Assembly (NCBI GenBank): GCA_964477685.1
Contig: CAYZHK010000001.1
Coordinates: 1-60,090 of the forward strand
Reading direction: 5' to 3'
Length of the DNA: 60,090 nucleotides
From: an uncultured Nitrososphaerota archaeon
GTDB lineage: Archaea > Thermoproteota > Methanomethylicia > Methanomethylicales > Methanomethylicaceae
The position numbers were made by a program, and so were the translations under genes. The first letter of the stretch is position 1. Each line of letters begins with the position of its first letter. Positions 1 to 60,090 of the stretch are shown here, piece after piece. The notes under the pieces are model-generated. The model worked only from the letters and a program-made list of their open reading frames with translations, was not told the origin of the DNA and did no database searches.

Positions 1-693
1 TGGACATCCCAGAATGGCACCACTACGACCCTTGGCGGCAACTGGACAGTAACAGCCAATTACACAAAGCAACACCTCGTCTCCTTCAGCACTGGTTTGG
101 GCGGTTCAGTGAATCCATCTGGAAGCAACTGGTATGACCTTGCAAGCATTATAGATATCTCCGCAACCGCCGACCAAGACTACAAATTTGTCAACTGGTC
201 CTCTACGGGCTACATCTATTTCATGACTGGCTCCACTAACAGTAATACATCTGTATATATCAACGGCGGGGGCACAGTTACAGCCAACTTTCAACTATTT
301 GACATTACTCCCCCCACAGTAATGGGAATTAGCCCAGCTAATGGCAGCAAGGTAATAACCAACCAGACAACGATAGGCGCTTCTTACTCGGATAGAATTG
401 CCATAGACGTAGCATCGGTCGTTCTGAAAGTGGATGGCAATGATGTCACGTCAGCGGTCTCGGTCACCTCGACAGGGGTCAGCTACCCTGTAACGCTGGC
501 TAATGGAACCCACGATGTAGAGCTGACCGTCAAAGACATGTCTGGCAACCCAACAGTCGCTGCATGGTCGTTCACAATCAATGTATTGCCCCTTTCCGGC
601 GGCTTGCCAATCGAAATTATAGGTGGAATCGCCGTGGCTGGAGCTATCGGGATAGCAATCTTGGTATTTTTCGTGCGGAGGAAGGCGCTCTAA
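1..693 (+). CDS. Cell-surface protein, C-terminal part (frame open from the window edge); repeat/Ig-like domains and a C-terminal membrane anchor
   Basis: Frame 1 has no stop from nt 1 to TAA 691-693, so the tracked start at 97 is internal. Motifs such as GGSVNPSGSNWYD...DYKFVNWSS...GTVTANF resemble bacterial-repeat surface domains. The protein ends in the hydrophobic helix IIGGIAVAGAIGIAILVFFV followed by RRK. Confidence 0.6.
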   Translation, partial: WTSQNGTTTTLGGNWTVTANYTKQHLVSFSTGLGGSVNPSGSNWYDLASIIDISATADQDYKFVNWSSTGYIYFMTGSTNSNTSVYINGGGTVTANFQLFDITPPTVMGISPANGSKVITNQTTIGASYSDRIAIDVASVVLKVDGNDVTSAVSVTSTGVSYPVTLANGTHDVELTVKDMSGNPTVAAWSFTINVLPLSGGLPIEIIGGIAVAGAIGIAILVFFVRRKAL

Positions 694-708
694 TGGAAAA
701 TGATGATG

Positions 709-785
709 TGGTGCCCGAGGCCGGACTTGAACCAGCGACACTCCGGTCTTCAGCCGGATGCTCTCCCAGGCTGAGCTACTCGGGC
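709..785 (-). tRNA. tRNA-Phe (GAA), CCA encoded
   Basis: The reverse complement folds as GCCCGAG-TA-GCTC..GAGC-A-TCCGG-CTGAAGA-CCGGA-GTGTC-GCTGG-TTCAAGT-CCGGC-CTCGGGC-A-CCA. The anticodon loop CTGAAGA gives GAA. Confidence 0.9.
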
Positions 786-960
786 TTCCGTTGGTCTATT
801 GAGGAATGCCTTTTATAAGCCTTTTTTTGGCTCCCCACAACTAGATTTTTATTATATGGGCTACCATGTTACTCGGGGGCAATGCTCGCTCAGAGTTAAA
901 AGGACCGAAAGGGATGACTTGAAGGCATTAGTGATAGCCCCCAACCATCAGCATCGAACT

Positions 961-970
961 TTTTAAATAG
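961..970 (+). promoter_or_regulatory. TATA-like box upstream of tRNA-Gly
   Basis: TTTTAAATAG lies 26-35 nt upstream of the tRNA 5' end at 996, the usual archaeal TATA spacing. Confidence 0.45.
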
Positions 971-995
971 CCCCTCCGCAAATTGTCTCAAGGTT

Positions 996-1092
996 GCGGC
1001 CGTAGTCTAGCCTGGTCTAGGACGTTAGCCTGCCAAAGGCTAATGCCTGCCGAACGCTAAGAACCCGGGTTCAAATCCCGGCGGCCGCACCA
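996..1092 (+). tRNA. tRNA-Gly (GCC) with a ~19-nt intron in the anticodon loop, CCA encoded
   Basis: Acceptor GCGGCCG/CGGCCGC, T-arm CCGGG-TTCAAAT-CCCGG and anticodon stem TTAGC/GCTAA enclose 26 nt (CTGCCAAAGGCTAATGCCTGCCGAAC). That is a 7-nt loop (CTGCCA..) plus an intron. The exact splice sites could not be fixed by eye. Confidence 0.75.
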
Positions 1093-1252
1093 TTAAAGAT
1101 TCCATACGTTACATTTTTTAACCACAAACGCCAGTAGCAATTCTGTCGTTTCGGGGTGTTCATCACTGCAGCCCAGAGAAAAGACATCGGTCATAGACAG
1201 GCTTAGGAAGTATGTCAACAGCCATGTCGAGGTTCACCTCATTGATGGCCAG

Positions 1253-1615
1253 GTGATCAAGGGGAAGCTTGTCCAGATCGACGACGACCTCATGAACATC
1301 TTCATTGAGGGGTGCATGGATGCCAGCGGCAGGGTCTCGCCCGCCGCCGTCATAATGGGCAGCTCCATATCCCACGTCAACATAGTCTCCTTTCCGGTCG
1401 AGGAGTCCCTGGAGGAGAAGGTATTCCTGCTGCTGCTGAACAACGGAAACATGACCACCGACGAGATCGCCAAGATGCTCAACGAGAAGCCCGGCAGCGT
1501 CGTCTCCGCCATCAACCGGCTCAGAAAAAGGGGCCTGATCACCATGACAAGGGAACGGCTGCCGAAGAAGCTCGGGCGCTCGGGCTCAAAGGATTTTAAC
1601 CCGCGCACGGAATGA
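1253..1615 (+). CDS. Sm-fold plus winged-helix (MarR/ArsR-like) DNA-binding protein; the domain extends upstream of the tracked GTG start
   Basis: The C-terminal half LLLLNNGNMTTDEIAKMLNEKPGSVVSAINRLRKRGLI looks like a wHTH. The N-terminal part plus the in-frame upstream translation (IDRLRKYVNSHVEVHLIDGQVIKGKLVQIDDDLMNIFIEG) matches the Sm1 pattern. The frame is open back to nt 1097. Confidence 0.6.
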   Translation: MIKGKLVQIDDDLMNIFIEGCMDASGRVSPAAVIMGSSISHVNIVSFPVEESLEEKVFLLLLNNGNMTTDEIAKMLNEKPGSVVSAINRLRKRGLITMTRERLPKKLGRSGSKDFNPRTE

Positions 1616-1815
1616 TCAGCTTGGCGGGCGATGATGAAAAGTCCCAAAGACGCAAGGATGATTTGGATCTTGAGTGCAGGGAGCTCGCCATTTTGCGGCC
1701 GCTCCGCCGGGTGGCTTCATTGTCTCTAGCCTGCCAAAGCCATCGGCCCGTGCAAAACCGGCAGGTTGAACAGTAAAATCTTATTATATACAATATCAGA
1801 AATGAGAGCGTTCTG

Positions 1816-3069
1816 GTGTTGGCTTTGAATATTGCGCTCTTCACGTGGGAATACCCCCCCAAGATCGTGGGGGGCCTAGGGACCTATACCTATGAACTGA
1901 CAAGGCAGCTGGTCAAGATGGAGCAAAACATCTCTGTCTTCACCATGAACGACGGGAGCCTAAAGACCCGTGAATTGATGAACGGCGTCGAGGTCCACAG
2001 GCCAAAACTGATAGACATATCCGGCATGCTGCCCGAGGCAGTGACCGACGAAATCAAGAGATCCGGCTCAGGCCTCAAGAACTTTTCAGACGTGATGCTC
2101 TATAACATCCTGGCCAGCACGAAGATAGTCAGCGACCTTATTCCCCTTGAGAGGATGCACTTCGACGTGCTCTCGGTCCACGACTGGCTCTCCTCCATGG
2201 CAGGGATAGTTGTGAAGAGCAGCACCAACATCCCCATGGTCTTCCACCTCCACTCCACCGAAAAGGGGAGGAGCCTGGGCGATGGCTCGCGGATAATAGA
2301 CGAGCTGGAGCACAAGGCAGCTCAGGAAGCCGATAAGATCATAACAGTCTCCCATGCCATGAAGGGGGAACTCGTCTCCTATGGCTTCAGCTCCGAAAAG
2401 ATCGAGGTTGTCTGGAACGGCGTGGACCCCAACAAGTACTCCCCCGACAGCGTGCCCAAAGCCGCCATAGAGAAGGTCCGAGCCTCCTACGGCATAGCAC
2501 CGGAGGAGAAGATGATCCTCTACCTCGGCCGCCTGAGCGGCGTCAAAGGGGTTGACCGGCTGGTCATGGCTATGCAGAATGTCGTCCAGAACTTCCCCAA
2601 GACGAAGCTGGTCATTGTTGGGAAGGGGGAACTTGAGGGGGACCTGACCCGCCTCAGCGATAGCCTGGGCCTCAGCAACAACGTGATCTTCAACCTGAAC
2701 ATGATCCCGGAGCAGGAGCGCATCGCCCATTATGCAGCCTGTGACCTGGCGGTTTTCCCCAGCTTCTACGAGCCCTTCGGGATAGTGGCCTTGGAGGCCA
2801 TGGCAATGGAGAAGCCAATCGTCGTCGGGGCCCGAGGCGTGAGCGGGTTCAGGGAGATCGTTGTGGCATCGGGGACCGACATGACCGGCTACCACATCAA
2901 CCCCTACGACCCGCAGGATATAGCTTGGGGGGTGAAGAGCACCCTCTCGGACGAGAACCACATGAGGATGATGGGGAAAAACGGAAGGAAAAGGGTCCTG
3001 CAGGAGTTCACTTGGGAGAAGATCTCCAGGCAGGCATTCAAAGTTTACCAGAATGTAGCATCCAAGTGA
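1816..3069 (+). CDS. GT4-family glycosyltransferase, glycogen-synthase-like
   Basis: N-terminal FTWEYPPKIVGGLGTY, HDWLS, and C-terminal FPSFYEPFGIVALEAMA (E-x7-E type motif). Sits in the glycogen gene cluster. Confidence 0.8.
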   Translation: MLALNIALFTWEYPPKIVGGLGTYTYELTRQLVKMEQNISVFTMNDGSLKTRELMNGVEVHRPKLIDISGMLPEAVTDEIKRSGSGLKNFSDVMLYNILASTKIVSDLIPLERMHFDVLSVHDWLSSMAGIVVKSSTNIPMVFHLHSTEKGRSLGDGSRIIDELEHKAAQEADKIITVSHAMKGELVSYGFSSEKIEVVWNGVDPNKYSPDSVPKAAIEKVRASYGIAPEEKMILYLGRLSGVKGVDRLVMAMQNVVQNFPKTKLVIVGKGELEGDLTRLSDSLGLSNNVIFNLNMIPEQERIAHYAACDLAVFPSFYEPFGIVALEAMAMEKPIVVGARGVSGFREIVVASGTDMTGYHINPYDPQDIAWGVKSTLSDENHMRMMGKNGRKRVLQEFTWEKISRQAFKVYQNVASK

Positions 3070-3131
3070 TGCCCACTTGAAAAAGAAGTTCGTACCCCTG
3101 AAGGTCGCCCCTGCCGGCGAGCCATGGACGC

Positions 3132-5564
3132 GTGGTACCGATGGCTAGATATGTCTGTATCCACGGCCACTTCTACCAGCCCCCCCGGGAGAACCCGTGG
3201 CTGGAGAAGGTGGAGATGGAGGAGGGGGCTTCCCCATACCATGACTGGAACCACAGGATCACTGCCGAATGCTACGCCCCAAATGCCGCCTCCAGGATAA
3301 TGGATTCGCAGAACATGATCCTTGATATTGTCAACAACTATTCGCTCATCAGCTTCAACTTCGGCCCCACCCTCCTATCCTGGATGGAGCGCGAATCTCC
3401 AGAGGTGTACCGGTCCATCCTGGAGGCGGACACGAAAAGCATGTCCAACTTCTCCGGCCATGGCTCTGCCTTGGCCCTGCCCTACAACCATATCATAATG
3501 CCCCTCGCCAACCTGAGGGACAAAAAGACCCAGGTGCTCTGGGGCATAAGGGATTTTTCACTGCGCTTCGGGAGGCGCCCCCAGGGGATGTGGCTTCCCG
3601 AGACTGCCGTCGACCTTGAGACCCTGGAGGTCCTGGCTGAAGAGGGGATCGAATTCACCATCCTGGCACCCCACCAGGCTTCAGCACTCCGAAGCCTGGA
3701 CGGTGGCGACTGGACCGAGGTCAGGGAGGGCAATATCGACACCAAGGTCCCATACCTGTGCAGGCTCGCCTCCGGGAGGTCCATCGCCATCTTCTTCTAC
3801 AACCAGCAGATCTCCAACGGAGTCGCATTCTCAACCCTTTTGGCCAACGGCGAGGGATTGGCAAAGACGATAATGGGGGCGTTCTCGGACGACACCCAGG
3901 CCGACCAGTTGGTCCACTTCGCCACTGACGGCGAAACCTACGGCCACCACTATAAATTCGGCGAGATGGCCCTCTCCTACTGCCTCCACAGCATCCGCGA
4001 GGGCGGAAAGGCAAAGATAACCAACTATGGGGAGCACCTGGCTCGCAGCCCTCCCAGACATGAGGTGAGGATTCGCGAAAACACTTCATGGAGCTGTCCC
4101 CACGGCATCGAAAGGTGGAGGAGCAACTGCGGCTGCAGCGTCAGTGGAAGGGGCAGCCAGGCGTGGAGGAAGCCGCTGAGGGAAGTGATGGACTGGCTCC
4201 GCGATTCGCTCTCCGGGCTCTATGAGGCCGAGGCCTCCAAGTACCTCCTTGACCCCTGGTCTGCAAGGGACGAGTACATAGCTGCAGTTATGGATAGGGG
4301 GAGGGGGAACGTCGAGGCATTCCTCAGGAGCCATTCTAGGAGGGATCTCTCCCAGGAGGAAATGGTCAGTGCGCTGAGGCTCCTGGAGCTGCAGCGGAAC
4401 GCGATGCTCATGTACACGAGCTGCGGGTGGTACTTTGACGACATATCCGGCCTTGAGGCCAAGCTTGTGATGAAGTATGCGGCCCGCAGCATCCAGCTTG
4501 CCCGGGACGTCTCCGGAATCGACCTCGAGGGGGGCTATTTGGAGAGGCTGAGAGTTGCCCGCAGCGGCAGCGGTGAACTGCTCAGCGGGGCAGATATTTA
4601 CCTGAGGGCCATAAAGCCCGAGGTCACCGACCTGATGAAGGTTTGCGTGCACTATGCGATCTCGTCCATATTCAACAGCCACGGCGGCGAGGCCACGAAG
4701 GTCTTCTCCTACACCGTCAGGGACGAGGCCTTCCTCCCGATGAGGGTGGGGAGGTTAACACTTCTCATAGGCCGCTCGAAGATCACATCGGACATCACCT
4801 GGGAGAGCCAGACTGCCAGCTATGCCGTCCTATGGCTGGGCGGCAACATGATCTATGGGGGCGCCAGGGCCGACATGAGCCTTGAGCAGTTCCATTTGGC
4901 CCGCGACAACCTCCAACGCGCCTTTGGGGAGGGCGAGATCCACCAGGTGATTTCGGCCATAACGGAGAGGTTCAGGACCCCAACCTGCCCGCCCTGCACG
5001 CTCAAGGACCTCTTCAAGGACAAACAGATCGAGATCATCGGCAGAACCCTACAGGCGACCGTAGAGAGGGTCACAGACTCCTACTTGCAGATCTTCAATG
5101 AGAACCGCTCGGCGCTCGAGACCCTTTCGGGCCTTGGCGCCAAGCCCCCCTTGGAGCTGCAGGCGGCCGCCGAGGTAATCCTCACCAAGGAGGCAGTCAC
5201 ACTGTTGGCCAGGGAAAAGGTCGATCTGGCCAAGCTCGAATCCATCCTCCGGGACGTGAAAAATCTTCAGATGGTGCTCGGCAGGGAGATGATCGCGATG
5301 GAAGCCCAGCGGAGAATCGAGGCCGATGTGGAAGCCCTTGCAGGGGATCCTTGGAGCATGGAAAAGGCTGAAACCCTCGACCGCCTCATCTCGCTGACCC
5401 TCCAGATGGGCCTCCCACTCAACCTCTGGAGGGCCCAGAACAAATGGTACTACCTTGTGGAGCGGCTAAAATCCGGGGCCGCCGGCAGGGGCAGTGGCAT
5501 TCCACCCGCCCCGTTTCCAGAGCCGTTCGCAAGGATCTCAGAGCATCTGAGGGTAAGGCTCTAG
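3132..5564 (+). CDS. Glycoside hydrolase family 57 protein with a long C-terminal (DUF3536-like) region
   Basis: N-terminus MARYVCIHGHFYQPPRENPW is the GH57 signature. The ATG at 3141 is the likelier start. 810 aa. Confidence 0.85.
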   Translation: MVPMARYVCIHGHFYQPPRENPWLEKVEMEEGASPYHDWNHRITAECYAPNAASRIMDSQNMILDIVNNYSLISFNFGPTLLSWMERESPEVYRSILEADTKSMSNFSGHGSALALPYNHIIMPLANLRDKKTQVLWGIRDFSLRFGRRPQGMWLPETAVDLETLEVLAEEGIEFTILAPHQASALRSLDGGDWTEVREGNIDTKVPYLCRLASGRSIAIFFYNQQISNGVAFSTLLANGEGLAKTIMGAFSDDTQADQLVHFATDGETYGHHYKFGEMALSYCLHSIREGGKAKITNYGEHLARSPPRHEVRIRENTSWSCPHGIERWRSNCGCSVSGRGSQAWRKPLREVMDWLRDSLSGLYEAEASKYLLDPWSARDEYIAAVMDRGRGNVEAFLRSHSRRDLSQEEMVSALRLLELQRNAMLMYTSCGWYFDDISGLEAKLVMKYAARSIQLARDVSGIDLEGGYLERLRVARSGSGELLSGADIYLRAIKPEVTDLMKVCVHYAISSIFNSHGGEATKVFSYTVRDEAFLPMRVGRLTLLIGRSKITSDITWESQTASYAVLWLGGNMIYGGARADMSLEQFHLARDNLQRAFGEGEIHQVISAITERFRTPTCPPCTLKDLFKDKQIEIIGRTLQATVERVTDSYLQIFNENRSALETLSGLGAKPPLELQAAAEVILTKEAVTLLAREKVDLAKLESILRDVKNLQMVLGREMIAMEAQRRIEADVEALAGDPWSMEKAETLDRLISLTLQMGLPLNLWRAQNKWYYLVERLKSGAAGRGSGIPPAPFPEPFARISEHLRVRL

Positions 5565-5583
5565 GCTGCCGGGGTGATGACCA

Positions 5584-7080
5584 ATGGCTTTTCTCCAGAA
5601 CAGGTCCAGCGGGACACTCCTCCACATCAGCGTGCTGCCTTCGCCGTTTGGGATAGGGGATCTCGGCCCAACAGCCTATCGCTTCGCGGATATACTGGCC
5701 GAGGCAGGCCACCGCTACTGGCAGGTGCTCCCGCTCAACCCGACCAGCGTGGAGTGCGGCAATTCGCCCTACACCTCCGAATCGGGCTATGCCGGAAACC
5801 TCCTGTTCATAAGCCCCGAAAAATTAGCCAGCGGTGGTCTCCTCGGGGGCGATTGCTCTGTCTATGCCGCACCGGACAGCAGCAGCATCGACTATGGCGC
5901 GGCCACAAGGGCAAAGGAGGGCATCCTCAGGAAGGCATACCTGACCTTCAGGGTGCGGCGGAAGGACTTTGAAGACGATTACGGTGCATTCGAGGGGGCG
6001 CATTCGGGCTGGCTCGAGGACTATGCGCTCTACAAAGCCCTCTGGGACGGCTACGGGCAACCGTGGTACAGGTGGCCCGAGCACTTCAGGGCACATGAGG
6101 AGAGCCCGCTGAGGGCCCTCCAAGGCTCGGAGAACGTGCGCTTCCACAAGTTCTGCCAATACGCCTTCTTCAGCCAGTGGCAGGAACTCAAGGACCACTG
6201 CAGGGGGAGGGGGATCAGCCTGATAGGTGACCTCCCCTACTATGTGAGCCACGACAGCGCAGATGTCTGGGCAAACCAGAAGAGCTACAAACTGGGTCCA
6301 GACCACAAACCAACGGCTGTGAGCGGCGTTCCGCCCGACTATTTCAGCGCCAGCGGACAACTGTGGGGGCACCCCGTCTATGACTGGAACCGCATCCTGG
6401 AGGATGGCTTTGAGCTCTGGACCAGGAGGATAGGCCACAACCTGAAGCTCTTTGATGCCCTCAGGATCGACCACTTCAGAGGGCTTCTCGCATACTGGGA
6501 GGTCCCCGCCGGGGCGACCACTGCGGCCAAGGGCAAATGGGTCAAAATCCCCTCGGGCCTTGCCCTAGGGGCCCTCCAGAGGCGTTTCCCCTCCTTGCCT
6601 TTCATTGCAGAGGACCTCGGCATGATAACCGAGGATGTCAGGGATGCCATGAAGCGGCTTGGTCTTCCGGGTATGCGGGTGCTGATCTTTGGCTTTGACG
6701 GCGACCCGGCCAACCCCCACCTCCCCGCTAACCACCCCGAGAACTCCATTGCCTATACGGGGACCCATGACACGAACACTGCCAGGGGCTGGTACACGGA
6801 GGAGGCCAACGAAACCGTCCGCCGAATGCTCTTCAAACTCATCGGATCCCCCGTGCCGGAGGGGGAAATCAGCTGGGCCATGATGCGGCTGGCCTCCAGC
6901 TCGAGGGCAAGGCTCTCCGTCTTCCCCATCCAGGACATCCTCTCCCTGGGCTCCGAATCGAGGCTCAACCGCCCCTCGGTGGCCAAGGGCAACTATCTGT
7001 GGAGGCTGACGGCCAGCCAGCTCGAAGCCATTCCAGCCCAAAGGCTCCGGGAGATGGCGACCGAGAGCAACCGCATCTGA
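5584..7080 (+). CDS. malQ: 4-alpha-glucanotransferase (amylomaltase, GH77)
   Basis: SGTLLHISVLPSPFGIGDLGP, RIDHFRGL and AYTGTHDTNT are motifs typical of MalQ. Confidence 0.9.
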   Translation: MAFLQNRSSGTLLHISVLPSPFGIGDLGPTAYRFADILAEAGHRYWQVLPLNPTSVECGNSPYTSESGYAGNLLFISPEKLASGGLLGGDCSVYAAPDSSSIDYGAATRAKEGILRKAYLTFRVRRKDFEDDYGAFEGAHSGWLEDYALYKALWDGYGQPWYRWPEHFRAHEESPLRALQGSENVRFHKFCQYAFFSQWQELKDHCRGRGISLIGDLPYYVSHDSADVWANQKSYKLGPDHKPTAVSGVPPDYFSASGQLWGHPVYDWNRILEDGFELWTRRIGHNLKLFDALRIDHFRGLLAYWEVPAGATTAAKGKWVKIPSGLALGALQRRFPSLPFIAEDLGMITEDVRDAMKRLGLPGMRVLIFGFDGDPANPHLPANHPENSIAYTGTHDTNTARGWYTEEANETVRRMLFKLIGSPVPEGEISWAMMRLASSSRARLSVFPIQDILSLGSESRLNRPSVAKGNYLWRLTASQLEAIPAQRLREMATESNRI

Positions 7081-7198
7081 CGAAAGCTATTTCTGCCGAC
7101 CAAAGGGAACTAGATAGTATAGCCTGACGGCAATCCCTAAAGCGGGCGCTCCCGGAACCCTCCGATGGCAATGACCCTGCGCCTGCGGAGGGGAAATC

Positions 7199-9145
7199 AT
7201 GGTGATCTGGATGAGCGAGATTGTAACGAGGACCGACAAGGTTCTACCCTACAGGCTTTTTACGGATTATGATAGGTACCTCTTCAAGCAGGGGAGGCAT
7301 TGCCGCCTCTATGAAAAACTGGGCTCCCGGCCGCTGGAGGCCTTCGGCGAGAAGGGGGTCCATTTTGCGGTATGGGCCCCCAACGCCAAGGCGGTGAGCG
7401 TCATCGGCGATTTCAACCTCTGGAGGCATAACGAACACCGCCTCATGGCGGACCCCGAGTCTGGGGTGTGGGAGGGCTTCATCCCCAAGGTGGGGGAGGG
7501 TGCCCTCTACAAGTACAGGATCCAGACCCGAAGCGGGAGCAGCTTCGACAAGGGCGACCCCTTCGCCTTTCAGTGGGAAGTCCCGCCCAAGACCGCATCA
7601 ATTGTCTGCAGCCTCGGTCACCACTGGAGCGACCACGAGTGGATGGACAACCGGCAGAAGTTCAATTCCCTCACGTCTCCAATGACCCACTACGAAGTCC
7701 ACCTGGGCTCGTGGCGGAGGCATGCCGAAACAAACAGTTTCCTCGACTACCGGGAAGCCGGCGACCAGCTCTCCTCCTACGCCAACGAGATGGGCTTCAC
7801 CCACATCGAGCTCATGCCCATCATGGAGCACCCCTTCTACGGTTCATGGGGGTACCAGACAACGGGATACTTCGCCCCCACGAGCAGGTATGGAAAACCT
7901 TCTGATTTCATGTACTTTGTGGAGCGGCTCCACCAGAGGAGGGTGGGCCTGTACCTGGACTGGGTCCCCTCGCATTTCCCGTCGGACCAGTTCGGCCTGG
8001 CCTCCTTTGACGGCACCCCCCAGTACGAATATGTAGATCCGAAGAAGCGCTTTCATCCCGACTGGAAGAGCTTCATCTTCGACTATGGCAAGGGGGAGGT
8101 CCGGTCCTTCCTGACCAGCAGCGCCCTCTTCTGGCTCGACAGATACCACGCGGATGGGCTCAGGGTGGACGCTGTGGCCTCCATGATCTACCTGGACTAC
8201 TCCAGAAGGGCCGGCCAATGGTCCCCCAACATGTACGGCGGCAAAGAGAACCTCGAGGCCCTCTCATTCCTGAGGTGCCTGAACGAGGCCGTATACTCCT
8301 TCTATCCCAGCGCCCAGATGGTGGCCGAGGAATCCACTGCCTGGCCCATGGTTTCAAAGCCCACCTACCTCGGAGGACTGGGCTTCGGGATGAAGTGGAA
8401 CATGGGCTGGATGCATGACGCCCTCAATTATTTTTCCAGGGACCCCATCTACCGCAAATACCACCACAACCTTCTCACCTTCAGCATCTGGTATGCCTTC
8501 TCCGAGAACTTCATCCTCTCGCTCTCCCACGATGAGGTCGTCTACGGCAAGGGCTCCCTGATGAAAAAGATGGCGGGAGATCCCTGGCAGAAATTCGCGA
8601 ACCTGCGCCTCCTCCTCGGCTACATGTACGCCCACCCCGGGAAGAAGCTCCTCTTCATGGGAAGCGAATTCGGCCAGTGGGACGAATGGTACCACGAGAG
8701 GAGCCTGGACTGGCACCTTCTGGACCACCCCCTTAACAGGGGGGTCCAGAGGTGGGTGAAGGACCTCAACAGTGCCCACAGGAGGGAGACCCCCCTCCAT
8801 GAGCTGGACTTTGAGGTTGGCGGCTTCGAATGGGTGGACTTCCAGGACTGGTCCCAGAGCATCATCAGCTTCATCAGGAAAGGGGGGGCTACCGGCGAGA
8901 CGATCCTGGTGGTCTGCAACTTCACCCCCATACCAAGGCGCAACTACCGGGTTGGAGTGCCGACGGCGGGCACCTGGACAGAGCTGCTCAATAGCGACGG
9001 ACGGGAATACGGCGGGAGCGGCCAGGGCAACCTCGGCGCCGTCAAGGCGGAAGAGGCTCCCTTCAAGGATCGGCCCTGCTCCCTCTCTCTGACCCTGCCG
9101 CCCTTGGCAGTCCTCTTCCTCAGATCGCCCCAGGCGCCCGACTGA
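7199..9145 (+). CDS. glgB: 1,4-alpha-glucan branching enzyme (GH13 type)
   Basis: HFAVWAPNAKAVSVIGDFNLW (CBM48), GLRVDAVASMIY, EESTAWP and LSHDEVV are GH13 conserved regions in GlgB order. 648 aa. Confidence 0.9.
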   Translation: MVIWMSEIVTRTDKVLPYRLFTDYDRYLFKQGRHCRLYEKLGSRPLEAFGEKGVHFAVWAPNAKAVSVIGDFNLWRHNEHRLMADPESGVWEGFIPKVGEGALYKYRIQTRSGSSFDKGDPFAFQWEVPPKTASIVCSLGHHWSDHEWMDNRQKFNSLTSPMTHYEVHLGSWRRHAETNSFLDYREAGDQLSSYANEMGFTHIELMPIMEHPFYGSWGYQTTGYFAPTSRYGKPSDFMYFVERLHQRRVGLYLDWVPSHFPSDQFGLASFDGTPQYEYVDPKKRFHPDWKSFIFDYGKGEVRSFLTSSALFWLDRYHADGLRVDAVASMIYLDYSRRAGQWSPNMYGGKENLEALSFLRCLNEAVYSFYPSAQMVAEESTAWPMVSKPTYLGGLGFGMKWNMGWMHDALNYFSRDPIYRKYHHNLLTFSIWYAFSENFILSLSHDEVVYGKGSLMKKMAGDPWQKFANLRLLLGYMYAHPGKKLLFMGSEFGQWDEWYHERSLDWHLLDHPLNRGVQRWVKDLNSAHRRETPLHELDFEVGGFEWVDFQDWSQSIISFIRKGGATGETILVVCNFTPIPRRNYRVGVPTAGTWTELLNSDGREYGGSGQGNLGAVKAEEAPFKDRPCSLSLTLPPLAVLFLRSPQAPD

Positions 9146-9176
9146 GCTGCCTGGAACGGCCAAAACCCCAGCAACA

Positions 9177-9467
9177 TTGGGAAAGAGTTATCTCCCCAGA
9201 TCGCATATTTTCATCTGGATCGCTATGAACGATGTTTATGAAGTGGCGCCATCCATGAGGCTTCTGATCGCGATGCACAACATGTCGTCCATCGACCAGC
9301 CGTCCGCACTGAACTTCAGCGAACTCACCGGAGTCTGTGGCATGTCCTACGACGAGCTCACCAAGGCATTAGATGAGCTTGTCTGCTATGGCTATGTGGT
9401 GAAGAACGACTCGACCTACCACCTCTCCAGGCTGGGCATCTCGGTAATCAGAAGCGTCTACACCTGA
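9177..9467 (+). CDS. Small winged-helix protein (putative regulator inside the glycogen cluster)
   Basis: FSELTGVCGMSYDELTKALDELVCYGYVVKNDSTYHLSRLG looks like HTH plus wing. The ATG at 9225 (MNDVYE) is the likelier start. Confidence 0.5.
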   Translation: MGKSYLPRSHIFIWIAMNDVYEVAPSMRLLIAMHNMSSIDQPSALNFSELTGVCGMSYDELTKALDELVCYGYVVKNDSTYHLSRLGISVIRSVYT

Positions 9468-9480
9468 TTGGGTAATTCCA

Positions 9481-10065
9481 ATGAGCGACGTCCTCCACCT
9501 GAGCTGGGAATATCCCCCCTGGGCCGTTGGTGACCTATCCCGGAGGCTCAAGGGTATCCTCCCGGGGCTCAGCTCCCTCTGCCCCCTTGCCCTGGTGGTG
9601 AGGGGGGACAGGGATGAGACCTTGCAGATGGACGGCATGAGCGTCTACAAGGCTGGCATAGCCGTAAGGGCTTCGCCCAACTTCATAGCCTTCTCCCAGA
9701 CTCTCAACGTCGAGCTGGCCCGGCGGGGAAGCGATGCCCTCCATTCGGAGCCTGGAATCGCGCTCATCCACACCCATGACTGGATCAGCTCCATCGCCGG
9801 GGTCTACCTGGCGACTAACTTCAAGCTACCCCTCATCATATCGGTCTATTCCACCGAGGAGACCCGGGCGAGGCCCCCATTGGGCGTGCTCAACAAGGGG
9901 ATCCATGACCTGGAGCGCTACTGCTTCCAGAGGGCCCAGGCGCTCATAGTCGAGACCGAGGAGATGAAGCGCCACCTCGGAGGGCAGTACAGGCCTCCCG
10001 TCGGGGCGGAAGTGTGCCTGACGCCAGAAGAGATCTTCGGCGTCTACCGGAGGTGGCTCGGATGA
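9481..10065 (+). CDS. Truncated GT4-like protein: N-terminal Rossmann half only, degenerate motif
   Basis: LSWEYPPWAVGDLS and THDWISSIAG match the N-domain of the neighbouring GT4 enzymes, but the ORF ends after 194 aa with no E-x7-E C-domain. Its stop overlaps the next start (ATGA at 10062-10065). Confidence 0.65.
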   Translation: MSDVLHLSWEYPPWAVGDLSRRLKGILPGLSSLCPLALVVRGDRDETLQMDGMSVYKAGIAVRASPNFIAFSQTLNVELARRGSDALHSEPGIALIHTHDWISSIAGVYLATNFKLPLIISVYSTEETRARPPLGVLNKGIHDLERYCFQRAQALIVETEEMKRHLGGQYRPPVGAEVCLTPEEIFGVYRRWLG

Positions 10066-11261
10066 GGGTCCTAATGCTCAGTTGGGAGTATCCCCCTCAC
10101 CTGGTGGGCGGGCTGGGGCGCCACGTCGAGAACCTTTCCAAACACCTCGCCTCCCAGGGCGAGGATGTGGTGGTGATGACATTCACCGACGGTTCCTCCC
10201 CGAAGAGGGAGCTGGTGGATGGCGTGAGGGTCATCAGGGTCAACCCCTACTGCCTGAGGTACCCTGACTTCATCACTTGGGTCCAGGGCCTCAACATGCT
10301 CATGGTGGAGGCGGCGTCCCAGGCCCCTGATTTCGACATCATCCATGCCCATGACTGGCTGAGCGCCTATGCAGGGATAGCCCTGAAACACATGGCCAGG
10401 AAGCCCCTGATAGCGACAATCCATGCGACCGAGATGGGGCGGCGAGGGTCACTCCACAACGATTCCGAACGGCATATCCACGAGGTGGAATGGTGGCTCG
10501 GCTTCGAGGCATGGCGCATCATCTGCTGCAGCCGCTACATGTCGCGGGAGATAGCCTCCGACCTGGGTTGCCCGCCCAGCAAGATCACCATAATACCGAA
10601 TGGGTTCGACCCGAGCTTCAGGTCCGATGCCGGAGCAGAGGGGCAGGATCCGGCTCCAAGAGCCGCCAATGGCTCTGGAACCTTCCTGTTTGTCGGGAGG
10701 CTTGTCCATGAGAAGGGCCCCCACCTCATCGTCAGGGCCGCAGGCATCCTGAAGGAGAGGGGGATCCGATTCGACATGGTTGGCGAGGGGGCGATGAAGC
10801 CTTTCCTGGAGGACATGGTCAAGAAGAGCGGCCTCAGGGAAAACGTGCGGCTCCTGGGGCATGTCTCGGAAATGGACCTTCACAGGCTCTACAGCAGCTG
10901 CTTCGCCTGCGTTTTCCCAAGTCTCTACGAACCATTCGGGATTGTTGCGCTGGAGGCAATGTCTGCGGGAGTGCCCGCCATAGTCTCAAAGACCGGCGGC
11001 CTGGACGAGATTGTGGAGGACGGCATAAACGGCGTCGAATTCACCCCGGGCTCGGCAGAGTCTCTGGCCAAGGCAATACTCCGCCTCATTGACGAACCCG
11101 CCCTCTACCAGAAGATAGTCCAGAACGGGAAGGCATCGCTGGAAAGGTATTCCTGGCCCATGGTGGCAGAGCAGACCAGGGCCATCTACAGCTCGGTCAT
11201 GGACGAATACGATAGGGGCCGCTGGAAGCCCTCGCTCCAGAGGCGCAGGTCTTGCCGCTAG
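10062..11261 (+). CDS. GT4-family glycosyltransferase, glycogen-synthase-like (second full-length copy)
   Basis: MRVLMLSWEYPPHLVGGLGRH, HAHDWLSAYAG and FPSLYEPFGIVALEAMSAG. The ATG at 10062 is preferred over the tracked 10014 start. Confidence 0.8.
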   Translation: MRVLMLSWEYPPHLVGGLGRHVENLSKHLASQGEDVVVMTFTDGSSPKRELVDGVRVIRVNPYCLRYPDFITWVQGLNMLMVEAASQAPDFDIIHAHDWLSAYAGIALKHMARKPLIATIHATEMGRRGSLHNDSERHIHEVEWWLGFEAWRIICCSRYMSREIASDLGCPPSKITIIPNGFDPSFRSDAGAEGQDPAPRAANGSGTFLFVGRLVHEKGPHLIVRAAGILKERGIRFDMVGEGAMKPFLEDMVKKSGLRENVRLLGHVSEMDLHRLYSSCFACVFPSLYEPFGIVALEAMSAGVPAIVSKTGGLDEIVEDGINGVEFTPGSAESLAKAILRLIDEPALYQKIVQNGKASLERYSWPMVAEQTRAIYSSVMDEYDRGRWKPSLQRRRSCR

Positions 11262-12211
11262 GGCTGGCCATTGGCCTGGACATAGGGGGCAGCTGGACCC
11301 GCGCCGCCCTGGGCGGTCCCGACGGCAGGATCATCAGGAGCATTGCACTGCCTGTGGAGGGGGGCAGCAGCACCTCCTTCCTGAACCACCTGGGCGAGCT
11401 GATAGAGAAGGCTGCCGGCGGGGACATGCGCTCCATCGTGGGGATCGGCGTCGGGGCTGCCGGCAGACTGGACATCTCCAGGAGGCGGATTCTCTTCTCG
11501 CCCCACACCAACCTGAGGGACGTGGACGTGGGAAGCCACATCCAGAAGAGGTTCGGGAAGCCTGTGGTCCTCCTCAACGACTGCGTCATGGGCGCCATCG
11601 CGGAGAAGAAGATAGGGGCTGGTAAGGGCCACAGCAACATTGTCTATGTCGGCATAGGCACCGGCATAGGGGGCGGGATGGTCGTCGATGGGAGGATCCT
11701 GCTGGGCAAGGATGGCAATGCCCACGAGATCGGCCACATGATAATAGACATGGAAGGCAGGCTCACCTGTACCTGCGGCGGCAAGGGGCACTGGGAGGCA
11801 TACACCTCGGGCAGCGGCATGGCGGCATACGCGAGGCTCCTCGCCAGGACCTTCGGCACGGAGACGCCCCTCTCCGCAAGGCTCGCGAGGTCAAGCCTGG
11901 GGAGCAAGGACATCTTCGACGCCCTGGGGGCTGGAGACCCACTGGCCAGGCATGTGGTCGACAAGTGCGCCCGCCTGAACGGCATGGCCTTGGCAAACCT
12001 GACGGACCTCTACGACCCGGAGATCGTCGTCATGGGGGGAGGCGTTGCAGTGAAGAACCGGAAGGCCGTTGTGGCGCCCCTGCAGGCCGAGGTGGAGAAG
12101 TACTCCTTCAACGTCCCGCCAAAGATAGTTTCCACGCCCCTGGGGGAAGAGTCCCCCCTGGTGGGCTCGGTTCTCTCTGTTTTTGAAGGGCTGCCCGAAA
12201 CCTGCCGGTGA
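11252..12211 (+). CDS. ROK-family sugar kinase (glucokinase-like)
   Basis: GLDIGGSWTR, GIGTGIGGGMVVDG, GNAHEIGHM and the zinc motif CTCGGKGHWE. Confidence 0.85.
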   Translation: MPLGLAIGLDIGGSWTRAALGGPDGRIIRSIALPVEGGSSTSFLNHLGELIEKAAGGDMRSIVGIGVGAAGRLDISRRRILFSPHTNLRDVDVGSHIQKRFGKPVVLLNDCVMGAIAEKKIGAGKGHSNIVYVGIGTGIGGGMVVDGRILLGKDGNAHEIGHMIIDMEGRLTCTCGGKGHWEAYTSGSGMAAYARLLARTFGTETPLSARLARSSLGSKDIFDALGAGDPLARHVVDKCARLNGMALANLTDLYDPEIVVMGGGVAVKNRKAVVAPLQAEVEKYSFNVPPKIVSTPLGEESPLVGSVLSVFEGLPETCR

Positions 12212-12216
12212 AATGC

Positions 12217-13206
12217 TTAGAAATGCTCCCTCAGGGCCGCCGCATAGTCCTCTGGCAGGGTGCTGAGCCCGACCTCCTGGCCGTAAAGCTCGAGCAGCGC
12301 CCTGTCCGACATGCCGGTCCCCGGCCTTGCCATCAACCGGACGTTGGCCCTGAAGGCCTCCTCGCCCCCCAGCACCGAATAGAGGCCCATGTTGACGGAG
12401 GCGACGCCGATGGAGGCATAGCCCTGGAGAACTCTCACAATCCCGTCCGCCAACCCCTCCAATTCCTGGCCATCCATGGCCATCACCGACGACCTCTCCG
12501 ATATCCCCAGCACCTCAAAGGCCCCCGACGGGGACCAGGGTGCCACCCAGGTGAAGCCTTGCGTCCCGCCTATGAACCTAGGCGAGGGCCTCTCCTCCTC
12601 GGCAAGCTGCGACCAGAAGTTTTTACCCTCGTTGCGGAAATAGGACCTGGACGCCTGCAGCAGCTCCCTGGTCCCTGCCAGCGGCTCCTTGGAGCAGATC
12701 ATCTGGAAATGGGGGTGGAGTATGGATGCACCGGCGGCCGGTAGGTGGTTCCAGCCAAGGAAGTGCTCCGGCAGCCCCACCTCGGCACACCTCGAAAAGT
12801 AGAGGAGGCCGCATCTGATGCCGTCCAGGATCTCCTTCCTGCGGAACCTTGCAAGCTCGATCTTGTGCTCGGGGGTGAAGACGCAGACCGCGTGGTTCCC
12901 GGCCAGGGGGAAGAGGTTTGGGAAGAGGGTCGCGCCGCCCAACTTGAGCCTCCCCTGGGGGAGGAACGATGGAGGGAACATGGGGGTTGCTGTATCCACG
13001 TTCTCAGGACAGAATAAGCACTTCGCCGCGCCGGCCGCCTCCACCTTTACCAGCGCCTGCTTGGGCCTCGCCGTCCTCGAGATGTTGATCCTAGCCCTTC
13101 TGCCCGTCAGCGGGTCAATCCTGACCTCGACCTCGCTCCTGCTCTCCGAAAAAGATGACCGCGGATCGAGGATCCTTACCTCTTCCCTGAACCTAACGAA
13201 CCTCAA
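12217..13206 (-). CDS. Galactose-1-phosphate uridylyltransferase-family (HIT-type nucleotidyl transferase/phosphorylase)
   Basis: CLFCPEN zinc motif and the HPHFQM histidine-triad-like active site. Its start overlaps the upstream GH57 gene by 14 nt. Confidence 0.7.
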   Translation of the reverse strand: MRFVRFREEVRILDPRSSFSESRSEVEVRIDPLTGRRARINISRTARPKQALVKVEAAGAAKCLFCPENVDTATPMFPPSFLPQGRLKLGGATLFPNLFPLAGNHAVCVFTPEHKIELARFRRKEILDGIRCGLLYFSRCAEVGLPEHFLGWNHLPAAGASILHPHFQMICSKEPLAGTRELLQASRSYFRNEGKNFWSQLAEEERPSPRFIGGTQGFTWVAPWSPSGAFEVLGISERSSVMAMDGQELEGLADGIVRVLQGYASIGVASVNMGLYSVLGGEEAFRANVRLMARPGTGMSDRALLELYGQEVGLSTLPEDYAAALREHF

Positions 13207-14746
13207 GTCCGCTTTTCTCCCTTGCCCCTGTGCGCTGCTCGGCTTCCCTTATGGCCCTCTCGACCTCTTCGACCATCGCCCCCCTGAGATTCTCAGGGAG
13301 CGGCTTCTGCCTCAGCGAGTCCAGCCACAGCGCCAGAGATCCGCAGCCTAGGACCTCCCCTACCCACCTTCCCAGGTCGCCCCTTATGGCATGAAACTCC
13401 AGCGACCTGTCGTCGATGACCTTCACCGCCTCCAGCAGCTCCCTGAGGTTCCTCACCGGGGTTCCCGGCGGGGAAGCCAGCCCGGCGGAGAACCTGAAGA
13501 CATGCCCCTCCGGCAGGCGCCCGTCCAGCATCCTGTAGTAGCTCACCGCATCGCCAGTCGCGGCGTAGAGGCGGTACCTGTAGTCGGAGAGTATCCAGTT
13601 GAAGGTCAGGAAGGTCTCAACTGCGCTATTGTAGGGGCTGAAGTAGCCCCTTGCCCCTCCTGCCTCCTCCCCCTTGGTGCCCATGTAGTAGAAGTGGTCG
13701 CTCATCATCAGGAGCCTCCACATCCTGAGGTACTTGTCCCCCAGTTTCTTTGCAATGGGCTGGACGTACCTAGCCACGTCAAAGCAGTACCTCTGCATCT
13801 CGTTCCCGAACCAGGCCGACGTGTCCTTCTGGCTGTCCACCCAGGATATGGTGGCCCCCTCATCAATGTCCACCTCGCCCACCGGCGTGCATCTGGCCAC
13901 GGCTTCGCTGGGAGTGGCGAAGGCCAGGTTCTCATGCTTCCTTACCTCCTTGGGGAGGTTTGCCAAGAAGCTGTGGATGCCGGTCTGGGGCCAGTGGTGC
14001 TCCCCGAATGCCGCGAGGTCCACCGCCACAAATATGACGTCCCCTTCGACCTTCGAAAGCCATTCCGCATACTTCTCGGGTGTCAGCGGGTATTCCGACC
14101 ATCCGTCCATCGAGAACCTGAAGCCGATGTCGTCTGAGAGGGCGCCGTTCCTCAAGAGCAGAGGAATCCCCGAATCCTTCGCCCTGTAGACATGGTTGGG
14201 GGACCTCCACACCGTGGCAGCCTCTGCCCCCTCGGTGAGCACTGCCTTGAACCCCATCTCGGAGAACTCCTTGGCTATGCGGTTGTTGTAGATGAAATCG
14301 GTGTTACCCACGACCGCCGGCGTGGCGCCAAAGGTGGAACTGAGGGTCTTCCTGTGGGCCTCAACCTGGTCCGCCATCTCCTTCGGGTCGTAGACGCCAG
14401 CAACGGTCCGGAAGTAGGGCTGGGCGACCAGCTCGCATGCCCCGGTCTTCACCAGCTCCCCCACGAGCCTCAGCACGTCCTGGCTCCACCAGGCGCACTG
14501 CTCCATCAGCACGCCCGAGATGCCCAGGGCACACCTGAAGCCGTCCTCCTTGGCGCTCTTGATGATGCCCCTGAGGGCCGGCATGTAGGCCCTCCTGGTG
14601 ACCCGGTCAAGCACATCCCTGTTCAGGTTATCGTCGAAATAGATCTCCTCAACGAGCCCCCGCATGTCGTACTGGGCCGACTTTCCAAGCTGGCGCCGGA
14701 ACCTCCGGGGCTGGTGCATCTCGAAGAGGAAGACAACATCCGCCAT
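13193..14746 (-). CDS. Glycoside hydrolase family 57 protein (alpha-amylase/AmyC-like)
   Basis: MADVVFLFEMHQPRRF at the N-terminus, FGEHHWP, 517 aa, in the glycogen cluster. Confidence 0.8.
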   Translation of the reverse strand: MADVVFLFEMHQPRRFRRQLGKSAQYDMRGLVEEIYFDDNLNRDVLDRVTRRAYMPALRGIIKSAKEDGFRCALGISGVLMEQCAWWSQDVLRLVGELVKTGACELVAQPYFRTVAGVYDPKEMADQVEAHRKTLSSTFGATPAVVGNTDFIYNNRIAKEFSEMGFKAVLTEGAEAATVWRSPNHVYRAKDSGIPLLLRNGALSDDIGFRFSMDGWSEYPLTPEKYAEWLSKVEGDVIFVAVDLAAFGEHHWPQTGIHSFLANLPKEVRKHENLAFATPSEAVARCTPVGEVDIDEGATISWVDSQKDTSAWFGNEMQRYCFDVARYVQPIAKKLGDKYLRMWRLLMMSDHFYYMGTKGEEAGGARGYFSPYNSAVETFLTFNWILSDYRYRLYAATGDAVSYYRMLDGRLPEGHVFRFSAGLASPPGTPVRNLRELLEAVKVIDDRSLEFHAIRGDLGRWVGEVLGCGSLALWLDSLRQKPLPENLRGAMVEEVERAIREAEQRTGAREKSGLEVR

Positions 14747-14871
14747 TTTGATCCCTTCGAATGATGATTGAACCCCGGGATATTTAACCTATCATACAGG
14801 GAGGGCTGCTTTCCGGCCGGTCGAAGATCGAATTATTATACTGTCCTTCACACAGGGTATCCTGAATCACT

Positions 14872-15945
14872 ATGAAACCGCTTCCCGTGGCCCGCTGGTG
14901 GCACACCGAGGGGGAGGGGGTGCGCTGCGACCTCTGCCCCCACCACTGCCTCATCGGGGCAGGCGGCACCGGCATCTGTGGGGTCCGGAAAAATGTCAGT
15001 GGCTCTCTGCGCACCCTCACCTATGGCAGGGTCTCGGTTATGGCGGTGGACAGCATCGAGAAGAAGCCCATCTTCCACTACCGGCCGGGCTCATCGATCC
15101 TTTCGGTCGGGACTCTGGGCTGCAACCTCGACTGCGACTTCTGCCAGAACTCCTCCCTGGCCCGGGGCAATCCGGCCCTGGTACCCTCGAGGCCCTACTC
15201 CCCCCGAGCCCTTGTGGAGGATGCCATGGGGAAGGAGGTGGACGGCATAGCCTACACCTTCAATGAGCCGGTGGTCTGGGCCGAATTCATCCTGGACGCA
15301 GCCGAGATCAGCAGGAGCAGCGGCCTCTATACCATGGTCAACACAAATGGCTACATCAGGGGGGAGGCGCGCGAGAAGCTCCTCGGCGCCACCGATGTCG
15401 CCAAGGTCGACATCAAGGCCTTCAGGGAGGAAAACTACCGGAAGATCTGCGGGGGGGATCTGGAGCCCGTCCTGGAGACCTGCAGGATGGCAAAGGAGCT
15501 GGGGGTGCACCTGGAGGTCGCCTACCCGATGATCCCCGGCGTCAACGACTCGGCGGGCGAAATGGCGCCTCTCTTCCATTGGATCCTGGAGAACCTCGGC
15601 AGCGGGACCCCCCTCCACCTCTTCCGCTTCTCCCCGTCCTACAGGCTGAGCCACCTCCGGAGGGAATCTCTTGCCACCATGCGCAGGGAAAGGGCGGCGG
15701 CGCTCAGGGCCGGCCTGAAGTACGTATACTTCGGAGGGACCCTCTCCCCGGAGGAGCAGAATACCCACTGCCCGCGCTGCGGCGCCCTACTCGTCTCGAG
15801 GGTGGCGGAGGAGACGGCCGAAAAGATCTATGTCCGGAAGGAGGAGATGAGCCGTTTCTGCCCCAGCTACTCGGACGTTAAGGTTCTCCTGAAGGATGGG
15901 CGCTGCCCCAGCTGTGGCGAAGCGATAGGGATAAGATTCGCCTGA
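14872..15945 (+). CDS. AmmeMemoRadiSam-type radical SAM enzyme with a C-terminal zinc ribbon
   Basis: N-terminal CDLCPHHCLIGAGGTGICGVR, radical-SAM CNLDCDFCQN, C-terminal HCPRCG...CPSCG. Confidence 0.75.
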   Translation: MKPLPVARWWHTEGEGVRCDLCPHHCLIGAGGTGICGVRKNVSGSLRTLTYGRVSVMAVDSIEKKPIFHYRPGSSILSVGTLGCNLDCDFCQNSSLARGNPALVPSRPYSPRALVEDAMGKEVDGIAYTFNEPVVWAEFILDAAEISRSSGLYTMVNTNGYIRGEAREKLLGATDVAKVDIKAFREENYRKICGGDLEPVLETCRMAKELGVHLEVAYPMIPGVNDSAGEMAPLFHWILENLGSGTPLHLFRFSPSYRLSHLRRESLATMRRERAAALRAGLKYVYFGGTLSPEEQNTHCPRCGALLVSRVAEETAEKIYVRKEEMSRFCPSYSDVKVLLKDGRCPSCGEAIGIRFA

Positions 15946-15951
15946 CCCCTA

Positions 15952-16992
15952 TTGATTGGGACTGCTATGAGATTCGACATCGCCTTCATAGGCTTCGGCA
16001 CCGTCGGCAGGGGGCTGGCCGACCTCCTGCTGGAGAAGAGGGAGTTGCTGGAGAAGGAATTCGGCATCGAGTGGCGCGTTGTGGCCATTTCGGACATAAA
16101 GGCTGGCTCGGTCATGGACGACCGCGGCATCGACCTGAAGGAAGCCATCCGCCTTGCCGACTCACGGGCAAGCCTCGAGACGATGCAGGCCGGGAAGAAG
16201 GGGCTGACCGCCCTCGAGACCATCAGGGAGAGCTCCGCCAACGCCGTCGTGGAGGTCACCTGGACTAACATCACCGACGGGGAGCCTGGCTACAGCCACA
16301 TGAAGGCAGCCCTCTCGGCCGGGAAGCACGTGGTGACGACCAACAAGGGCCCCCTTGCGCTCCACTACCGGGAGCTGGTGGCTCTGGCGAAGGCAAGGGA
16401 CGCCGCCCTCAAGTTCAAGGGGACTGTGCTGAGCGGGACGCCGGTCTTCAACCTCTTCGACGGCCCCCTGGCGGCCTGCTCCGTCACCTCCATCAAAGGA
16501 GTCCTCAACGGCACTACCAACTTCATCCTCTCGGAGATGGAGAAGGGGAGGGACTATGCCGACGTGCTGAAGCAGGCCCAGGGGATGGGCTACGCCGAGG
16601 CAGACCCGACCATGGACGTGGAGGGATGGGACGCGGCCGCCAAGCTGGCAATACTGGGCAACTACTTCTTCGGCATCGATGCGACGCCCGGCACGGTCAG
16701 GCGGAGGGGCATCACCGGGGTGCAGCCGAAGGACATCAGCGAGGCGAGGGACCGCGGCGAGAGGATTAAGCTGATTGCCAGCGCAGTCAAGGCGGACGGG
16801 GGCATAGACCTGGAGGTCTCACCGGTGCGCCTGCCCGCGGCGCACCCCCTGGCCAGCATCCCGGGGGTCACGAACGCACTGACCTTCACGACGGACTGCC
16901 TCGGCGACGTCACCATAGTCGGCCCCGGCGCGGGGCGCAGGGCGACCGGCTACTCGCTGCTGACCGACCTGATAGCTATCGCAAGGGGATAG
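15952..16992 (+). CDS. hom: Homoserine dehydrogenase
   Basis: IAFIGFGTVGRG NAD-binding motif, VVTTNKGPLA and GPGAG near the C-terminus. The ATG at 15967 is the likelier start. Confidence 0.85.
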   Translation: MIGTAMRFDIAFIGFGTVGRGLADLLLEKRELLEKEFGIEWRVVAISDIKAGSVMDDRGIDLKEAIRLADSRASLETMQAGKKGLTALETIRESSANAVVEVTWTNITDGEPGYSHMKAALSAGKHVVTTNKGPLALHYRELVALAKARDAALKFKGTVLSGTPVFNLFDGPLAACSVTSIKGVLNGTTNFILSEMEKGRDYADVLKQAQGMGYAEADPTMDVEGWDAAAKLAILGNYFFGIDATPGTVRRRGITGVQPKDISEARDRGERIKLIASAVKADGGIDLEVSPVRLPAAHPLASIPGVTNALTFTTDCLGDVTIVGPGAGRRATGYSLLTDLIAIARG

Positions 16993-17054
16993 CGCAGCGC
17001 CCATGGGCAGAGCGCGAAATGCATAAGAATCAGGGCGCTTTTGCTTAGGTCGAT

Positions 17055-17129
17055 GGGCCGGTAGATTAGCGGCAGATCACCTGCCTTGCACGCAGGGAGT
17101 CGTGGGTTCAAATCCCACCCGGTCCACCA
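17055..17129 (+). tRNA. tRNA-Ala (UGC), CCA encoded
   Basis: Acceptor GGGCCGG/CCGGTCC gives the G3:U70 Ala identity pair. Anticodon arm CCTGC-CTTGCAC-GCAGG. T-arm GTGGG-TTCAAAT-CCCAC. Confidence 0.9.
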
Positions 17130-17261
17130 TCAATTTTACCATAAAGCAACATCAAATTCAAGGTGAAAGTTTAGGCAGTGAGATTAAATATTAATCTTTT
17201 TTAATTGAATTCAACCCCATGCTAATCTAAGGGCAGTCATGGTAAAAATAAAAAAAGGTGA

Positions 17262-17927
17262 TTATACTGTTGGCGTTAGGGTCTTTTGGTCTGTCCAGGC
17301 TTCACTACCAGCAGGTCCCGTCTTCACAGTTATCGAAGGATTCTGATTTGACCAGTATGGGACCTTAAAGGACCAATTACCTACTTGGCCCTTTTGTATG
17401 GTGTAAGGGGCATCGTAGACTTTTTCCGATGCCATCAACCCTATCCCCATAGCATAGACCCTTATCGCTCCAGCATCACCATTGTTGATTATTGACATCT
17501 CGAGTTGGCCAGAGCATGAAATGCAGCCTTCTCCAGTAGTTCGCTTCCAAACTGCCTTTACGAGCTTTGGCATTACACCCATATGGTTCACCAGTTTAAC
17601 TATATGTATGCAATCTATAATAAAATTTCCAATGTTGGGGAAGGGAAGAGCCCAACCCAGCATTTTTCTCTTTTTCCTCAGACCTGCCCACAGCGGCTGG
17701 CGGAGCTCAATCCAGTCAGAAAGTATTGAAACTTCACAGACGCAAACGGATAGTCTGCTATGGGGGGGCACCAAATGGCAACCATGCTCGAGTAGATAAT
17801 ATATACAGTTCTGGTCATCGTCTATGCCATCATTATCGTCTTCGTGACAAAATCCACGAACAAAATAATGCAGAGCCATGGCATGGAGAAGATGGTGGCA
17901 GTTTACTACAACCGGAAGATCATCCAC
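17262..17927 (-). CDS. Orphan hypothetical protein in an AT-rich island (true start probably internal, e.g. Met89 at 17663)
   Basis: A 221-codon ORF is unexpectedly long for an AT-rich stretch. I recognised no family. Its first ~28 codons overlap the divergent gene starting at 17844. Confidence 0.4.
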   Translation of the reverse strand: MDDLPVVVNCHHLLHAMALHYFVRGFCHEDDNDGIDDDQNCIYYLLEHGCHLVPPHSRLSVCVCEVSILSDWIELRQPLWAGLRKKRKMLGWALPFPNIGNFIIDCIHIVKLVNHMGVMPKLVKAVWKRTTGEGCISCSGQLEMSIINNGDAGAIRVYAMGIGLMASEKVYDAPYTIQKGQVGNWSFKVPYWSNQNPSITVKTGPAGSEAWTDQKTLTPTV

Positions 17928-18449
17928 ATGGCCGCCGGCGGCGTTGTGGCGGCTCTGGTGCCCTTTCTCTTCGATTCATGGATATATCCTCTCGTGATCG
18001 GCCTGATTCTCACAGTCTTCACGGCTGTGCCCCATGCCACAGGAAAGCGCATGGACTTCATGCAGACGAAGGAGAACTGGAACGACGTTAAGTTCACCCT
18101 GATGTGAGGCCTGTCCATTGCCATCCTCTGGATCCTGTTCAACGAACCCTTCCTTACAGTGATCCCTGCGATGTTCATGGCCTTCGGCGATGGGATCACC
18201 GGGGTGGTCCGCAACGCCCTCTACAGGAAGAGGACAAAGAGCCCGGTCGGGAACGTCTTCATGCTGGAGGTCTGCCTGCTGATCGGCTATACATTCGCCA
18301 GCATGGCGGTCCATCCGATCGTCCTCTGGGCGCTTTTTGCCGCCATGGTGGCCTCCATCGTTGAGCGGTTCGAAATAGGCCCGATCGACGACAACGTGCC
18401 CATCACCTTGGCATCAATGATCATCCTGATCATCGGTTTCCATATCTGA
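17844..18449 (+). pseudogene. Polyprenol/dolichol-kinase-like (CTP-transferase-1 superfamily) membrane protein interrupted by one in-frame TGA (18105-18107)
   Basis: ORFs 17844-18107 and 18159-18449 are in the same frame and read through as ...DVKFTLM*GLSIAILWILF...AFGDGITGVVRNALYRKRTKSPVGNVFML... The second half carries the GD-x-A/T-x-x-V/G...K-S/T-x-x-G pattern of this family. Confidence 0.6.
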
Positions 18450-18569
18450 AAAGCGCCAAGGTAACTGAAATGTCGGGGCGCTAAATCCATTAAAAATGCG
18501 GTGGAGAGGCGCCATGCTGCCGTCCTAGGCAAAATGGTTATAGTGGCAATTGCTCACAGTTGCCCCTAG

Positions 18570-18914
18570 GTGATGCCTATGATAGAAAAAAAGTTCAAGT
18601 CAGCATTCATCGCCCACGTTCCCGACTCCAACTCCTCCCGAGACAGGTGCACTCTGAAGACACCCTCCTATGAGCTCACCAGCGTCCTTGTCAGGGATGA
18701 TGAAGAAGCCTTGAAGGTCTGCACTGAGCTGGTAAATAAAGGGGAAATAAAGTCCTTCCTCCTCTGCCCCGGCTTCACGCATGCCTCCATTGCCAAGATC
18801 ATGGAGATTGCGGGGAAGGGGGGCAGCGTCAGCGTCGCGAGGGGCGATCCCCCGAGCACTATGGCAGCCCAAACCATGATGAGCGAGGCCGGATGGTTCA
18901 GGAAGCCAAAATGA
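18570..18914 (+). CDS. Hypothetical small soluble protein
   Basis: 114-aa ORF directly upstream of the ABC ATPase. No motif recognised. Confidence 0.45.
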   Translation: MMPMIEKKFKSAFIAHVPDSNSSRDRCTLKTPSYELTSVLVRDDEEALKVCTELVNKGEIKSFLLCPGFTHASIAKIMEIAGKGGSVSVARGDPPSTMAAQTMMSEAGWFRKPK

Positions 18915-18933
18915 TCTGAGCGGTCGGATCCGG

Positions 18934-19749
18934 ATGCAGGAACAACCCCGCGCCAATGGGCCCATGATCGAGGCTAAGGGCCTGACCAAGCAGTTCGGCC
19001 CGGTCCAAGCCGTGTCAGATCTGAACCTGCGGATCATGCCAGGGGAGATCTACGGGCTGCTGGGCCCGAATGGCGCCGGCAAGACCACAACCATAAAGGT
19101 CCTCCTCGGTCTCCTGGAGCCAACCTCCGGCTCGATCAAGGTCGCCGGCCATGACCCTGTTAAAAGCCCGATCGATGTCAAGGCAAAAATTGGCTACGTG
19201 GCCGAGAACCCCATCATATACGACTCCCTCTCGCCCCGGGACTTCCTCGAGTTCATCGTCTCCATAAGGAAGACTAACCCCAAGGCCTCCAACGAAATGG
19301 TCACCAGCCTTGCAGCCGCCTTCGACATGGCCAAGTACTTCGACTCCCCCATGGCAACCCTCTCGCTGGGTATGAAGCAGAAGGTGGCCATCATTGCTGC
19401 GCTCATCCACCAGCCGCCCGTGCTGCTGCTGGACGAGCCGCTCAACGGCCTGGACGCAAAGAGCAGCCGCATTGTCAAGGACTTGGTCGCCTTCCACGCC
19501 GAGAAGGGGGGCGCGGTTCTCTTTTCGACCCACATAATGGAGGTGGCCCAGAACATCTGCACCAGGATCGGGATAATCCACCAGGGGAGGCTGATAGCCG
19601 AAGGGACGCTCGAGCAGCTCAGGGGCCAGACGGCGGACAGGGGTGGGACCCTTGAGGAGGTCTTCCTGAAGCTCACCCACGAAGAGGAGGCCGTGGCCGA
19701 CACAACGAAGATGCTCCGGGAGGCATTCTTCAGGAATGAAAATAGCTGA
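18934..19749 (+). CDS. ABC transporter ATP-binding protein
   Basis: Walker A GPNGAGKTT, signature LSLGMKQK, Walker B LLLDEPLNGLD. Confidence 0.9.
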   Translation: MQEQPRANGPMIEAKGLTKQFGPVQAVSDLNLRIMPGEIYGLLGPNGAGKTTTIKVLLGLLEPTSGSIKVAGHDPVKSPIDVKAKIGYVAENPIIYDSLSPRDFLEFIVSIRKTNPKASNEMVTSLAAAFDMAKYFDSPMATLSLGMKQKVAIIAALIHQPPVLLLDEPLNGLDAKSSRIVKDLVAFHAEKGGAVLFSTHIMEVAQNICTRIGIIHQGRLIAEGTLEQLRGQTADRGGTLEEVFLKLTHEEEAVADTTKMLREAFFRNENS

Positions 19750-21355
19750 AGCCTGGCGCCTCAGTCGGATTCCCTACAAGGAGGTCGTCTACCGCTCCCT
19801 GGCGGAGGAGAAGGGGCGCATGTGGTGGGGGGCCTTCGGGAGGAGCCAGCCGGGTGGCGAGGGCCCCGGCGACCTTGAGTTGACCGAGAGGGCGCTGAGG
19901 ATAGCAAAGTTCGATAAGGTCATCGTGGCCGCATTCAACATCATAGTGGCTGCAATCCCCTTTGCCCCATACTTCCTTGGGACCGGGGACTTCGGGCTGG
20001 CGAGCTCCATAGCCCTGAGCCTCATTGTCACCTTCGGCTTCACGACACTTTACGCCATCCAGACCCTCTCATCCTTCGTGGGCGCCGAGTCCACGGCCCT
20101 TCTCTCTGCCCTCCCCATAGCGCAGGGGGACTTCTCACTGATGACGCTCTTCTCCTTCATCCGGTCGGTGGATTATATGGTGATTGGCTCTGTCCTCTGC
20201 CAGGTGGCTGCCGTAGCCCTCCTGACCGGCTCCGCCTACGCAACCCTGATCATGCTTGCCGCCTCGGCCATAAATGCCCTCTTTGCCGTTGCTGCTGCCC
20301 TCTGGTTCTCCAGGGTCTTCCAGACCACTATCATGCGGGGCGGGAGGTCGAAGGCCACCACAGCCCTGCGGGTGGTCTTCATCCTGATGTGGGGCTTCCT
20401 CCTGGTCGGCGTGGGCCTCATGTTCACCCTCCCCTGGTACCTCGTAGGCAATCTGGACGTGACCCTCCTCGGGCTCAACAGCCTCTCGCTGCCCCTCTCC
20501 TGCCTCTATCCCTTCTCCGCCGGCATAGTGATAGCAGACCTCTTGGGTTCCCATGTCGCCTCCGCCGTTGCGTCCGCAGCCTCCTTTGCGCTGCTGCTGT
20601 ACCTCCTCTTTGCTGCCCTCGCGGGGAGGTGGAGCCTAGGGACCGTCAGAAACATATCGAGGGGGGTGGGGGTGAAGGTATCTCGCGTCGCAGCCAAGGA
20701 CTTCTCCATCAGGCCCCATTCCCAGCTGCTGGGCTATGTGCTGAAGGATCTCAAGATCTCCTCCCGGAACCCTGCCACCGCCTTCTTCTTCGCCCTCCCC
20801 CTGCTGGAGGCGCTCATCATAACCATGCTCGTCTCCAATGCGGGCATGATGAGGACAGCCGCCGTGCTTACCGCCACTGCCATGGGGGCAACTTTCGCCC
20901 TCATCTCGCCGCTCGCCCTGCTGAGCGCCGAGGGGAAGGGGCTGGAGTATACCAAGACCCTCCCGATCAGCTCGCGAAGGATAGTCCTTTCCAAGGCGCT
21001 GATCTCTTCCGCGACCTTTGCCTTCGTGCCCATGGTGATAGCCGGTATCTCCCTCCTCAGGCCCCTCACCTCGGCCACTGCAATACTGATCCCTCTGCTG
21101 TCGGTCCTCGCAGTGGCATCAGCAAGCATCTTTGAAATCGTAATGTTTCTCAGGACCACGTCCAAGGGGCAGGTGTCTGCCATCGCAAATGATGTGCAAA
21201 AACTGTCCATCGGCGTGGTCGTCGTGCTGGCTCCAATGGTTGCCTATGCCTTGGCCTATCTCCTCTTTCCTGACCGCATTGTTCCCCCCCTCTCCATGGC
21301 CATAGCCGTGCTCACCGAGCTGGCCATCGCGATCCGTGTGCTCAATAGGTGTTAG
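19736..21355 (+). CDS. Polytopic membrane protein, putative permease partner of the ABC ATPase
   Basis: 539 aa with more than 10 hydrophobic segments. Overlaps the ATPase stop by 14 nt. Confidence 0.65.
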   Translation: MKIAEAWRLSRIPYKEVVYRSLAEEKGRMWWGAFGRSQPGGEGPGDLELTERALRIAKFDKVIVAAFNIIVAAIPFAPYFLGTGDFGLASSIALSLIVTFGFTTLYAIQTLSSFVGAESTALLSALPIAQGDFSLMTLFSFIRSVDYMVIGSVLCQVAAVALLTGSAYATLIMLAASAINALFAVAAALWFSRVFQTTIMRGGRSKATTALRVVFILMWGFLLVGVGLMFTLPWYLVGNLDVTLLGLNSLSLPLSCLYPFSAGIVIADLLGSHVASAVASAASFALLLYLLFAALAGRWSLGTVRNISRGVGVKVSRVAAKDFSIRPHSQLLGYVLKDLKISSRNPATAFFFALPLLEALIITMLVSNAGMMRTAAVLTATAMGATFALISPLALLSAEGKGLEYTKTLPISSRRIVLSKALISSATFAFVPMVIAGISLLRPLTSATAILIPLLSVLAVASASIFEIVMFLRTTSKGQVSAIANDVQKLSIGVVVVLAPMVAYALAYLLFPDRIVPPLSMAIAVLTELAIAIRVLNRC

Positions 21356-21472
21356 GCCAGTCCGCCCCCAGGCCGAAACGCCCCGGCGAAATGCCATTCC
21401 TACGATCCTCCCCATTCGGAATTGCCTTTAAAAACCGATAAAAGCCCAGCTTCCGATATTAGCACCATACGG

Positions 21473-22222
21473 ATGAGGTGGAGGCCAATGCCACCAAGAA
21501 GAGATAACCCCGCTGATACCAGCCCCATGAAGATAAGGGTTACGGCCAATGGCCCCTACCTTGTCTCAGGCGGTGTGCCCCTCACCAGACAGCTGATAGT
21601 GAGCGACTCGGACGAGGTGGCGACAGAATATCGCCAGCTTGAAAAATACTCTGCAGGGGGGTCCTACGCCCTTTGCAGATGCGGTCGTTCCTCCAAAAAT
21701 CCCTACTGCGACGGCACCCATGCCAGGGTCAAGTTCAACGGCAGGGAGACTGCCACCGAGTCCTATCTGGAAAAACCTGAAAGGTTCGGCGGCCCTACCC
21801 TGGAGCTGACCGACTATGAGCCGCTCTGCGCTGCGGCGCGCTTCTGCCTCAGGGCCGGGGGCATCTGGAAGCTGATGAAAAGGACTAACGATCCAGCCGT
21901 GAAGGAGATTGTGATTCAGGAGACCGCGGACTGCCCTTCAGGGCGTCTTGTGGTCAGCGATAAAAAGACCAAGGCCGTCATAGAGCCAACCCTCGCCAAG
22001 TCCATAGCTGTCCTGGAGGACCCGGTGGGAAGCGGGCTGGGTCCCTACTGGGTCAAAGGAGGGATCCCTGTCATATCATCGGAAGGCAAGGCCTACACCC
22101 TGAGGAACCGCATCACCCTGTGCCGCTGCGGCAAATCCAAAAACATGCCATTCTGCGACAGCAGCCACTACGTCGAGAAGCACACTCGCGGAGGGGTTTC
22201 CCATAGGCGAAATTGGAAATAA
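21473..22222 (+). CDS. CDGSH iron-sulfur domain protein (two CDGSH-type motifs)
   Basis: CRCGRSSKNPYCDGTH and CRCGKSKNMPFCDSSH. The tracked TTG start at 21422 lies inside a TATA-like tract (TTTAAAAACCGATAAAAG), so ATG 21473 or 21527 is more plausible. Confidence 0.8.
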   Translation: MRWRPMPPRRDNPADTSPMKIRVTANGPYLVSGGVPLTRQLIVSDSDEVATEYRQLEKYSAGGSYALCRCGRSSKNPYCDGTHARVKFNGRETATESYLEKPERFGGPTLELTDYEPLCAAARFCLRAGGIWKLMKRTNDPAVKEIVIQETADCPSGRLVVSDKKTKAVIEPTLAKSIAVLEDPVGSGLGPYWVKGGIPVISSEGKAYTLRNRITLCRCGKSKNMPFCDSSHYVEKHTRGGVSHRRNWK

Positions 22223-22520
22223 CGACGACCTTGATAAAATCCTGAAAGGAAAGAAGCGGGCCTATGTCCTCTTCTACGCCTCCTGGTGCCCGTTCTCCCA
22301 AAAATTCCTCCCCATTTTCCAGAAATACTCTGCTCGGATCAAGGACAGCTGCATCAGGGTCCTTATGGACGGCCGGGACAGCCTCTGCGAAGAGTACTCG
22401 ATAGAAATATTCCCCACGGTTATACTCTTCGAGGATGGCAGGGTGTTGAAACGCCTGGACGGCAAGCCGCACCAGGGTCTGGACGAGAAGCAGCTGAAGG
22501 ATCTGCTGGAGGATAGCTGA
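22203..22520 (+). CDS. Thioredoxin-fold protein with monothiol WCPFS motif; no canonical start codon
   Basis: My translation is ...IGEIGNNDDLDKILKGKKRAYVLFYASWCPFSQKFLPIF...IFPTVILFEDGRVLKRLDG...LEDS*. The frame is open from 22104, but the first ATG/GTG/TTG is at ~22362, after the active site, so it is absent from the ORF track. Confidence 0.6.
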   Translation: MGEIGNNDDLDKILKGKKRAYVLFYASWCPFSQKFLPIFQKYSARIKDSCIRVLMDGRDSLCEEYSIEIFPTVILFEDGRVLKRLDGKPHQGLDEKQLKDLLEDS

Positions 22521-22620
22521 GCCGCCAGAAAGTCTACTCCTCCCCATGCGGCCTGGCCTTTGCCTCTCTTCGAAAAGGGGTCCCCATGCAATATCCGGCA
22601 ATCGAGTTGGGCTGCGGGGA

Positions 22621-23559
22621 TTATATGTACTCGATTGTACTGGGCGGCTTTGGCGTCAGGTCGTAGAGAACCTTGACCACTGAGGGGATGTCCTTCAGAA
22701 TGCGGTCCCGTATCCTCTCCATCCTCTCCCAGTCAAGCCGTGTGGGTGTCGCCGTCATGGCATCCTTCGAGTCCACTGCCCTCACAACGATGATCTCACC
22801 GAACTTCCTCTTCCCGTTCACAACTCCAGTGGCCATGTCGCTGAGGAGAATGGCAAAAGCCTGGAAGCAGGGGAGCCCGTCTGTCTCCTCCTCGACTATA
22901 CTTGTGGCCCTCCTGACAGTCCCTATGCGCTTGGGTGTGACCTCTCCTATCACCCTCAGCGAGAGCGCCGGCCCGGGAAACGGCCTCCGGTTGTACATCT
23001 CCTTCGGCAGTTTCAGCCTCTCGCCCACTGCCCTGACCTCTGGCTTGTAGAGATCCGCCAACGGTTCAAGGATCTTGAAGCCGTATTCCTCGAATGACTT
23101 AATGCCAATCTGATCAAGGACATTGTGCTGGGTCTTCACCCCGCCCTTAGTCTCAACGACATCGGCTGCAATTGTCCCCTGTATGAGGTACTCTGCCCCC
23201 TCCCTCTTGGCTGCCTCGGAGAATGTCCTGTAGAAGGTCTCCCTAAAGGCCTTCCGCTTCTCTTCCGGATCTGTCAGGCCCCTGAAGGCCTCGAAGAAAG
23301 GCTCCCTCACGCGGTAGAGCTTTACATTCAGCCCCAATGACTTTAGCCTAGCTACCACATCCTCCGGCTCCCCCTCCCTCATCAAGCCGTCGTCAAGAAA
23401 CCCGACCACCGTCCTCTTGCCGACTGCCCTGTGGCCCAATACGGCAGAGACTGTGCTGTCGACACCCCCTGAAGTTGCTGCGAATGCCTTGCTGTCTCCT
23501 ATGGCCTTCTTTAGCCAGGAAACCTTCTCCTCGATGAATGAATCAGGATTGAATCCCAT
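22621..23559 (-). CDS. guaA: GMP synthase (glutamine-hydrolysing) subunit B, ATP-pyrophosphatase subunit
   Basis: PP-loop ATSGGVDSTV, FPGPALSLRV, C-terminal KPPSTIEYI. Start taken at Met24 (MGFNPDS); the ORF extends to 23628. Confidence 0.85.
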   Translation of the reverse strand: MGFNPDSFIEEKVSWLKKAIGDSKAFAATSGGVDSTVSAVLGHRAVGKRTVVGFLDDGLMREGEPEDVVARLKSLGLNVKLYRVREPFFEAFRGLTDPEEKRKAFRETFYRTFSEAAKREGAEYLIQGTIAADVVETKGGVKTQHNVLDQIGIKSFEEYGFKILEPLADLYKPEVRAVGERLKLPKEMYNRRPFPGPALSLRVIGEVTPKRIGTVRRATSIVEEETDGLPCFQAFAILLSDMATGVVNGKRKFGEIIVVRAVDSKDAMTATPTRLDWERMERIRDRILKDIPSVVKVLYDLTPKPPSTIEYI

Positions 23560-23690
23560 AGCCTTCCCACTTGCTCTCAACCTATTGCTTCGTCTCCTTA
23601 AAAAGGCCAGGTTGCCCGGAAAAACCAAACAGGGATGCCTCGGGCCCTCGATTTCCCAAAGCCTAAATATGAAACCAGAGTGTTATTCAT

Positions 23691-24638
23691 ATGGCGCTGC
23701 CTCTTTCCATCGAGGCATTGGTCATTGTTTTCCCCTTTGCCTTCTCTCTGGTCCTCCTCAGCATTGTAAGGAAGACCGAGATATACTGCCGGGAGCCCTG
23801 GCCATGGGTCTTATCCACCTTCATCTACGGCTCAACGTTCGCAGTCTTCCTTGCCATGATCATCAGCGAAGGCGCATCGATATTTCTTGGGCTGCTGGCT
23901 CTCCCACCGACCCTCTTTACCCTCGCCACCGCCGTCGTGGTGGCCCCGATAGTGGAGGAGAGCCTGAAGGCCACAGGCGTACTCTCGGCAAGGTCAAAAC
24001 TCACCGAGGTTGAGAACGGCATAATCTACGGCTCTGCCGTGGGTCTGGGCTTCTCGGCCACCGAGAATATCCTCTATTTCGTGAGCGCCTACTACATGGC
24101 AGGCGCAGTGGCGCTCATCTCGTCCATATTGCTGAGGTTCATGACCTCCACCTTCCTGCACCTGGGGGCCAGCGGGGTGGCAGGCTACGGCATCGGAATA
24201 GCCAACGTCCAGAGGGCGGCCGGGATAAAACCCATAGACTGGAGGCCATATCTCTTCGCTGCCATGGGTCTCCACTCCCTCTTCAATTTCATTTCATTCC
24301 TGCCCGCCCTGCTGAGCGGGCAGTACAGCACTGAGATATTGGTTGCATCATTCCTTATGGGGATTGTCATGGTCTGGCTCGTTTTCATAATCCTGAGAAG
24401 GAAGATAAAAACGCTGGACAGGACCTCCGGCTGCGCCGTCCAGGGCAGTCCGCCCATATCCCCCAGTGCAGCTAACCTTTGGCGAAACAGCAAACTACCT
24501 TTTTTCCAACGCCGCCCAGGCGCTCCTCTGCCATCCCCAGGCTCAATTAGCCCCGTTTCCAGCGGTTCATTTTGTGAGGCCCTCCATGGAGGGGGGCGGG
24601 ACCGACGCCTTCGCCACAGCCAGGATCCCAGGCTCTGA
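23691..24638 (+). CDS. PrsW-family intramembrane metalloprotease
   Basis: Multi-TM protein with IVEESLKATG (EExxK) and HSLFNF (HxxxN) motifs. Confidence 0.7.
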   Translation: MALPLSIEALVIVFPFAFSLVLLSIVRKTEIYCREPWPWVLSTFIYGSTFAVFLAMIISEGASIFLGLLALPPTLFTLATAVVVAPIVEESLKATGVLSARSKLTEVENGIIYGSAVGLGFSATENILYFVSAYYMAGAVALISSILLRFMTSTFLHLGASGVAGYGIGIANVQRAAGIKPIDWRPYLFAAMGLHSLFNFISFLPALLSGQYSTEILVASFLMGIVMVWLVFIILRRKIKTLDRTSGCAVQGSPPISPSAANLWRNSKLPFFQRRPGAPLPSPGSISPVSSGSFCEALHGGGRDRRLRHSQDPRL

Positions 24639-24727
24639 CCTTAAGGTAGTTCAAGATCTGGGCGAGACTGGCATTCTATGCCCTTTTCCGGCTTGAGTGG
24701 CTCTGCCGGTGATCCACCAGCCCTTCC

Positions 24728-25279
24728 TCAGATCCTTGAGAGGAGGGCGCTCCTCTTCTCCCCATACTCTTCCTCGCTTATTATGCCGAGGTCGCGCAGC
24801 TCCTTCAGTTTCTTCAGCTCGTCGTAGGGGCTGTCGGAGGGCAGTTTGCCTCTGGAGATAGCTATCCGCTCCTCTATGAGCCTGACCACCTCGACTGCGG
24901 TCTCCTTGGGTATGGCCGCGATTGCAGGTGCGCGCTTCCCGCTCGCCTTCGTGAACTTCTCCAGGTCTGACGTCAGGCCTGGCGCAGAAATTACCACTTC
25001 GCAGGTGAAGAGCCCCTTCTCCAGATTGACCGCCATTATCTCCTCATAGGGGATGGCCAGGACATTCTCCCTCAGGCCCAGGAGCATGGGGTTCCTCAGG
25101 ATGAGTTTCTTGTTGGTTATGAATATCGTGTTTGGAGTCACCGTCGAGCCTCCGGGGGCGAGCCTGCTCTGGGTGACAACCATCAGCACATCCTCGTCGG
25201 GCTTGAGGTACTTGGCTATCTTTTTTATCTCCTCCTCCTTGGAGGCCTCCTTGCTCTCCTTGTCATCCTCAAAAAGCAT
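24728..25279 (-). CDS. Bacterial-type PH domain protein with a C-terminal SHOCT motif
   Basis: Central YdbT-like PH region. The C-terminal LKKLKELRDLGIISEEEYGEKRSALLSRI is a typical SHOCT. Confidence 0.6.
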   Translation of the reverse strand: MLFEDDKESKEASKEEEIKKIAKYLKPDEDVLMVVTQSRLAPGGSTVTPNTIFITNKKLILRNPMLLGLRENVLAIPYEEIMAVNLEKGLFTCEVVISAPGLTSDLEKFTKASGKRAPAIAAIPKETAVEVVRLIEERIAISRGKLPSDSPYDELKKLKELRDLGIISEEEYGEKRSALLSRI

Positions 25280-25357
25280 TGCCCTGCCTCTCCTGGTTCT
25301 GTCTCCGCTCCGGAATGATCAATAGCTCTGCACTGGGTGATAGCCTTGACGGTCTCC

Positions 25358-25831
25358 TCAAACCCTGCAGCTGCCGCCCATCTTTTCGGAGTATCTCTGG
25401 TGGTGCTCCTCAGCCCTCCAGAACTTTGATGCCGGGACTATCTGGGTCACAATCGGCCGCCGGTATTTCCCCGACCGCTCAAGCTCCTCCTTGGACCTTG
25501 CCGCCAGAGTGCCCTGTTCCTTGCTGTGGTAGAAAATCACGGTCCGGTACTGCGTCCCTGCATCAGGGCCCTGCATGTCCTTCACAGTAGGGTTGATATT
25601 TGCCCAAAATATCTCCAGGAGCCTTCCATAGGTAATCTTCTCGCTGTCGTAGGTGACCTCCACAACCTCGGCATGGCCGGTCCTACCGGTGCAGACCTCC
25701 CTGTACGAGGGGTTCTCCTTCGTGCCCCCCATAAACCCCACTGCCGTGCCGACCACGCCCGGCACTCTGTTGAACACCTCTTCGGAGTGCCAGAAGCATC
25801 CCATGCCGAAAGTTGCTTTTTCCAGTGCCAT
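25358..25831 (-). CDS. msrA: Peptide-methionine (S)-S-oxide reductase
   Basis: ATFGMGCFWHSEEVF active-site motif, HAEVVEVTYD, 157 aa. Confidence 0.9.
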   Translation of the reverse strand: MALEKATFGMGCFWHSEEVFNRVPGVVGTAVGFMGGTKENPSYREVCTGRTGHAEVVEVTYDSEKITYGRLLEIFWANINPTVKDMQGPDAGTQYRTVIFYHSKEQGTLAARSKEELERSGKYRRPIVTQIVPASKFWRAEEHHQRYSEKMGGSCRV

Positions 25832-25885
25832 AGGCGACTATTCCGGCATCCCACTATTATTCTTGCCCGCAGGCACCGGCGCGCA

Positions 25886-26542
25886 TCAGGGCTCATTCAT
25901 GAAGGCCACAAACTCCTCCAGAGATCGGTCCCTGAGGGTGTAGTTGGTCCTCCTCTCCTCGCCAATGGTGGAGTAGGGCTTTTTGCCGTAGTCATGGCCC
26001 GGATAGAGGCGCGTCCCTTCCCCCAGCCCCAGCAGCTTCCCGAAGAGGCTGCCGTAGAGGGCACGGCTGTCCCCGCCCGGGAGGTCTGTCCTGCCGCATT
26101 CCCCGACAAAGAGAGTATCGCCCGTGAAGACAGCGCCATCTATCAGAATGGATATTCCGTCTGCCGTATGGCCGGGGGTGTGGATTATCCTCACCTCAAG
26201 CCCCCCCACCCTCATGGTCTCCCCATCGGCAAGATGCCTGTCCGCCACCAGCGGCGAAAGGCTGTGGACAGCCACCTCTCCTCCCAGCGCCTTCTTGACT
26301 GCCGCCAGACCCGCCGAATGGTCCGCATGGTGGTGCGTGGCGATGATTAGCCTGGCCCTGACGCCCTCCCTCCTGGCCACCGATATGACCTCCTCCGAAT
26401 TGAAGCCGGGGTCAATGACAATCCCTTGGAGGCCCTCCTCGTCCCAGGCAAGGTAAGCGAAGTTGTCCCCATGGCTCTTTATCTGCTCGACCCGCAATGC
26501 CTGTCCCCACAGCAGATGTCCGCGCCAACTCCTATTAACCAA
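25886..26542 (-). CDS. MBL-fold metallo-hydrolase (glyoxalase II-like)
   Basis: THHHADHSAG, HTPGHT and a GDTLF motif. Confidence 0.8.
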   Translation of the reverse strand: MVNRSWRGHLLWGQALRVEQIKSHGDNFAYLAWDEEGLQGIVIDPGFNSEEVISVARREGVRARLIIATHHHADHSAGLAAVKKALGGEVAVHSLSPLVADRHLADGETMRVGGLEVRIIHTPGHTADGISILIDGAVFTGDTLFVGECGRTDLPGGDSRALYGSLFGKLLGLGEGTRLYPGHDYGKKPYSTIGEERRTNYTLRDRSLEEFVAFMNEP

Positions 26543-26652
26543 GCGGTGCCTGAAGTGCGCCGGTAAACGCCTGCCAGTCGCCAGCCCAGGCGCCCAATCG
26601 GCACTCTTATTATGACTTCAGCTGAGGTTAAAACCGGCGATGGAGAGCTAAA

Positions 26653-29286
26653 ATGGACAAGGCTTCAGAGAAGAGGTCCCCAGTGGGCGCCGCCCTGATT
26701 GCGGTGACCACATTCGTTGTGTTGATACTATTCAGCTATTTTGCGCTGGGGATGGTTGTACTCATTTCGGCGGCCGTCGGGCTGGTGGCCTACTTCAAGC
26801 AGAGGTTCACATCCGCCCTTCTAACTGCCTTCCTGCTCATCCCTGCCATAGCCATACTCCCCCTGGAGGGGAGCGCCTCGCTCATGCCGGTGGTCGTCTT
26901 GGGGCTCTCATTTGCCGTCGTGCTCCTCCTCTCCGCCATTGACTGGTTAGGCGCCCTCCTGGGGCTCTGGCTTGGGCTCATGCTCTACTCCCCTGCCGTC
27001 GTCTTCCTGGCCCTCCCCGCCCTGGCAGTGGTCTCCGCCTTCGGCGGAATAAGGAAGTCCCTCTCTGCAGCCCTTGTCTTCGCCACCTTCGGAGCCATCA
27101 TGATGAATTCCTTGGTCCTCGGCATCCCCGTACCCGACGCCCTCTACTATTACACCGCCTTTTTCCCCAACCTCAACGACATCTCTTCCATCCCCTTTGC
27201 GTCTGCCGCCCTCTTCTACCTCTTCGGATCCGGCTGGCAGACAAGCCTGGGGACAGGCACCTCGGGGCTGGTCCTGAACAGCACCCCCATCTACTTCATA
27301 ATCGTCTCCCTCTCCACTATCCTCCTCTCCTTCTACGTCTGCAGGCTCCTCAGGGCAGTTCTCAACCAGCCATTGTCCCGGCTTGTCGCCTCAATAGTTG
27401 GGGCCTCCCTCGGCGCCTCCCTCTACGGGACGCTTTCCCTCGTGGGCATCTCCGCGGGCGCGGCCTTCCTCTCCTCCTTCTCCTACATCGCACTCGGGCC
27501 ACTCTTCCTCCCCAAGCCCAGGCTCTCAGCTCAGGGCATAGCCCAGATGCTGAGCAAGCCCGCCCTCCTGGAGGTCTCAGGAGGCAGGGCGAACGGCTCG
27601 GTGCTGGTGGAGAAGAACCCCTCCAAGGGATTCAGGAGCATGGACTACTGGGACAAGGCGAAGGGGTTGGACAGCGTCAAGGAGGACCTCTTCAGGTCCG
27701 TCGTCCTGCCCATGCACAAGCGTTCAGAGGCTGAGCGTTTCGGGGTCAAGCCTGTCAAGGGCATCCTCCTGTACGGTCCGCCGGGGACCGGAAAGACAAT
27801 GCTCCTCAGGGGGCTTGCATCGAAGCTGGCCATGACCTATGTCGAGGTCAATCCGGGCACGCTCCTCTCCAAATGGTACGGCGAGAGCGAGCAGAGGATG
27901 AGGGACGTGGTGGAGACGGCCATCGGAGACTCGCCCTCAATTCTGGCCATCGACGAGATCGACAGCATAGGCAAGGAGAGGACCTCCTATGCCCATGACG
28001 ACATCACCCCTAGGGTCCTGAACGTCCTCCTCATGGGCATGGACAGGATCTTCCTGAGCAGTGCCGAAGTCCTCATGGTGGCCACAACCAACAGGCCACA
28101 GATGCTGGACAGGGCCCTGTTGAGGTCCGGCAGGTTTGACAAGATAATATATGTGGGCCCGCCTGACGCGGCAGCGAGGGAGGAAATCTTCAGGCTTTAC
28201 CTGGGGGCAAGGGGGGACGTCGTCTCGGACAGCATCGACTATGCCCGGTTGGCCTCGCTCTCCGAGAGGTTCACCGGGGCCGACATCGAGGCCCTGGTCA
28301 ATTCGGTGATGTCAAGCGCTTTCTACAACAAGGTGCTCGAAAACAAGGAGCAGAAGATTACCCCGGAGGTGCTAGAGGCGGCCATCAGGGCAACGCGCCC
28401 CTCTCTGGACACCTCCATGATTGAGGAGTATGAGAAATTCCGGGTCTCCTACCAGCGCGACAAGAAGGTGGTGAAGGGCTGGGAATCTGGCATCTCCGAC
28501 ATAGGATTCGACGACATAGGCGATCTGGACGAGATCAAGGCCTCGTTGAAGGAGTCTTTCCAGCTGCCGCTGGAGAAGCCAGACCTCCTTAAGCGCTTGG
28601 GCGTCCAACCGGTCAAAGGGATCCTGCTCTATGGTCCGCCTGGCAACGGAAAGACCCTTCTGGCGAAGGCAGTGGCCAACGAGGTCTCCGCCAACTTCTT
28701 CACCCTCAGCGGGGCGGACATGATCAAGAGGGGCTCCTCCCAGGCTGCAACCATGATCAAGGAACTATTCAACCTGGCAAAGGACAATGCCCCTGCAATT
28801 GTCTTCATAGATGAACTGGACCAGCTTGCCCCTGACAGGAGCAGCCCGGTCGGCGTGGACTTCATTCCGGTGACCACCCAGCTGCTTGGGGAGTTGGATG
28901 GCATCAAGGAGCTGAACGGAGTCATGATGCTCGCGGCCACCAACAGGCCTGAGAGCGTGGAGCAGGCCCTTCTGAGGCCTGGAAGGCTGGAGAAGCACCT
29001 CTACGTCCCCGCACCAGACGAGGAGGGAAGGAGGAAGATCTTCGAGGTATGCCTGAGGGGCACCAATTCCAAGGATGTCTCGGTGGAGACGCTGGCAAAG
29101 CTCACGACTGGATTCTCAGGGGCGGAAATCTGCGAGACCGTGAACAACGCAAAGAAGGTTGTCCTTGCAGAGGCGGCGGGTGGTTCGAGCAGGGACTGGC
29201 TCACCATGGACGATTTCAGCCAAGCGTTAGAGAGAAAAAGGAAGGAGACTATCAACCCCAGCCTCATATCCCGCAGCGAGTTCTGA
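26653..29286 (+). CDS. Membrane-anchored tandem AAA+ ATPase (Cdc48/VAT-type D1-D2 with a polytopic N-terminal membrane domain)
   Basis: The first ~290 aa are hydrophobic helices. Two AAA modules follow: GILLYGPPGTGKTML...ILAIDEIDS and GILLYGPPGNGKTLLAKAVA...IVFIDELDQ. Confidence 0.8.
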   Translation: MDKASEKRSPVGAALIAVTTFVVLILFSYFALGMVVLISAAVGLVAYFKQRFTSALLTAFLLIPAIAILPLEGSASLMPVVVLGLSFAVVLLLSAIDWLGALLGLWLGLMLYSPAVVFLALPALAVVSAFGGIRKSLSAALVFATFGAIMMNSLVLGIPVPDALYYYTAFFPNLNDISSIPFASAALFYLFGSGWQTSLGTGTSGLVLNSTPIYFIIVSLSTILLSFYVCRLLRAVLNQPLSRLVASIVGASLGASLYGTLSLVGISAGAAFLSSFSYIALGPLFLPKPRLSAQGIAQMLSKPALLEVSGGRANGSVLVEKNPSKGFRSMDYWDKAKGLDSVKEDLFRSVVLPMHKRSEAERFGVKPVKGILLYGPPGTGKTMLLRGLASKLAMTYVEVNPGTLLSKWYGESEQRMRDVVETAIGDSPSILAIDEIDSIGKERTSYAHDDITPRVLNVLLMGMDRIFLSSAEVLMVATTNRPQMLDRALLRSGRFDKIIYVGPPDAAAREEIFRLYLGARGDVVSDSIDYARLASLSERFTGADIEALVNSVMSSAFYNKVLENKEQKITPEVLEAAIRATRPSLDTSMIEEYEKFRVSYQRDKKVVKGWESGISDIGFDDIGDLDEIKASLKESFQLPLEKPDLLKRLGVQPVKGILLYGPPGNGKTLLAKAVANEVSANFFTLSGADMIKRGSSQAATMIKELFNLAKDNAPAIVFIDELDQLAPDRSSPVGVDFIPVTTQLLGELDGIKELNGVMMLAATNRPESVEQALLRPGRLEKHLYVPAPDEEGRRKIFEVCLRGTNSKDVSVETLAKLTTGFSGAEICETVNNAKKVVLAEAAGGSSRDWLTMDDFSQALERKRKETINPSLISRSEF

Positions 29287-29304
29287 GGGGGCAAGGACGG
29301 GGCT

Positions 29305-29628
29305 TCAGGTAAGCTTCTTGCCGCACTTCCTGCAGAAGCTTGAATCCTTCGGGTTCTCTTCCTGGCAGTGGGAGCAGATTATCGGGCTCCCCTTCAGGGT
29401 GCTTCTGATGTTCTGGCGGGTATCCTTGTATGCCCTGTCCAGCTCCTTCCCTGCCTGGGTGAAGGCCTTGTCGATCTCCTCTCCAGCCTTGACGAAGGCC
29501 ACCCTGACGTCCTCTATGGCTGGATAGGTTTTTCCTGCCACTTCGCCCGCCGGCGTCCTGTGGCCGCAGTTGCTGCAGAAGAATGCCCCCTCCAGCAGCT
29601 CCTTCCCGCATCTTGAACAATAGGTCAT
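29305..29628 (-). CDS. Double zinc-ribbon protein
   Basis: CSRCGKEL...CSNCGH at the N-terminus and CSHCQEEN...CRKCGKKL at the C-terminus. Confidence 0.6.
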   Translation of the reverse strand: MTYCSRCGKELLEGAFFCSNCGHRTPAGEVAGKTYPAIEDVRVAFVKAGEEIDKAFTQAGKELDRAYKDTRQNIRSTLKGSPIICSHCQEENPKDSSFCRKCGKKLT

Positions 29629-29746
29629 TTCGATCCGCTCTCCTTGATCTACACTCTGTTTTTCAATTTAAAGTTGACTTTACCTCAGGGAGCTTTATTT
29701 ATGCCCCCTCCCAAGTTGTATTTGCCATCCGGCTGGGGGGACTTGG

Positions 29747-30352
29747 ATGTTCGAATTTGGCAACGTTAGGTTCAGGCCCATCGAGAAGGCAGACTTGGCG
29801 CTCCTTCACGAATGGGAGAACGACTCGGAACTGATGATGCTTTCCAGGAGCCGCCCGATGAACTTTGCCAGCAATGCACAGCTCGAAAGGCAATACGACG
29901 AATGGTCGAGGGACGACAATACGCTCCGCTTCCTGCTCGAAACCATGGCTCCCAAGGAGCCAGTGGGCGTTGCCCGCGTTGAAAAGCAGGATCAAGGGAA
30001 CGTGAGGTCTGCCGATATCGGGACCTACATCGGCAACAAGGAGTTCTGGGGAAGGGGGCTCGGCAAACAGGTAACGGTCGCCCTCTTGGAATTAGTCTTC
30101 ATTCAGCTCAACCTCGAGCGCTGCGAGGCATGGAGTGTGGAGTACAATAGCCGCGCCCACACCGTGCTGGAGGGCTGCGGCTTCAAGAAGGGAGGTGCCC
30201 TGAGGCAGGCCGTCTACGTGAATGGGAGGAAATGGGACCTATTCCACTTTGACCTCCTCCGGGAGGAATACATGGCGGCTCGCGTGGCCCTAGTGAAGGA
30301 GGCCCTCGGTGTGAAGGTCACCGAGTACATGGAGCGGCTCCAATCCCTCTGA
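29747..30352 (+). CDS. GNAT-family N-acetyltransferase (RimJ/RimL-like)
   Basis: FRPIEKADLALLHEWEND..., GNKEFWGRGLGKQV (acetyl-CoA binding Q/RxxGxG/A). Confidence 0.75.
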   Translation: MFEFGNVRFRPIEKADLALLHEWENDSELMMLSRSRPMNFASNAQLERQYDEWSRDDNTLRFLLETMAPKEPVGVARVEKQDQGNVRSADIGTYIGNKEFWGRGLGKQVTVALLELVFIQLNLERCEAWSVEYNSRAHTVLEGCGFKKGGALRQAVYVNGRKWDLFHFDLLREEYMAARVALVKEALGVKVTEYMERLQSL

Positions 30353-30403
30353 GCAGCCGCAGGCGTCAATCTTATTACCCCTTTTCGCTAACCCTTCAAG
30401 CTA

Positions 30404-30709
30404 GTGCCTATGGTGATATCCTTGAAGATCAAGCTGTACACACAGGAGGGCTGCGTCAACTGCGCAAGGGTCAAGGCCATCCTCCGGAGGATGCTGCCCG
30501 AATTCAACCTCGCCTATTCCGCCACCGTCTCCGAGCTTGATATCAGTGACTCTGAGGTGCTTGCAGAGCTCATGATGATGGATGCAAGCTCCGTACCCGT
30601 GATCGTTCTGGGGTCCTCCTCCCTGATCGGCCCTCCGGTCCTCGACCAGACGCGCCTGAGAGGCCTGATCGGGACCAACCTCGAGGCGCTGAAGCAGGAA
30701 ACGGTCTGA
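30404..30709 (+). CDS. Glutaredoxin/thioredoxin-like small redox protein
   Basis: KLYTQEGCVNCARVKAIL (CxxC after beta1), VPVIVLG. Confidence 0.65.
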   Translation: MPMVISLKIKLYTQEGCVNCARVKAILRRMLPEFNLAYSATVSELDISDSEVLAELMMMDASSVPVIVLGSSSLIGPPVLDQTRLRGLIGTNLEALKQETV

Positions 30710-30773
30710 TGCTGCCCATACGTGGCAGACCGAAAAGGTTAATTTGCTAACCTACGATTCCATTTTCTGAGTT

Positions 30774-30851
30774 GGGCCGATCGTCTAGCCTGGTTAGGAT
30801 ACCGCCCTGACACGGCGGTGGTCCCCGGTTCGAATCCGGGTCGGCCCACCA
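30774..30851 (+). tRNA. tRNA-Val (GAC), CCA encoded
   Basis: Acceptor GGGCCGA/TCGGCCC, anticodon arm CCGCC-CTGACAC-GGCGG, T-arm CCCGG-TTCGAAT-CCGGG. Confidence 0.9.
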
Positions 30852-30912
30852 CCCGCTACCTTTCCATTAATATACCCTTGGTACAGATTATAGTAATATC
30901 AGGTGGCCATGC

Positions 30913-31650
30913 TTGTCCTCACCCCATGACCAGTGGGCCCAAGTCTACGACATGATCTACGGCAACTACCGCGACGATGTCGACTTCTATCTTGGCGAAG
31001 CCAAGAAGGCAAAGGGCAAGATCCTCGAAGTTGCCTGCGGAACCGGCAGGATCTACCTGGAGCTCCTGAAGGAAGGTCTAGACGCGGTGGGGATAGACAT
31101 ATCCGAGGAGATGATCGCCGCCCTCAGGGGGAAGGCGGCAGAAATGGGGCTCAAGCCCAGAGTCCATGTTGCCGATATGCGGAACTTCAGTCTAGAGGAG
31201 AAGTTCAGCCTGATAATCGTCCCCTTCAGATCATTCCTCTACAACCTCACGACCGAAGACCAGCTGAAGACGCTGGCAAACTTCAGGGGACACCTCGCCC
31301 CAGGCGGCAGGCTGGTCCTGAACTTCTTCTACCCGGACATCGAGAGGATGATGAGCTTCGGGAAGGAATCTGAGGACCTCGTGGTCATGGAGAACGGGAG
31401 GTTCCTCTTGAGGGAGAAGTCCTTCTTCGTGGACGAGGTGAACCAGACTATAGAGACGGTGGCAGCCCTCTTCAAAGACAACGAGCTGTTCTGGAAGGGA
31501 TCCTACCGGCTGGCCTTCATCTATAAGAGGGAGTTCGAGCTCCTCCTGAGGCTGGTCGGCTTCGGAAAGAGCTCGGTCTTTGGCGGCTTCGACAGGAGGC
31601 CCCTCTCCTCCTACAAGCAGGAGATGGTCTGGATCGTGGAGAGGGGCTAG
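30913..31650 (+). CDS. Class I SAM-dependent methyltransferase
   Basis: ILEVACGTGRI motif I, acidic motif II. Confidence 0.75.
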   Translation: MSSPHDQWAQVYDMIYGNYRDDVDFYLGEAKKAKGKILEVACGTGRIYLELLKEGLDAVGIDISEEMIAALRGKAAEMGLKPRVHVADMRNFSLEEKFSLIIVPFRSFLYNLTTEDQLKTLANFRGHLAPGGRLVLNFFYPDIERMMSFGKESEDLVVMENGRFLLREKSFFVDEVNQTIETVAALFKDNELFWKGSYRLAFIYKREFELLLRLVGFGKSSVFGGFDRRPLSSYKQEMVWIVERG

Positions 31651-31667
31651 ACAGAAGAGGAGGTAAA

Positions 31668-32924
31668 TCAGAGGTCTATGAACCTGTAGGCCTCGTCGTC
31701 ACTCTCGAAGGAGAATTTGACCTTCCGGAAGGAGACCATGAGTTTCTTCACATCCTCCCTCACCGATGCAGGGTCCTCCCTATCGACAACGACTCTCTTG
31801 ATTAATTGGGCCACCCTGTTCATGTCGTCTTCAGCCATTCCCAGCCTGGTCACCTCCTGCGTCCCCAGCCTCACACCCGAGCAGTCCTCCTCGGTCTTGT
31901 CGTAGGGGAGAGGCGTCTTCGTTGATATTATGAATGCGTCCTCGAGCCTCTTAGCCGTCGCGTCACCATTGTTGTTCGTTCCCTTGAAGATCACCTGGTG
32001 GGACTTGGTGAAGCCAAGGTCAGAGCCCAGGACATCGAGCCCCATGCCGTGGAGCTGCTCTGCAAGACGCTGGGAATTCTTCACCACCTGCCCGGCATAC
32101 CCCTTCCCAAAGGCCAGGAACTCTGCCAAGGCAATGGAGAGCCCCGCAACCCTGTGGACGTGGTGGTTGTTTACCAGCTGCCAGGCAGCGTTGTCTATGG
32201 CTTTTGCATGCCTATTCTTGCAGAGTATTATCCCGCCCTGCGGGCCGAAGAAGGTCTTGTGGGTGCTCCCTGTCATCGCCTCGGCACCCTCCCTCAAGGG
32301 GTCCTGGAACTTGCCGCCGCCGATGAGCCCCAGCACGTGGGCAGCGTCATAGGCCACCATGGCCCCGACCTCATCGGCTATCCTCTTGACCTCCCCTATG
32401 GGGTGGGGGAAGAGCATCTCGCTTGCCCCAAGCAGTATAAGCTTGGGCTTGACCCTGACAATCAGCTTCCGGGCTTCCTCCACGTCAATGTTCATCTCCT
32501 CCATCGAGAACGGCAGCGGCACCAGGCTGACCCCGTGGATCTTCGAGGTTTCCCGGAAGCTCGCGTGCCCGCCATCAATGACGCTGAGGGCGGTTACCAC
32601 ATCCCCCGGCTCGGTCAAAGCATTGAAGAGCACTAGATTGGACATGGTGCCCGATATGGGCACGTAGTTGACATGCTCGGCCTGAAAAACCCTCTTGGCC
32701 AGGTCAGTGGTCACACCCTCCAGCTCGTCAACATATTTTGTGCCCGTGTAGAACCTGTTGTGGAGGAACCCGATGGCATAGCGGTTTCCTAGGTCGGAGA
32801 TGAGCATCTCCTTAACGGCCTTGCTCACAACATTCTCGCTTGCTATGAGGTTGATGCAGGAGCCCCTCCAATCGGTATGCTCCTTCACAATAGTGCGGAT
32901 GACATCAATCGATTTGGTACTCAA
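31668..32924 (-). CDS. glyA: Serine hydroxymethyltransferase
   Basis: INLIASEN, MTGSTHKTFFGPQGG (PLP lysine motif), 418 aa. Confidence 0.9.
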   Translation of the reverse strand: MSTKSIDVIRTIVKEHTDWRGSCINLIASENVVSKAVKEMLISDLGNRYAIGFLHNRFYTGTKYVDELEGVTTDLAKRVFQAEHVNYVPISGTMSNLVLFNALTEPGDVVTALSVIDGGHASFRETSKIHGVSLVPLPFSMEEMNIDVEEARKLIVRVKPKLILLGASEMLFPHPIGEVKRIADEVGAMVAYDAAHVLGLIGGGKFQDPLREGAEAMTGSTHKTFFGPQGGIILCKNRHAKAIDNAAWQLVNNHHVHRVAGLSIALAEFLAFGKGYAGQVVKNSQRLAEQLHGMGLDVLGSDLGFTKSHQVIFKGTNNNGDATAKRLEDAFIISTKTPLPYDKTEEDCSGVRLGTQEVTRLGMAEDDMNRVAQLIKRVVVDREDPASVREDVKKLMVSFRKVKFSFESDDEAYRFIDL

Positions 32925-33056
32925 ACTCGAACACCTTGGACTTTAATTATGGAGCTGGGACCAATTATTTAACTTTAACCAGCCTGGCACATGGATCAGC
33001 GGTGGTCGGCAGGCCCGATGGGGGCTGCCACAGGGTCATTCTGGCGGTTGAGATCC

Positions 33057-34316
33057 TCAGAGCCTGAAGCTTTCGCTGAGCGATGGGGCGGAGGCCTCAA
33101 ATCCAGCTTCCTCCCTTATCCGCTCTGCCAGGGCTGTGCAGGAGGCAGCCTCGCCATGGATGCAGAGGACCTTTGGGTTGCCCTTAAAGCCTTTGACAAT
33201 CTCCATCATGTGGGGGCCGTCGCAGTGGGAAGAGAAGTTGATCCACTCAATTCTGCACTTCACAGGCTTCAGCTCGCCCGGAGGGCCATACCTCCCCTCG
33301 TCCACCAGAAGGCGTCCAGGCGTCCCCGGTATCTGGTAAGACACCAGCACAACCCCGTCCTTCGAGTGGTTCCTAATCTTCTCCATGTACCTGGTCGAAG
33401 CCCCTCCCGTAAGCATCCCTGAGGAGCTGATTACCACCCCAGGCCTGTTCATAAGCTTCCTCCTATCTCTGTCGCCGGCGACCCACTTTGCCCTGTCCAT
33501 CCCGTCCTTGAGGAATCTTGGGTCCCTCAGCTCCTCTGGCCTGCTCATTATCACCCTGCTGGCCGTCCTGCTCATCCCGTCGAGTGCGATATCGTACTTA
33601 AAGCCCCGCTTCTCCAGGATGCAGAGAATCTCCTGGGATCGCCCCACAGAGAAGGCTGGAATCAGGGCCAGACCGCCACCTTCAACAATGTCGGTCACGG
33701 TCTCCACCAGCTTCCGTTCCTGCTCCTCCCTTGGCGGATGTTCCACCGTGGCATAGGTGCTCTCTATGATTGCCATATCGAGCTCTGGCAGGTCGGGCCT
33801 GGCGCCCCTCAGGAGGGCGGTGTCTATGGTGTTGATGTCCCCCGAGTACCATATCCTCTTCCCCTCTAGGGCGACCAACGCGTTTATGCTCCCCGGGATG
33901 TGGCCAGAGCTCTGGAAATCCACCTGCGCACGGCCAATCCTCCTGCTTTCGCCCCCCACCTCAGTGCAGTTGTCAAGCATCGTCTTCAGCTCCAGCGCTT
34001 CGAAGGGTATGTAGTAGGCCGACAGATGGAGCAGGTCCCTGATCAGTATGTCCGTGAGTTGCTTGGTCATATTCGTCATGTATGCTGTCGGCGTCCCCGA
34101 AACGTAGAAGAAGGGGGCTGAGCCCGAGTGGTCTAGATGGGCATGTGTGATGATGATCCCGTTCAGATCCTTTGCCGACGTTGAGAGCGGCATGACGGGC
34201 CTATCCTCCCTGACCAGAACTCCATAGTCGAGAAGGATCTTCGTACCTTCTCCTTTCACCTCAATGCATGAGCGGCCGACCTCTTTGCCCGCTCCAAAAA
34301 CAGTGACTGATACCAA
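33057..34316 (-). CDS. Beta-CASP/MBL-fold ribonuclease (aCPSF2-like, no KH domains)
   Basis: IIITHAHLDHSG, a later SGH and a terminal HGE motif, ~420 aa. Confidence 0.75.
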   Translation of the reverse strand: MVSVTVFGAGKEVGRSCIEVKGEGTKILLDYGVLVREDRPVMPLSTSAKDLNGIIITHAHLDHSGSAPFFYVSGTPTAYMTNMTKQLTDILIRDLLHLSAYYIPFEALELKTMLDNCTEVGGESRRIGRAQVDFQSSGHIPGSINALVALEGKRIWYSGDINTIDTALLRGARPDLPELDMAIIESTYATVEHPPREEQERKLVETVTDIVEGGGLALIPAFSVGRSQEILCILEKRGFKYDIALDGMSRTASRVIMSRPEELRDPRFLKDGMDRAKWVAGDRDRRKLMNRPGVVISSSGMLTGGASTRYMEKIRNHSKDGVVLVSYQIPGTPGRLLVDEGRYGPPGELKPVKCRIEWINFSSHCDGPHMMEIVKGFKGNPKVLCIHGEAASCTALAERIREEAGFEASAPSLSESFRL

Positions 34317-34435
34317 GTTAAACTAAACCTCCGGAAATGAACATGAAAAGATTTCACTTCTCCTTAAAAAGGATTGCCTAATTAGTCAATATATTTGGAC
34401 GTGCTAGTTTTATTAGACAGCATAGTAAAGCAGAG

Positions 34436-35164
34436 ATGGAGTTGTGCCAATTGGTAGTCAAGTTTCACCTGAAGGAACCCAATCTGAAGGGTTCAGTTCT
34501 CATCACGGGCTTCCATGGCCTGGGAGCGACCGGCTATATCTCGGTCAAGCACGCCGTCACGTCGACTGGGGCAAAGCTGATTGGATATATCTCCACCGAG
34601 AGGATCCCTCCATTTGTCTCCATGGAAGAAAACAGGCTATCGCTTCCATTCGAGATCTACAAGAAGGACAAGTACGTCTTTGTCATAACCAACGTGCCGC
34701 CACACCCGAAAGAGAGGCAGGAGTTCTCCAGGGAACTGGCCGAATGGGCCATGTCCGAGGGATTCACCGCATCCTACCTCATCGGAGGCCTCGACAACAG
34801 GCTGAAGCCCAGCGAAGGCGACAGGATACGCTGCACCGCCACAAGGGCCTTCAAAGGCAATGAAGACCTTGGAATACCGCTCCTCGAGAAAGGGCTCTTT
34901 GTGGTAGGCCCCTTAGCTATTATGCTTAGCTGCTTCGAGATAAAGGGGTTCCCGGCGATTTCTCTCCTCCCCTACGCCAACCCGACGAGGCCCGACCCAA
35001 TGGCCGCAGCGGTAGCAGTCCAATACCTCAACAAGCTAACAGACATGGCAATAGATGTTGCCCCCCTCGAAACCGATGCCCAGAGGATAGAGTCCGAGAT
35101 ACAGGAACTCATGAAGCAGAGGCAGGAAAGAGTAAAGTCAGACAACAAGACCCTCTACATCTAA
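34436..35164 (+). CDS. PAC2-family (proteasome assembly chaperone-like) protein
   Basis: VLITGFHGLGATGYISVKH is typical of the archaeal PAC2 family. 242 aa. Confidence 0.65.
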   Translation: MELCQLVVKFHLKEPNLKGSVLITGFHGLGATGYISVKHAVTSTGAKLIGYISTERIPPFVSMEENRLSLPFEIYKKDKYVFVITNVPPHPKERQEFSRELAEWAMSEGFTASYLIGGLDNRLKPSEGDRIRCTATRAFKGNEDLGIPLLEKGLFVVGPLAIMLSCFEIKGFPAISLLPYANPTRPDPMAAAVAVQYLNKLTDMAIDVAPLETDAQRIESEIQELMKQRQERVKSDNKTLYI

Positions 35165-35165
35165 G

Positions 35166-35762
35166 CTAGAGGCGTCCCTGCCTTGAGAAGGCCTTTCCGC
35201 CTTTCCGCAGGGCTTCCAATATCGACTCCGGCTCCTTCTCCGCCTCCAGAAGGGTGAAGGCGGAGCCGATCTCCTTCCTTTCGTGCGCGTCGCTCCCTCC
35301 TACTGCTGGAATTTTCATGTACCCGGCATATTCCTTTGCCAGCCTGTTGGTGGCTGCATTGCATTTCCCATTCAGCGTCTCCACGAGGTCTATGCTGAGC
35401 GAACCGCAACCGTCCCCGAGGGACTGCCTCGTGAAGTCAAAGGGGTGAGGGGCGACCACAAGCCCGCCTATGGCATGGGCTCTGTCAATGACGTCCCGCA
35501 CGTCCTTGGACAGAGGAGGGTCCTCCAGACCGAGTATTATCACATGCCCTGAGTCTGTCGTCACCTCGATGCCAGGTACCACAGCAATCCCCCTGAAGAG
35601 CCCGCTACTCTTGACGCGCTTGTAGCCCTCCATATTGTCATGGTCAGTGATGGCGATGGCGTTCAGGCCGGATGATGCAATCCCCTCGCGGAGTTGGCTT
35701 ATCGTTATGGTGGCGTCATGGGAACTGTTGGTGTGGATGTGTGCGTCCAATAATATTTTCAT
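35166..35762 (-). CDS. PHP-domain phosphoesterase
   Basis: ILLDAHIHTNSSHDAT, ITDHDN, GGSDAH. The start overlaps the tgtA stop (ATGA). Confidence 0.75.
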   Translation of the reverse strand: MKILLDAHIHTNSSHDATITISQLREGIASSGLNAIAITDHDNMEGYKRVKSSGLFRGIAVVPGIEVTTDSGHVIILGLEDPPLSKDVRDVIDRAHAIGGLVVAPHPFDFTRQSLGDGCGSLSIDLVETLNGKCNAATNRLAKEYAGYMKIPAVGGSDAHERKEIGSAFTLLEAEKEPESILEALRKGGKAFSRQGRL

Positions 35763-37282
35763 GCGAAGGCACCCTTCAGCTTTTCAATGGCCTCAACCGA
35801 TGTTGCTCCCTTTAACTTCACGCGCTTTCCCTGCGACATAATGATTACCCTGCTGTAACCCTTGCCCCTGATAAAATCCCTCAATGCCGCTGTGCCCAAC
35901 GGCGAGTCGTCAGCGCTCTCGAACTGCGAAAGAGGGAAGGTCTGGGCAAGCTCCTCAGGCACGATGCCAAAGGGTCTGCCATAGAAGCAGAAGTGGAACC
36001 TACCCCCCTTGAGTGCCCGCGACGCGGCCTGGTATTCAGCCGAGCGGTTGAATGGCTTTGAAGGGTATGGCATCAGCACCAGCACGTCCTTGGATGGGGG
36101 CTTTATGTACCTCTCCGCTAGCCGGCGGCTGTATCTCATCACCTCGGGGCGATGTCTCGAGATATCATCAAAGAAGAATAGCCCGCGCAGCCTCCCAGCC
36201 GCCACAGGATCCCTCTCCTCCATATACCTTGAATACCTGCGCAGCCTCTTGAAACCCTCGAAGAGCTTGGGGTGCGATCTGCAGCGGATTTCGAGCAATT
36301 CCCAGAGCGAGCCTTCCCTCAATGCCTGCCTGATCCCCCTAAGCTCCTCTTGGGTGGAGTATAGGTTGTGTCTTGCCAGGGCCAGTTCCCTCTCCTTCTT
36401 GGGGAGCCTAGCGAGTTCCTCCTTGGTCGTCCTGCTGCACACCTCGCAGCTGCAGGGGAGCTCAGTCATCTCATCGAGCCTCAGCGTCCTGGCCTGCGTC
36501 ATATATCTGTCGCCCTTGGCGAAGAGCGCATAGGCGGCAGAGTCGAAGAGATCGCAGCCCAGGGCTACCGCGAGCGCCAGCATGGCCGGATGCCCCGCCC
36601 CGAAGAGGTGGAGGGGTCTTTCGGGGGGCAAGTTCTGCTTGGCTGCCACGATCATGTCCACAAGGGCCGGATAATCATACTCCTCCATCACCTGGACCGG
36701 GCTTCCGAGGGGGTGGGTGTCAAAGTCCATCTTGCCCATCACTCTGGCGCTCCTCCTCACTAGGTCTAGGTGCCTGCCTCCCTGGATCGGCCCTGCCCAG
36801 AGCATCGAGCCATCCATCCTCAAGGCAATGCTCTCCTTTGCTCTCCTGGCCGTCTCGGCGACTGTTTTTTTTGCCTCCTCCCTCGTCGCATATCCCCCCG
36901 TTGGCACGTCCAGAATGACGCCCAGGTCACTGCCTATGGCCTCTTGGTATTGGATGATCTCCTTTGGATCCGTCTCGACCCCGCCATAGATGAGCAGCTG
37001 GTATGCCCCTGAATCGGTCATTATGGTGCCATCAAAGCCTGTGAGGGTGTGGACATCGGGCTTCTCCTTCCCAAAATGCTTCAGTATTAGGTAGGAATTG
37101 GTGATTATCATTGGAAACCCAAAATGCTCCCGGAGGTCCGCCGGCGGGATGCAATTCCTGACCGGGTTAACTACGGGCATGAGGTACGGAGTGTCAACAT
37201 TCCCCCGCCTTGTGTGCAGTTCGCCCACTCTGCCCGCAAGGTCTCTCTCCTTAACTTCAAAACTCAATCCGATTCCTCTCAA
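35759..37282 (-). CDS. tgtA: Archaeosine tRNA-guanine(15) transglycosylase, apparently without a C-terminal PUA domain
   Basis: FEVKERDLAGRVGELHTRRGNVDTPYLMPVVNP, TDSGAYQ and the zinc motif CSCEVC. At 507 aa it is shorter than the ~580-aa PUA-containing forms. Confidence 0.85.
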   Translation of the reverse strand: MRGIGLSFEVKERDLAGRVGELHTRRGNVDTPYLMPVVNPVRNCIPPADLREHFGFPMIITNSYLILKHFGKEKPDVHTLTGFDGTIMTDSGAYQLLIYGGVETDPKEIIQYQEAIGSDLGVILDVPTGGYATREEAKKTVAETARRAKESIALRMDGSMLWAGPIQGGRHLDLVRRSARVMGKMDFDTHPLGSPVQVMEEYDYPALVDMIVAAKQNLPPERPLHLFGAGHPAMLALAVALGCDLFDSAAYALFAKGDRYMTQARTLRLDEMTELPCSCEVCSRTTKEELARLPKKERELALARHNLYSTQEELRGIRQALREGSLWELLEIRCRSHPKLFEGFKRLRRYSRYMEERDPVAAGRLRGLFFFDDISRHRPEVMRYSRRLAERYIKPPSKDVLVLMPYPSKPFNRSAEYQAASRALKGGRFHFCFYGRPFGIVPEELAQTFPLSQFESADDSPLGTAALRDFIRGKGYSRVIIMSQGKRVKLKGATSVEAIEKLKGAFA

Positions 37283-37312
37283 AAAGAAAGGGGGGTTGTT
37301 TTTTCCCTCAGG

Positions 37313-37735
37313 CTATGCCTTCTGCTCGACTATGTACTGGTCATATACCTTCTTAACGCGATCAACCATGGGGCCAGTCCCTTCGACTCCATCCACAGTA
37401 ACCCTTATCCTGTCCATCACTGTAACGAAGCCTGCATCCTCATAATACTTGACCATGTTGGGGAAGAGCTTGGAGAGCCTATTCGAAAGCCCCCTCATAT
37501 CAAAGGGTTTCTCCTTCAGAAGGATCTCGGAGACGGAGTCGCCTCTAATAATAGCCCTGGAGTACTTCTCCTTGTCCACAGCAACATCCTCCAGGCAGAG
37601 ACTGAGAGTAGAGGGATCGAAAGCCAACAACCTGCCATCATAAGCCGTACCCCTCGCAGTGATGACCTTGACGTTCTTGTCAACGAAGCCATTCAGCTCG
37701 CCGAGGTAACGGCGTCCACCACCAGAAACACTCAT
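37313..37735 (-). CDS. Lsm/Sm-like RNA-binding protein with a C-terminal extension domain
   Basis: LNGFVDKNVKVITARGTAYDGRLLAFDPSTLSLCLEDV fits the Sm1/Sm2 pattern. 140 aa. Confidence 0.7.
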   Translation of the reverse strand: MSVSGGGRRYLGELNGFVDKNVKVITARGTAYDGRLLAFDPSTLSLCLEDVAVDKEKYSRAIIRGDSVSEILLKEKPFDMRGLSNRLSKLFPNMVKYYEDAGFVTVMDRIRVTVDGVEGTGPMVDRVKKVYDQYIVEQKA

Positions 37736-37984
37736 CTGCTATACACCTACACCATCTAAAGTGAGGTGGGGTTTTTAACCATTTTTCCTTTTATCCGCTT
37801 TTTTTTGCCACTTTCGCCATACCCCCTCTTGCCTGCCCTCCGAGTACATTGGAGGGAATCACTGCTATGAGCTTCGGAATGAGTTTCCCCCTGGTGGCAC
37901 ATACCTTCCCGAAAAAGGTTTAATCCAAACACCACCGAAGGGTGCCAAAATTGTTCGCTTTGGTAACAGTTTTGGTGAACATCC

Positions 37985-38920
37985 ATGAGGCAAACCTGTG
38001 ACGAATGTGGGGTACTCCTGATCCAATCGGAGCAGAGCCTTGTCTGCCCCTCCTGCGGCCTGCTCCACGATTCGACCTGCCAAACCCAGACGCCACTTCC
38101 AGGCTTCAAGCAGAGGCTTGGCAGCCTGATGACCGTGACCAATACCGACCTCTGGCCGGGCGCACTAAGAAATGAGCACACACATGCAAAATACCGTAGG
38201 CTTGGGGATCTGCAGGAATCCATTTACCATGGCTCCTACATCGACATCTTTCGGCTGACTCAAGATCTCCGGAGCATGGCTGAGAGGCTTCACCTCCCCC
38301 CAGAAGTTGTGGATCTCACCTTGAAACAATTCAACGAGATCACATCAAAGGTAAGGAATCCCTACAACAGCCGCACCCTTCTGCTGGCGGTCTGCTTCAC
38401 CAAGGTAACAAGGGAGATGGGCAATCTCGCCCCTGTGAAGATTATCGAGGTTGCGGAGGCATTCGCCTCGCGGGGATACAATTTTTCTCCCCGGCTCCTG
38501 GCAAGAACACTATACTATGCGTCGAACCTGATGCCCATAAAAAAATTCAGGAGTTGTGAAGAATGCGTAGGGAAAGTGCTTCAGCGTCTGGGAGGGGCTC
38601 CCTTCCTGAGGGCAAGGGCAGTGGCCGTTAACCTTGACATCGATGACTACCTCTCCCGTCTGGAAAGACTCTCCGGAGACCTTCTGGAAAGCGTACCCCC
38701 CGTGAAGAGGAGTGGGAGAAACCCCTTCCTGCTTGCCGCCTCATCGGTTTATGTCTCAAATGCTGTTCTATCGAGGGAGAGGGGGATCAACAGTCTGTTC
38801 ACAAAAACAGAATTTTCCAGGGAGGTGGGCATCGCTGAATACACCCTCCGGAGTCATCTCGCAGAAATATTCAACAAAGAGATGGGAAAATGCCTTGTCC
38901 CGCCCTGCCGCTCCCCCTAG
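37985..38920 (+). CDS. Divergent TFIIB/TFB paralogue (Zn ribbon plus two cyclin-like repeats)
   Basis: N-terminal CDECGVLL...LVCPSCGL ribbon. The second repeat shows GRNPFLLAASSVYVSNAV...TKTEFSREVGIAEYTLRSHLAEI, the classical TFB cyclin-fold pattern. Confidence 0.75.
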   Translation: MRQTCDECGVLLIQSEQSLVCPSCGLLHDSTCQTQTPLPGFKQRLGSLMTVTNTDLWPGALRNEHTHAKYRRLGDLQESIYHGSYIDIFRLTQDLRSMAERLHLPPEVVDLTLKQFNEITSKVRNPYNSRTLLLAVCFTKVTREMGNLAPVKIIEVAEAFASRGYNFSPRLLARTLYYASNLMPIKKFRSCEECVGKVLQRLGGAPFLRARAVAVNLDIDDYLSRLERLSGDLLESVPPVKRSGRNPFLLAASSVYVSNAVLSRERGINSLFTKTEFSREVGIAEYTLRSHLAEIFNKEMGKCLVPPCRSP

Positions 38921-38921
38921 G

Positions 38922-39371
38922 CTATGCGGCTATCCCTATCTGGTATTCCCTAATGAGGGACAAATCGTCTGACTCAAGGCTCACGATGAGAACAGCGGAT
39001 ATGAAAGCCCGCTCGCTGCCATTCATGCCCAAAAACCCTGACTGCACGGAGTCCAAAGTCTGGTTCTCCAGGGGCTCCACGCGAATGCCGTCCAGCACCA
39101 ATTGGCACCCCCACAAACTAAGGTATTTCTCCACGTCCGCCTCCCATTCAATTACCATTGGGATGATCTCTTTTGCCGTTGGTTCAGGATCTTCACCTAC
39201 CCATTCATGGAGCCTCATGCAGCAGTCCAGCATGACGTTGTATGAAGCGATTTCCATGGAGCTCAGGCAGGAGATCCGATCCAGCTCGATAGCAGTATTT
39301 GCCACATTGGCCTCGATGGTCAACGCAGTGTGAAGGAGCAAAATAAACATGATTGCCTGCCCTGTGACCAT
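38922..39371 (-). CDS. Pilin-like protein (putative class III signal peptide MVTG/QAIMFILLL)
   Basis: A short N-terminus ends in G and is followed by a hydrophobic helix. It is the last gene of a four-gene overlapping operon beside the T4P ATPase. Confidence 0.5.
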   Translation of the reverse strand: MVTGQAIMFILLLHTALTIEANVANTAIELDRISCLSSMEIASYNVMLDCCMRLHEWVGEDPEPTAKEIIPMVIEWEADVEKYLSLWGCQLVLDGIRVEPLENQTLDSVQSGFLGMNGSERAFISAVLIVSLESDDLSLIREYQIGIAA

Positions 39372-39373
39372 TA

Positions 39374-39709
39374 TTAACCCTTTTTTATTATGTAGAATGT
39401 TCGAATCCCCCCATCACTGCTGATGAAAAAGGTTTGCGATGTCCCATTCTCAGGCGCGACAGTTGAAAAAAACAGACCGCCGACCTCAAAGGAATCCGCT
39501 CCAGGGGGGTGGGAGGTGATGTTCATGCCTGCCCAGCCAGCCATGATTTCCCCCCTCAGGTTTTCGAGGCTGATCTTGTCCATGGCTTCAGCCTTCATTC
39601 CCCCCACCTGGTTGGCCATGACCCCAGCGACTGCATCCAAGAGAATAAGGAGAAATAACGCCCCAATGCCATCCACCAGCGCAACGCTTCCCCTTCCCCT
39701 GCGCCTCAA
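39374..39709 (-). CDS. TadE-like minor pilin candidate
   Basis: MRRRGRG/SVALVDGIGALFLLILL resembles the TadE/TadF N-terminus (G-S-x-x-x-acidic then a hydrophobic helix). The TTG start overlaps the upstream stop (TTGA). Confidence 0.5.
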   Translation of the reverse strand: MRRRGRGSVALVDGIGALFLLILLDAVAGVMANQVGGMKAEAMDKISLENLRGEIMAGWAGMNITSHPPGADSFEVGGLFFSTVAPENGTSQTFFISSDGGIRTFYIIKKG

Positions 39710-39882
39710 GGCGGCACGCTTCCATTTGCAATTCCTGTGGCGTTCACCTGATGCCGCTCCAGCTCTGCCCTGAGCATTTGAGCCTCCTTGAGTGCGTCTC
39801 TAAACGTGTCGGCTACAACCGCGTTAAGGATGATGATCAGAAGGAGAAGTGGGAACAGTACCCATACCTCGACAGAACTCAT
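39706..39882 (-). CDS. 58-aa single-pass membrane protein (not in the ORF track)
   Basis: My translation is MSSVEVWVLFPLLLLIIILNAVVADTFRDALKEAQMLRAELERHQVNATGIANGSVPP*. It has an ATGA overlap with the upstream gene and a TTGA overlap with the downstream gene. Confidence 0.5.
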   Translation of the reverse strand: MSSVEVWVLFPLLLLIIILNAVVADTFRDALKEAQMLRAELERHQVNATGIANGSVPP

Positions 39883-40091
39883 CCAACCCCCTCCAAGCCC
39901 GAGGAACGAGAAGAATTGGTGTCAAATTCTGGTCCAGTAACGCCGCCTGTCTGATTTTGATCAATGTTGATGAACTCAGATGCCTCGGAGTTGATGGCCA
40001 GGGCAGCGCTCATCGCGGAATAGCTCACCATCGAAGCAGAAAAAAGCCAAATGAAGAGAATTATCTCCGCCTCAAGAATCCTGTAGGTCAT
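39879..40091 (-). CDS. 70-aa small protein with an N-terminal hydrophobic helix (pilin-like or membrane)
   Basis: MTYRILEAEIILFIWLFSASMVSYSAMSAALA... It is the first gene of the divergent operon, 26 nt downstream of a palindromic TATA-like element. Confidence 0.5.
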   Translation of the reverse strand: MTYRILEAEIILFIWLFSASMVSYSAMSAALAINSEASEFINIDQNQTGGVTGPEFDTNSSRSSGLEGVG

Positions 40092-40116
40092 TTCTACACC
40101 AATCAGTCTCTGTGTA

Positions 40117-40126
40117 TTTAATTAAA
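40117..40126. promoter_or_regulatory. Palindromic TATA-like element TTTAATTAAA in the divergent intergenic region
   Basis: A perfect 10-nt AT palindrome between the minus-strand start at 40091 and the plus-strand micro-ORF start at 40204. Confidence 0.4.
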
Positions 40127-40203
40127 CGAGCTGACCTCCCCCCTCAACCGCTGAGTCTTTAAGCGCTGCTGACTTGTGGTGTGCTGCATTGTTGTCCCAA
40201 AAA

Positions 40204-40341
40204 ATGGATCACCGTCTTGATTTTGCCATGGCCAATGTCAACAGGCTCTTTGAGCGCGTTGAAAAGATCGAAGAAAGTGTCAATGCCTTGGAGTATGCTC
40301 TCTCTCTTCTTTCCAAGAGGATCGATGAACTTGAAAGGTGA
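40204..40341 (+). CDS. 45-aa coiled-coil micro-ORF preceding the T4P ATPase (not in the ORF track)
   Basis: MDHRLDFAMANVNRLFERVEKIEESVNALEYALSLLSKRIDELER* has clean amphipathic heptads. The alternative frame (the tracked N-terminus of the 620-aa ORF) reads as W/C/P-rich and does not look protein-like. Confidence 0.45.
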   Translation: MDHRLDFAMANVNRLFERVEKIEESVNALEYALSLLSKRIDELER

Positions 40342-42043
40342 ATCGGACGTCCCTTCGTCAGGAATGGCACTGCCCCTAAATTCCATTGCAGATGCCTTTC
40401 CCCCAAACCCGGCAGGTCCAACAATCCTGGAGGGCAATCCTTCCCGCCTCTTTCAGCCGGAGCAGATCCGATATCTTCAGAGGCTGGCTCGGGACCTCAA
40501 GCCATTGATTTTTTCCCTTTCCCGGTCAAGACACCATAGGGTTTCAGCCGACACTCTTCTCGATTCAGATGTCTTTAGCGCCCTGTGGGCAGTCGTCAGA
40601 AATCCCCACTCCGGCATTTCCCGCCTCCATTGTCCGCTCTGCGCTGCCATTGGGCGTTTCAGGATCGAGTATGGTCTTCTTCCCGCATACTCACTCGACA
40701 GGCTGAAATTCATGCTTGAGCCGCAGCCCATTCCCCAAGGCCTGCACTTGCTTGGAGAAGAAATCTACCGGGTCGGCCCATTTGCGATTTTTTTGGGCAC
40801 ATACCGTGGCGAGAAAATCCTGTCAGCCGTTCTCGATGACTTGACCCTTGCCGACCGACAATGCATCTTCGAAACGGGCCTAAAGATACGGGAGGAGGAG
40901 ATGCGCTCAGCCGCATTCACCTCCATTAGGCTCGACGAAATCCTCCTGGAAAGGCAAAAACTGATCGAGGGAATGACGGGGATCAGCAGAAGTCTGGTCT
41001 CCCCTTCCATCTACGCTTCGGTGGGTCTCCTTGGCCTTTACCCGCTGCTAATGGACGACCTTGTGGCTGAATTCTATGTTGACCGCCTCGGATCCTTTGC
41101 CTACCTTGATCACCGCGAACTGGGGCGGTGTCTCTCCTCGGTCTTTGTCACCGATAGCGACATGAGCCGATTGGTTACATTCGCCAGGATGGCATCGGGA
41201 AGAACCATGGACTATGCCACCCCCTCCCTCAGAGCATCCCTCAGAACCCTTGACTTCAGTGCCCGCATTTCTGTGGATGGCCCTCCACTCTCCCTCGAGG
41301 GCATGTCACTCTCATGCCGCAAGTTCTTCCTCTCTCCCTTGACCGTCGAAGACCTTGTTTCAAACGGCACAATCCCCCCTCAGCTAGCCTCCTTTCTATT
41401 GGCCCAGATGCTTGAGCGGCACAACATCACAATATACGGCGAGAGCGGCTCTGGCAAGACCACTCTTGCCGTGGCCCTCGATCTTATCACGCCGACTGCG
41501 TGGAGGAAATTTTCTGTCGAGTCCGACGTTGCGGAGAATGTGTCCCAGTCTCTGATGGGCTACCACCAGGTGAGGCTGCTCTCGGCAGGAACGACACCCG
41601 CGGAGCAGGCCAAGAGAACCCACATACTCAATAGCCTGCTGCACAAATCACCGGATTTCATCTTCTTGGGGGAGGTCCTGTCCCGAGAGGACAGCGTCTC
41701 CCTTTTTCAGATATTGGCGGCCGGCCTCAAATGCATCCACACTGTCCATGCTGAGACGGCGGAGGGATTGCTCAGGCGCTGGGTCTATCAGCACGGCATT
41801 CCGCCCTCCTCCCTCCATAGCCTTGACTTGCTGATCCAGATGGAGAAGCGGACGGTCGCAGAGAGGGTCGAAAGACGGGTGGTGAGGGTCTCTAGGGTTG
41901 AGAAGGACCTCGGGTCTATTGAAATTCCCCGCCTTTCGGACATCTACCGCCTAGGCGGTTCCGCCCTGCTTGGCGCGGAAGCAGGGTCGGCCTGTGCCGC
42001 AATGGGGGGAAGCAGGATCCAGGGGCAATCGGGGGGATCCTAA
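40325..42043 (+). CDS. Type II/IV secretion-family ATPase (TadA/CpaF/ArlI/EpdL-like) of a type IV filament system
   Basis: Walker A IYGESGSGKTTL, PDFIFLGEVLSREDS (GE-x-R/S-x-x-E box), His box CIHTVHAETAEG. Start is at ATG 40325 or 40364 rather than the tracked 40181. Confidence 0.8.
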   Translation: MNLKGESDVPSSGMALPLNSIADAFPPNPAGPTILEGNPSRLFQPEQIRYLQRLARDLKPLIFSLSRSRHHRVSADTLLDSDVFSALWAVVRNPHSGISRLHCPLCAAIGRFRIEYGLLPAYSLDRLKFMLEPQPIPQGLHLLGEEIYRVGPFAIFLGTYRGEKILSAVLDDLTLADRQCIFETGLKIREEEMRSAAFTSIRLDEILLERQKLIEGMTGISRSLVSPSIYASVGLLGLYPLLMDDLVAEFYVDRLGSFAYLDHRELGRCLSSVFVTDSDMSRLVTFARMASGRTMDYATPSLRASLRTLDFSARISVDGPPLSLEGMSLSCRKFFLSPLTVEDLVSNGTIPPQLASFLLAQMLERHNITIYGESGSGKTTLAVALDLITPTAWRKFSVESDVAENVSQSLMGYHQVRLLSAGTTPAEQAKRTHILNSLLHKSPDFIFLGEVLSREDSVSLFQILAAGLKCIHTVHAETAEGLLRRWVYQHGIPPSSLHSLDLLIQMEKRTVAERVERRVVRVSRVEKDLGSIEIPRLSDIYRLGGSALLGAEAGSACAAMGGSRIQGQSGGS

Positions 42044-42083
42044 GATCAGCGGGCCCAGGGAAACAGGTGGGAAGGGCGAGACC

Positions 42084-42566
42084 ATGGATTCCAGGTGGCG
42101 GAATGATTTCATGCTCCTGGACGTCTTCTCCACAGCATTCATATTCACCGGCTCCGCAGAAATGGCCCTCCAGGAGACCGTCCATAGCGGGGCATCCGCC
42201 GAGCCCCTCAAAGTCACGATGACTGGGCTGAGGAACGGCAGCAGTTTCGAGCATGCCCTAGGGGAATCGGGGATCCCAAGGGATCTCTCCGACTGGTTTT
42301 ACATGGTCTGTTCTGGATCTGCCAAAGACTCCCAATTGATGCTCGATTCCTGGAAAGCAGAGGCATCCAAATGCCTGGCCAAGACTGAAGACGCAACCTC
42401 CTTGGTCATCACCTTCTCCTGCCTTCTTCCGGTAGTCTTGGCCTCCCTTCTCCTGATGGTTGGGTACTTGAGCTCCCTTCTGGCCTTCTCCATTTCCTTT
42501 ATGACCATTGTTGGCTACTGGCTGGTGAGCAGATGGATGAGACGGTTGAACCGCCCATTAAACTGA
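42084..42566 (+). CDS. T2SSF-type platform protein, single domain (TadB/EpdJ-like)
   Basis: A soluble helical region is followed by hydrophobic helices (LVITFSCLLPVVLASLLLMVGYL..FSISFMTIVGYWLV). It lies immediately after the ATPase. The Met at 42084 is preferred because 41970 overlaps the ATPase. Confidence 0.55.
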   Translation: MDSRWRNDFMLLDVFSTAFIFTGSAEMALQETVHSGASAEPLKVTMTGLRNGSSFEHALGESGIPRDLSDWFYMVCSGSAKDSQLMLDSWKAEASKCLAKTEDATSLVITFSCLLPVVLASLLLMVGYLSSLLAFSISFMTIVGYWLVSRWMRRLNRPLN

Positions 42567-43339
42567 TTCTGAAGCCCCACCCTGTGTCGCTGGGGCTCTC
42601 CGGACTCTTCTACTTGGCAATATGCCTGCAGGGGTCAATGCAATACGGCGTCCCGATGGCGCTAGCCTACTTCATGCTTCTGAATTTGGCCATAAGGTCA
42701 AAATCACTCACCATAGACTTTGGCACAGAGATCGGCGACTCTTTCCTGGCGTCATTCGCAAATAACTTGGCCTCCCTTGGTCCTGAGGAGGCCTTCTCCA
42801 AGGCGCTCAAACGCTTTTCCTCACCTCCGCTTAGGTGTGCCCTTGCCAAGGTGAGAAATGGAGTCCCCATCGCCAAAGCACTGCTTTCCATTGAGGTCCC
42901 TTCAAAATCTGAAAGTACTCTTCTTACCGCAATCTCCGCAGCCCTCTCCTATGGATCCGATGAGGCATCCAATAGGCTGCACAGGTACATGCTCTATCGC
43001 CAAGAACGGACTAGGCTAATCGCAGAATACAAGGGGAAGATGGCCGTCCTATCCCTCCGCCTGAAGGTTCTCTCCGCAATCTCAGCCGCATCCCTTGCGG
43101 TGATCGCCTTCGCCTCCCCCCTCCTGAGCTTCCTCTCCTCAGCAATTGAAGCCCAGACAAAAACCATCAATGGCTGGCCACTGCCCGCAATCGCCCTCTT
43201 CTCTGTGTCGATTCTCAGCCCACTCCTCTATTCGAAGACAGTGCCAGATACCAGCAGCGGCAGAATCACAGCGGCCTGTGCCATCCTGTACCTGTGCGTT
43301 TTTCTCCTCCTCAGCCTGACGATTGGCTGGCGATTTTAA
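42533..43339 (+). CDS. T2SSF-type platform protein, single domain (TadC/EpdK-like)
   Basis: N-terminal TM pair, central soluble helical domain, C-terminal TM helices. Position and topology match the second platform half. Confidence 0.55.
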   Translation: MDETVEPPIKLILKPHPVSLGLSGLFYLAICLQGSMQYGVPMALAYFMLLNLAIRSKSLTIDFGTEIGDSFLASFANNLASLGPEEAFSKALKRFSSPPLRCALAKVRNGVPIAKALLSIEVPSKSESTLLTAISAALSYGSDEASNRLHRYMLYRQERTRLIAEYKGKMAVLSLRLKVLSAISAASLAVIAFASPLLSFLSSAIEAQTKTINGWPLPAIALFSVSILSPLLYSKTVPDTSSGRITAACAILYLCVFLLLSLTIGWRF

Positions 43340-43366
43340 ATACCCCTGGCTGATGGGTGGGTCAAC

Positions 43367-43582
43367 ATGGCTTCCAAATCGCGGAAAGGTTCGCCGTTGG
43401 TGGAAGAGGGGCTCCTCTTGGGCCTATCCATTGTCACTCTGACCGTCGTCCTGACCATAATCGTGGGCCTTCTCACCGGGGTCCAGAATACATTCAATCT
43501 ATCGATATTCAATGCGGACGGCTTTACGGGCCAACTCCAAACTTCCATTGACCAGATACTGCAATTTTTCAGGATAGGGTAA
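43367..43582 (+). CDS. Flp-like prepilin (class III signal peptide)
   Basis: MASKSRKG/SPLVEEGLLLGLSIVTLTVVLTIIVGLL has a basic leader ending in G, acidic residues at +5/+6 (compare the Flp G-x4-EY motif), then a hydrophobic helix. 71 aa. Confidence 0.65.
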   Translation: MASKSRKGSPLVEEGLLLGLSIVTLTVVLTIIVGLLTGVQNTFNLSIFNADGFTGQLQTSIDQILQFFRIG

Positions 43583-45417
43583 TGTTGCCCATTCTACCCT
43601 ATTCCCTTTTTCTATTACTCCTCGCCTTGTTCATAGGCAGTTACCTCTGGTGGAACCCCCTCCTCTTCCTTCTTTCCATGGGCATTTCCACCCTACCGCT
43701 GGTTTATGCGGCGCTTAGGGGAAATGCCAAGGGCCATGCCAATTTCGATGTCAAGACGATGCTGGATAGACATCCGATGTTGGAGTTCCACGGGAAGAAA
43801 TACTCCGCGCTGGCTGTGAAGATCGAATCACAAAGCCAAGAATCGCACGAAAGGTATGAGAAGGAGATCCGCTACGACCGTCTCCTGCGATTTTCCGAAG
43901 CCCTCAATTCCCTAGGCGTCCCCTCCGCCTATGTGACATTCTCATGCATGAAGCAGGCACCCTTGGGCCTGATGGATCCTGCCGTCACAAACATGTCCTT
44001 CATTGTTGCTTTCCCCCAAGGCAGAAACGAAGCTGAGCTCGCTGAAAAATCAGATGCTATCCTCAGGCAAATGGAGGGCCTTTGCCACCTCGCCCTGCCA
44101 GATTGCCACACAAAGCGGATGGGTGCATCTGAAGCGATGCTGCTGCTAGGAAAACCACTACTCCCAGCCCTGCAGGGGATAATGCCCAACCTCCTCTCAG
44201 GGAAGTCTGAAGAAACCATCTGCCCGATCCCTTCTCCTGCCATTGCAACAGGCCAGGAGCCATCTTACCTCTTCAACACCCCTGCCGATCCTGCGGCGCG
44301 AGAGAATGGGCCCTTTCTTGGCTGGATATTCTCCGGCGGGAACAGGGTGGCCCCCCTCAACCTCTCGCTGGAGGATATGCGGAGGCATACAGCAATTTTC
44401 GGCTGCACTGGCGCTGGCAAGTCCACAACTGCCATCTCGCTAGCCCTGCGCTTAGCCACAAGCGGGATCCCTCTCCTGATCTTGGATTGGCACGACGAGC
44501 ATTCTGAGGTAGTCGAGCGCTCGGGAGGCAAGGTATTTGCTTTGGGCTCTAGGGAGCTAGGGATCACCATAAACCCATTGGCCCTCTTGTCAAACAGGGA
44601 TATGGCAACCAACATCGAGCTGGCGTCCGACACATTTGCGCAGACATTTCAATTCACTCCGCCACAGTCATACATGTTCCGTGAAGCATTGAAATCCTGC
44701 TACAACAGCAAACTGAACCCATCCCTCACCGATATCATAAACGAGCTCAGTTTACTCCCCATCCGATCTAGCTGGGACCATGAGACAAGAATGGCCCTGA
44801 TGAGGCGGCTCAAACATTTCACAGAGGGGAGCTGTGGACTTGCCGTAAATGGCCCCGACTCGCTCCCCCGAGCAGAGCTCTTCCGGGGCATGGTATCCCT
44901 AGATCTGAGCCCCCTCAAGGACGTCAGCTCGAGAGCCATCTTGGCCAACCTTATCCTCAAGGTCATCTACGACCAGGCAAACAGCAGGGGTGAGCAGCCA
45001 GCCCTCAGGCATATCCTCTTCATCGAGGAGGCCCAGAATGTCCTGCCGCCTAGGCGCATGGATGCGCCCCAATCCATTGGCGAGCGCATACTTGCGGAGG
45101 TCCGGAAGTACGGCGAAGGGGTTGTGATCATAAGCCAGTTCCCCTCGGCCGTCTCATTGGATGTCATTAAGAACACCTCTGTCAGAATCATTCATGCCAT
45201 CAGGGCGGGCGATGATGCCAAGGTTCTGGGCGAAGCCACTTCCCTTGACATTGCCCAGAGGGCGTCGCTCAGCGCCCTCTCCCAAGGAGAGGCCATAGTC
45301 AATCTCCCCCTCCGTCCGGCAAACTATTTCGTAAGGGTCGTGCCGGACCCCCTATTGGAAACCCCTGCCTTCAACCGATCAGTTCTCGAAGGCGCCCCTC
45401 GCCCTCCAACCGTGTGA
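43582..45417 (+). CDS. Membrane-anchored DUF87/HerA/VirB4-family P-loop ATPase
   Basis: Two N-terminal TM helices, then HTAIFGCTGAGKSTTAISLA (Walker A), IPLLILDWHDEH, RHILFIEEAQNV (Walker B) and EVRKYGEGVVIISQFPS. The start shares one nt with the pilin stop (TAATG). Confidence 0.75.
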   Translation: MLPILPYSLFLLLLALFIGSYLWWNPLLFLLSMGISTLPLVYAALRGNAKGHANFDVKTMLDRHPMLEFHGKKYSALAVKIESQSQESHERYEKEIRYDRLLRFSEALNSLGVPSAYVTFSCMKQAPLGLMDPAVTNMSFIVAFPQGRNEAELAEKSDAILRQMEGLCHLALPDCHTKRMGASEAMLLLGKPLLPALQGIMPNLLSGKSEETICPIPSPAIATGQEPSYLFNTPADPAARENGPFLGWIFSGGNRVAPLNLSLEDMRRHTAIFGCTGAGKSTTAISLALRLATSGIPLLILDWHDEHSEVVERSGGKVFALGSRELGITINPLALLSNRDMATNIELASDTFAQTFQFTPPQSYMFREALKSCYNSKLNPSLTDIINELSLLPIRSSWDHETRMALMRRLKHFTEGSCGLAVNGPDSLPRAELFRGMVSLDLSPLKDVSSRAILANLILKVIYDQANSRGEQPALRHILFIEEAQNVLPPRRMDAPQSIGERILAEVRKYGEGVVIISQFPSAVSLDVIKNTSVRIIHAIRAGDDAKVLGEATSLDIAQRASLSALSQGEAIVNLPLRPANYFVRVVPDPLLETPAFNRSVLEGAPRPPTV

Positions 45418-45952
45418 CCCAATTCACCGAACCCGCAGGCAACCCTCCCCTGCCCTTGATCGCCCCAAGAACATCCTCTGCAGTCTCCTCAGGAGTCAGC
45501 TCGGAGGTGTCGACCTCCCTGACCGCCTCCTTGCCGAAAGCCTCCACTGCGGCAATTAGGCACGCGTCCAGGAGCTCGGCCTCCACATTTTCTTTGACTT
45601 TCTCGACGGAATAGCCCCTTTTTCCCAACCTCTCCCCCAGTATGAAGGGATTTGACCTGAGCACAACCGCAATCTTCACATATTCCTTTGGAACAAGCTC
45701 GCCAAAGTGCCCCTCGATGACCACAATCCCATCCTTCTCGCCCAAGATTTTGCCCAGTGCCCTCCTCAGAATCCCCTCCTTCACCAGCGTGCTGCCCCTC
45801 GCCGAGTCCTTGGTGGAGAGGGCGCCAGCCTCTGCAGCAACTAGGTTGAGGCTCAATAATTTTGCGCAAAGCCTGGCAGCCACAAGCTCCGCAACGGAAG
45901 ACTTCCCTGTTCCAGGAGACCCAGTTATCACGATCGCCCTCTTTTTTTTCAT
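45371..45952 (-). CDS. Adenylate kinase-like NTPase (AK6/Fap7 family)
   Basis: IVITGSPGTGKSS P-loop and VVLRSNPFILGERLGKRGYSVEKVKENVEAE, typical of Fap7. Confidence 0.75.
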   Translation of the reverse strand: MKKKRAIVITGSPGTGKSSVAELVAARLCAKLLSLNLVAAEAGALSTKDSARGSTLVKEGILRRALGKILGEKDGIVVIEGHFGELVPKEYVKIAVVLRSNPFILGERLGKRGYSVEKVKENVEAELLDACLIAAVEAFGKEAVREVDTSELTPEETAEDVLGAIKGRGGLPAGSVNWVTRLEGEGRLRELIG

Positions 45953-46034
45953 GCAAAAGCCTCGAGAACATCGTGAAGTCTACCCCTGCCCGATAAAAAC
46001 ACTTCCCTCCCGTTGTCGGTGGGGAAGATTGGGG

Positions 46035-46053
46035 AAAAAAATAATAAAAAAAG
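46035..46053 (-). terminator. Oligo-T tract downstream of the thermosome gene (may also hold the Fap7 promoter)
   Basis: The minus strand reads TTTTTTTATTATTTTTTT about 30 nt after the thermosome stop at 46084. Confidence 0.45.
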
Positions 46054-46083
46054 AGAATGGATGGTCTGCCTGAGCCGGCTTCC

Positions 46084-47733
46084 TTAGTCGAACTCGCCCG
46101 CTCCGCCTTCGCCAGGCTTCTTGGGCATCCCACCGCCGGCCGCTCCGCCTTTCGCAGAGGCTATAACATCATCGATCCTCAATATCATGGATGCCGCCTC
46201 TGTGGCAGACTTGATGGCCTGCACCTTCACCGCCAGTGGCTCGATGACGCCAGAGTTCTCCATGTTCCCTGTCCTTCCCTGAAGGACGTTGATTCCTGCC
46301 CACTTCTCGCCCTTCTCATGCATGGCTCTGAGCTCAACAAGGATGTCTATTGGGTCAAGTCCTCCGCTCTCGGCAAGTGTCCTCGGAACTGCCTCAAGGC
46401 TGTCAGCAAATGCTTCAATGGCAAGCTGCTCCCTGCCGCCGACGCCGGCTGCATAGTCCCTGATGTTCTTGGCAGCCTCCAGCTCCGGAGCTCCGCCGCC
46501 GGCAACGACCCTGCCATCCTCTATCACGTCCGCGACGACGCAGAGTGCATCATGGAGGGTCCTTTCGGCCTCGTCCACCAGTCTCATGAGCCCCCCTCTT
46601 ATCAGGATGCTCACTGCCTTGGGGCTCTTGCACCCCTCTACGAAGGTCATCTTGTCCTCGCCGTACTTCTCCTCCTTGACAACCTTGGCCTCTCCCAAAT
46701 CGGCAGCTGTCAGGTCATCAAGGTTTGTGACTATCTTGGCCCCAGTCGCCCTCGCAAGCTTCTCCATGTCCGACTTCTTGACGCGCCTTATGCCTACAAT
46801 GGACTCCTTCGCCATATAGTGCTGGGCTATATCATCGACCCCCTTCTGGCAAAAGACCACATTGGCCCCAGACTTCTTCACCTTCTGGACCATGTCCTTA
46901 AGGAGCTTCTCCTCCTCCTCAATGAAGGCCTTCATCTGGGTCGGGTCGCTGATCCGGATCTCCGCATCGAATTCGGTCTTCTCGATCTCGAGTGGGGCAT
47001 CCAGCAGAGCTACCTTTGCATTGTCCACCACTTTCGGCATTGCTGGGTGGACAACTTCCTTATCCACAATCACACCGTAGACCAGCTTGCTGTCGGTAAG
47101 GCTGCCACCCTGCTTCTTGACGATCTGTATGTATTCAATGTCAGCAACATACCCCTCGCCCCTCTTTTCCGAGACCTGCTTGACCGCCTTGACTGCAATG
47201 TCGCCGAAGAAGTCCTGAACTCCGGCGGATGCCTTGCTGTTCATCGCTGTGTAGGCAACTTTCTTCATGACCTTTTCGTCATCGATACTGATTGGCATGG
47301 CTATCTTGGAGAGGACGTCCATGGTCTTCTCTGTGGCTTTCTTGTAACCCTGCACGATCAGCGTGGGGTGAATGTTCTTCTCAACGAGTTCTTCAGCCTT
47401 CTTCAGCAGCTCACCGGCAAGGATTACCGATGTTGTGGTGCCGTCCCCGACTTCCTCGTCCTGGGTCTTTGAAACCTCGACCATCATCTTCGCGGCCGGG
47501 TGCTGTACCTCGATATCGCCAAGGATCGTGGCACCGTCGTTTGTTACCGTCACGTCTCCAAGGGTATCGACAAGCATCTTGTCCATCCCCTTTGGACCCA
47601 ACGTTGTCCTGACTGCCTCGGCAACAGCCCGGGCAGCCATCATGTTGACCCTCTGCGCCTCTTTTCCCTGAGTGCGCTGGGTTCCTTCCTTCAGGATCAA
47701 TACTGGAACTCCGCCAAGTTGTGCGTTAGACAT
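46084..47733 (-). CDS. ths: Thermosome subunit (group II chaperonin)
   Basis: [36 protein letters not shown]. 549 aa. Confidence 0.95.
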
Positions 47734-47775
47734 AGAATTACACCTGTGAATTGTAAAAAGAAATTTTTTACACTT

Positions 47776-47783
47776 CTATATAA
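47776..47783 (-). promoter_or_regulatory. TATA-like box upstream of the thermosome gene
   Basis: The minus strand reads TTATATAG about 45 nt upstream of ATG 47733. Confidence 0.35.
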
Positions 47784-47833
47784 CTATTTCCCTATTGGGG
47801 GCTAAAAGACGCGGAATGGATTCCCGGCTTCGA

Positions 47834-48064
47834 CTATACCCCCAGCTTGGTGAGTGCTATAAGCTTCCTGCTGGCCATCTTTACATCCTCGGCATTCACG
47901 GTTTTCCTGCCAGCATGCTTTGCAAGGGCAATTGATTCGCGGGCAATGTCAAGTGCCAGGGATTCGATGACCTCCCTCAGGGCCTCGGCCCCCTCTTCGC
48001 TCACCCTTTCCGCACCTGCTTTCCTCATAATTCTGTCCATGGGAGAAATGGCTATATCCGTCAT
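47834..48064 (-). CDS. Archaeal histone (HMf family) with a short C-terminal tail
   Basis: ISPMDRIMRKAGAERVSEEGAEALREVIESLALDIARESIALAKHAGRKTVNAEDVKMA is a histone-fold pattern. Confidence 0.85.
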   Translation of the reverse strand: MTDIAISPMDRIMRKAGAERVSEEGAEALREVIESLALDIARESIALAKHAGRKTVNAEDVKMASRKLIALTKLGV

Positions 48065-48090
48065 GTCCTTCGCCGCTTTTACATACTCCC

Positions 48091-48104
48091 ATAAAATATA
48101 AAAT
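48091..48104 (-). promoter_or_regulatory. TATA box upstream of the histone gene
   Basis: The minus strand reads ATTTTATATTTTAT, 27-40 nt upstream of ATG 48064, implying a short leader or none. Confidence 0.5.
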
Positions 48105-48193
48105 CTTTCTTGGTGTACTGCCCAGGGCCAACCGGAATAAACGGGATATCACAAATTTTAAATTGGGGTACCTGCTTCGGGTGAGATGTATCG

Positions 48194-48652
48194 GTGACCA
48201 TATTGGGCAAGGTTCGCATCGGCAAGGTAAAAAGCGTATCAAATGAGCTGGTCCTCAAGTACCCGACGGTCTTCTCGACCGATTTTGAGGTCAACAAGAA
48301 GCTCGTTTATCAATACTCTGACATAAGGAGCAAGCACCTGAACAACAGAGTCGCAGGCTACATAACGCGGCTGCTGGTCTCCCAGAAGAAACGCGAGGAA
48401 GCCCTCAAGCTTGAGGAGGCGGAGATCGCCTCAAAGGAAGCCGAAGCGCAGGCTCCAGCAATGGAAATGGCCACCGAGGAGGTCCCAGCCGCAGCGCCGC
48501 AGGGGGAAACCCCACCTGCCGCCCCTGAAGCGGCCAAGGAGCAGGCGGAGGGCACAAAGGCCCCTGAAGAGGCAGAGGGCGAGGCCAAAGGCAAGGCCGA
48601 ACCTGCCAAAGAGCCAGAAGGGCAGGCTAGCGACCAAGGCAAAACGGGGTAA
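48194..48652 (+). CDS. rps17e: 30S ribosomal protein S17e with a ~85-aa low-complexity C-terminal extension
   Basis: GKVRIGKVKSVSNELVLKYPTVFSTDFEVNKKLV...RSKHLNNRVAGYITRL is the S17e core. The TTG at 48203 would give the usual MGKVR N-terminus. The tail is E/A/K/P-rich. Confidence 0.8.
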   Translation: MTILGKVRIGKVKSVSNELVLKYPTVFSTDFEVNKKLVYQYSDIRSKHLNNRVAGYITRLLVSQKKREEALKLEEAEIASKEAEAQAPAMEMATEEVPAAAPQGETPPAAPEAAKEQAEGTKAPEEAEGEAKGKAEPAKEPEGQASDQGKTG

Positions 48653-48830
48653 GTGCCACTGTCTTCCTGCGGAGCAGCAGGTTCTCGTTAGGGCATTGGC
48701 CAAGCTCCACAATGATTGGACAATGCTTTTTATCCAGAGCCTACAGATTGAACCTTGGAATGAAGTGGTTGACCTGCGCTGAGGCGACAATGAAGAACCG
48801 GCACCTCCACTGACCATTTCCAACGGGCAA

Positions 48831-49703
48831 GTGATTCTGATGCCACGGGGCTTCACATCTAGGATTCGAGTCCTTCCCTTGGAGGAGATACGCCCCCACG
48901 AGGAATACGACCCCCAGATACTCCTGACCATCACAAATTCCCTTATGATAGAGCGGGTCATCCACGATCCAATCCTCGTGGCCTCTGAGAATAATGTGAT
49001 CCTTGATGGCACGCACAGGTACTGGGCGCTAACAAGGCTCGGCTGCAGGTCCGTTCCTGTCGCCCTCTACGACTACAGCTCGCCAGAGGTCTCTATAGGT
49101 TGCTGGTACCGGTGCCTGTCTCGGCCGCCGGCCATCGGGTGGGCGAGCCTGATGAATACCCCTCCCGGGTCCTTGGACGAGGGCGTAAGGGCAGTGGTCC
49201 AAAGGGAGGGCCTCCTGAGCTTACTCTTCAGGAACAGATCCTTCACTGTGGCACCCAAGAACTTTGATATTTTTGAGGCCTACCGCCTGCTGTCCTTCTT
49301 CGAGGGTGCCATGAGGGGATTGGCTACTGGAATCAGCTTCGCCACCGAGCATGATGCTTTGGAGCGGCTTAGGCAGGGCGAGGTGGAAGCGCTGCTGGCC
49401 CCCCCGCCAATAAAAAAGTCTGAGGTCATTCAGGCAGCCAGGACTGGGCAGCTCTTCCCCATCAAATCGTCTCGCCACGTGATTCGGTCCAGGCCCATCG
49501 GCATCGATGTCCCACTCAGCTGGCTCATGAGCAAGCCTGAGGACCTTGCCCCCAAGGTCGAATCCAAGCTTTCATCGGGCAGCTTCAGGGTTCTTCCCAA
49601 AGGCACGATCATCAGCGGGAGGAGGTACGAAGAGGAGATTTATATCTTTGAACCATCTACCTTTGGTGGGGGCCATCAGGATGGCGGTGAAGGTCAAGAT
49701 TAG
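48831..49703 (+). CDS. ParB/sulfiredoxin-fold N-terminal domain protein
   Basis: LPLEEIRPHEEYDP...ILDGTHRYWAL matches the ParB-like nuclease/Srx motif. The ATG at 48840 is a likely start. Confidence 0.6.
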   Translation: MILMPRGFTSRIRVLPLEEIRPHEEYDPQILLTITNSLMIERVIHDPILVASENNVILDGTHRYWALTRLGCRSVPVALYDYSSPEVSIGCWYRCLSRPPAIGWASLMNTPPGSLDEGVRAVVQREGLLSLLFRNRSFTVAPKNFDIFEAYRLLSFFEGAMRGLATGISFATEHDALERLRQGEVEALLAPPPIKKSEVIQAARTGQLFPIKSSRHVIRSRPIGIDVPLSWLMSKPEDLAPKVESKLSSGSFRVLPKGTIISGRRYEEEIYIFEPSTFGGGHQDGGEGQD

Positions 49704-49965
49704 GTACCTCGCGGTCCTAAGGGGGCTGTCCGATGAACCCGAGCGCGAGCAGACCATCAAAGGAAAATCACTGAGGTCGCTCATCGAGACCCTCCGGAGG
49801 TCCGAAAAGGCCCCACTGAAGGCAAGGCTCTTCACCGACACCTCGGTGAGGCCGGATGTCCTCATCTTCATCAATGATGCCGAGGCTGACCTTCTGGGCG
49901 GCCCAAAGGCAGAACTTAAAGATGGGGACGAGGTAACGTTCTTACCGTCGGTCCATGGTGGCTAG
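49681..49965 (+). CDS. MoaD/ThiS-family ubiquitin-like small protein (SAMP-like) ending in GG
   Basis: MAVKVKIRYLAVLRGL...GDEVTFLPSVHGG*, 94 aa. The tracked 139-aa ORF start at 49546 overlaps the ParB-like gene. Confidence 0.75.
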   Translation: MAVKVKIRYLAVLRGLSDEPEREQTIKGKSLRSLIETLRRSEKAPLKARLFTDTSVRPDVLIFINDAEADLLGGPKAELKDGDEVTFLPSVHGG

Positions 49966-49976
49966 GGGTTTACCAA

Positions 49977-50579
49977 ATGAAGATCCTTGCACTTACCTGG
50001 TCGCAAATCGAGACATCGCTACTGGCCCTCGCAGATCGCATCAACGAGAGCGGCTATCGCCCTGACATGATAGTGGGTGTTGCCAGGGGAGGCTGGGTCG
50101 TGGCAAGGGTCCTATCCGACCTCCTGAACGTCTCCGACCTTGCGTCCATCAAGATCGAGTTCTACAGGGGTGTCGACGAGAAGGTTAAGGTTCCTAGGAT
50201 CACCCAACCAATATCCGCCTCGCCCAAGGGGAAGATCATACTGGTTGCGGATGACGTGGCGGACACCGGTGAAAGCCTGATGCTGGCCCAGCGTCACCTG
50301 CTGGACCAGGGGGCGAGGGCCCTTAGGGTGGCCACAATCCATTACAAGCCTTTGTCCAAATTCAAGCCCGATTACTATTACCTGGAGACCGATGACTGGA
50401 TAATGTACCCATGGGAAATCAGGGAGACGATGGATTACCTTGTCAAGATCTGGCGGGACGAGACCACCGACCCCGAGCAGCTGAAGGAGAGGCTGGCATC
50501 CACTGGCATATCCAGGGAGATAATAGACCGCTTTGTAAATGGGCAGACCTCGGGGAGAAAGACGGATGCCAACCATTGA
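49977..50579 (+). CDS. Purine phosphoribosyltransferase (Hpt/Gpt-like)
   Basis: PRPP-binding motif KIILVADDVADTGESL. Confidence 0.8.
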   Translation: MKILALTWSQIETSLLALADRINESGYRPDMIVGVARGGWVVARVLSDLLNVSDLASIKIEFYRGVDEKVKVPRITQPISASPKGKIILVADDVADTGESLMLAQRHLLDQGARALRVATIHYKPLSKFKPDYYYLETDDWIMYPWEIRETMDYLVKIWRDETTDPEQLKERLASTGISREIIDRFVNGQTSGRKTDANH

Positions 50580-51129
50580 CCTTGCGCCCAACTCACCATT
50601 TACCTGTGTGCGGGTGAAGGGTCTCAGGCCCCGCAAATCATCGCTTTTTCAGGAGGCCCTGGAGAGGCTTCATGCCCTGGGCGGCAGCAGCCAGATCCTT
50701 GACGCTCTCGGCGTTGCTGGCCTTGAGCACATGGCCACTGCAGCCAGGCTGACCGCCGCCTCCTTTGGATCAGGGAAGAACTTGGCAAGGTCCCCGGCAA
50801 CAGAATTCCTCCTTTACGCCTCGGCCAGCAGGCAGATAAAGGAGGCCATCAGCAGACTTGGGGTCAACTCCTCGTCAAGCTCTTGGGTGCTGATCACTAT
50901 CCAGGACACATTCATTGCCTCGCAAAAAGCCACGGAGCTCTTTCTAAGCTACGGGAGTGGCGACGACAGGCTCATGGGCATCACGCCTAAAAAAAGGGCC
51001 CACCTCATGGAACTCTACGGCATCTGTGGCGAGGAGTTGGCATTCGCCAAGACGATTCACGGGAGCAGCGATTCTGCGCTGAAGGCCCTGGTGATGGAGA
51101 GGGTGGCCCTCTCGGAGCTTTACCGCTAG
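50566..51129 (+). CDS. cgi121: KEOPS complex subunit Cgi121
   Basis: LARSPATEFLLYASASRQIKEAISRLG fits the Cgi121 conserved core. Start taken at MPTIDL. Confidence 0.6.
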   Translation: MPTIDLAPNSPFTCVRVKGLRPRKSSLFQEALERLHALGGSSQILDALGVAGLEHMATAARLTAASFGSGKNLARSPATEFLLYASASRQIKEAISRLGVNSSSSSWVLITIQDTFIASQKATELFLSYGSGDDRLMGITPKKRAHLMELYGICGEELAFAKTIHGSSDSALKALVMERVALSELYR

Positions 51130-51659
51130 CCCTGCATTGCCTGCTCTTGGAGCTTTGTGACCGAAAGGATATCTCCCGGCTCCAGAACTGAGATCCCTGC
51201 GGCATCATCAATAACCTCGATCTGGACAACCCAGTCCGGTCTTTCAAGGTTGACCCTCCTCTTGACCTTCGACGCCGCCGCGATGATCAGCTCCTGGCTG
51301 GGTATGTCGCAGCCCCTTTTGTTTACGGATACCCTGAAGCTCTGCCCCTCGGGAACCTTGTGGGCAAGCTTCCCTACAGCCTCGGCCACGAGATCCACGG
51401 TGGCCTCCACGGTAACCTCAATCGGCGTCAGCCTCAGAAGGAACCTTAGGTCCCAGGGATCCCCTTCTGCGACGCCCCTGACTGCCCTGACCAGGTCGAA
51501 TGGATCCCCCTCCATATTGCCGATTAGAAGCCCTGGGAACCCTGCCCTCTTCATCCTGACCCCTCCAAAGCCAAGCGATTCGCCAAGCTTTTCAACCTCT
51601 TTTGCGCATGCCCATTCGTTCCCCCTCTGGGTCGTGGCCACAAGGTTAAACGATCTCAA
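51126..51659 (-). CDS. Stand-alone THUMP-domain RNA-binding protein
   Basis: N-terminal ferredoxin-like region (FNLVATTQRGNEWACAKEV) and a C-terminal THUMP-like region. Overlaps the Sua5 stop by 14 nt. Confidence 0.55.
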   Translation of the reverse strand: MRSFNLVATTQRGNEWACAKEVEKLGESLGFGGVRMKRAGFPGLLIGNMEGDPFDLVRAVRGVAEGDPWDLRFLLRLTPIEVTVEATVDLVAEAVGKLAHKVPEGQSFRVSVNKRGCDIPSQELIIAAASKVKRRVNLERPDWVVQIEVIDDAAGISVLEPGDILSVTKLQEQAMQG

Positions 51660-52341
51660 CCTCTATCCCTTCCCCTCTCCAATGCGATGCCTCCCTCTTA
51701 ATGGCATCGATGCCCAGCGCCCCCCTTCTGAGCATACTGAGCCGCGCGCAGGCGCGGTTTTCCTTCCCCTTTCCCTCCAGAACCTCGAGAACTGTGGATG
51801 CCAATCCAAGCTCTGAGGGGCCCCCATCCACAACCAGATCCACCCCTCCCTCGATCCTCGGATCCAGCTCTTCGACTCTCCTTGCTGGCTGCATCCCGCT
51901 CACATTTGCGCTGGTGCCCACAAGTGCCCCTCCGCACGCCCTGATTATCCCCAACGCCAGCTCATGCCTGGGCATCCGGACGCCGATTTTCCCTGTCCCA
52001 TGACCCAGCCCTGAGGCCCCCGGCTTCGCCTCCAGGACAATCGTCAGCGCGCCCGGCCAGAATGCCTTCATCAGGAGCCTAGCAACATCCCCCACCGCGA
52101 CCAGCCTATCTGCCTTGGTGATGCCTGAAACAAGGACAGGAAATGCCTTCCTCTCCCTGCCCTTTAGGGCGCTGACCCTGTCCACCGCAGGCTGATTGAA
52201 GGGATCGCAGCCGATTCCGTAGACGGTCTCCGTTGGGTAGATTATGAGCCCGCCCTCCTTCACCACCCGTGCCACCCTGCCGATGCCCTCACCATCATCT
52301 GGCTTCAGTTTCACCCTCATATCAACGACCGCCACCACCAA
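51646..52341 (-). CDS. L-threonylcarbamoyladenylate synthase (YrdC/Sua5 family)
   Basis: GGLIIYPTETVYGIGCDPFN, KGRERKAFPVL, VGTSANVSG. Confidence 0.85.
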   Translation of the reverse strand: MVVAVVDMRVKLKPDDGEGIGRVARVVKEGGLIIYPTETVYGIGCDPFNQPAVDRVSALKGRERKAFPVLVSGITKADRLVAVGDVARLLMKAFWPGALTIVLEAKPGASGLGHGTGKIGVRMPRHELALGIIRACGGALVGTSANVSGMQPARRVEELDPRIEGGVDLVVDGGPSELGLASTVLEVLEGKGKENRACARLSMLRRGALGIDAIKREASHWRGEGIEVEIV

Positions 52342-52411
52342 TTATTATGATAGTTAAACTTAAATATCCAAACGCCAACGTAATCCGATTGCTCTTCTAG
52401 GAGAATCTTAT

Positions 52412-52543
52412 ATGCTCTATCTTTCGAAGGAAGACGAGTCGGAAGAAGATTGGACCGAGGACGAAGACGAAGAATGGCCTGACGACGAGGAAGAGGAGTG
52501 GCCAGAGGAAGAGGAAGAGTTTGAAGAAGAAGAAGAATGGTAA
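52412..52543 (+). CDS. 43-aa hyper-acidic Trp-punctuated micro-ORF (not in the ORF track)
   Basis: MLYLSKEDESEEDWTEDEDEEWPDDEEEEWPEEEEEFEEEEEW*. A GGAGA lies 8-12 nt upstream of the ATG. Confidence 0.4.
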   Translation: MLYLSKEDESEEDWTEDEDEEWPDDEEEEWPEEEEEFEEEEEW

Positions 52544-52566
52544 AGGGGATTCCCTCTAATCTTTAG

Positions 52567-52887
52567 GTGGTATTATTGGAATTCTGTCCTAAGTGTGGCA
52601 AGCTTCTCATACCCAGCAAGAAGGAACAGAAAATATACCTGATCTGCAGAAACTGTGGCTTTGAGAAGCCGGCCAGCGAATCGAAGGGCTATAAGATCGT
52701 CCAGCCCGTTGACGAGAGCAAGAGACGGAAGACCCTTGTTGTCGAGGAGCCCCAGATCAAGGGACGGAAGAGGAAGGAAGAAGAGCGCGAACTCATGGCT
52801 GACTACTACGAGGTCTTTTTGGAAAACTTCCAGGAAGAGGGCGGCGAGGGCGAAGAAACCACCACAGAAGAGACGGAGATGGAGTAG
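52567..52887 (+). CDS. TFS/RpoM N-terminal-type zinc-ribbon protein with a basic linker and acidic tail
   Basis: FCPKCGKLLIP...LICRNCGFE ribbon, then a K/R-rich stretch and an E-rich C-terminus. No second (C-terminal) TFS ribbon. Confidence 0.55.
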   Translation: MVLLEFCPKCGKLLIPSKKEQKIYLICRNCGFEKPASESKGYKIVQPVDESKRRKTLVVEEPQIKGRKRKEEERELMADYYEVFLENFQEEGGEGEETTTEETEME

Positions 52888-52899
52888 CCTCCTCCGCCG

Positions 52900-54711
52900 G
52901 TGGTCCCCTTGGCGCGCGTGGTCGTTCTGGACCCGGACTTCTGCAAGCCCGGTGAGTGCAACAAGGAATGCATCAGGTTCTGCCCCATAGTGAGGACCGG
53001 GGCTGAGGCCATCAAGTACGACCCTTCCATGGATCACCCCATTGTGGCAGAGACCCTCTGTACGGGCTGTGCCATATGCGTCAAGAAGTGCCCCTATGGC
53101 GCTCTGAGGGTTGTGAACCTCCCCGACGAGCTGGAGGAGATCTGCACCCACCGCTATGGTCCCAATACCTTCAAGCTCTACCGCCTGCCTGTCCCCCGCG
53201 AGGGGATGGTGGTCGGCCTTCTCGGACCCAATGGGGCAGGCAAGTCAACTTCCCTTCGGGCACTGAGCGGAGAGATGATGCCAAACCTGGGCTTTTACGA
53301 CTCGCCGCCCGACTGGAAGACCATCCTGCGCTTCTTCCGCGGATCAGAACTGCACGAATACTTCAGGAAGCTCTCGGAGGAAAAGCTCCGGGTTGTAGCG
53401 AAGCCCCAGTATATCGACGAGGCGCCAAAAAGGATTACGGGCACAGTTTCGGAGATCCTCTCCAAGATCGACGAGAGGAAAGCCTTGGCCGATGTCAAGG
53501 CAACCCTCTCCTTGGACTCCATCTGGAAAAAGGACGTCCATGAGCTGAGCGGCGGCGAGCTCCAGAGGATGGCCATCGCCGCCGTGGCTCTCCGGGATGC
53601 CGATGTCTACATCTTCGATGAGCCGTCCAGCTACTTGGACATCTACCAGAGGATGAGGATGGCATCCCTCGTCCAAGGCCTGGCGAAGGCTTCCAAGTAC
53701 GTGCTGGTCGCCGAGCACGACCTGGCCGTCCTGGACTATATCTCAGACCAGGTTTGCCTCTTCTATGGTAAGCCGGGGGTCTATGGCATCGTCTCGATGC
53801 CCCACGGTGTCCGGGTTGGAATAAACATTTATATTAATGGATACATCCCCGACGAGAATATCCGTTTCCGCGACCGAGCCATCAAATTCCACCTGTCGCC
53901 TCAGCCCAGGCAGTGGCGGTCCGAGGACACGCTCCACAGCTGGCCGGAGTTCAGGAAAACGCTCGGAACCTTCACGCTGAGGGCTAGGGCAGGAGAGATC
54001 CATCGGGGCGAAGTGGTTGGCATTGTGGGCGCCAACGGCACCGGCAAGACAACCTTTGTAAAGGTCATTGCAGGCATCACAGAGCCTACTGAAGGCAGGC
54101 TCACCGAGACGGGCATGAAGGTCAGCTACAAGCCCCAGTACGTCGTTCCCAACACCGATAGGAGCCTGAAGGAGATCCTCAACTCCATCAACCCCTCCCT
54201 CATCTCCGACCAGTTTCTCAATGACGAGGTATATTCTCCACTAGATGTGGCGCCTTTGATGGAAAGGGCTGCCTGCTCCCTCAGCGGCGGCGAGCTCCAG
54301 AGGATCGCTGTGGCCATATGCCTATCCCGGGAGGCCAAGGTCTATCTCCTCGACGAACCAACAGCCCACCTGGACGTGGAGCACCGTCTGGCAGTCTCGA
54401 AGTGCATAAGGAAAGTTGTGGAGAAGACGGGGACTGCCGCCTTCGTCGTGGAGCACGACATAGTTGCCAACGACCTTCTTGCCGACAGCGTCATGGTTTT
54501 TTCGGGTGTCCCTGGCGCATCTGGCATCGCGCACCCCCCCACCGACCTGAGGAAGGGGATGAACCTCTTCCTGAAGGGCCTTGGGATCACCTTCCGGAGG
54601 GACCCCGATACAGGTAGGCCTCGGGTCAACAAGAAGGACTCTTGGTTGGACCGGTACCAGAAAGAGATAAACGAGTTTTACTACACCGAAGCCGCCCCGG
54701 CAGAGGAATAG
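52900..54711 (+). CDS. abcE1: ABCE1/RLI ribosome-recycling ATPase
   Basis: N-terminal 4Fe-4S motifs CKPGECNKECIRFCP and CTGCAICVKKCP. Two ABC modules (GPNGAGKST, GANGTGKTT; LSGGELQR twice). Confidence 0.95.
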   Translation: MVPLARVVVLDPDFCKPGECNKECIRFCPIVRTGAEAIKYDPSMDHPIVAETLCTGCAICVKKCPYGALRVVNLPDELEEICTHRYGPNTFKLYRLPVPREGMVVGLLGPNGAGKSTSLRALSGEMMPNLGFYDSPPDWKTILRFFRGSELHEYFRKLSEEKLRVVAKPQYIDEAPKRITGTVSEILSKIDERKALADVKATLSLDSIWKKDVHELSGGELQRMAIAAVALRDADVYIFDEPSSYLDIYQRMRMASLVQGLAKASKYVLVAEHDLAVLDYISDQVCLFYGKPGVYGIVSMPHGVRVGINIYINGYIPDENIRFRDRAIKFHLSPQPRQWRSEDTLHSWPEFRKTLGTFTLRARAGEIHRGEVVGIVGANGTGKTTFVKVIAGITEPTEGRLTETGMKVSYKPQYVVPNTDRSLKEILNSINPSLISDQFLNDEVYSPLDVAPLMERAACSLSGGELQRIAVAICLSREAKVYLLDEPTAHLDVEHRLAVSKCIRKVVEKTGTAAFVVEHDIVANDLLADSVMVFSGVPGASGIAHPPTDLRKGMNLFLKGLGITFRRDPDTGRPRVNKKDSWLDRYQKEINEFYYTEAAPAEE

Positions 54712-54768
54712 GAATGTTGAGAACAAAATTTTTAAGCCATATGGTTTTTATCTGAGAAGGGGTCAGCC

Positions 54769-55629
54769 ATGCTACGACTTGGCGCTATGATGATCTTGCT
54801 TACAGGGATATTTGTAATCCTTGGCTACGTTGTAGGTCTCCTTTTTGGTTCCCCTGAGCTCTTTACGCTGGGAGCGCTGGTGCTGGCCATTATTTTCAAT
54901 GTCATCTCCTTCTTTGCCAGCGACAAGATTGTCATATCGACTACAAAGGCAAAAATTGTCAGCGAGGCTGAGCAGCCGACTCTCCACCGGATCGTCTCTT
55001 CACTTTCCTTGGCTGCCGGTCTACCCAAGCCAAAGGTGGCTATTGTTGAATCGCCTGTCCCCAATGCCTTCGCCACGGGGAGGGGACCGAGCAACTCGGT
55101 GGTTGCCGTGACCAGCGGGTTGATGAGGGCCGTAACTGAGGACGAGCTGGAGGGGGTCCTCAGCCACGAGATCTCCCACATCAAGCATAGGGATGTGCTT
55201 GTGGCCACCGTCGCCGCAACCATTGCAGGCGCGATATCATACCTCGCCCTTGTCGGGAGGTTCGGGGCCTACACGAGCGATTCGAGAAACAGCAACGCCG
55301 CTGGCCTTGCCCTCATACTCAGTTTCCTCGCCCCTCTGGCGGCTTTCTTGGTACAGACAGCGGTGTCGAGGGGGAGGGAGTACGAGGCAGACAGCGAAGG
55401 AGCCGCCCTGAGCAAGAAACCACTCTCGCTTGCCAGCGCACTGGAGAAGATCGAAAGGGTTGCAAGGAGTGGAGCCCAGATAAGGGCCAACCCGTTCACA
55501 AGCCCCCTCTGGATCATAAACCCCTTCCGGGCCGATGAAGTGGTCGCCCTCTTCTCGACCCACCCCCCAACAGTGAAGAGGATCGAGCGGCTGAAGGAGA
55601 TTGCTGGAAAGATGGGGAGCCTGAAGTAG
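54769..55629 (+). CDS. htpX: Zinc metalloprotease HtpX
   Basis: Two N-terminal TM helices, HEISHIKHRD (HExxH), a later EYEAD, 286 aa. Confidence 0.85.
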   Translation: MLRLGAMMILLTGIFVILGYVVGLLFGSPELFTLGALVLAIIFNVISFFASDKIVISTTKAKIVSEAEQPTLHRIVSSLSLAAGLPKPKVAIVESPVPNAFATGRGPSNSVVAVTSGLMRAVTEDELEGVLSHEISHIKHRDVLVATVAATIAGAISYLALVGRFGAYTSDSRNSNAAGLALILSFLAPLAAFLVQTAVSRGREYEADSEGAALSKKPLSLASALEKIERVARSGAQIRANPFTSPLWIINPFRADEVVALFSTHPPTVKRIERLKEIAGKMGSLK

Positions 55630-55644
55630 GGAGCGGATGACCAG

Positions 55645-55878
55645 ATGTCCCAAGAGGAGCGCACCAAGAAAGTCCACATATATCCTCACAGGCACTGCCT
55701 CTATTGCGGCCGCATGATAGAGGTGAAGGGGAGGGACTACTGCCTGAAATGCAAACCCGAATACCAGAAGGAGCAGTCCAAGGTAGGCAGATCCAAAACC
55801 TTTAGGAAAATGATGCTTGTCTATGTTGCCATACTGGCTATCGTGATAGTCGCCATTTTCCTCTACAGCATGCTCTGA
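55645..55878 (+). CDS. Small zinc-ribbon membrane protein (DUF2116-like)
   Basis: HCLYCGRMI...YCLKCK ribbon followed by one TM helix (MMLVYVAILAIVIVAIFLY). Confidence 0.55.
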   Translation: MSQEERTKKVHIYPHRHCLYCGRMIEVKGRDYCLKCKPEYQKEQSKVGRSKTFRKMMLVYVAILAIVIVAIFLYSML

Positions 55879-55922
55879 TGAAGGCAAGGTTAATATTCGG
55901 TGGCCCTTCGATATCCAATTGC

Positions 55923-56016
55923 GGGTCCGTGGCCTAGTCTGGATCAGGGCGTCGGCCTCCGGTGAATCCTCGGAGAAAGCCGATGGTCGAGGGTTCGAAT
56001 CCCTCCGGACCCGCCA
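55923..56016 (+). tRNA. tRNA-Arg (CCG) with a 15-nt intron at 37/38, CCA encoded
   Basis: Acceptor GGGTCCG/CGGACCC and discriminator G. Anticodon stem TCGGC/GCCGA encloses CTCCGG|TGAATCCTCGGAGAA|A. Intron CGGAG pairs with exon CTCCG (BHB-like). T-arm GAGGG-TTCGAAT-CCCTC. Confidence 0.8.
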
Positions 56017-56029
56017 CGCGCCACCGGCG

Positions 56030-56599
56030 TCAAAGGCTGATAACCAGATCCACAGATTTTTCCACTTTCTCAAGGAGCGCCTTCTCTCTTTGCGCTATCC
56101 CGCTGCCTCTGTCCCTCGAAAGGAATTCCCCCCTGTAGGCGGTTCCGATGAATGTTTCTGCCCTTCTGATTGCATCAACCAGCAGGTCCACATCGCCTGC
56201 ATGTAAAAACATGGTGAGGTCGTTGATGAAGAGGATGCTTCTTCCTCCCACCGAGATGGACCGAACCACCTTCCCAAGCTCCAGGGCGTTTGCCTTCGCC
56301 ATCTCCTGGATTTCCGCCCTATTTTTCCCCTCCAGCCTGGGGGCGAAGACATGGGTTGCGGAATGATGAGCTAGCCGGGATGATGCCTTTCCAGGCATTT
56401 TCAGCTGACCGCCCACGAAGCGCCTGCCTACTCGTCTTCTCCGCGGCGCCATGTCAACCACAATGATCTCGCCGGTGCCAGCCATTTCAAGGGCCTGGGC
56501 GATAAGGCGGTGTATATACGCCGTCTTCCCTGAGCCGACATCTCCCTCAACCAGCACTTTCTTACCGATCAGAGTCTCTATTTTTGGCAGCATAGGCAC
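56030..56599 (-). CDS. P-loop NTPase of unknown function
   Basis: Walker A VEGDVGSGKTAY and Walker B-like ILFINDL. No further family recognised. Confidence 0.5.
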   Translation of the reverse strand: MPMLPKIETLIGKKVLVEGDVGSGKTAYIHRLIAQALEMAGTGEIIVVDMAPRRRRVGRRFVGGQLKMPGKASSRLAHHSATHVFAPRLEGKNRAEIQEMAKANALELGKVVRSISVGGRSILFINDLTMFLHAGDVDLLVDAIRRAETFIGTAYRGEFLSRDRGSGIAQREKALLEKVEKSVDLVISL

Positions 56600-56713
56600 T
56601 TGGGATAATTAAGGACACGGTGCCTATTAATGCGGCGCCAGCCCCGCATCCCCCTCATTGGCGGCCAATGCACCGAGGCACCGCGCCGGTCGGCCCCATC
56701 TCTGTAGGAGGCA

Positions 56714-57274
56714 TCAGGATTTCTTCCCTACAATCAGATAGTGCCCCTTCCCACAGTCAGTTGTCTTTATTGCCCTGAAGCCCACTACGGACATGAGCCT
56801 CTCCACTTCCTTCTCAGGGAGCCTCTTCCACAAGGGCGGTCCGTGGGTGGTGTTTGTCTTCTTCCAGTCCAAGTCCACCGTCTCCCCGCCCTGCTTGAGC
56901 ATCCTCATCGAGTTGGCCAAGACCCTCTCCTTGTCCTCGAAGTCGTGGAACGCATTGGCAAAGAAGACGATGTCCGCCCTGGAATCGAAGAGGATGGCCT
57001 CCTCCGCGCTGGCTGCCTTGAGCACAACATTCTTGAGCCCCAACGCCGAGGCCCTCTTTTCGACCTCTTCTAGGAACGCCGGATTGACATCGACGGCGTA
57101 AACCTTCCCCCCTTCCCCGACCATCTCTGCCGCAGGGATTGAGAAGAAGCCCGCTCCGCAGCCAATGTCCACAAAGACCATCCCCTTGGCCACTCCTATC
57201 CCCCTCAATAGCTTGTGGGGGTCCTGCGACCTCCTCCGAACATTTTCGTCTTGACGGAAGTGGCCGTGGCTCAT
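56714..57274 (-). CDS. Class I SAM-dependent methyltransferase
   Basis: VFVDIGCGAGFFS motif I and VYAVDV motif II. Confidence 0.75.
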   Translation of the reverse strand: MSHGHFRQDENVRRRSQDPHKLLRGIGVAKGMVFVDIGCGAGFFSIPAAEMVGEGGKVYAVDVNPAFLEEVEKRASALGLKNVVLKAASAEEAILFDSRADIVFFANAFHDFEDKERVLANSMRMLKQGGETVDLDWKKTNTTHGPPLWKRLPEKEVERLMSVVGFRAIKTTDCGKGHYLIVGKKS

Positions 57275-57285
57275 GGTTCAGCCTC

Positions 57286-59232
57286 CTACATGCGCGAAGG
57301 CGCCTCTATGCCAAGCAATGCCAGGGCATTGGAAAGCACAACCTTGAAGGCCTCTACGAGCCTGAGCCTTGCCTCCCTAACTCCCCCCTCCTTTGACTTG
57401 AGCACAGGGACATTGTCATAGAATAGGTTGAACTTGGCAGCCAGGCCGTTGGCATATTCTGCCAGCATCTCTGGACGGAGAGTTCTTGAGGCCTCTGCCA
57501 CAGTCTCAGGGAAGGCGCCCAGCATGGTGATCAGGTCCTGCTCCTGGGTCGTAGCCAGAGAGCTGTAATCAGACTCCTGGCCGGGTCCACTCACCCTGCC
57601 AGCCTTGACCAGTATGTTGCTGGCCCTTGCATGGGCGTACTGGATGAAGGGGGCGCTGTTCTGCTCAAAGTTCAGCACCCTCTCCCATGTGAACGTGATC
57701 GGCTTATTGGACGCCACAGAGATTAGGGCATACCTGACTGCCCCCACCCCCACGAATTCGGAAATCCTCCTCCTCTCCTCCTCAGCCAGGTGGGGCGACT
57801 TCTTCGATACCTCGCTGTAGGCCCTCTCCGCCGCCTCATCGAGAACATCATCAAAGGCGATAAATCTCCCCCTCCGCCCTGACATCCTGTAGCCTGGGAG
57901 GTGTACCAGCTCATAGCTGAAGTGCACCAGCCTCTCTGCGAGTTCACCCTTGCCGAGGGCGTAGAGGGCTATCTTGAGCTGCAGCTGCGGCAGTTTCTGC
58001 TCTATGGATATTACGTTGATGACATCGTCCGCCCTTTGGAACTTCCAGAGCGTGTAGGCGATGTCCCTGGTGGTGTAGAGCGTGGTGCCGTCGGACCTCT
58101 TCAGAGTTAGCGGTGGTGTCTCATTTCTTATGGCATACTTCTCCTTCAGCCCGTACCTCTTGGCAGTCAGCTCGGCATCGAGTGTATAGGTGCCATCCTC
58201 CACCCTCACAAAATCGGTCTCTGCCAGCTCCGACACCACCTTCTCTGCGGCACCGCTCCAGGAGGCAATTTCGCTTTCCCAGTCCCAGCTGTCGAACCCT
58301 ATGCCCACTCTCCCCAGAGTCTCCCTGAATCCACCCAATGCCATATCCGAGAGCCCCCTTATCAGCCTGACAGCCTCCCGGTCCTTCCCCTCGTACCTCT
58401 TGAGGAGGTTGTTCACATCGGCGCTGGGATCCTGCGAGCTCAGCACAGCTGCGGTGATCTCATCAAAGAGTCTGCTGTCCTTCTCCCTGAGATCCTCGGC
58501 GGCCGCGACCCAGTCGTCGAGCTCCGTGATCCTCTCCCTAGCCTCTCCGTCTTTCCCCTCCCGCCTGAGGGCATCGATCTCCCCCTTGAGCCGCTTGATG
58601 TTCATCGCGCAACTCGTCCCGGCGTATATTCTGCCGATGAAGTGGTCGCCCTTCAGCCCCGCCCTCCTCTCGGATACCTTGCCGAAGCCGTAACTGGCCT
58701 GGGCGACCTGGAGGCCGACGTCATCGATGTAGAAGTGCCTCCTGACCTCGTCGCCCGAGGCGCTAAGGAGCCTGGCAAGGCAGTCGCCTATTACAGCGTT
58801 CCTTGCGCCACCTATGTGTATGGGGTGTATTGGGTTGACGCTGGTGTGCTCCACTATCACCTTCCTTCCCTTGGAGCCAGATCTGCCATAGGCGGCGCCG
58901 TGGGTGGACACGGCTCCAATCACAATCTTGGAGAAGGCTGCGAAATCGATGAAGTAGTTCACATATCCCCCGCCGGCGCACTCTACCTTGGACACAAGCT
59001 TGCGCTTGGCCGCCTCGCCCCTGGCGGCGATGCCCTTGGCCAGCTCCCTGGGGTCCCTGCCTGTTTTTTTGGCAACCGCAAATGTCGAGAATGATAGGTT
59101 GCCGTTTCCCCTTTCCTGGGGCACGGTGAGCCTCAGCTCGCCCTCCTGAACCTCAACCCCCTCCCCCAGGAGGGAATCCCTGGTCAATCTTGCGCACTCG
59201 GTCCTGAAGGCAGCAAAGGGATTGTTCACCAT
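57286..59232 (-). CDS. argS: Arginine--tRNA ligase
   Basis: SVNPIHPIHIGGARNAVIGD (HIGH-type), anticodon-binding C-terminus ending in ...PSRM. 648 aa. Confidence 0.9.
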   Translation of the reverse strand: MVNNPFAAFRTECARLTRDSLLGEGVEVQEGELRLTVPQERGNGNLSFSTFAVAKKTGRDPRELAKGIAARGEAAKRKLVSKVECAGGGYVNYFIDFAAFSKIVIGAVSTHGAAYGRSGSKGRKVIVEHTSVNPIHPIHIGGARNAVIGDCLARLLSASGDEVRRHFYIDDVGLQVAQASYGFGKVSERRAGLKGDHFIGRIYAGTSCAMNIKRLKGEIDALRREGKDGEARERITELDDWVAAAEDLREKDSRLFDEITAAVLSSQDPSADVNNLLKRYEGKDREAVRLIRGLSDMALGGFRETLGRVGIGFDSWDWESEIASWSGAAEKVVSELAETDFVRVEDGTYTLDAELTAKRYGLKEKYAIRNETPPLTLKRSDGTTLYTTRDIAYTLWKFQRADDVINVISIEQKLPQLQLKIALYALGKGELAERLVHFSYELVHLPGYRMSGRRGRFIAFDDVLDEAAERAYSEVSKKSPHLAEEERRRISEFVGVGAVRYALISVASNKPITFTWERVLNFEQNSAPFIQYAHARASNILVKAGRVSGPGQESDYSSLATTQEQDLITMLGAFPETVAEASRTLRPEMLAEYANGLAAKFNLFYDNVPVLKSKEGGVREARLRLVEAFKVVLSNALALLGIEAPSRM

Positions 59233-59356
59233 GCCGACCCACCGAATTCTCTAAATCAGAACTTCTCTTAACCTTATCGCCCTGCCTGCCCCTCCGCTCG
59301 GTCGCCCCGCTTCCCGCCCCACAATAAACCCTATATCCTCAGAGTCGGAACTGAGA

Positions 59357-60034
59357 TTGGTGAGATCATTGCTCGGAAGCAAGATTCTGAAAGTCTCGCC
59401 CTCCAGATCACCCACCAAGGAAGGTGCCCAGGGCGCACCAAAGGAAGTAGGAGGCATCGGTCTCAGCCTCCCCATTGTCCTGGTGATAGTCCTAATCGCC
59501 GTTGCCGGAATAATCGGGGTGCTGTATTTTACCCAGACATCCGCCCTCCAGGCCCAAAACCAGGTCCTCACCAATGAGAGGAATGCCCTCGCCACAAACT
59601 ACTCTCAACTCTCTGACCAGTATAGCGTCCTGATGGGCCAAAATCAGAACCTCCAGCAGATCTATGACAGCTTCTCCTCAGACCACTCCCTGCTTCAGGG
59701 GCAGTATCAGACCCTACTCGATATCCTGTCACTGGAGAACAGCACAACGCTGGCAGAGAACGTGATGGAAGTCATCCCCCAGGGCGGCTCAATGTCTCTG
59801 GAATATTCCTTCGAGTATGTGGGGTACATCGAAATCCAGTTTTCCTCGCCCAGCCCTCTTCACTTTACAATGACTTACAGCGACTACGGTACCGAGTGCA
59901 GAGTCCCAGCAGATGGCACGCCCACTGGAGGTCAAATCCGACTCCCGGCGCTTCTCGGCTCGAATGTCCTTAAGATCTTTAATGATGACGCCGCCCCGGC
60001 GCTTGTCACCTACACCATAAGCTATGTCAGCTGA
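59357..60034 (+). CDS. Membrane-anchored protein with a Q/L-rich coiled coil and a beta-rich C-terminal domain
   Basis: TM helix LSLPIVLVIVLIAVAGIIGVLYF, then QAQNQVLTNERNALATNYSQLSDQYSVLMGQNQNLQQIY. The start is uncertain (TTG 59357 or GTG 59360; no early ATG). Confidence 0.5.
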   Translation: MVRSLLGSKILKVSPSRSPTKEGAQGAPKEVGGIGLSLPIVLVIVLIAVAGIIGVLYFTQTSALQAQNQVLTNERNALATNYSQLSDQYSVLMGQNQNLQQIYDSFSSDHSLLQGQYQTLLDILSLENSTTLAENVMEVIPQGGSMSLEYSFEYVGYIEIQFSSPSPLHFTMTYSDYGTECRVPADGTPTGGQIRLPALLGSNVLKIFNDDAAPALVTYTISYVS

Positions 60035-60073
60035 GCCCTCAAGCACGTTTTTTAGCGAAGAGTGTTAATTGGG

Positions 60074-60090
60074 TGGTGGGTCCGCTGGGA
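60074..60090 (-). tRNA. 3' end of a minus-strand tRNA running off the window (identity undeterminable)
   Basis: The reverse complement of TGGTGGGTCCGCTGGGA is TCCCAGCGGACCCACCA, which reads as T-stem, acceptor 3' strand, discriminator A and CCA. Confidence 0.4.

Follow-up and report, generated by a model that had tools for sequence, protein, structure and literature searches.

Without CedD, neither S. acidocaldarius nor Sa. islandicus can import DNA (PMC11823120; PMC11868833). According to the literature locus tags, the cedD gene (saci_0667 and SiRe_1715) is one gene apart from tfb3 (Saci_0665 and SiRe_1717) in both species. DNA damage leads to the activation of ups and ced by TFB3. A Sulfolobales HerA-like gene of the SSO0283 family is found together with the genes for S17e, a Urm1-like protein and thermosome beta (PMC2948915).

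The window, i.e., the whole stretch of 60,090 nucleotides that was analyzed, derives from an uncultured member of the Thermoproteota, whose close relatives are Methanomethylicia/Verstraetearchaeota; the initial annotation had wrongly guessed Thermoplasmatota. It contains a gene for a CedD-like ATPase of 611 aa in a locus that, as Sulfolobales cedD, is flanked by S17e, Urm1-like and thermosome genes. Because of these shared flanks and the closeness of tfb3 and cedD in Sulfolobales, the 611-aa gene is probably the positional counterpart of cedD. However, whereas cedD has no adjacent pilus genes in Sulfolobales, the CedD-like gene of the window is located beside pilus genes. The features are:

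37985-38920, plus strand: TFB-like gene, 311 aa
38922-39371, minus strand: 149-aa pilin-like gene, last gene of the minus operon
39374-39709, minus strand: 111-aa minor-pilin-like gene
39706-39882, minus strand: 58-aa gene, N-terminal hydrophobic helix
39879-40091, minus strand: 70-aa gene, N-terminal hydrophobic helix, first gene of the minus operon
40092-40203: divergent intergenic region with two TATA-like elements
40204-40341, plus strand: coiled-coil micro-ORF, 45 aa, first gene of the plus operon
40325-42043, plus strand: T2SSE ATPase gene, 572 aa from the ATG at 40325
42111-42566, plus strand: small membrane protein gene ("platform 1"), 151 aa by the public gene call
42533-43339, plus strand: polytopic membrane protein gene ("platform 2"), 268 aa
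43367-43582, plus strand: Flp-sized prepilin-like gene, 71 aa
43582-45417, plus strand: CedD-like HerA-clade ATPase gene, 611 aa
45371-45952, minus strand: AAA_18 (Fap7/adenylate-kinase-6-like) kinase gene (PF13238, E=3.5e-19)

The ORF coordinates of the initial annotation were all re-found exactly, and so was the TAATG at 43580-43584, in which the stop codon of the 71-aa gene and the ATG of the 611-aa gene have one base in common. The minus-strand ORFs overlap by 4 nt at two junctions, which are the two ends of the 58-aa gene. The TFB-like gene is convergent (tail-to-tail) with the minus operon, with a gap of 1 nt, and the Fap7-like kinase gene is convergent with the CedD-like gene, overlapping its 3' end by 47 nt. 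Searches across the 60-kb window for A24 prepilin peptidase, integrase and capsid genes found none, in agreement with the earlier remark that none was visible, and the locus does not encode a CedA/VirB6-like channel, a VirB2-like pilin, a nuclease or a DNA-binding protein.

The secretion ATPase was correctly recognized as a T2SSE-type protein (PF00437, E=4.4e-13), and its quoted motifs, i.e., Walker A (GESGSGKT), Walker B (DFIFLGEV) and the His box (HTVHAETA), were recovered, as were FGCTGAGKST, LLILDWHDEH, ILFIEEAQNV and ISQFPS of the 611-aa protein. In NCBIfam, the T2SSE ATPase matched FlaI (6e-19), TadA-type (1e-17) and VirB11 (1.2e-15) models, all far below their cutoffs. Its closest solved relatives are AfGspE (2oap; 8e-21), FlaI (1e-18) and CpaF (6e-13). 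Judged by these sequence matches, it is an ATPase of the archaeal type IV pilus kind represented by AfGspE, FlaI and CpaF. VirB11 was rejected as its identity, as no VirB11 appeared among the solved structures at E<=1e-3.

The 71-aa protein has a prepilin-type N-terminus (MASKSRKG/SPLVEEGLLLGLSIVTLTVVL..., with the motif KG/SPLVEE) and is better conserved than any other protein of the cluster. Across Methanomethylicia, its identity is 69-78%, compared with 40-47% for the T2SSE ATPase and 46-54% for the CedD-like protein; to locus L033, it is 50%, compared with 37-39% for the two ATPases. The sequence [GA]/[SVQ][PQ]L[VI]EE[GA] followed by a hydrophobic helix is present in 10/10 aligned lineages, with an acidic residue conserved at +5. 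Of the 802 members of the family, several are annotated in IMG as "Flp pilus assembly pilin Flp". The description of this protein as an Flp-like prepilin failed on Pfam, where neither Flp_Fap nor Class_III was matched, and no NCBIfam or PDB sequence profile was matched either, but it is supported by the conserved prepilin motif, the IMG labels, and a Peptidase_A24 gene in the orthologous cluster of L032, where it is the first gene of the minus operon.

Prepilin-type signals had also been proposed for the minus operon, and motifs resembling the N-terminus of the 71-aa prepilin are indeed present in proteins of this operon. The 149-aa protein has a short leader ending in G before a hydrophobic helix (MVTG/QAIMFILLL). 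Its orthologues in seven Methanomethylicia-type loci (L001, L003, L005-L009) show 24-30% identity, and an RG/[LV][IM]LT motif is kept in L006-L008. The 111-aa protein has a class III type signal (RGRG/SVALVDGIGALFLLILL), and its orthologues, with 27-30% identity between loci, have [KR]G/xxx[LI][IV]D[AG] and then a hydrophobic stretch in common. Neither protein matched Pfam. Weak orthologues of the 58-aa protein show G/Q[AT]E followed by a hydrophobic helix. Genes at the position of the 70-aa gene are found in L001 and L003; the predicted 70-aa product shows no recognizable G/A cleavage motif and, therefore, its status as a pilin is uncertain.

The two proteins annotated as platform components matched no Pfam, NCBIfam or PDB sequence profile, and what remains of this claim is a weak structural match for platform 2 only. 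In platform 2, a helical cytoplasmic domain (~residues 69-140) lies between N-terminal and C-terminal TM helices. Its AF2 model has a mean pLDDT of 74 (85-91 in the cytoplasmic domain), and the only meaningful Foldseek match in the PDB was the GspF/OutF cytoplasmic domain (5nbg_A; prob 0.97, E=0.48; TM 0.53 normalised to target, 23% identity). Platform 2 is probably TadB/TadC/GspF-like, even if none of its 8 members had a Pfam or PDB sequence match and no distant relative carrying T2SSF was found. Platform 1 has two TM helices at its C-terminus and a helical region in the cytoplasm; its 8 members, too, had no Pfam or PDB sequence match. Its orthologues (22-30% identity) have an N-terminal TM segment that is missing from the window protein. 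Alternative starts exist at 41970 and 42084, and the short call (151-160 aa) is repeated in four independent assemblies with an identical platform 2 gene. The profiles of platforms 1 and 2 are weakly similar (hhalign prob 23%, E=9e-4).

The 611-aa protein has two TM helices in addition to an N-terminal domain of alpha/beta type and an ATPase domain of DUF87/HerA type (Pfam DUF87, 2.4e-15; HerA_C, 8.7e-8). The annotated N-terminal TM helices are present in its AF2 model (mean pLDDT 79) at residues 4-21 and 26-45. Walker A, Walker B and R508/K509 do not vary among 22 sequences. The best NCBIfam model was CedD (NF053655, E=7.9e-51), followed by HerA (62 bits), VirB4 (24 bits) and CedB (18 bits). 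In the PDB, a sequence search found Sulfolobus HerA (1.7e-12) and matched neither VirB4 nor TrwB; by structure, Foldseek ranked Sulfolobus HerA (E=3e-19) and the ATPase domain of VirB4 (TMt 0.76) highest. The protein is a member of the HerA clade, and CedD is its nearest match. The designation as a HerA/VirB4-type ATPase was right as to clade and fold, for which CedD-like is the more precise term, but membership of VirB4 or of T4SS is not supported. The CedD score of 173 bits is far below the cutoff of 600, and the alignment is limited to the ATPase domain (residues 258-586), which makes it unsafe to transfer the function of CedD to this protein.

The gene set is found in the same order in more than 15 retrieved loci, in most of them nearly complete. 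It is found in Methanomethylicia loci L001-L010 and in nine further, distant loci (L011, L012, L031-L034, L036, L037 and L038) from deep lineages that include Nitrososphaerota and Conexivisphaerales. The upstream part of L033 is lost at a contig end, and the other distant loci are nearly whole; in L012, reading alone was the basis for recognizing the platform and pilin genes, and the outer flanks were not identified. In five of five distant representatives examined, the CedD-like gene is directly downstream of a small pilin gene, with T2SSE and two membrane proteins upstream, and two further loci found from the pilin gene have the same arrangement. Where gene starts are clear, the pilin and CedD-like genes always overlap or are <=27 nt apart. 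Identity of the CedD-like protein was computed for five of the distant loci and amounts to 30-39%. The identities of the genes, their arrangement in operons and the conservation of the cluster are demonstrated, and no earlier description of this architecture was found in T4P censuses, Ced/Ted papers or full-text searches.

The TFB-like protein carries a zinc ribbon (CxxC...CxxC) at its N-terminus as well as two cyclin-like repeats. Its description as a TFIIB paralogue was not borne out by Pfam on the single sequence, which gave only weak Zn-ribbon matches and no detection of TFIIB, but it holds for the family: a profile of 8 orthologues matched Pyrococcus TFB (E=1.5e-8) and, over the Zn ribbon and both cyclin repeats, human TFIIB (E=4.6e-14). 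Among these orthologues, Pfam detected Zn_Ribbon_TF in 7/8 and TFIIB in 6/8. The gene is in the equivalent place in L001-L012, L031, L034 and L037, and a gene of matching size (homology unchecked) occupies this position in L032, L036 and L038; that of L032 shows 22% local identity to the window protein over 237 columns. The proteins of L013, L031 and L032 lack the zinc ribbon, which argues against a uniform role as initiation factor. In L013, the gene is immediately upstream of the CedD-like gene and overlaps it.

Within the divergent intergenic region, the palindromic, TATA-like TTTAATTAAA (40117-40126) is located 26-35 nt upstream of the minus-operon start codon, and the TATA-like CTTTAAG (40157-40163) 41-47 nt upstream of the micro-ORF ATG. 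A T(T/A)TAAA(A/G) box could be aligned in the corresponding region of six related loci. That both elements are promoters is inferred from sequence alone, without expression data.

The composite of filament machine, translocase and TFB that had been proposed is supported overall, but any transport function is inference only. We take as the best explanation, at about even odds, a pilus or pseudopilus that is coupled to a DNA translocase and has a dedicated TFB paralogue. The locus is chromosomal, vertically inherited and widespread in Thermoproteota, and its two operons appear to encode one apparatus of three parts. The first would be a minimal type IV filament machine with a FlaI/TadA-type hexameric ATPase, two small TadB/TadC-like platform proteins, a highly conserved Flp-sized major (pseudo)pilin and, from the divergent operon, three or four minor pilin-like proteins; the prepilin peptidase would be supplied from elsewhere in the genome. 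The second would be a membrane-anchored hexameric translocase of the HerA clade and CedD type, its gene translationally coupled to the pilin gene, and the third the divergent TFIIB paralogue, which probably provides dedicated regulation of the promoter region shared by the divergent operons. The T2SSE ATPase may build a short pilus or pseudopilus that crosses the envelope and contacts another cell or captures DNA, and the CedD-like ring, located in the same membrane complex on its cytoplasmic side, may pump the DNA in. That the parts are physically coupled, that DNA is the substrate and that the TFB paralogue is the regulator are inferences, and no experimental data exist for any member of the cluster. 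Given its recurrence in many distant Thermoproteota, the locus is a candidate DNA-uptake apparatus that is experimentally untested. It most likely represents a fuller, ancestral form of the tfb3/thermosome/cedD neighbourhood of Sulfolobales, where the pilus function (Ups) and the channel function (CedA) are encoded elsewhere.

Chance adjacency of the 611-aa ATPase and pilus genes is countered by its recurrence in distant loci with differing flanks (the outer flanks differ in L011, L034, L036 and L038), and the claim of a conserved linkage was therefore upheld. Conservation of gene order need not mean shared function, since a housekeeping gene is nearly as constant a neighbour: the Fap7-like kinase adjoins the CedD-like gene in 16/17 distinct loci having the latter, is convergent in 15, and remains adjacent where the other flanks differ. 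It is downstream in L001-L013 (L008 unchecked), L031-L034, L036 and L038; in L037, none was called there. Also, L013 has a CedD-type gene without adjacent pilus genes, and its solitary occurrence there and in Sulfolobales indicates that the pilus and CedD modules are separable.

The micro-ORF at the head of the plus operon, also predicted by the public gene caller, overlaps the start of the ATPase gene by 17 nt at its 3' end. Its coiled-coil matches in Pfam are all sub-threshold. L003 has a conserved version (45% identity), conservation in L001, L005 and L009 is weak, and small or coiled-coil ORFs are found at its position in L031 and L032.

Every part of the locus at 37985-45417 is of a known kind, i.e., type IV filament components, a CedD-type ATPase of the HerA clade, and a paralogue of TFIIB. 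The apparent novelty is that they occur as a fixed set in a single locus in Methanomethylicia, Nitrososphaerota-related lineages, Conexivisphaerales and other Thermoproteota, and that there is a link to the tfb3-cedD neighbourhood of Sulfolobales. The locus, with two genes further downstream, is arranged as follows:

37985-38920, plus strand: TFB-like gene for a 311-aa TFIIB paralogue, from the ORF map
38922-40091, minus strand: four tightly packed ORFs (the minus operon), with two junctions that are 4-nt overlaps
40204-40341, plus strand: micro-ORF for a 45-aa coiled-coil protein
40325-42043, plus strand: T2SSE assembly ATPase
about 42111-42566, plus strand: platform 1, a small membrane protein
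about 42533-43339, plus strand: platform 2, a small membrane protein
43367-43582, plus strand: prepilin-like protein of 71 aa
43582-45417, plus strand: CedD-like ATPase of 611 aa
46084-47733: thermosome gene, downstream of the CedD-like gene
48194-48652: S17e gene, downstream of the CedD-like gene

Every ORF listed in the initial annotation was recovered in this map, and all the motifs quoted there were found in the sequence, as was the TAATG junction, in which the stop codon of the pilin gene and the ATG of the 611-aa gene have one base in common. Four independent metagenome assemblies contain the identical platform 2 gene, and their public gene calls match the map. The GC content of the locus is unremarkable, and genes for the thermosome, a histone, S17e and Urm1/ThiS lie directly 3' of the 611-aa gene. 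The two divergent operons have a 112-bp intergenic region in common, which holds two TATA-like boxes. A perfectly palindromic TATA-like element, TTTAATTAAA, is located at 40117-40126, i.e., 26-35 nt from the start codon of the minus operon, which suggests that the transcript has no leader and that the element may serve as a promoter in both directions.

The 611-aa protein matches DUF87/HerA in Pfam. Its match to the NCBIfam model for CedD, the second ATPase of DNA import in crenarchaea (NF053655; E = 7.9e-51, 173 bits), covers only the ATPase domain (residues 258-586) and does not reach the equivalog cutoff of 600 bits. Since the score is far under this cutoff and the alignment is confined to the ATPase domain, the protein is called CedD-like here, not CedD. 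The scores with other models are 35-62 bits for HerA (cutoffs 800-970), 24 for VirB4 (TIGR00929; cutoff 643), 34 for TraC (567), and 18 for CedB (700). Seven distant relatives from clusters of the same type score 155-254 bits, and CedD is the top NCBIfam family in each of them. The AF2 model of the 611-aa protein (mean pLDDT 79) has hydrophobic helices at residues 4-21 and 26-45, an alpha/beta domain at approximately 58-200 and an ATPase domain at 245-590. It thereby fulfils the architecture of CedD, i.e., N-terminal TM helices, an N-terminal domain and a HerA/VirB4-like ATPase domain, in agreement with the published description (PMC11868833). Foldseek searches with the model retrieved HerA of Sulfolobus (3e-19), HerA of Thermococcus and the ATPase domain of VirB4 (TMt 0.76), which upholds the earlier placement of the protein in the HerA/VirB4 clade. 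The Walker motifs and residues R508 and K509 are invariant in the family.

Two more specific identities were rejected. The protein is not the HerA repair helicase: the HerA scores are far below the cutoffs, two TM helices are present, and the locus contains no nurA, mre11 or rad50, although fold and clade are still shared. Nor did membership of VirB4 or of a conjugative type IV secretion system (T4SS), which had also been considered, survive. Apart from the low VirB4 score, no channel protein with 6-7 TM segments, no VirB2-like hairpin pilin, no relaxase and no coupling protein is encoded among the ORFs of the locus, and only the ATPase fold is common to the 611-aa protein and VirB4. A CedD-like C-terminal ATPase region is also found in a large family of proteins of ~1000 aa, which match an NCBIfam model named 'serine-rich protein'. 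In the fetched locus L030, a member of this family (10001-13099) lies amid three genes for dynamin-like GTPases, a gene for a NYN nuclease and one for a WYL regulator, a context that looks like a defence-type island. The best representative hits of ~1000 aa were rejected as guides to the locus, as they belong to this different family with its dynamin/NYN/WYL contexts and are uninformative.

On the evidence of its sequence matches, the assembly ATPase is of the type IV pilus kind and not that of a T4SS. It matches PF00437 above the gathering score (E = 4.4e-13), and the Walker A, Walker B, Asp and His boxes can be read in the sequence. In NCBIfam, it matches FlaI (6e-19) and the TadA type (1e-17), with sub-threshold matches to VirB11 (1.2e-15) and TrbB (8e-12). 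In a sequence search of solved structures, GspE of Archaeoglobus (AfGspE; 8e-21), FlaI (1e-18) and CpaF (6e-13) were matched and no VirB11 structure was found at E<=1e-3, which identifies the pilus kind of ATPase.

The two membrane proteins, putatively TadB/TadC/GspF-like, are likely platform proteins, but this is not proven. Neither of them, nor any of 8+8 orthologues scanned singly, matches T2SSF (PF00482); the platform alignments, used as profiles against PDB sequences, found no match; and a platform 2 profile run against a set of 5.8 billion proteins found only close family members, none carrying T2SSF. An hhalign comparison of platform 1 and platform 2 revealed only weak similarity (prob 23%). 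Thus, the platform call in the initial annotation fails all sequence-based tests and is left with one structural match. The sole meaningful Foldseek hit of the AF2 model of platform 2 (pLDDT 74 overall, 85-91 in the cytoplasmic domain) is the cytoplasmic domain of GspF/OutF, with a prob of 0.97 but a weak E of 0.48. Platform 1 of the window organism is 151-198 aa long, depending on the choice of start, and is without the ~80-residue N-terminal segment with TM helices of its orthologues (217-270 aa). The short call (151-160 aa) is repeated in the four independent assemblies with the identical platform 2 gene and is, therefore, probably not an assembly error.

The 71-aa protein starts with a basic leader, followed by KG|SPLVEEGLLLG and a hydrophobic helix. 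Such an N-terminus is the textbook one of a prepilin, down to the acidic residue at +5 of the putative processing site; cleavage has not been shown. The motif [KR][GA]|[SVQ][PQ]L[VI]EE is kept in ten lineages, and several of the 802 members of the family are labelled Flp by IMG. The pilin call rests on this motif and these labels and has no support from profiles: neither Flp_Fap nor Class_III of Pfam matches the protein, and Pfam and NCBIfam gave no meaningful match for the platforms, the pilin or the minus-operon proteins, even when 8-10 orthologues were scanned singly. Leaders of class III type, similar to that of the pilin, are present in three of the four minus-operon proteins. The pilin is the most conserved protein of the cluster: across Methanomethylicia, its identity is 69-78%, vs. 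40-47% for the T2SSE ATPase, 46-54% for the CedD-like ATPase and 22-39% for the platform and minor pilin proteins. Exposed pilins usually show the opposite pattern. Conservation of this degree is easier to reconcile with an internal pseudopilus under constraint than with an adhesin exposed on the surface. A solitary member of the small-pilin family (85 aa, 8001-8258 in L035, a locus from a Thermoprotei MAG) is located away from any T2SSE or CedD-like gene and adjoins the gene for a 542-aa protein without a Pfam match.

The absence of prepilin peptidase, integrase and capsid genes from the window, as stated earlier, agrees with our searches. For the peptidase, these comprised phmmer with the peptidase of the distant locus L032, a scan for the GxGD motif, and Pfam on the other polytopic proteins, which turned out to be PrsW, 12TM_1 and a TM-anchored double-AAA protein. 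In L032 itself, the first gene of the minus operon encodes Peptidase_A24 (PF01478), which ties the cluster independently to prepilin processing.

The close relatives of the 611-aa protein, with 46-54% identity, are from Methanosuratincola, Methanomethylicaceae and Verstraetearchaeota, which places the organism in Thermoproteota and contradicts the guess of a Thermoplasmatota lineage. The whole gene set is syntenic in all these loci. Ca. Methanosuratincola petrocarbonis LWZ-6 (CP130488.1) is one of the carriers of the cluster. Distant relatives of 520-630 aa were obtained from a profile search of 1.84 billion representatives. Five distant CedD-like relatives (in L031, L032, L033, L037 and L038) and two distant members of the pilin family (in L034 and L036) were looked up, and 7/7 were found in the same cluster, which is also present in L011 and L012, identified by a genome scan. 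The order is a TFIIB-like gene, three to six small minus-strand ORFs, T2SSE, two membrane proteins, a pilin of 60-85 aa and the CedD-like ATPase; L033 is broken by a contig end upstream, and the TFB-like gene is not visible there. For the CedD-like protein, identity was computed in five of the distant loci and amounts to 30-39%. In L011, L034, L036 and L038, the cluster is intact despite different outer flanks (deoxyhypusine synthase, H+-PPase, ABC transporter, S26e). The pilin and CedD-like genes are co-directional and, wherever gene starts are clear, overlap or are separated by a gap of <=27 nt. The initial annotation had tied the 611-aa ATPase to the pilus genes, and this linkage is conserved among its homologues, as 5/5 distant CedD-like representatives are preceded by T2SSE, two membrane-protein genes and a pilin gene. 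An exception is L013, in which the pilus genes are absent and a cyclin-only TFB-like gene overlaps the start of the CedD-like gene.

A Fap7/adenylate-kinase-6-like gene (AAA_18; 45371-45952, minus strand) is convergent with the CedD-like gene of the window, and the two overlap by 47 nt (45371-45417). Of the 17 distinct fetched loci with a CedD-like gene, 16 have this neighbour, in convergent orientation in 15; it is downstream but co-directional in L038 and was not called in L037. The neighbour is kept amid otherwise different flanks in L011, L012, L013, L034 and L036. Either this adjacency is very old synteny, or it reflects an unrecognised functional tie.

The call of a TFIIB paralogue in the initial annotation fails when the single window protein is searched against Pfam, which does not recognise TFIIB in it, and holds when its family is considered. 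A profile of eight orthologues matches human TFIIB with E = 4.6e-14 across the zinc ribbon, cyclin 1 and cyclin 2, and the core of Pyrococcus TFB with 1.5e-8. Cysteines C5, C8, C21 and C24 are invariant, and most orthologues give weak TFIIB and Zn_Ribbon_TF matches in Pfam. The combination of an N-terminal zinc ribbon and two cyclin-fold repeats that defines TFIIB/TFB is thus satisfied, and the 311-aa protein is, as far as can be read from its sequence, a real but strongly diverged TFB paralogue. TFB3 of Sulfolobales is a truncated TFB that has a zinc ribbon and lacks the cyclin core. Such a truncated architecture was rejected for the window protein, in which both cyclin repeats are present, and its gene matches tfb3 by position only. 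In three loci (L013, 8746-9504; L031, 2039-2959; L032, 2155-3015), the TFB-like protein has cyclin repeats only, without a CxxC zinc ribbon; in L013, the overlap with the start of the CedD-like gene is 8 nt. Since the ribbon is needed for the usual recruitment of RNA polymerase by a TFB, these proteins may act as competitor or co-factor. In L031, a gene for the RNA polymerase subunit Rpb8/RpoG (1513-1881) lies directly upstream of the TFB-like gene.

CedD of Sulfolobales (saci_0667, SiRe_1715), a member of the SSO0283 family (arCOG00286), is a TM-anchored ATPase of the HerA clade; DNA damage induces it, and DNA import requires it (PMC11823120, PMC11868833). According to the locus tags in the literature, tfb3 (Saci_0665, SiRe_1717) is one gene away from cedD in both species, a closeness on which neither CedD paper comments. 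Because of the common thermosome, S17e and Urm1 neighbours, the 611-aa gene very probably corresponds in position to cedD, and the TFB-like gene to tfb3; in this reading, Sulfolobales are without the intervening pilus genes at the site. The window locus and the TFB3/Ups/Ced system of Sulfolobales have in common an ATPase with TM helices, an N-terminal domain and a HerA-like ATPase domain, for which CedD is the top family model, a TFIIB-family gene nearby, and the same housekeeping neighbours; in both, a type IV pilus and a CedD-type ATPase would serve one process. They differ in that the pilus genes of the window lie between the TFB-like and CedD-like genes, with the last pilus gene translationally coupled to the CedD-like gene, whereas in Sulfolobales ups is a separate operon (saci_1493-1496 vs. 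saci_0667 for cedD) and the locus tags of cedA and cedB are distant. Furthermore, the window locus has no CedA, CedA1, CedA2 or CedB, the N-terminal domain of the 611-aa protein does not align, two cyclin repeats are present in the TFB-like protein, two small proteins make up what is likely the platform, and the pilin is of Flp size.

Similar comparisons can be made with other filament systems. The Epd pili of Methanococcus and the bacterial Tad/Flp pili (PMC6668835) likewise have one T2SSE ATPase, two adjacent small platform genes (in the window, genes for likely platform proteins), a very short pilin with a G|xxxxE-type signal, and several minor pilin-like genes, and an A24 peptidase is found in one orthologous cluster. 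In contrast, the platforms and pilin of the window are not recognised by T2SSF, Flp_Fap and Class_III, there is no second ATPase of the TadZ/FlaH type, and the Epd and Tad loci contain neither a HerA-clade ATPase nor a TFIIB gene. The 'subclade 4D' of Pyrobaculum and Thermoproteus, of unknown function, consists of an ATPase (arCOG05558), a protein with 4-5 TM segments, a TFIIB homologue (arCOG05559) and RPB8, without pilins (PMC4858521). As in the window, its lineage-specific TFIIB homologue, in Thermoproteota, is linked to a T2SSE ATPase and one or more small polytopic membrane proteins. The differences are that 4D is described as lacking pilins and secreted proteins, that a HerA-like ATPase is not mentioned, that the ATPase is short (335-343 aa) and that the TFIIB homologue has one cyclin domain. 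With its Rpb8 gene directly beside the TFB-like gene, L031 resembles 4D, and 4D may thus be a reduced form of the same locus, which is a lead only, without sequence comparison.

In the Ted system of Thermoproteales (PMC9905601, PMC11823120), a CedD-type ATPase (TedD) is also found inside the locus of the filament system that it is thought to serve. However, Ted comprises VirB2-like TedC, VirB6-like TedA and the VirB4 TedB, none of which is present in the window, where the filament genes are of the type IV pilus kind. The same logic of a retractile or piston-like type IV filament combined with a hexameric P-loop DNA translocase at the membrane is seen in bacteria, i.e., in ComG with ComEC/ComFA and in the Thermus type IV pili with the HerA-like TdtA in transjugation (PMC11868833). 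The window contains no ComEC or ComEA homologue, and its motor would be a CedD-type protein of the HerA clade. In bacteria, pilus and DNA-motor genes are usually not in one operon. The resemblance is a functional analogy only.

The pilus or pseudopilus, the CedD-like DNA translocase and the dedicated TFB paralogue may form one apparatus, a reading whose function is inferred and for which the chances appear evenly balanced. The T2SSE-platform complex would build a short filament or pseudopilus of the 71-aa subunit with minor pilins. A hexamer of the CedD-like protein, with 12 TM helices in total, would dock at the same site and pump DNA inward, and the TFB paralogue would direct or modulate transcription from the shared promoter region, perhaps upon DNA damage, as TFB3 does. 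A bolder proposal, tentative and in our opinion rather doubtful, is that the locus is the complete ancestral form of the TFB3/Ups/Ced response of Sulfolobales: a self-contained competence machine in which a Flp-like pseudopilus and a CedD-type membrane translocase, joined in one complex, import DNA, and which is switched on by its own TFIIB paralogue. If true, such a machine would be present across Methanomethylicia, relatives of Nitrososphaerota and other Thermoproteota, it would provide pilus-dependent DNA uptake in archaea with the DNA motor that has been missing, and a paralogue of a general transcription factor would have been tied to it since before these classes diverged.

It is unlikely, but deserves consideration, that the locus encodes an ordinary pilus for adhesion or aggregation that does not handle DNA, with the CedD-like ATPase acting as a retraction motor, in the extraction or insertion of pilins, or in protein secretion. 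Candidates for the parts of a Tad/Epd-like pilus are present, the locus contains no DNA-handling gene, ATPases with the HerA/FtsK fold drive varied translocation tasks (PMC4858521), and archaeal type IV pili can retract although archaea are without PilT (PMC11823120). However, CedD, the nearest characterised relative, works in DNA import, all the solved relatives found are DNA translocases or helicases (HerA, VirB4, DndH, TdpA), and the main pilin, with 69-78% identity vs. 40-54% for the two ATPases, is more conserved than would be expected of an adhesive pilin on the cell surface. The pilus genes and the ATPase could also be functionally independent and adjacent merely as parts of an old, slowly rearranging block of informational genes. 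The surroundings invite this thought: TGT and Lsm genes lie upstream, those for Fap7, thermosome, histone and S17e downstream, the unrelated Fap7-like kinase gene is almost as constantly adjacent (convergent in 15/17 loci, co-directional in one, absent from L037), and both L013 and Sulfolobales have a CedD-type gene without pilus genes. Independence is nevertheless quite improbable in view of the clusters that stay intact between different outer flanks in L011, L034, L036 and L038, the co-directional pilin and CedD-like genes, which overlap or lie <=27 nt apart and form the TAATG overlap in the window, and the same preceding genes in 5/5 distant CedD-like representatives, which were independent draws.

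Two further possibilities take the ATPases as their starting point. The locus could encode a Ced/Ted-like or conjugative T4SS, with the T2SSE ATPase as VirB11, the 611-aa protein as VirB4/VirD4 and the small proteins as VirB2-like pilins; the sub-threshold VirB11 and TrbB matches, the good superposition of the VirB4 ATPase domain on the 611-aa model, and the likening of CedD to VirD4 and VirB4 point in this direction. It is made highly improbable by the structures matched by the T2SSE ATPase, which include AfGspE, FlaI and CpaF and, at E<=1e-3, no VirB11, by the VirB4 and CedB scores of 24 vs. 643 and 18 vs. 700 bits, and by the absence of a VirB6/CedA-like protein with 6 or 7 TM helices. Moreover, a VirB2 hairpin is not seen in the small proteins, which have a prepilin motif and a single N-terminal helix; L032 encodes an A24 prepilin peptidase; and the chromosomal position is conserved, with no plasmid context, relaxase or integrase. 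A HerA-based anti-phage defence system, or the remnant of a virus or mobile element, would be consistent with the weak matches to the PADLOC models HerA and mad8 (58-68 bits), with the matches of a PHROG of unknown function and a terminase PHROG to the P-loop region, and with the ~1000-aa relatives amid dynamin-like, NYN and WYL genes. Hardly any room is left for this option, as the PADLOC matches are far weaker than that to CedD (173 bits), no SIR2, DUF4297, nuclease or other effector partner is encoded in the locus, integrase and capsid genes are absent, and most loci examined share one chromosomal position among core genes, with unremarkable GC content.

The initial annotation had left open whether the architecture was already catalogued. 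No entry was found in the censuses of type IV pili, the Ced/Ted papers or a full-text literature search, whose coverage was incomplete, so that this does not prove novelty. None of the pilus censuses describes a component from the HerA clade; a 'HerA helicase' next to a FlaI-like gene in Cenarchaeum is no more than an entry in one supplementary table. The Ced/Ted papers report CedD orthologues where Ced or Ted systems exist and do not mention a linkage with pilus genes. Pilus-dependent uptake or exchange of DNA occurs in archaea, but the motor for the passage of DNA across the membrane is unknown outside the Ced system of Sulfolobales and the Ted system of Thermoproteales. The locus places a CedD-type translocase in one operon with a minimal type IV pilus machine, consistently across deep lineages, and is a concrete and testable candidate for an archaeal competence apparatus. 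These lineages include methanogenic Thermoproteota, which recently became available in culture. The locus also suggests an origin for the scattered components in Sulfolobus (tfb3, cedD and perhaps the pilus) and offers an explanation for the puzzling pilus-like 'subclade 4D' system with its TFIIB gene, noted in 2016. Finally, that a diverged TFIIB paralogue is constantly found together with a membrane machine is relevant to the role of paralogues of general factors in dedicated regulation in archaea.

Two observations concern other parts of the window. Near the start of the contig, an ORF at 97-693 (plus strand) encodes a fragment of a surface protein with Ig-like/InlB B-repeats; it may extend upstream and is unrelated to the locus. 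At 26653-29286 (plus strand), a gene encodes an 877-aa protein in which a rough count of hydrophobic stretches predicts about nine TM segments at the N-terminus; two Cdc48/FtsH-type AAA domains come after them, a TM-anchored double-AAA arrangement that is unusual.

Follow-up and report, generated by a model that had tools for sequence, protein, structure and literature searches.

A small Flp-like pilin candidate encoded next to a CedD-like ATPase in a type IV filament gene cluster of a Methanomethylicia archaeon

Does the tight junction between a gene for a small pilin-like protein and a gene for a predicted membrane ATPase mark the two as parts of one apparatus, and would that ATPase act on the filament or on DNA? 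The question is raised by a window of 60,090 nt (the whole stretch of DNA analysed; contig CAYZHK010000001.1 of assembly GCA_964477685.1) from an uncultured Nitrososphaerota archaeon of the Methanomethylicaceae. To our knowledge, archaeal DNA exchange is understood only in Sulfolobales (Ups and Ced) and in part in Thermoproteales (Ted). CedD was recognised only in 2025; together with TedD of Thermoproteales it counts among the known systems closest to the one described here.

The genes in question belong to a cluster that encodes a TFIIB paralog, four small transmembrane (TM) proteins, a TadA/CpaF/FlaI-type ATPase, two platform proteins, the small pilin candidate and a DUF87 ATPase. It is a Tad/Flp-like type IV filament gene cluster with the 71-aa ORF and the DUF87 ATPase at the operon 3' end, and it is chromosomal and vertically inherited in this Methanomethylicia archaeon. 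A mobile-element origin was rejected because plasmid relatives of the DUF87 ATPase were only remote (solely DUF87 matches of 26-27% identity in a plasmid search). Genomes were scanned for related loci with a 12-sequence ATPase alignment, a 33-sequence alignment being too divergent. The resulting set included Methanomethylicia, Bathyarchaeia, Brockarchaeota and Thermoprotei MAGs, with the complete genomes of the Methanosuratincola isolates LWZ-6 and LCB70.

Junctions at the two ends of the ATPase gene

The 71-aa ORF (43367..43582, + strand) ends with TAA at 43580-43582 and the 611-aa ATPase ORF starts with ATG at 43582-43584, so that direct reading of the sequence bore out the originally described TAATG stop/start overlap of 1 nt (43580..43584, + strand). 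ATG 43582 is the right ATPase start, because the ORF from this codon covers both hydrophobic helices and its P6 and F17 are nearly invariant. The 1-nt overlap itself was not kept among relatives, but the tight junction was: examples included a 4-nt ATGA overlap and spacers of 0-5 nt, and orthologous junctions ranged from about -11 to +27 nt, varying with the candidate start codon chosen. The pilin-like gene lay directly 5' of the ATPase gene in all ATPase-anchored loci that had upstream sequence (34/34), in lineages whose ATPases are just 30-40% identical. The expectation that the pair is encoded together was upheld, as orthologous ATPases were never found apart from the pilin-like gene in these loci. 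In one locus (L040) the pair was intact though it lay 7 kb from the pilus ATPase; in another (L039) the pilin-like gene stood beside platform genes without a CedD-like ATPase. No pilin gene was present upstream of Sulfolobales-type CedD or of another CedD-like clade, and two further CedD-like representatives were on contigs too short for context. Translational coupling of pilin and ATPase is plausible and fits the geometry of the junction.

Inherited gene order could account for part of the conserved adjacency, because in the lineages that have the cluster the housekeeping genes on its flanks are syntenic as well. Carried to its full extent, this would make the adjacency and the overlaps a matter of ancestry, with the pilin-like gene and the ATPase functionally unlinked. 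Synteny of the flanks speaks for such a view, but the two genes are on the same strand with junctions of -11 to +27 nt in 34/34 loci despite the low identity of the ATPases, and the L040 pair stayed together when translocated from the rest of the cluster. We consider a purely inherited arrangement very improbable.

At its other end the ATPase gene (stop TGA at 45415-45417) runs into a convergent gene for a Fap7/AK6-like nucleotide kinase (45371..45952, - strand; Pfam AAA_18, E 3.5e-19; PRK03839 at 116 bits versus a cutoff of 152), whose ORF has its 3' end at 45371. The tail-to-tail overlap of 47 nt (45371..45417, unstranded), also part of the original prediction, was confirmed by direct reading and is kept in Methanomethylicia, where it measured 44, 47 or 56 nt in all loci. 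In several other lineages it spanned 6-86 nt, and it was absent in three loci. The Fap7-like gene was convergent to the ATPase gene in nearly all related loci; the same orientation, with a 45-nt overlap, was seen in L044, a locus of a different CedD-like clade. Within the overlap the C-terminal tail of the ATPase is variable and disordered (AF2), and the Fap7 C-terminus is conserved. The overlap is probably tolerated, not functional.

The pilin-like protein and the filament genes

The 71-aa protein consists of a basic leader, MASKSRKG, followed by SPLVEEG, a hydrophobic helix and a C-terminal amphipathic helix. Its ORF is more than a chance one, because it represents a conserved protein family (HMM E-values of 1e-5 to 1e-43 in 35 related loci) with invariant S9, L11, E13, E14 and L17. 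The leader varied in length and family conservation began at [KR][GA]SPL[VI]EEG; 13 diverse members of 61-87 aa aligned as [KR][GA]-S[PQ]L[VIL]EE[GA]. As judged from the alignment, a variable basic leader with conservation from [KR][GA] onward is what a processed class III signal peptide looks like. The +1 Ser and +2 Pro of this protein depart from the cleavage motif of archaeal class III leaders. Traits of Flp/Tad pilins were present (a short basic leader, G/A at -1, E at +5, a hydrophobic helix and a size below ~90 aa), as was the context of such pilins, the operon also encoding a TadA-type ATPase and platform proteins of the TadB/TadC type, the latter recognised by fold and by profile, both at weak E-values. 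The earlier description of the protein as Flp-like therefore stood as regards the motif (G or A followed by SPLVEEG, E at +5) and the operon context, and did not as regards profile matches. The window protein matched no Pfam family at E <=0.1, none of the 13 members matched a pilin family in Pfam, and the family profile found no pilin in the PDB. Of the membrane proteins of the window that were checked, none was a prepilin peptidase; in L040 a Peptidase_A24 gene is located close to the cluster.

The small protein might instead be a membrane adaptor, VirB3-like in function, that tethers or regulates the ATPase, its N-terminus serving as an interaction motif and not as a cleavage site. The missing pilin profile match would fit an adaptor, as would the persistence of the gene pair apart from the pilus ATPase and the L040 ATPase (P0066-like), which is without TM helices of its own and still has the small TM protein encoded directly upstream. 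However, conservation starts right after the variable basic leader at [KR][GA], the E at +5 is invariant, a second protein of the cluster carries a parallel motif, and in L039 the small protein is encoded beside platform genes with the ATPase absent. An adaptor in place of a pilin appears unlikely. Such an adaptor would be compatible with the DNA-translocase explanation given below.

The head of the cluster is occupied by the TFIIB/TFB paralog, with a Zn ribbon and cyclin repeats (37985..38920, + strand). A profile of 11 orthologues matched TFIIB/TFB structures at E 5e-20 to 7e-17, and the paralog stood at this place in loci of Methanomethylicia, Bathyarchaeia and Thermoprotei. Orthology with the TFB3-like proteins of Sulfolobales is not claimed; the match was confined to the Zn ribbon (hhalign probability 63%), with no HMM match. 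Four small, divergently transcribed proteins with an N-terminal TM segment (149, 111, 58 and 70 aa; 38922..40091, - strand), each a conserved family across Methanomethylicia loci and with no Pfam match, are candidate minor pilins; the 111-aa protein (39374-39709) carries RG-SVALVDG, parallel to the RG-SPLVEEG of the pilin-like protein. A conserved gene for a 55-aa coiled-coil protein (40174..40341, + strand; HMM E 1e-11 to 1e-30; in Pfam only weak coiled-coil matches, FlaC_arch at E 0.058 among them) overlaps the start of the pilus ATPase gene (40325..42043, + strand; start taken from the 100%-identical public protein P0201). The latter encodes a TadA/CpaF/FlaI-type secretion ATPase of the T2SSE family (Pfam T2SSE E 4e-13; Walker A GESGSGKTT) with FlaI and bacterial CpaF as remote matches and with NCBIfam matches, all below cutoff, to FlaI (6e-19), the TadA family (1e-17) and VirB11 (1e-15).

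Two platform genes follow. The first platform-like membrane protein (41970..42566, + strand; probable start ATG 42084) belongs to an orthologous family found in all Methanomethylicia loci and has TM helices towards its C-terminus as well as a helical domain of the RxGxxP type, as read from the sequences; it is shorter than its orthologues, an N-terminal TM segment being missing in all window frames. The second (42533..43339, + strand) has a GspF/PilC/TadC-type cytoplasmic domain. The top 10 Foldseek PDB matches of its AF2 model (shallow alignment of 9 sequences, pLDDT 62) were all OutF, EpsF or PilC cytoplasmic domains, with probabilities of 0.66-1.0 (at least 0.90 in 9/10) and TM scores of 0.54-0.62 for nine isolated-domain entries, and its profile reached GspF at E 0.11 on an RxGxPxxxAL motif. 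Neither platform protein matched a Pfam family, and no CedA/VirB6- or ComEC-type channel protein was evident in the cluster.

The cluster shares with bacterial Tad/Flp systems a small pilin (mature ~63 aa) with a G-xxxxE-type N-terminus, two half-size platform proteins, a CpaF-like ATPase and extra pilin-like proteins with the same processing motif. Unlike those systems it gave no Flp_Fap or T2SSF Pfam match, has E and not Y at +6, is without secretin and TadZ, with no peptidase gene found in the window, and includes a HerA/FtsK-type ATPase for which Tad has no counterpart. Compared by description, it also resembles T4P subclade 4D (Makarova et al. 2016; Sivabalasarma & Albers 2026 preprint). 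Both combine a secretion ATPase and one or more diverged TadC-like proteins with a TFIIB homolog next to them (PMC4858521), and RPB8/RpbG adjoins the cluster in L039. In contrast to 4D, which was described without pilins or secreted proteins and with no HerA-type ATPase mentioned (PMC4858521), the cluster has a conserved small pilin candidate, more pilin-like genes and the CedD-like ATPase, and its secretion ATPase family does not conserve the Cys-rich N-domain that has been reported from the ATPase of 4D. In the literature we found no description linking a 4D-like cluster to CedD, and none of pili in Methanosuratincola.

A non-pilus role has been proposed for TFIIB-linked 4D systems (Makarova et al. 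2016, PMC4858521), and the present cluster is embedded in a core-genome block (TGT, LSm, RpbG in L039, the TFIIB paralog, Fap7, thermosome, histone and S17e) that is deeply conserved across several TACK lineages. Both observations would suit a housekeeping or transcription-linked function, for instance in handling the chromosome during division in the manner of FtsK, or in the 'transcription-related pathway' suggested for 4D; the cluster would then be neither a pilus nor a DNA-exchange device. We think this quite improbable in view of the pilin-like proteins with class-III-like N-termini, of a platform fold and an assembly ATPase that look intact, and of CedD, which acts in DNA import and is deletable in S. 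acidocaldarius (PMC11823120).

The ATPase and its closest relatives

The 611-aa protein (43582..45417, + strand) was assigned by Pfam, NCBIfam, AF2, Foldseek and hhalign as a CedD-like ATPase of the HerA/FtsK superfamily, predicted to be membrane-anchored. Its features, all on the + strand, are TM1 (43591-43644; AF2 helix of residues 4-21), TM2 (43657-43719; residues 26-46), an alpha/beta N-domain (~43777-44181; residues ~66-200 of the AF2 model), a Walker A motif GCTGAGKST with ~270 aa ahead of the P-loop (44401-44427; residues 274-282) and a Walker B motif ILFIEEAQN (45013-45039). The AF2 model had a pLDDT of 76 overall, falling below 50 from residue 594. The AF2 helices, together with Kyte-Doolittle peaks for the N-terminal hydrophobic pair in nearly all full-length orthologues, substantiated the two N-terminal TM helices originally predicted. 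The Pfam match was DUF87 (E 2e-15), and the Walker A, Walker B and other catalytic motifs were invariant among 33 ATPase sequences.

The best NCBIfam model was CedD (NF053655, an equivalog), at 173.3 bits versus a cutoff of 600, which is below membership level, and over residues 258-586 only. Bona fide CedD proteins scored 610 and 723 bits with this model and were among the best matches of the ATPase family profile; hhalign aligned the family with bona fide CedD at a probability of 100%, E 2e-38 and 31% identity over 318 columns. The N-domain of the window ATPase was left unaligned to CedD by HMMER and hhalign, and a sister protein (P0071) aligned to the CedD model from position 16. The remaining NCBIfam scores were 62 bits for HerA (cutoff 800), 34 for TraC, 23.9 for VirB4 (TIGR00929; cutoff 643), 17.6 for CedB, 13 for TraD (cutoff 366) and 11-13 for TrbE; DotL gave a sequence match at 4e-6. 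By sequence comparison, CedD is the closest characterised relative of the ATPase. HerA, whose soluble form the original prediction had set aside, indeed scored low, with just 62 of the 800 bits required and CedD as the best match. The prediction had favoured VirB4/TrbE or coupling proteins; it was right in that the relatives are HerA/FtsK-superfamily translocases, and the fold search left the choice between HerA and VirB4 undecided (Foldseek on the AF2 model gave HerA at E 8e-18 and the VirB4 C-terminal domain at TM 0.74, and the two were not separable). CedB, also named as a candidate, gave way to CedD as the closest named family. A midpoint-rooted neighbour-joining tree of the ATPases was uninformative; rooted on CedD references, it placed the pilin-linked ATPases together on short, unsupported deep branches, a grouping taken as an indication only.

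CedD is a membrane-bound DNA-import ATPase, termed VirD4-like or VirB4-NTD-like, and is essential for DNA import in Sulfolobales (PMC11823120, PMC11868833). In S. acidocaldarius it can be deleted in-frame, and in cedD mutants DNA import is affected and cellular aggregation is not (PMC11823120). Common to CedD (Saci_0667 / SiRe_1715) and the window ATPase are the HerA/FtsK P-loop domain, a pair of N-terminal TM helices with an N-domain behind them (unaligned between the two proteins), similar surroundings on the chromosome (thermosome, S17e, Urm1 and a TFB-type gene) and a 3' end convergent with the next gene. In S. acidocaldarius the gene order is tfb3 (saci_0665), thsB (saci_0666) and cedD (saci_0667) (PMC5817253, PMC4569737, PMC11823120). 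In agreement with this order, a true CedD locus has S17e/Urm1 on one side and on the other a thermosome gene in convergent orientation, followed by a Zn-ribbon TFB-like gene; the window ATPase has Fap7, thermosome, histone and S17e as neighbours. The two differ in the position of Walker A (residue 274 in the window ATPase, which has the longer N-domain, versus ~235 in CedD) and in context, with a pilin gene upstream inside a type IV filament operon for the window ATPase, whereas cedD is a stand-alone gene whose partners are the T4SS-like CedA/A1/A2/B system (PMC11823120). The window ATPase also grouped apart from CedD in the neighbour-joining tree, with weak deep support.

With VirB4/TrbE, the window ATPase has the C-terminal ATPase fold alone in common, its VirB4 profile score being below cutoff, and with VirD4 it shares the predicted N-terminal membrane anchoring. 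The order of pilin and then HerA/VirB4-superfamily ATPase mirrors virB2-(virB3)-virB4, but the cluster, unlike type IV secretion loci, is without VirB6-like or VirB2-like genes. It also differs from loci of the HerA repair helicase in having pilus genes and Fap7 as neighbours instead of NurA, Mre11 or Rad50.

These likenesses bear on whether the ATPase might work on the filament, either as a motor for assembly or retraction or as a VirB4-like pilin dislocase, taking the small pilin out of the membrane or putting it back. We know of no PilT in archaea. The tight pilin/ATPase junction is kept in all related loci, the L040 pair remains together away from the TadA-like ATPase, the ATPase domain can be superposed on the C-terminal domain of VirB4 no less than on HerA (TM 0.74), and the CedD N-domain is reportedly similar to part of the VirB4 N-domain (PMC11868833). 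Nevertheless, the VirB4 profile reached 24 bits versus a cutoff of 643, a dedicated TadA/CpaF-type assembly ATPase is already in the cluster, the pilin looks like type IV/Flp and not like the hairpin of two TM helices with a Sec signal that is typical of VirB2, and in mutant assays CedD was needed for DNA import and not for aggregation (PMC11823120). A filament motor is on balance a somewhat unlikely candidate.

Proposed function and its implications

Our preferred explanation, to which we assign a probability of about one half, is that the cluster encodes a filament machine and, coupled to it, a DNA translocase, for DNA uptake or cell-to-cell DNA exchange. We infer this function by transfer from CedD at 31% identity, at a score far below the equivalog cutoff and with the N-domain unaligned. 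A class III signal peptidase would cut the short basic leader after [KR][GA], and the TadA-like ATPase and the platform proteins would build a short filament or pseudopilus by polymerising the ~63-aa subunit together with the minor pilin-like proteins. Beside it, the CedD-like ATPase would act as a membrane-anchored hexamer that pumps DNA across the cytoplasmic membrane at the expense of ATP. Through the tight junction, synthesis of the pilin would stay coupled to that of the ATPase, and the adjacent TFB paralog might control the apparatus. Such an apparatus would be analogous to the bacterial Com pseudopilus with its DNA translocase, or to the Sulfolobus Ups pilus with Ced. Precedents for its parts exist: Flp pili are required for DNA uptake in Micrococcus luteus (PMC4322843), and DNA transfer in Thermus involves a type IV pilus and HerA-like ATPases (work cited in PMC11868833).

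A broader and more tentative proposal, possible but rather doubtful, is that the cluster represents an ancestral DNA-uptake or exchange machine of Thermoproteota (TACK) that combined a Flp-type filament and a CedD-type translocase in one apparatus with a dedicated TFB paralog. The 'pilin-less' 4D would then have an overlooked small pilin, and the Sulfolobales cedD next to thsB/tfb3 would be what survived the loss of the filament module, or its replacement by Ups and Ced. A relationship between this small-pilin lineage and the archaeal ancestor of bacterial Flp is conceivable.

As Methanosuratincola is now cultured, work on transcripts, filament imaging and the pilin N-terminus is feasible. If a CedD-type translocase does belong integrally to a conserved type IV filament operon of Methanomethylicia, Bathyarchaeia, Brockarchaeota and other uncultured Thermoproteota, the cluster would be a concrete candidate for DNA uptake or exchange in these abundant groups; it would give the enigmatic T4P subclade 4D a testable function and the Sulfolobus tfb3-thsB-cedD arrangement an evolutionary origin.

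Junction of a small pilin-like gene with a membrane ATPase gene

Direct reading of the forward strand confirmed that the 71-aa pilin ORF (43367–43582, +; TAA at 43580–43582) shares a nucleotide with the 611-aa DUF87 ATPase ORF (+; ATG at 43582, stop at 45417), giving the noted TAATG junction. The sequence features of the original prediction are all present in the window; it is thus borne out as an observation, and most of its interpretation holds. The two N-terminal TM helices of the ATPase were borne out by its AF2 model (helices at residues 4–21 and 26–46; mean pLDDT 76), and recur in nearly all full-length orthologues. The model has a beta/alpha domain at ~66–200, a P-loop core from ~270 to 586 and a disordered stretch of 18 residues at its end. 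Catalytic motifs are intact (Walker A, GCTGAGKST, residues 274–282; Walker B, ILFIEEAQN, 478–486).

Pilin orthologues from 35 loci (~27 distinct sequences, 61–87 aa) have a basic leader of variable length; in the family alignment, conservation begins exactly at [KR][GA], with the motif S-[PQ]-L-[VIL]-E-E-[GA]-[LM]-L, in which S9, L11, E13, E14 and L17 are invariant. Next come a hydrophobic stretch of about 22 residues and, at the C-terminus, an amphipathic helix. By sequence, the N-terminus appears to carry a class III (prepilin-type) signal peptide, specifically in the Flp G|xxxxE arrangement. No profile in Pfam or the PDB recognized the protein, so its description as an Flp-like pilin depends on its motif, its size and the operon around it. 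The small protein might instead be a membrane adaptor of the ATPase, an unlikely role that would be compatible with a filament-plus-translocase function.

The 47-nt tail-to-tail overlap of the ATPase gene with the convergent AAA_18/Fap7-like kinase gene (45371–45952, −) was likewise confirmed. All Methanomethylicia loci have it, at a length of 44, 47 or 56 nt; in several other lineages it measures 6–86 nt, and three loci lack it. A CedD-like ATPase of a different clade overlaps a Fap7-like kinase by 45 nt (L044, 1589–1633), whereas the true CedD gene of another locus (L041) overlaps a thermosome gene by 4 nt instead. Of the two coding ends that share these nucleotides, that of Fap7 is conserved (…NW…LEKEG…), and the ATPase tail is variable, disordered and rich in S, P and A. 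The arrangement is best read as a low-constraint ATPase tail running into the 3' end of its neighbor, unusual in length but probably non-functional.

Family relationships of the ATPase

Pfam matched the ATPase to DUF87/HerA only. By far the best curated NCBIfam model was the CedD 'DNA-translocating ATPase' (173 bits; cutoff 600), followed by HerA (62 bits), TraC (34), VirB4 (24) and CedB (17.6), and a sequence search of the PDB returned HerA (1.7e-21), DotL (4e-6) and VirB4 (3e-5). The N-terminal layout had been likened to that of VirB4/TrbE or coupling proteins rather than soluble HerA. Foldseek matched HerA (E 8e-18) and the VirB4 C-terminal domain (TM 0.74) with about equal support, so the fold cannot separate HerA from VirB4. 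We regard a VirB4-like action of the ATPase on the pilin itself as possible but rather unlikely.

When 1.8 billion representatives were searched with the family profile, 360 proteins scored below 1e-30. The top ~30 are roughly 500 to 730 aa long; most align over the N-domain too, and many have a pair of TM helices at the N-terminus. Bona fide CedD proteins, which reach 610 and 723 bits with the CedD model, come in at about rank 60. Alignment of the ATPase family with bona fide CedD by hhalign gave a probability of 100% (E 2e-38, 31% identity over the ATPase domain), and the N-domains did not align. A neighbor-joining tree rooted on CedD references placed the pilin-linked ATPases apart from CedD; its deep branches are short and were not relied on. 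From the sub-cutoff NCBIfam score and the hhalign result, the ATPase is, on sequence grounds, a CedD-like relative and no equivalog of CedD. Descriptions of CedD from 2025 present it as a HerA/FtsK ATPase that is bound to the membrane and indispensable for importing DNA in S. acidocaldarius and Sa. islandicus; it was interpreted as VirD4-like or as supplying part of a VirB4 N-domain (PMC11823120, PMC11868833); these papers mention neither a filament operon nor the present lineages.

The putative filament gene cluster and its conservation

The pilin-ATPase pair closes a larger gene cluster on its 3' side. Upstream on the same strand lie genes for a T2SSE-family ATPase (40325–42043, +; Pfam E 4e-13) and two membrane proteins. 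No NCBIfam model reached its cutoff with the T2SSE ATPase, the best being FlaI, TadA-family and VirB11; the remote relatives of this ATPase are FlaI and bacterial CpaF. Neither membrane protein had a Pfam match. The second resembles GspF/PilC/TadC platform proteins: its family profile matched GspF weakly on an RxGxPxxxAL motif (E 0.11), and in a Foldseek search of the PDB the top ten hits of its AF2 model were all OutF, EpsF or PilC cytoplasmic domains (probability 0.66–1.0, at least 0.90 in nine of ten; E only 0.2–1; TM 0.54–0.62 for the nine isolated-domain entries). The first lies within 41955–42566 (+), where its longest ORF would overlap the T2SSE gene by 74 nt; its true start is probably ATG 42084. 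This protein is shorter than its Methanosuratincola orthologues, whose N-terminal TM segment is encoded in no upstream frame of the window. A conserved 55-aa coiled-coil ORF (40174–40341, +), with a weak FlaC_arch-like Pfam match (E 0.058), overlaps the T2SSE gene start by 17 nt.

Four small proteins, conserved and each with a TM segment at the N-terminus but no Pfam match, are encoded divergently from the pilus operon (38922–40091, −). They may be minor pilins, since the 111-aa member carries RG-SVALVDG, parallel to RG-SPLVEEG of the pilin. The 311-aa protein heading the cluster (37985–38920, +; Zn ribbon and cyclin repeats) is by sequence a genuine TFIIB/TFB homolog (PDB profile E 5e-20), and holds this position in all lineages examined. 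Elsewhere in the window, an 877-aa protein (26653–29286, +) with about nine predicted TM helices and two AAA (Cdc48-type) domains is an unusual double AAA ATPase with a membrane anchor and appears unrelated to the pilin-ATPase finding.

HMMs of twelve cluster proteins were scanned over 36 ATPase-anchored loci. Close homologues (45–84% identity) bear the names Methanosuratincola, Methanomethylicaceae and Verstraetearchaeota, which assigns the window to a Methanomethylicia archaeon. The Methanomethylicia order is TFB paralog, small TM genes, coiled-coil ORF, T2SSE, platform 1, platform 2, pilin, ATPase and convergent Fap7. The core order of T2SSE, platform, pilin and ATPase also occurs in Bathyarchaeota/Bathyarchaeia, Brockarchaeota, Thermoprotei and 'Nitrososphaerota'-labelled MAGs, preceded by the TFB paralog wherever the contig extends far enough, and with ATPases only 33–42% identical to that of the window. 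A pilin gene directly precedes the ATPase gene in 34/34 loci with upstream sequence. The junction is tight throughout, but the 1-nt overlap itself is not constant: spacing varies from about −11 to +27 nt, most commonly as a 4-nt ATGA overlap or a 3-nt spacer.

Three loci reached through a T2SSE ATPase search were informative. L039 (TGT, LSm, RpbG, TFIIB, T2SSE, two membrane proteins, pilin with KKASPLLEEG, convergent Fap7) retains the pilin and has no DUF87 ATPase at the ATPase position. In L040 a pilin gene (EKASPLLEEG) immediately precedes that of a DUF87 ATPase lacking TM helices; the two lie 7 kb from the T2SSE gene, with Peptidase_A24 and TFIIB genes nearby. In L037 the entire order is preserved, but the ATPase ORF is degenerate. 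Pilin and ATPase genes thus behave as an independent pair. The ATPase frame is split or degenerate in three related loci (L021, 7755–9793; L034, 7215–9191; L037, 11001–12965), which could reflect frameshift, assembly error or pseudogene formation.

Synteny in these lineages extends to the housekeeping flanks (TGT, LSm, thermosome, histone, S17e). Inherited gene order contributes to the adjacency pattern, and the cluster is a chromosomal one passed on vertically, not mobile; a plasmid search found only 26–27% identical relatives of the ATPase. A housekeeping or transcription-linked role for the cluster is very improbable.

Relation to cedD and to T4P subclade 4D

In Sulfolobales, the short paralog TFB3 activates ups and ced genes after DNA damage, and tfb3 is found two genes away from cedD. 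The 311-aa TFB paralog could be shown to be homologous to the short TFB3-like protein in the Zn ribbon only. The true CedD context in L041 is S17e, Urm1, a 125-aa protein, CedD and the convergent thermosome gene, then a 164-aa Zn-ribbon TFB-like protein and, further on, RpbG; no pilin lies upstream of CedD. This matches S. acidocaldarius, where tfb3 (saci_0665), thermosome beta (saci_0666) and cedD (saci_0667) lie in a Urm1 neighborhood (PMC5817253, PMC4569737, PMC11823120). Neighbors of the window ATPase are Fap7, thermosome, histone and S17e, and in orthologous loci a Urm1-type gene comes right after S17e. Given these common thermosome/S17e/Urm1 surroundings, the two ATPases share a chromosomal neighborhood, although not strictly collinearly. 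A syntenic block (33057–50579: beta-CASP, PAC2, PHP, TGT, LSm, cluster, Fap7, thermosome, histone, S17e, Urm1-type, PRT, CGI-121) is shared by Methanomethylicia, Bathyarchaeia, Brockarchaeota and Thermoprotei MAGs (L007, L023, L027–L036, L039, L041) and overlaps the S. acidocaldarius Urm1 neighborhood.

The cluster, L039 above all, also fits the description of archaeal T4P subclade 4D, which was defined by an ATPase, a diverged TadC-like protein and a TFIIB homolog close to RPB8 and was said to have 'no potential pilins' and perhaps a function other than that of a pilus (Makarova et al., 2016; PMC4858521); a 2026 preprint gives the same description (10.64898/2026.04.22.720090), and neither mentions a HerA- or CedD-type ATPase. 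Compared with 4D as described, the window cluster adds the small pilin and the CedD-like ATPase. The window's T2SSE family does not conserve the Cys-rich N-domain that is reported for the ATPases of 4D.

Each part belongs to a known kind: the ATPase is CedD-like, the filament system Tad-like and the layout that of 4D. No paper that we found describes the conserved physical coupling of these parts, the small pilin, which had been overlooked, or the neighborhood shared with Sulfolobus cedD. Gene anatomy, family relationships, operon conservation and intact catalytic motifs are established; beyond them, the pilin leader would be cleaved, a filament would be built by the TadA-like ATPase and platform proteins, and the CedD-like ATPase would hexamerize and translocate DNA. 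We put at about one in two the probability that the cluster encodes such a filament-plus-translocase machine, which would serve DNA uptake or DNA exchange in these archaea.
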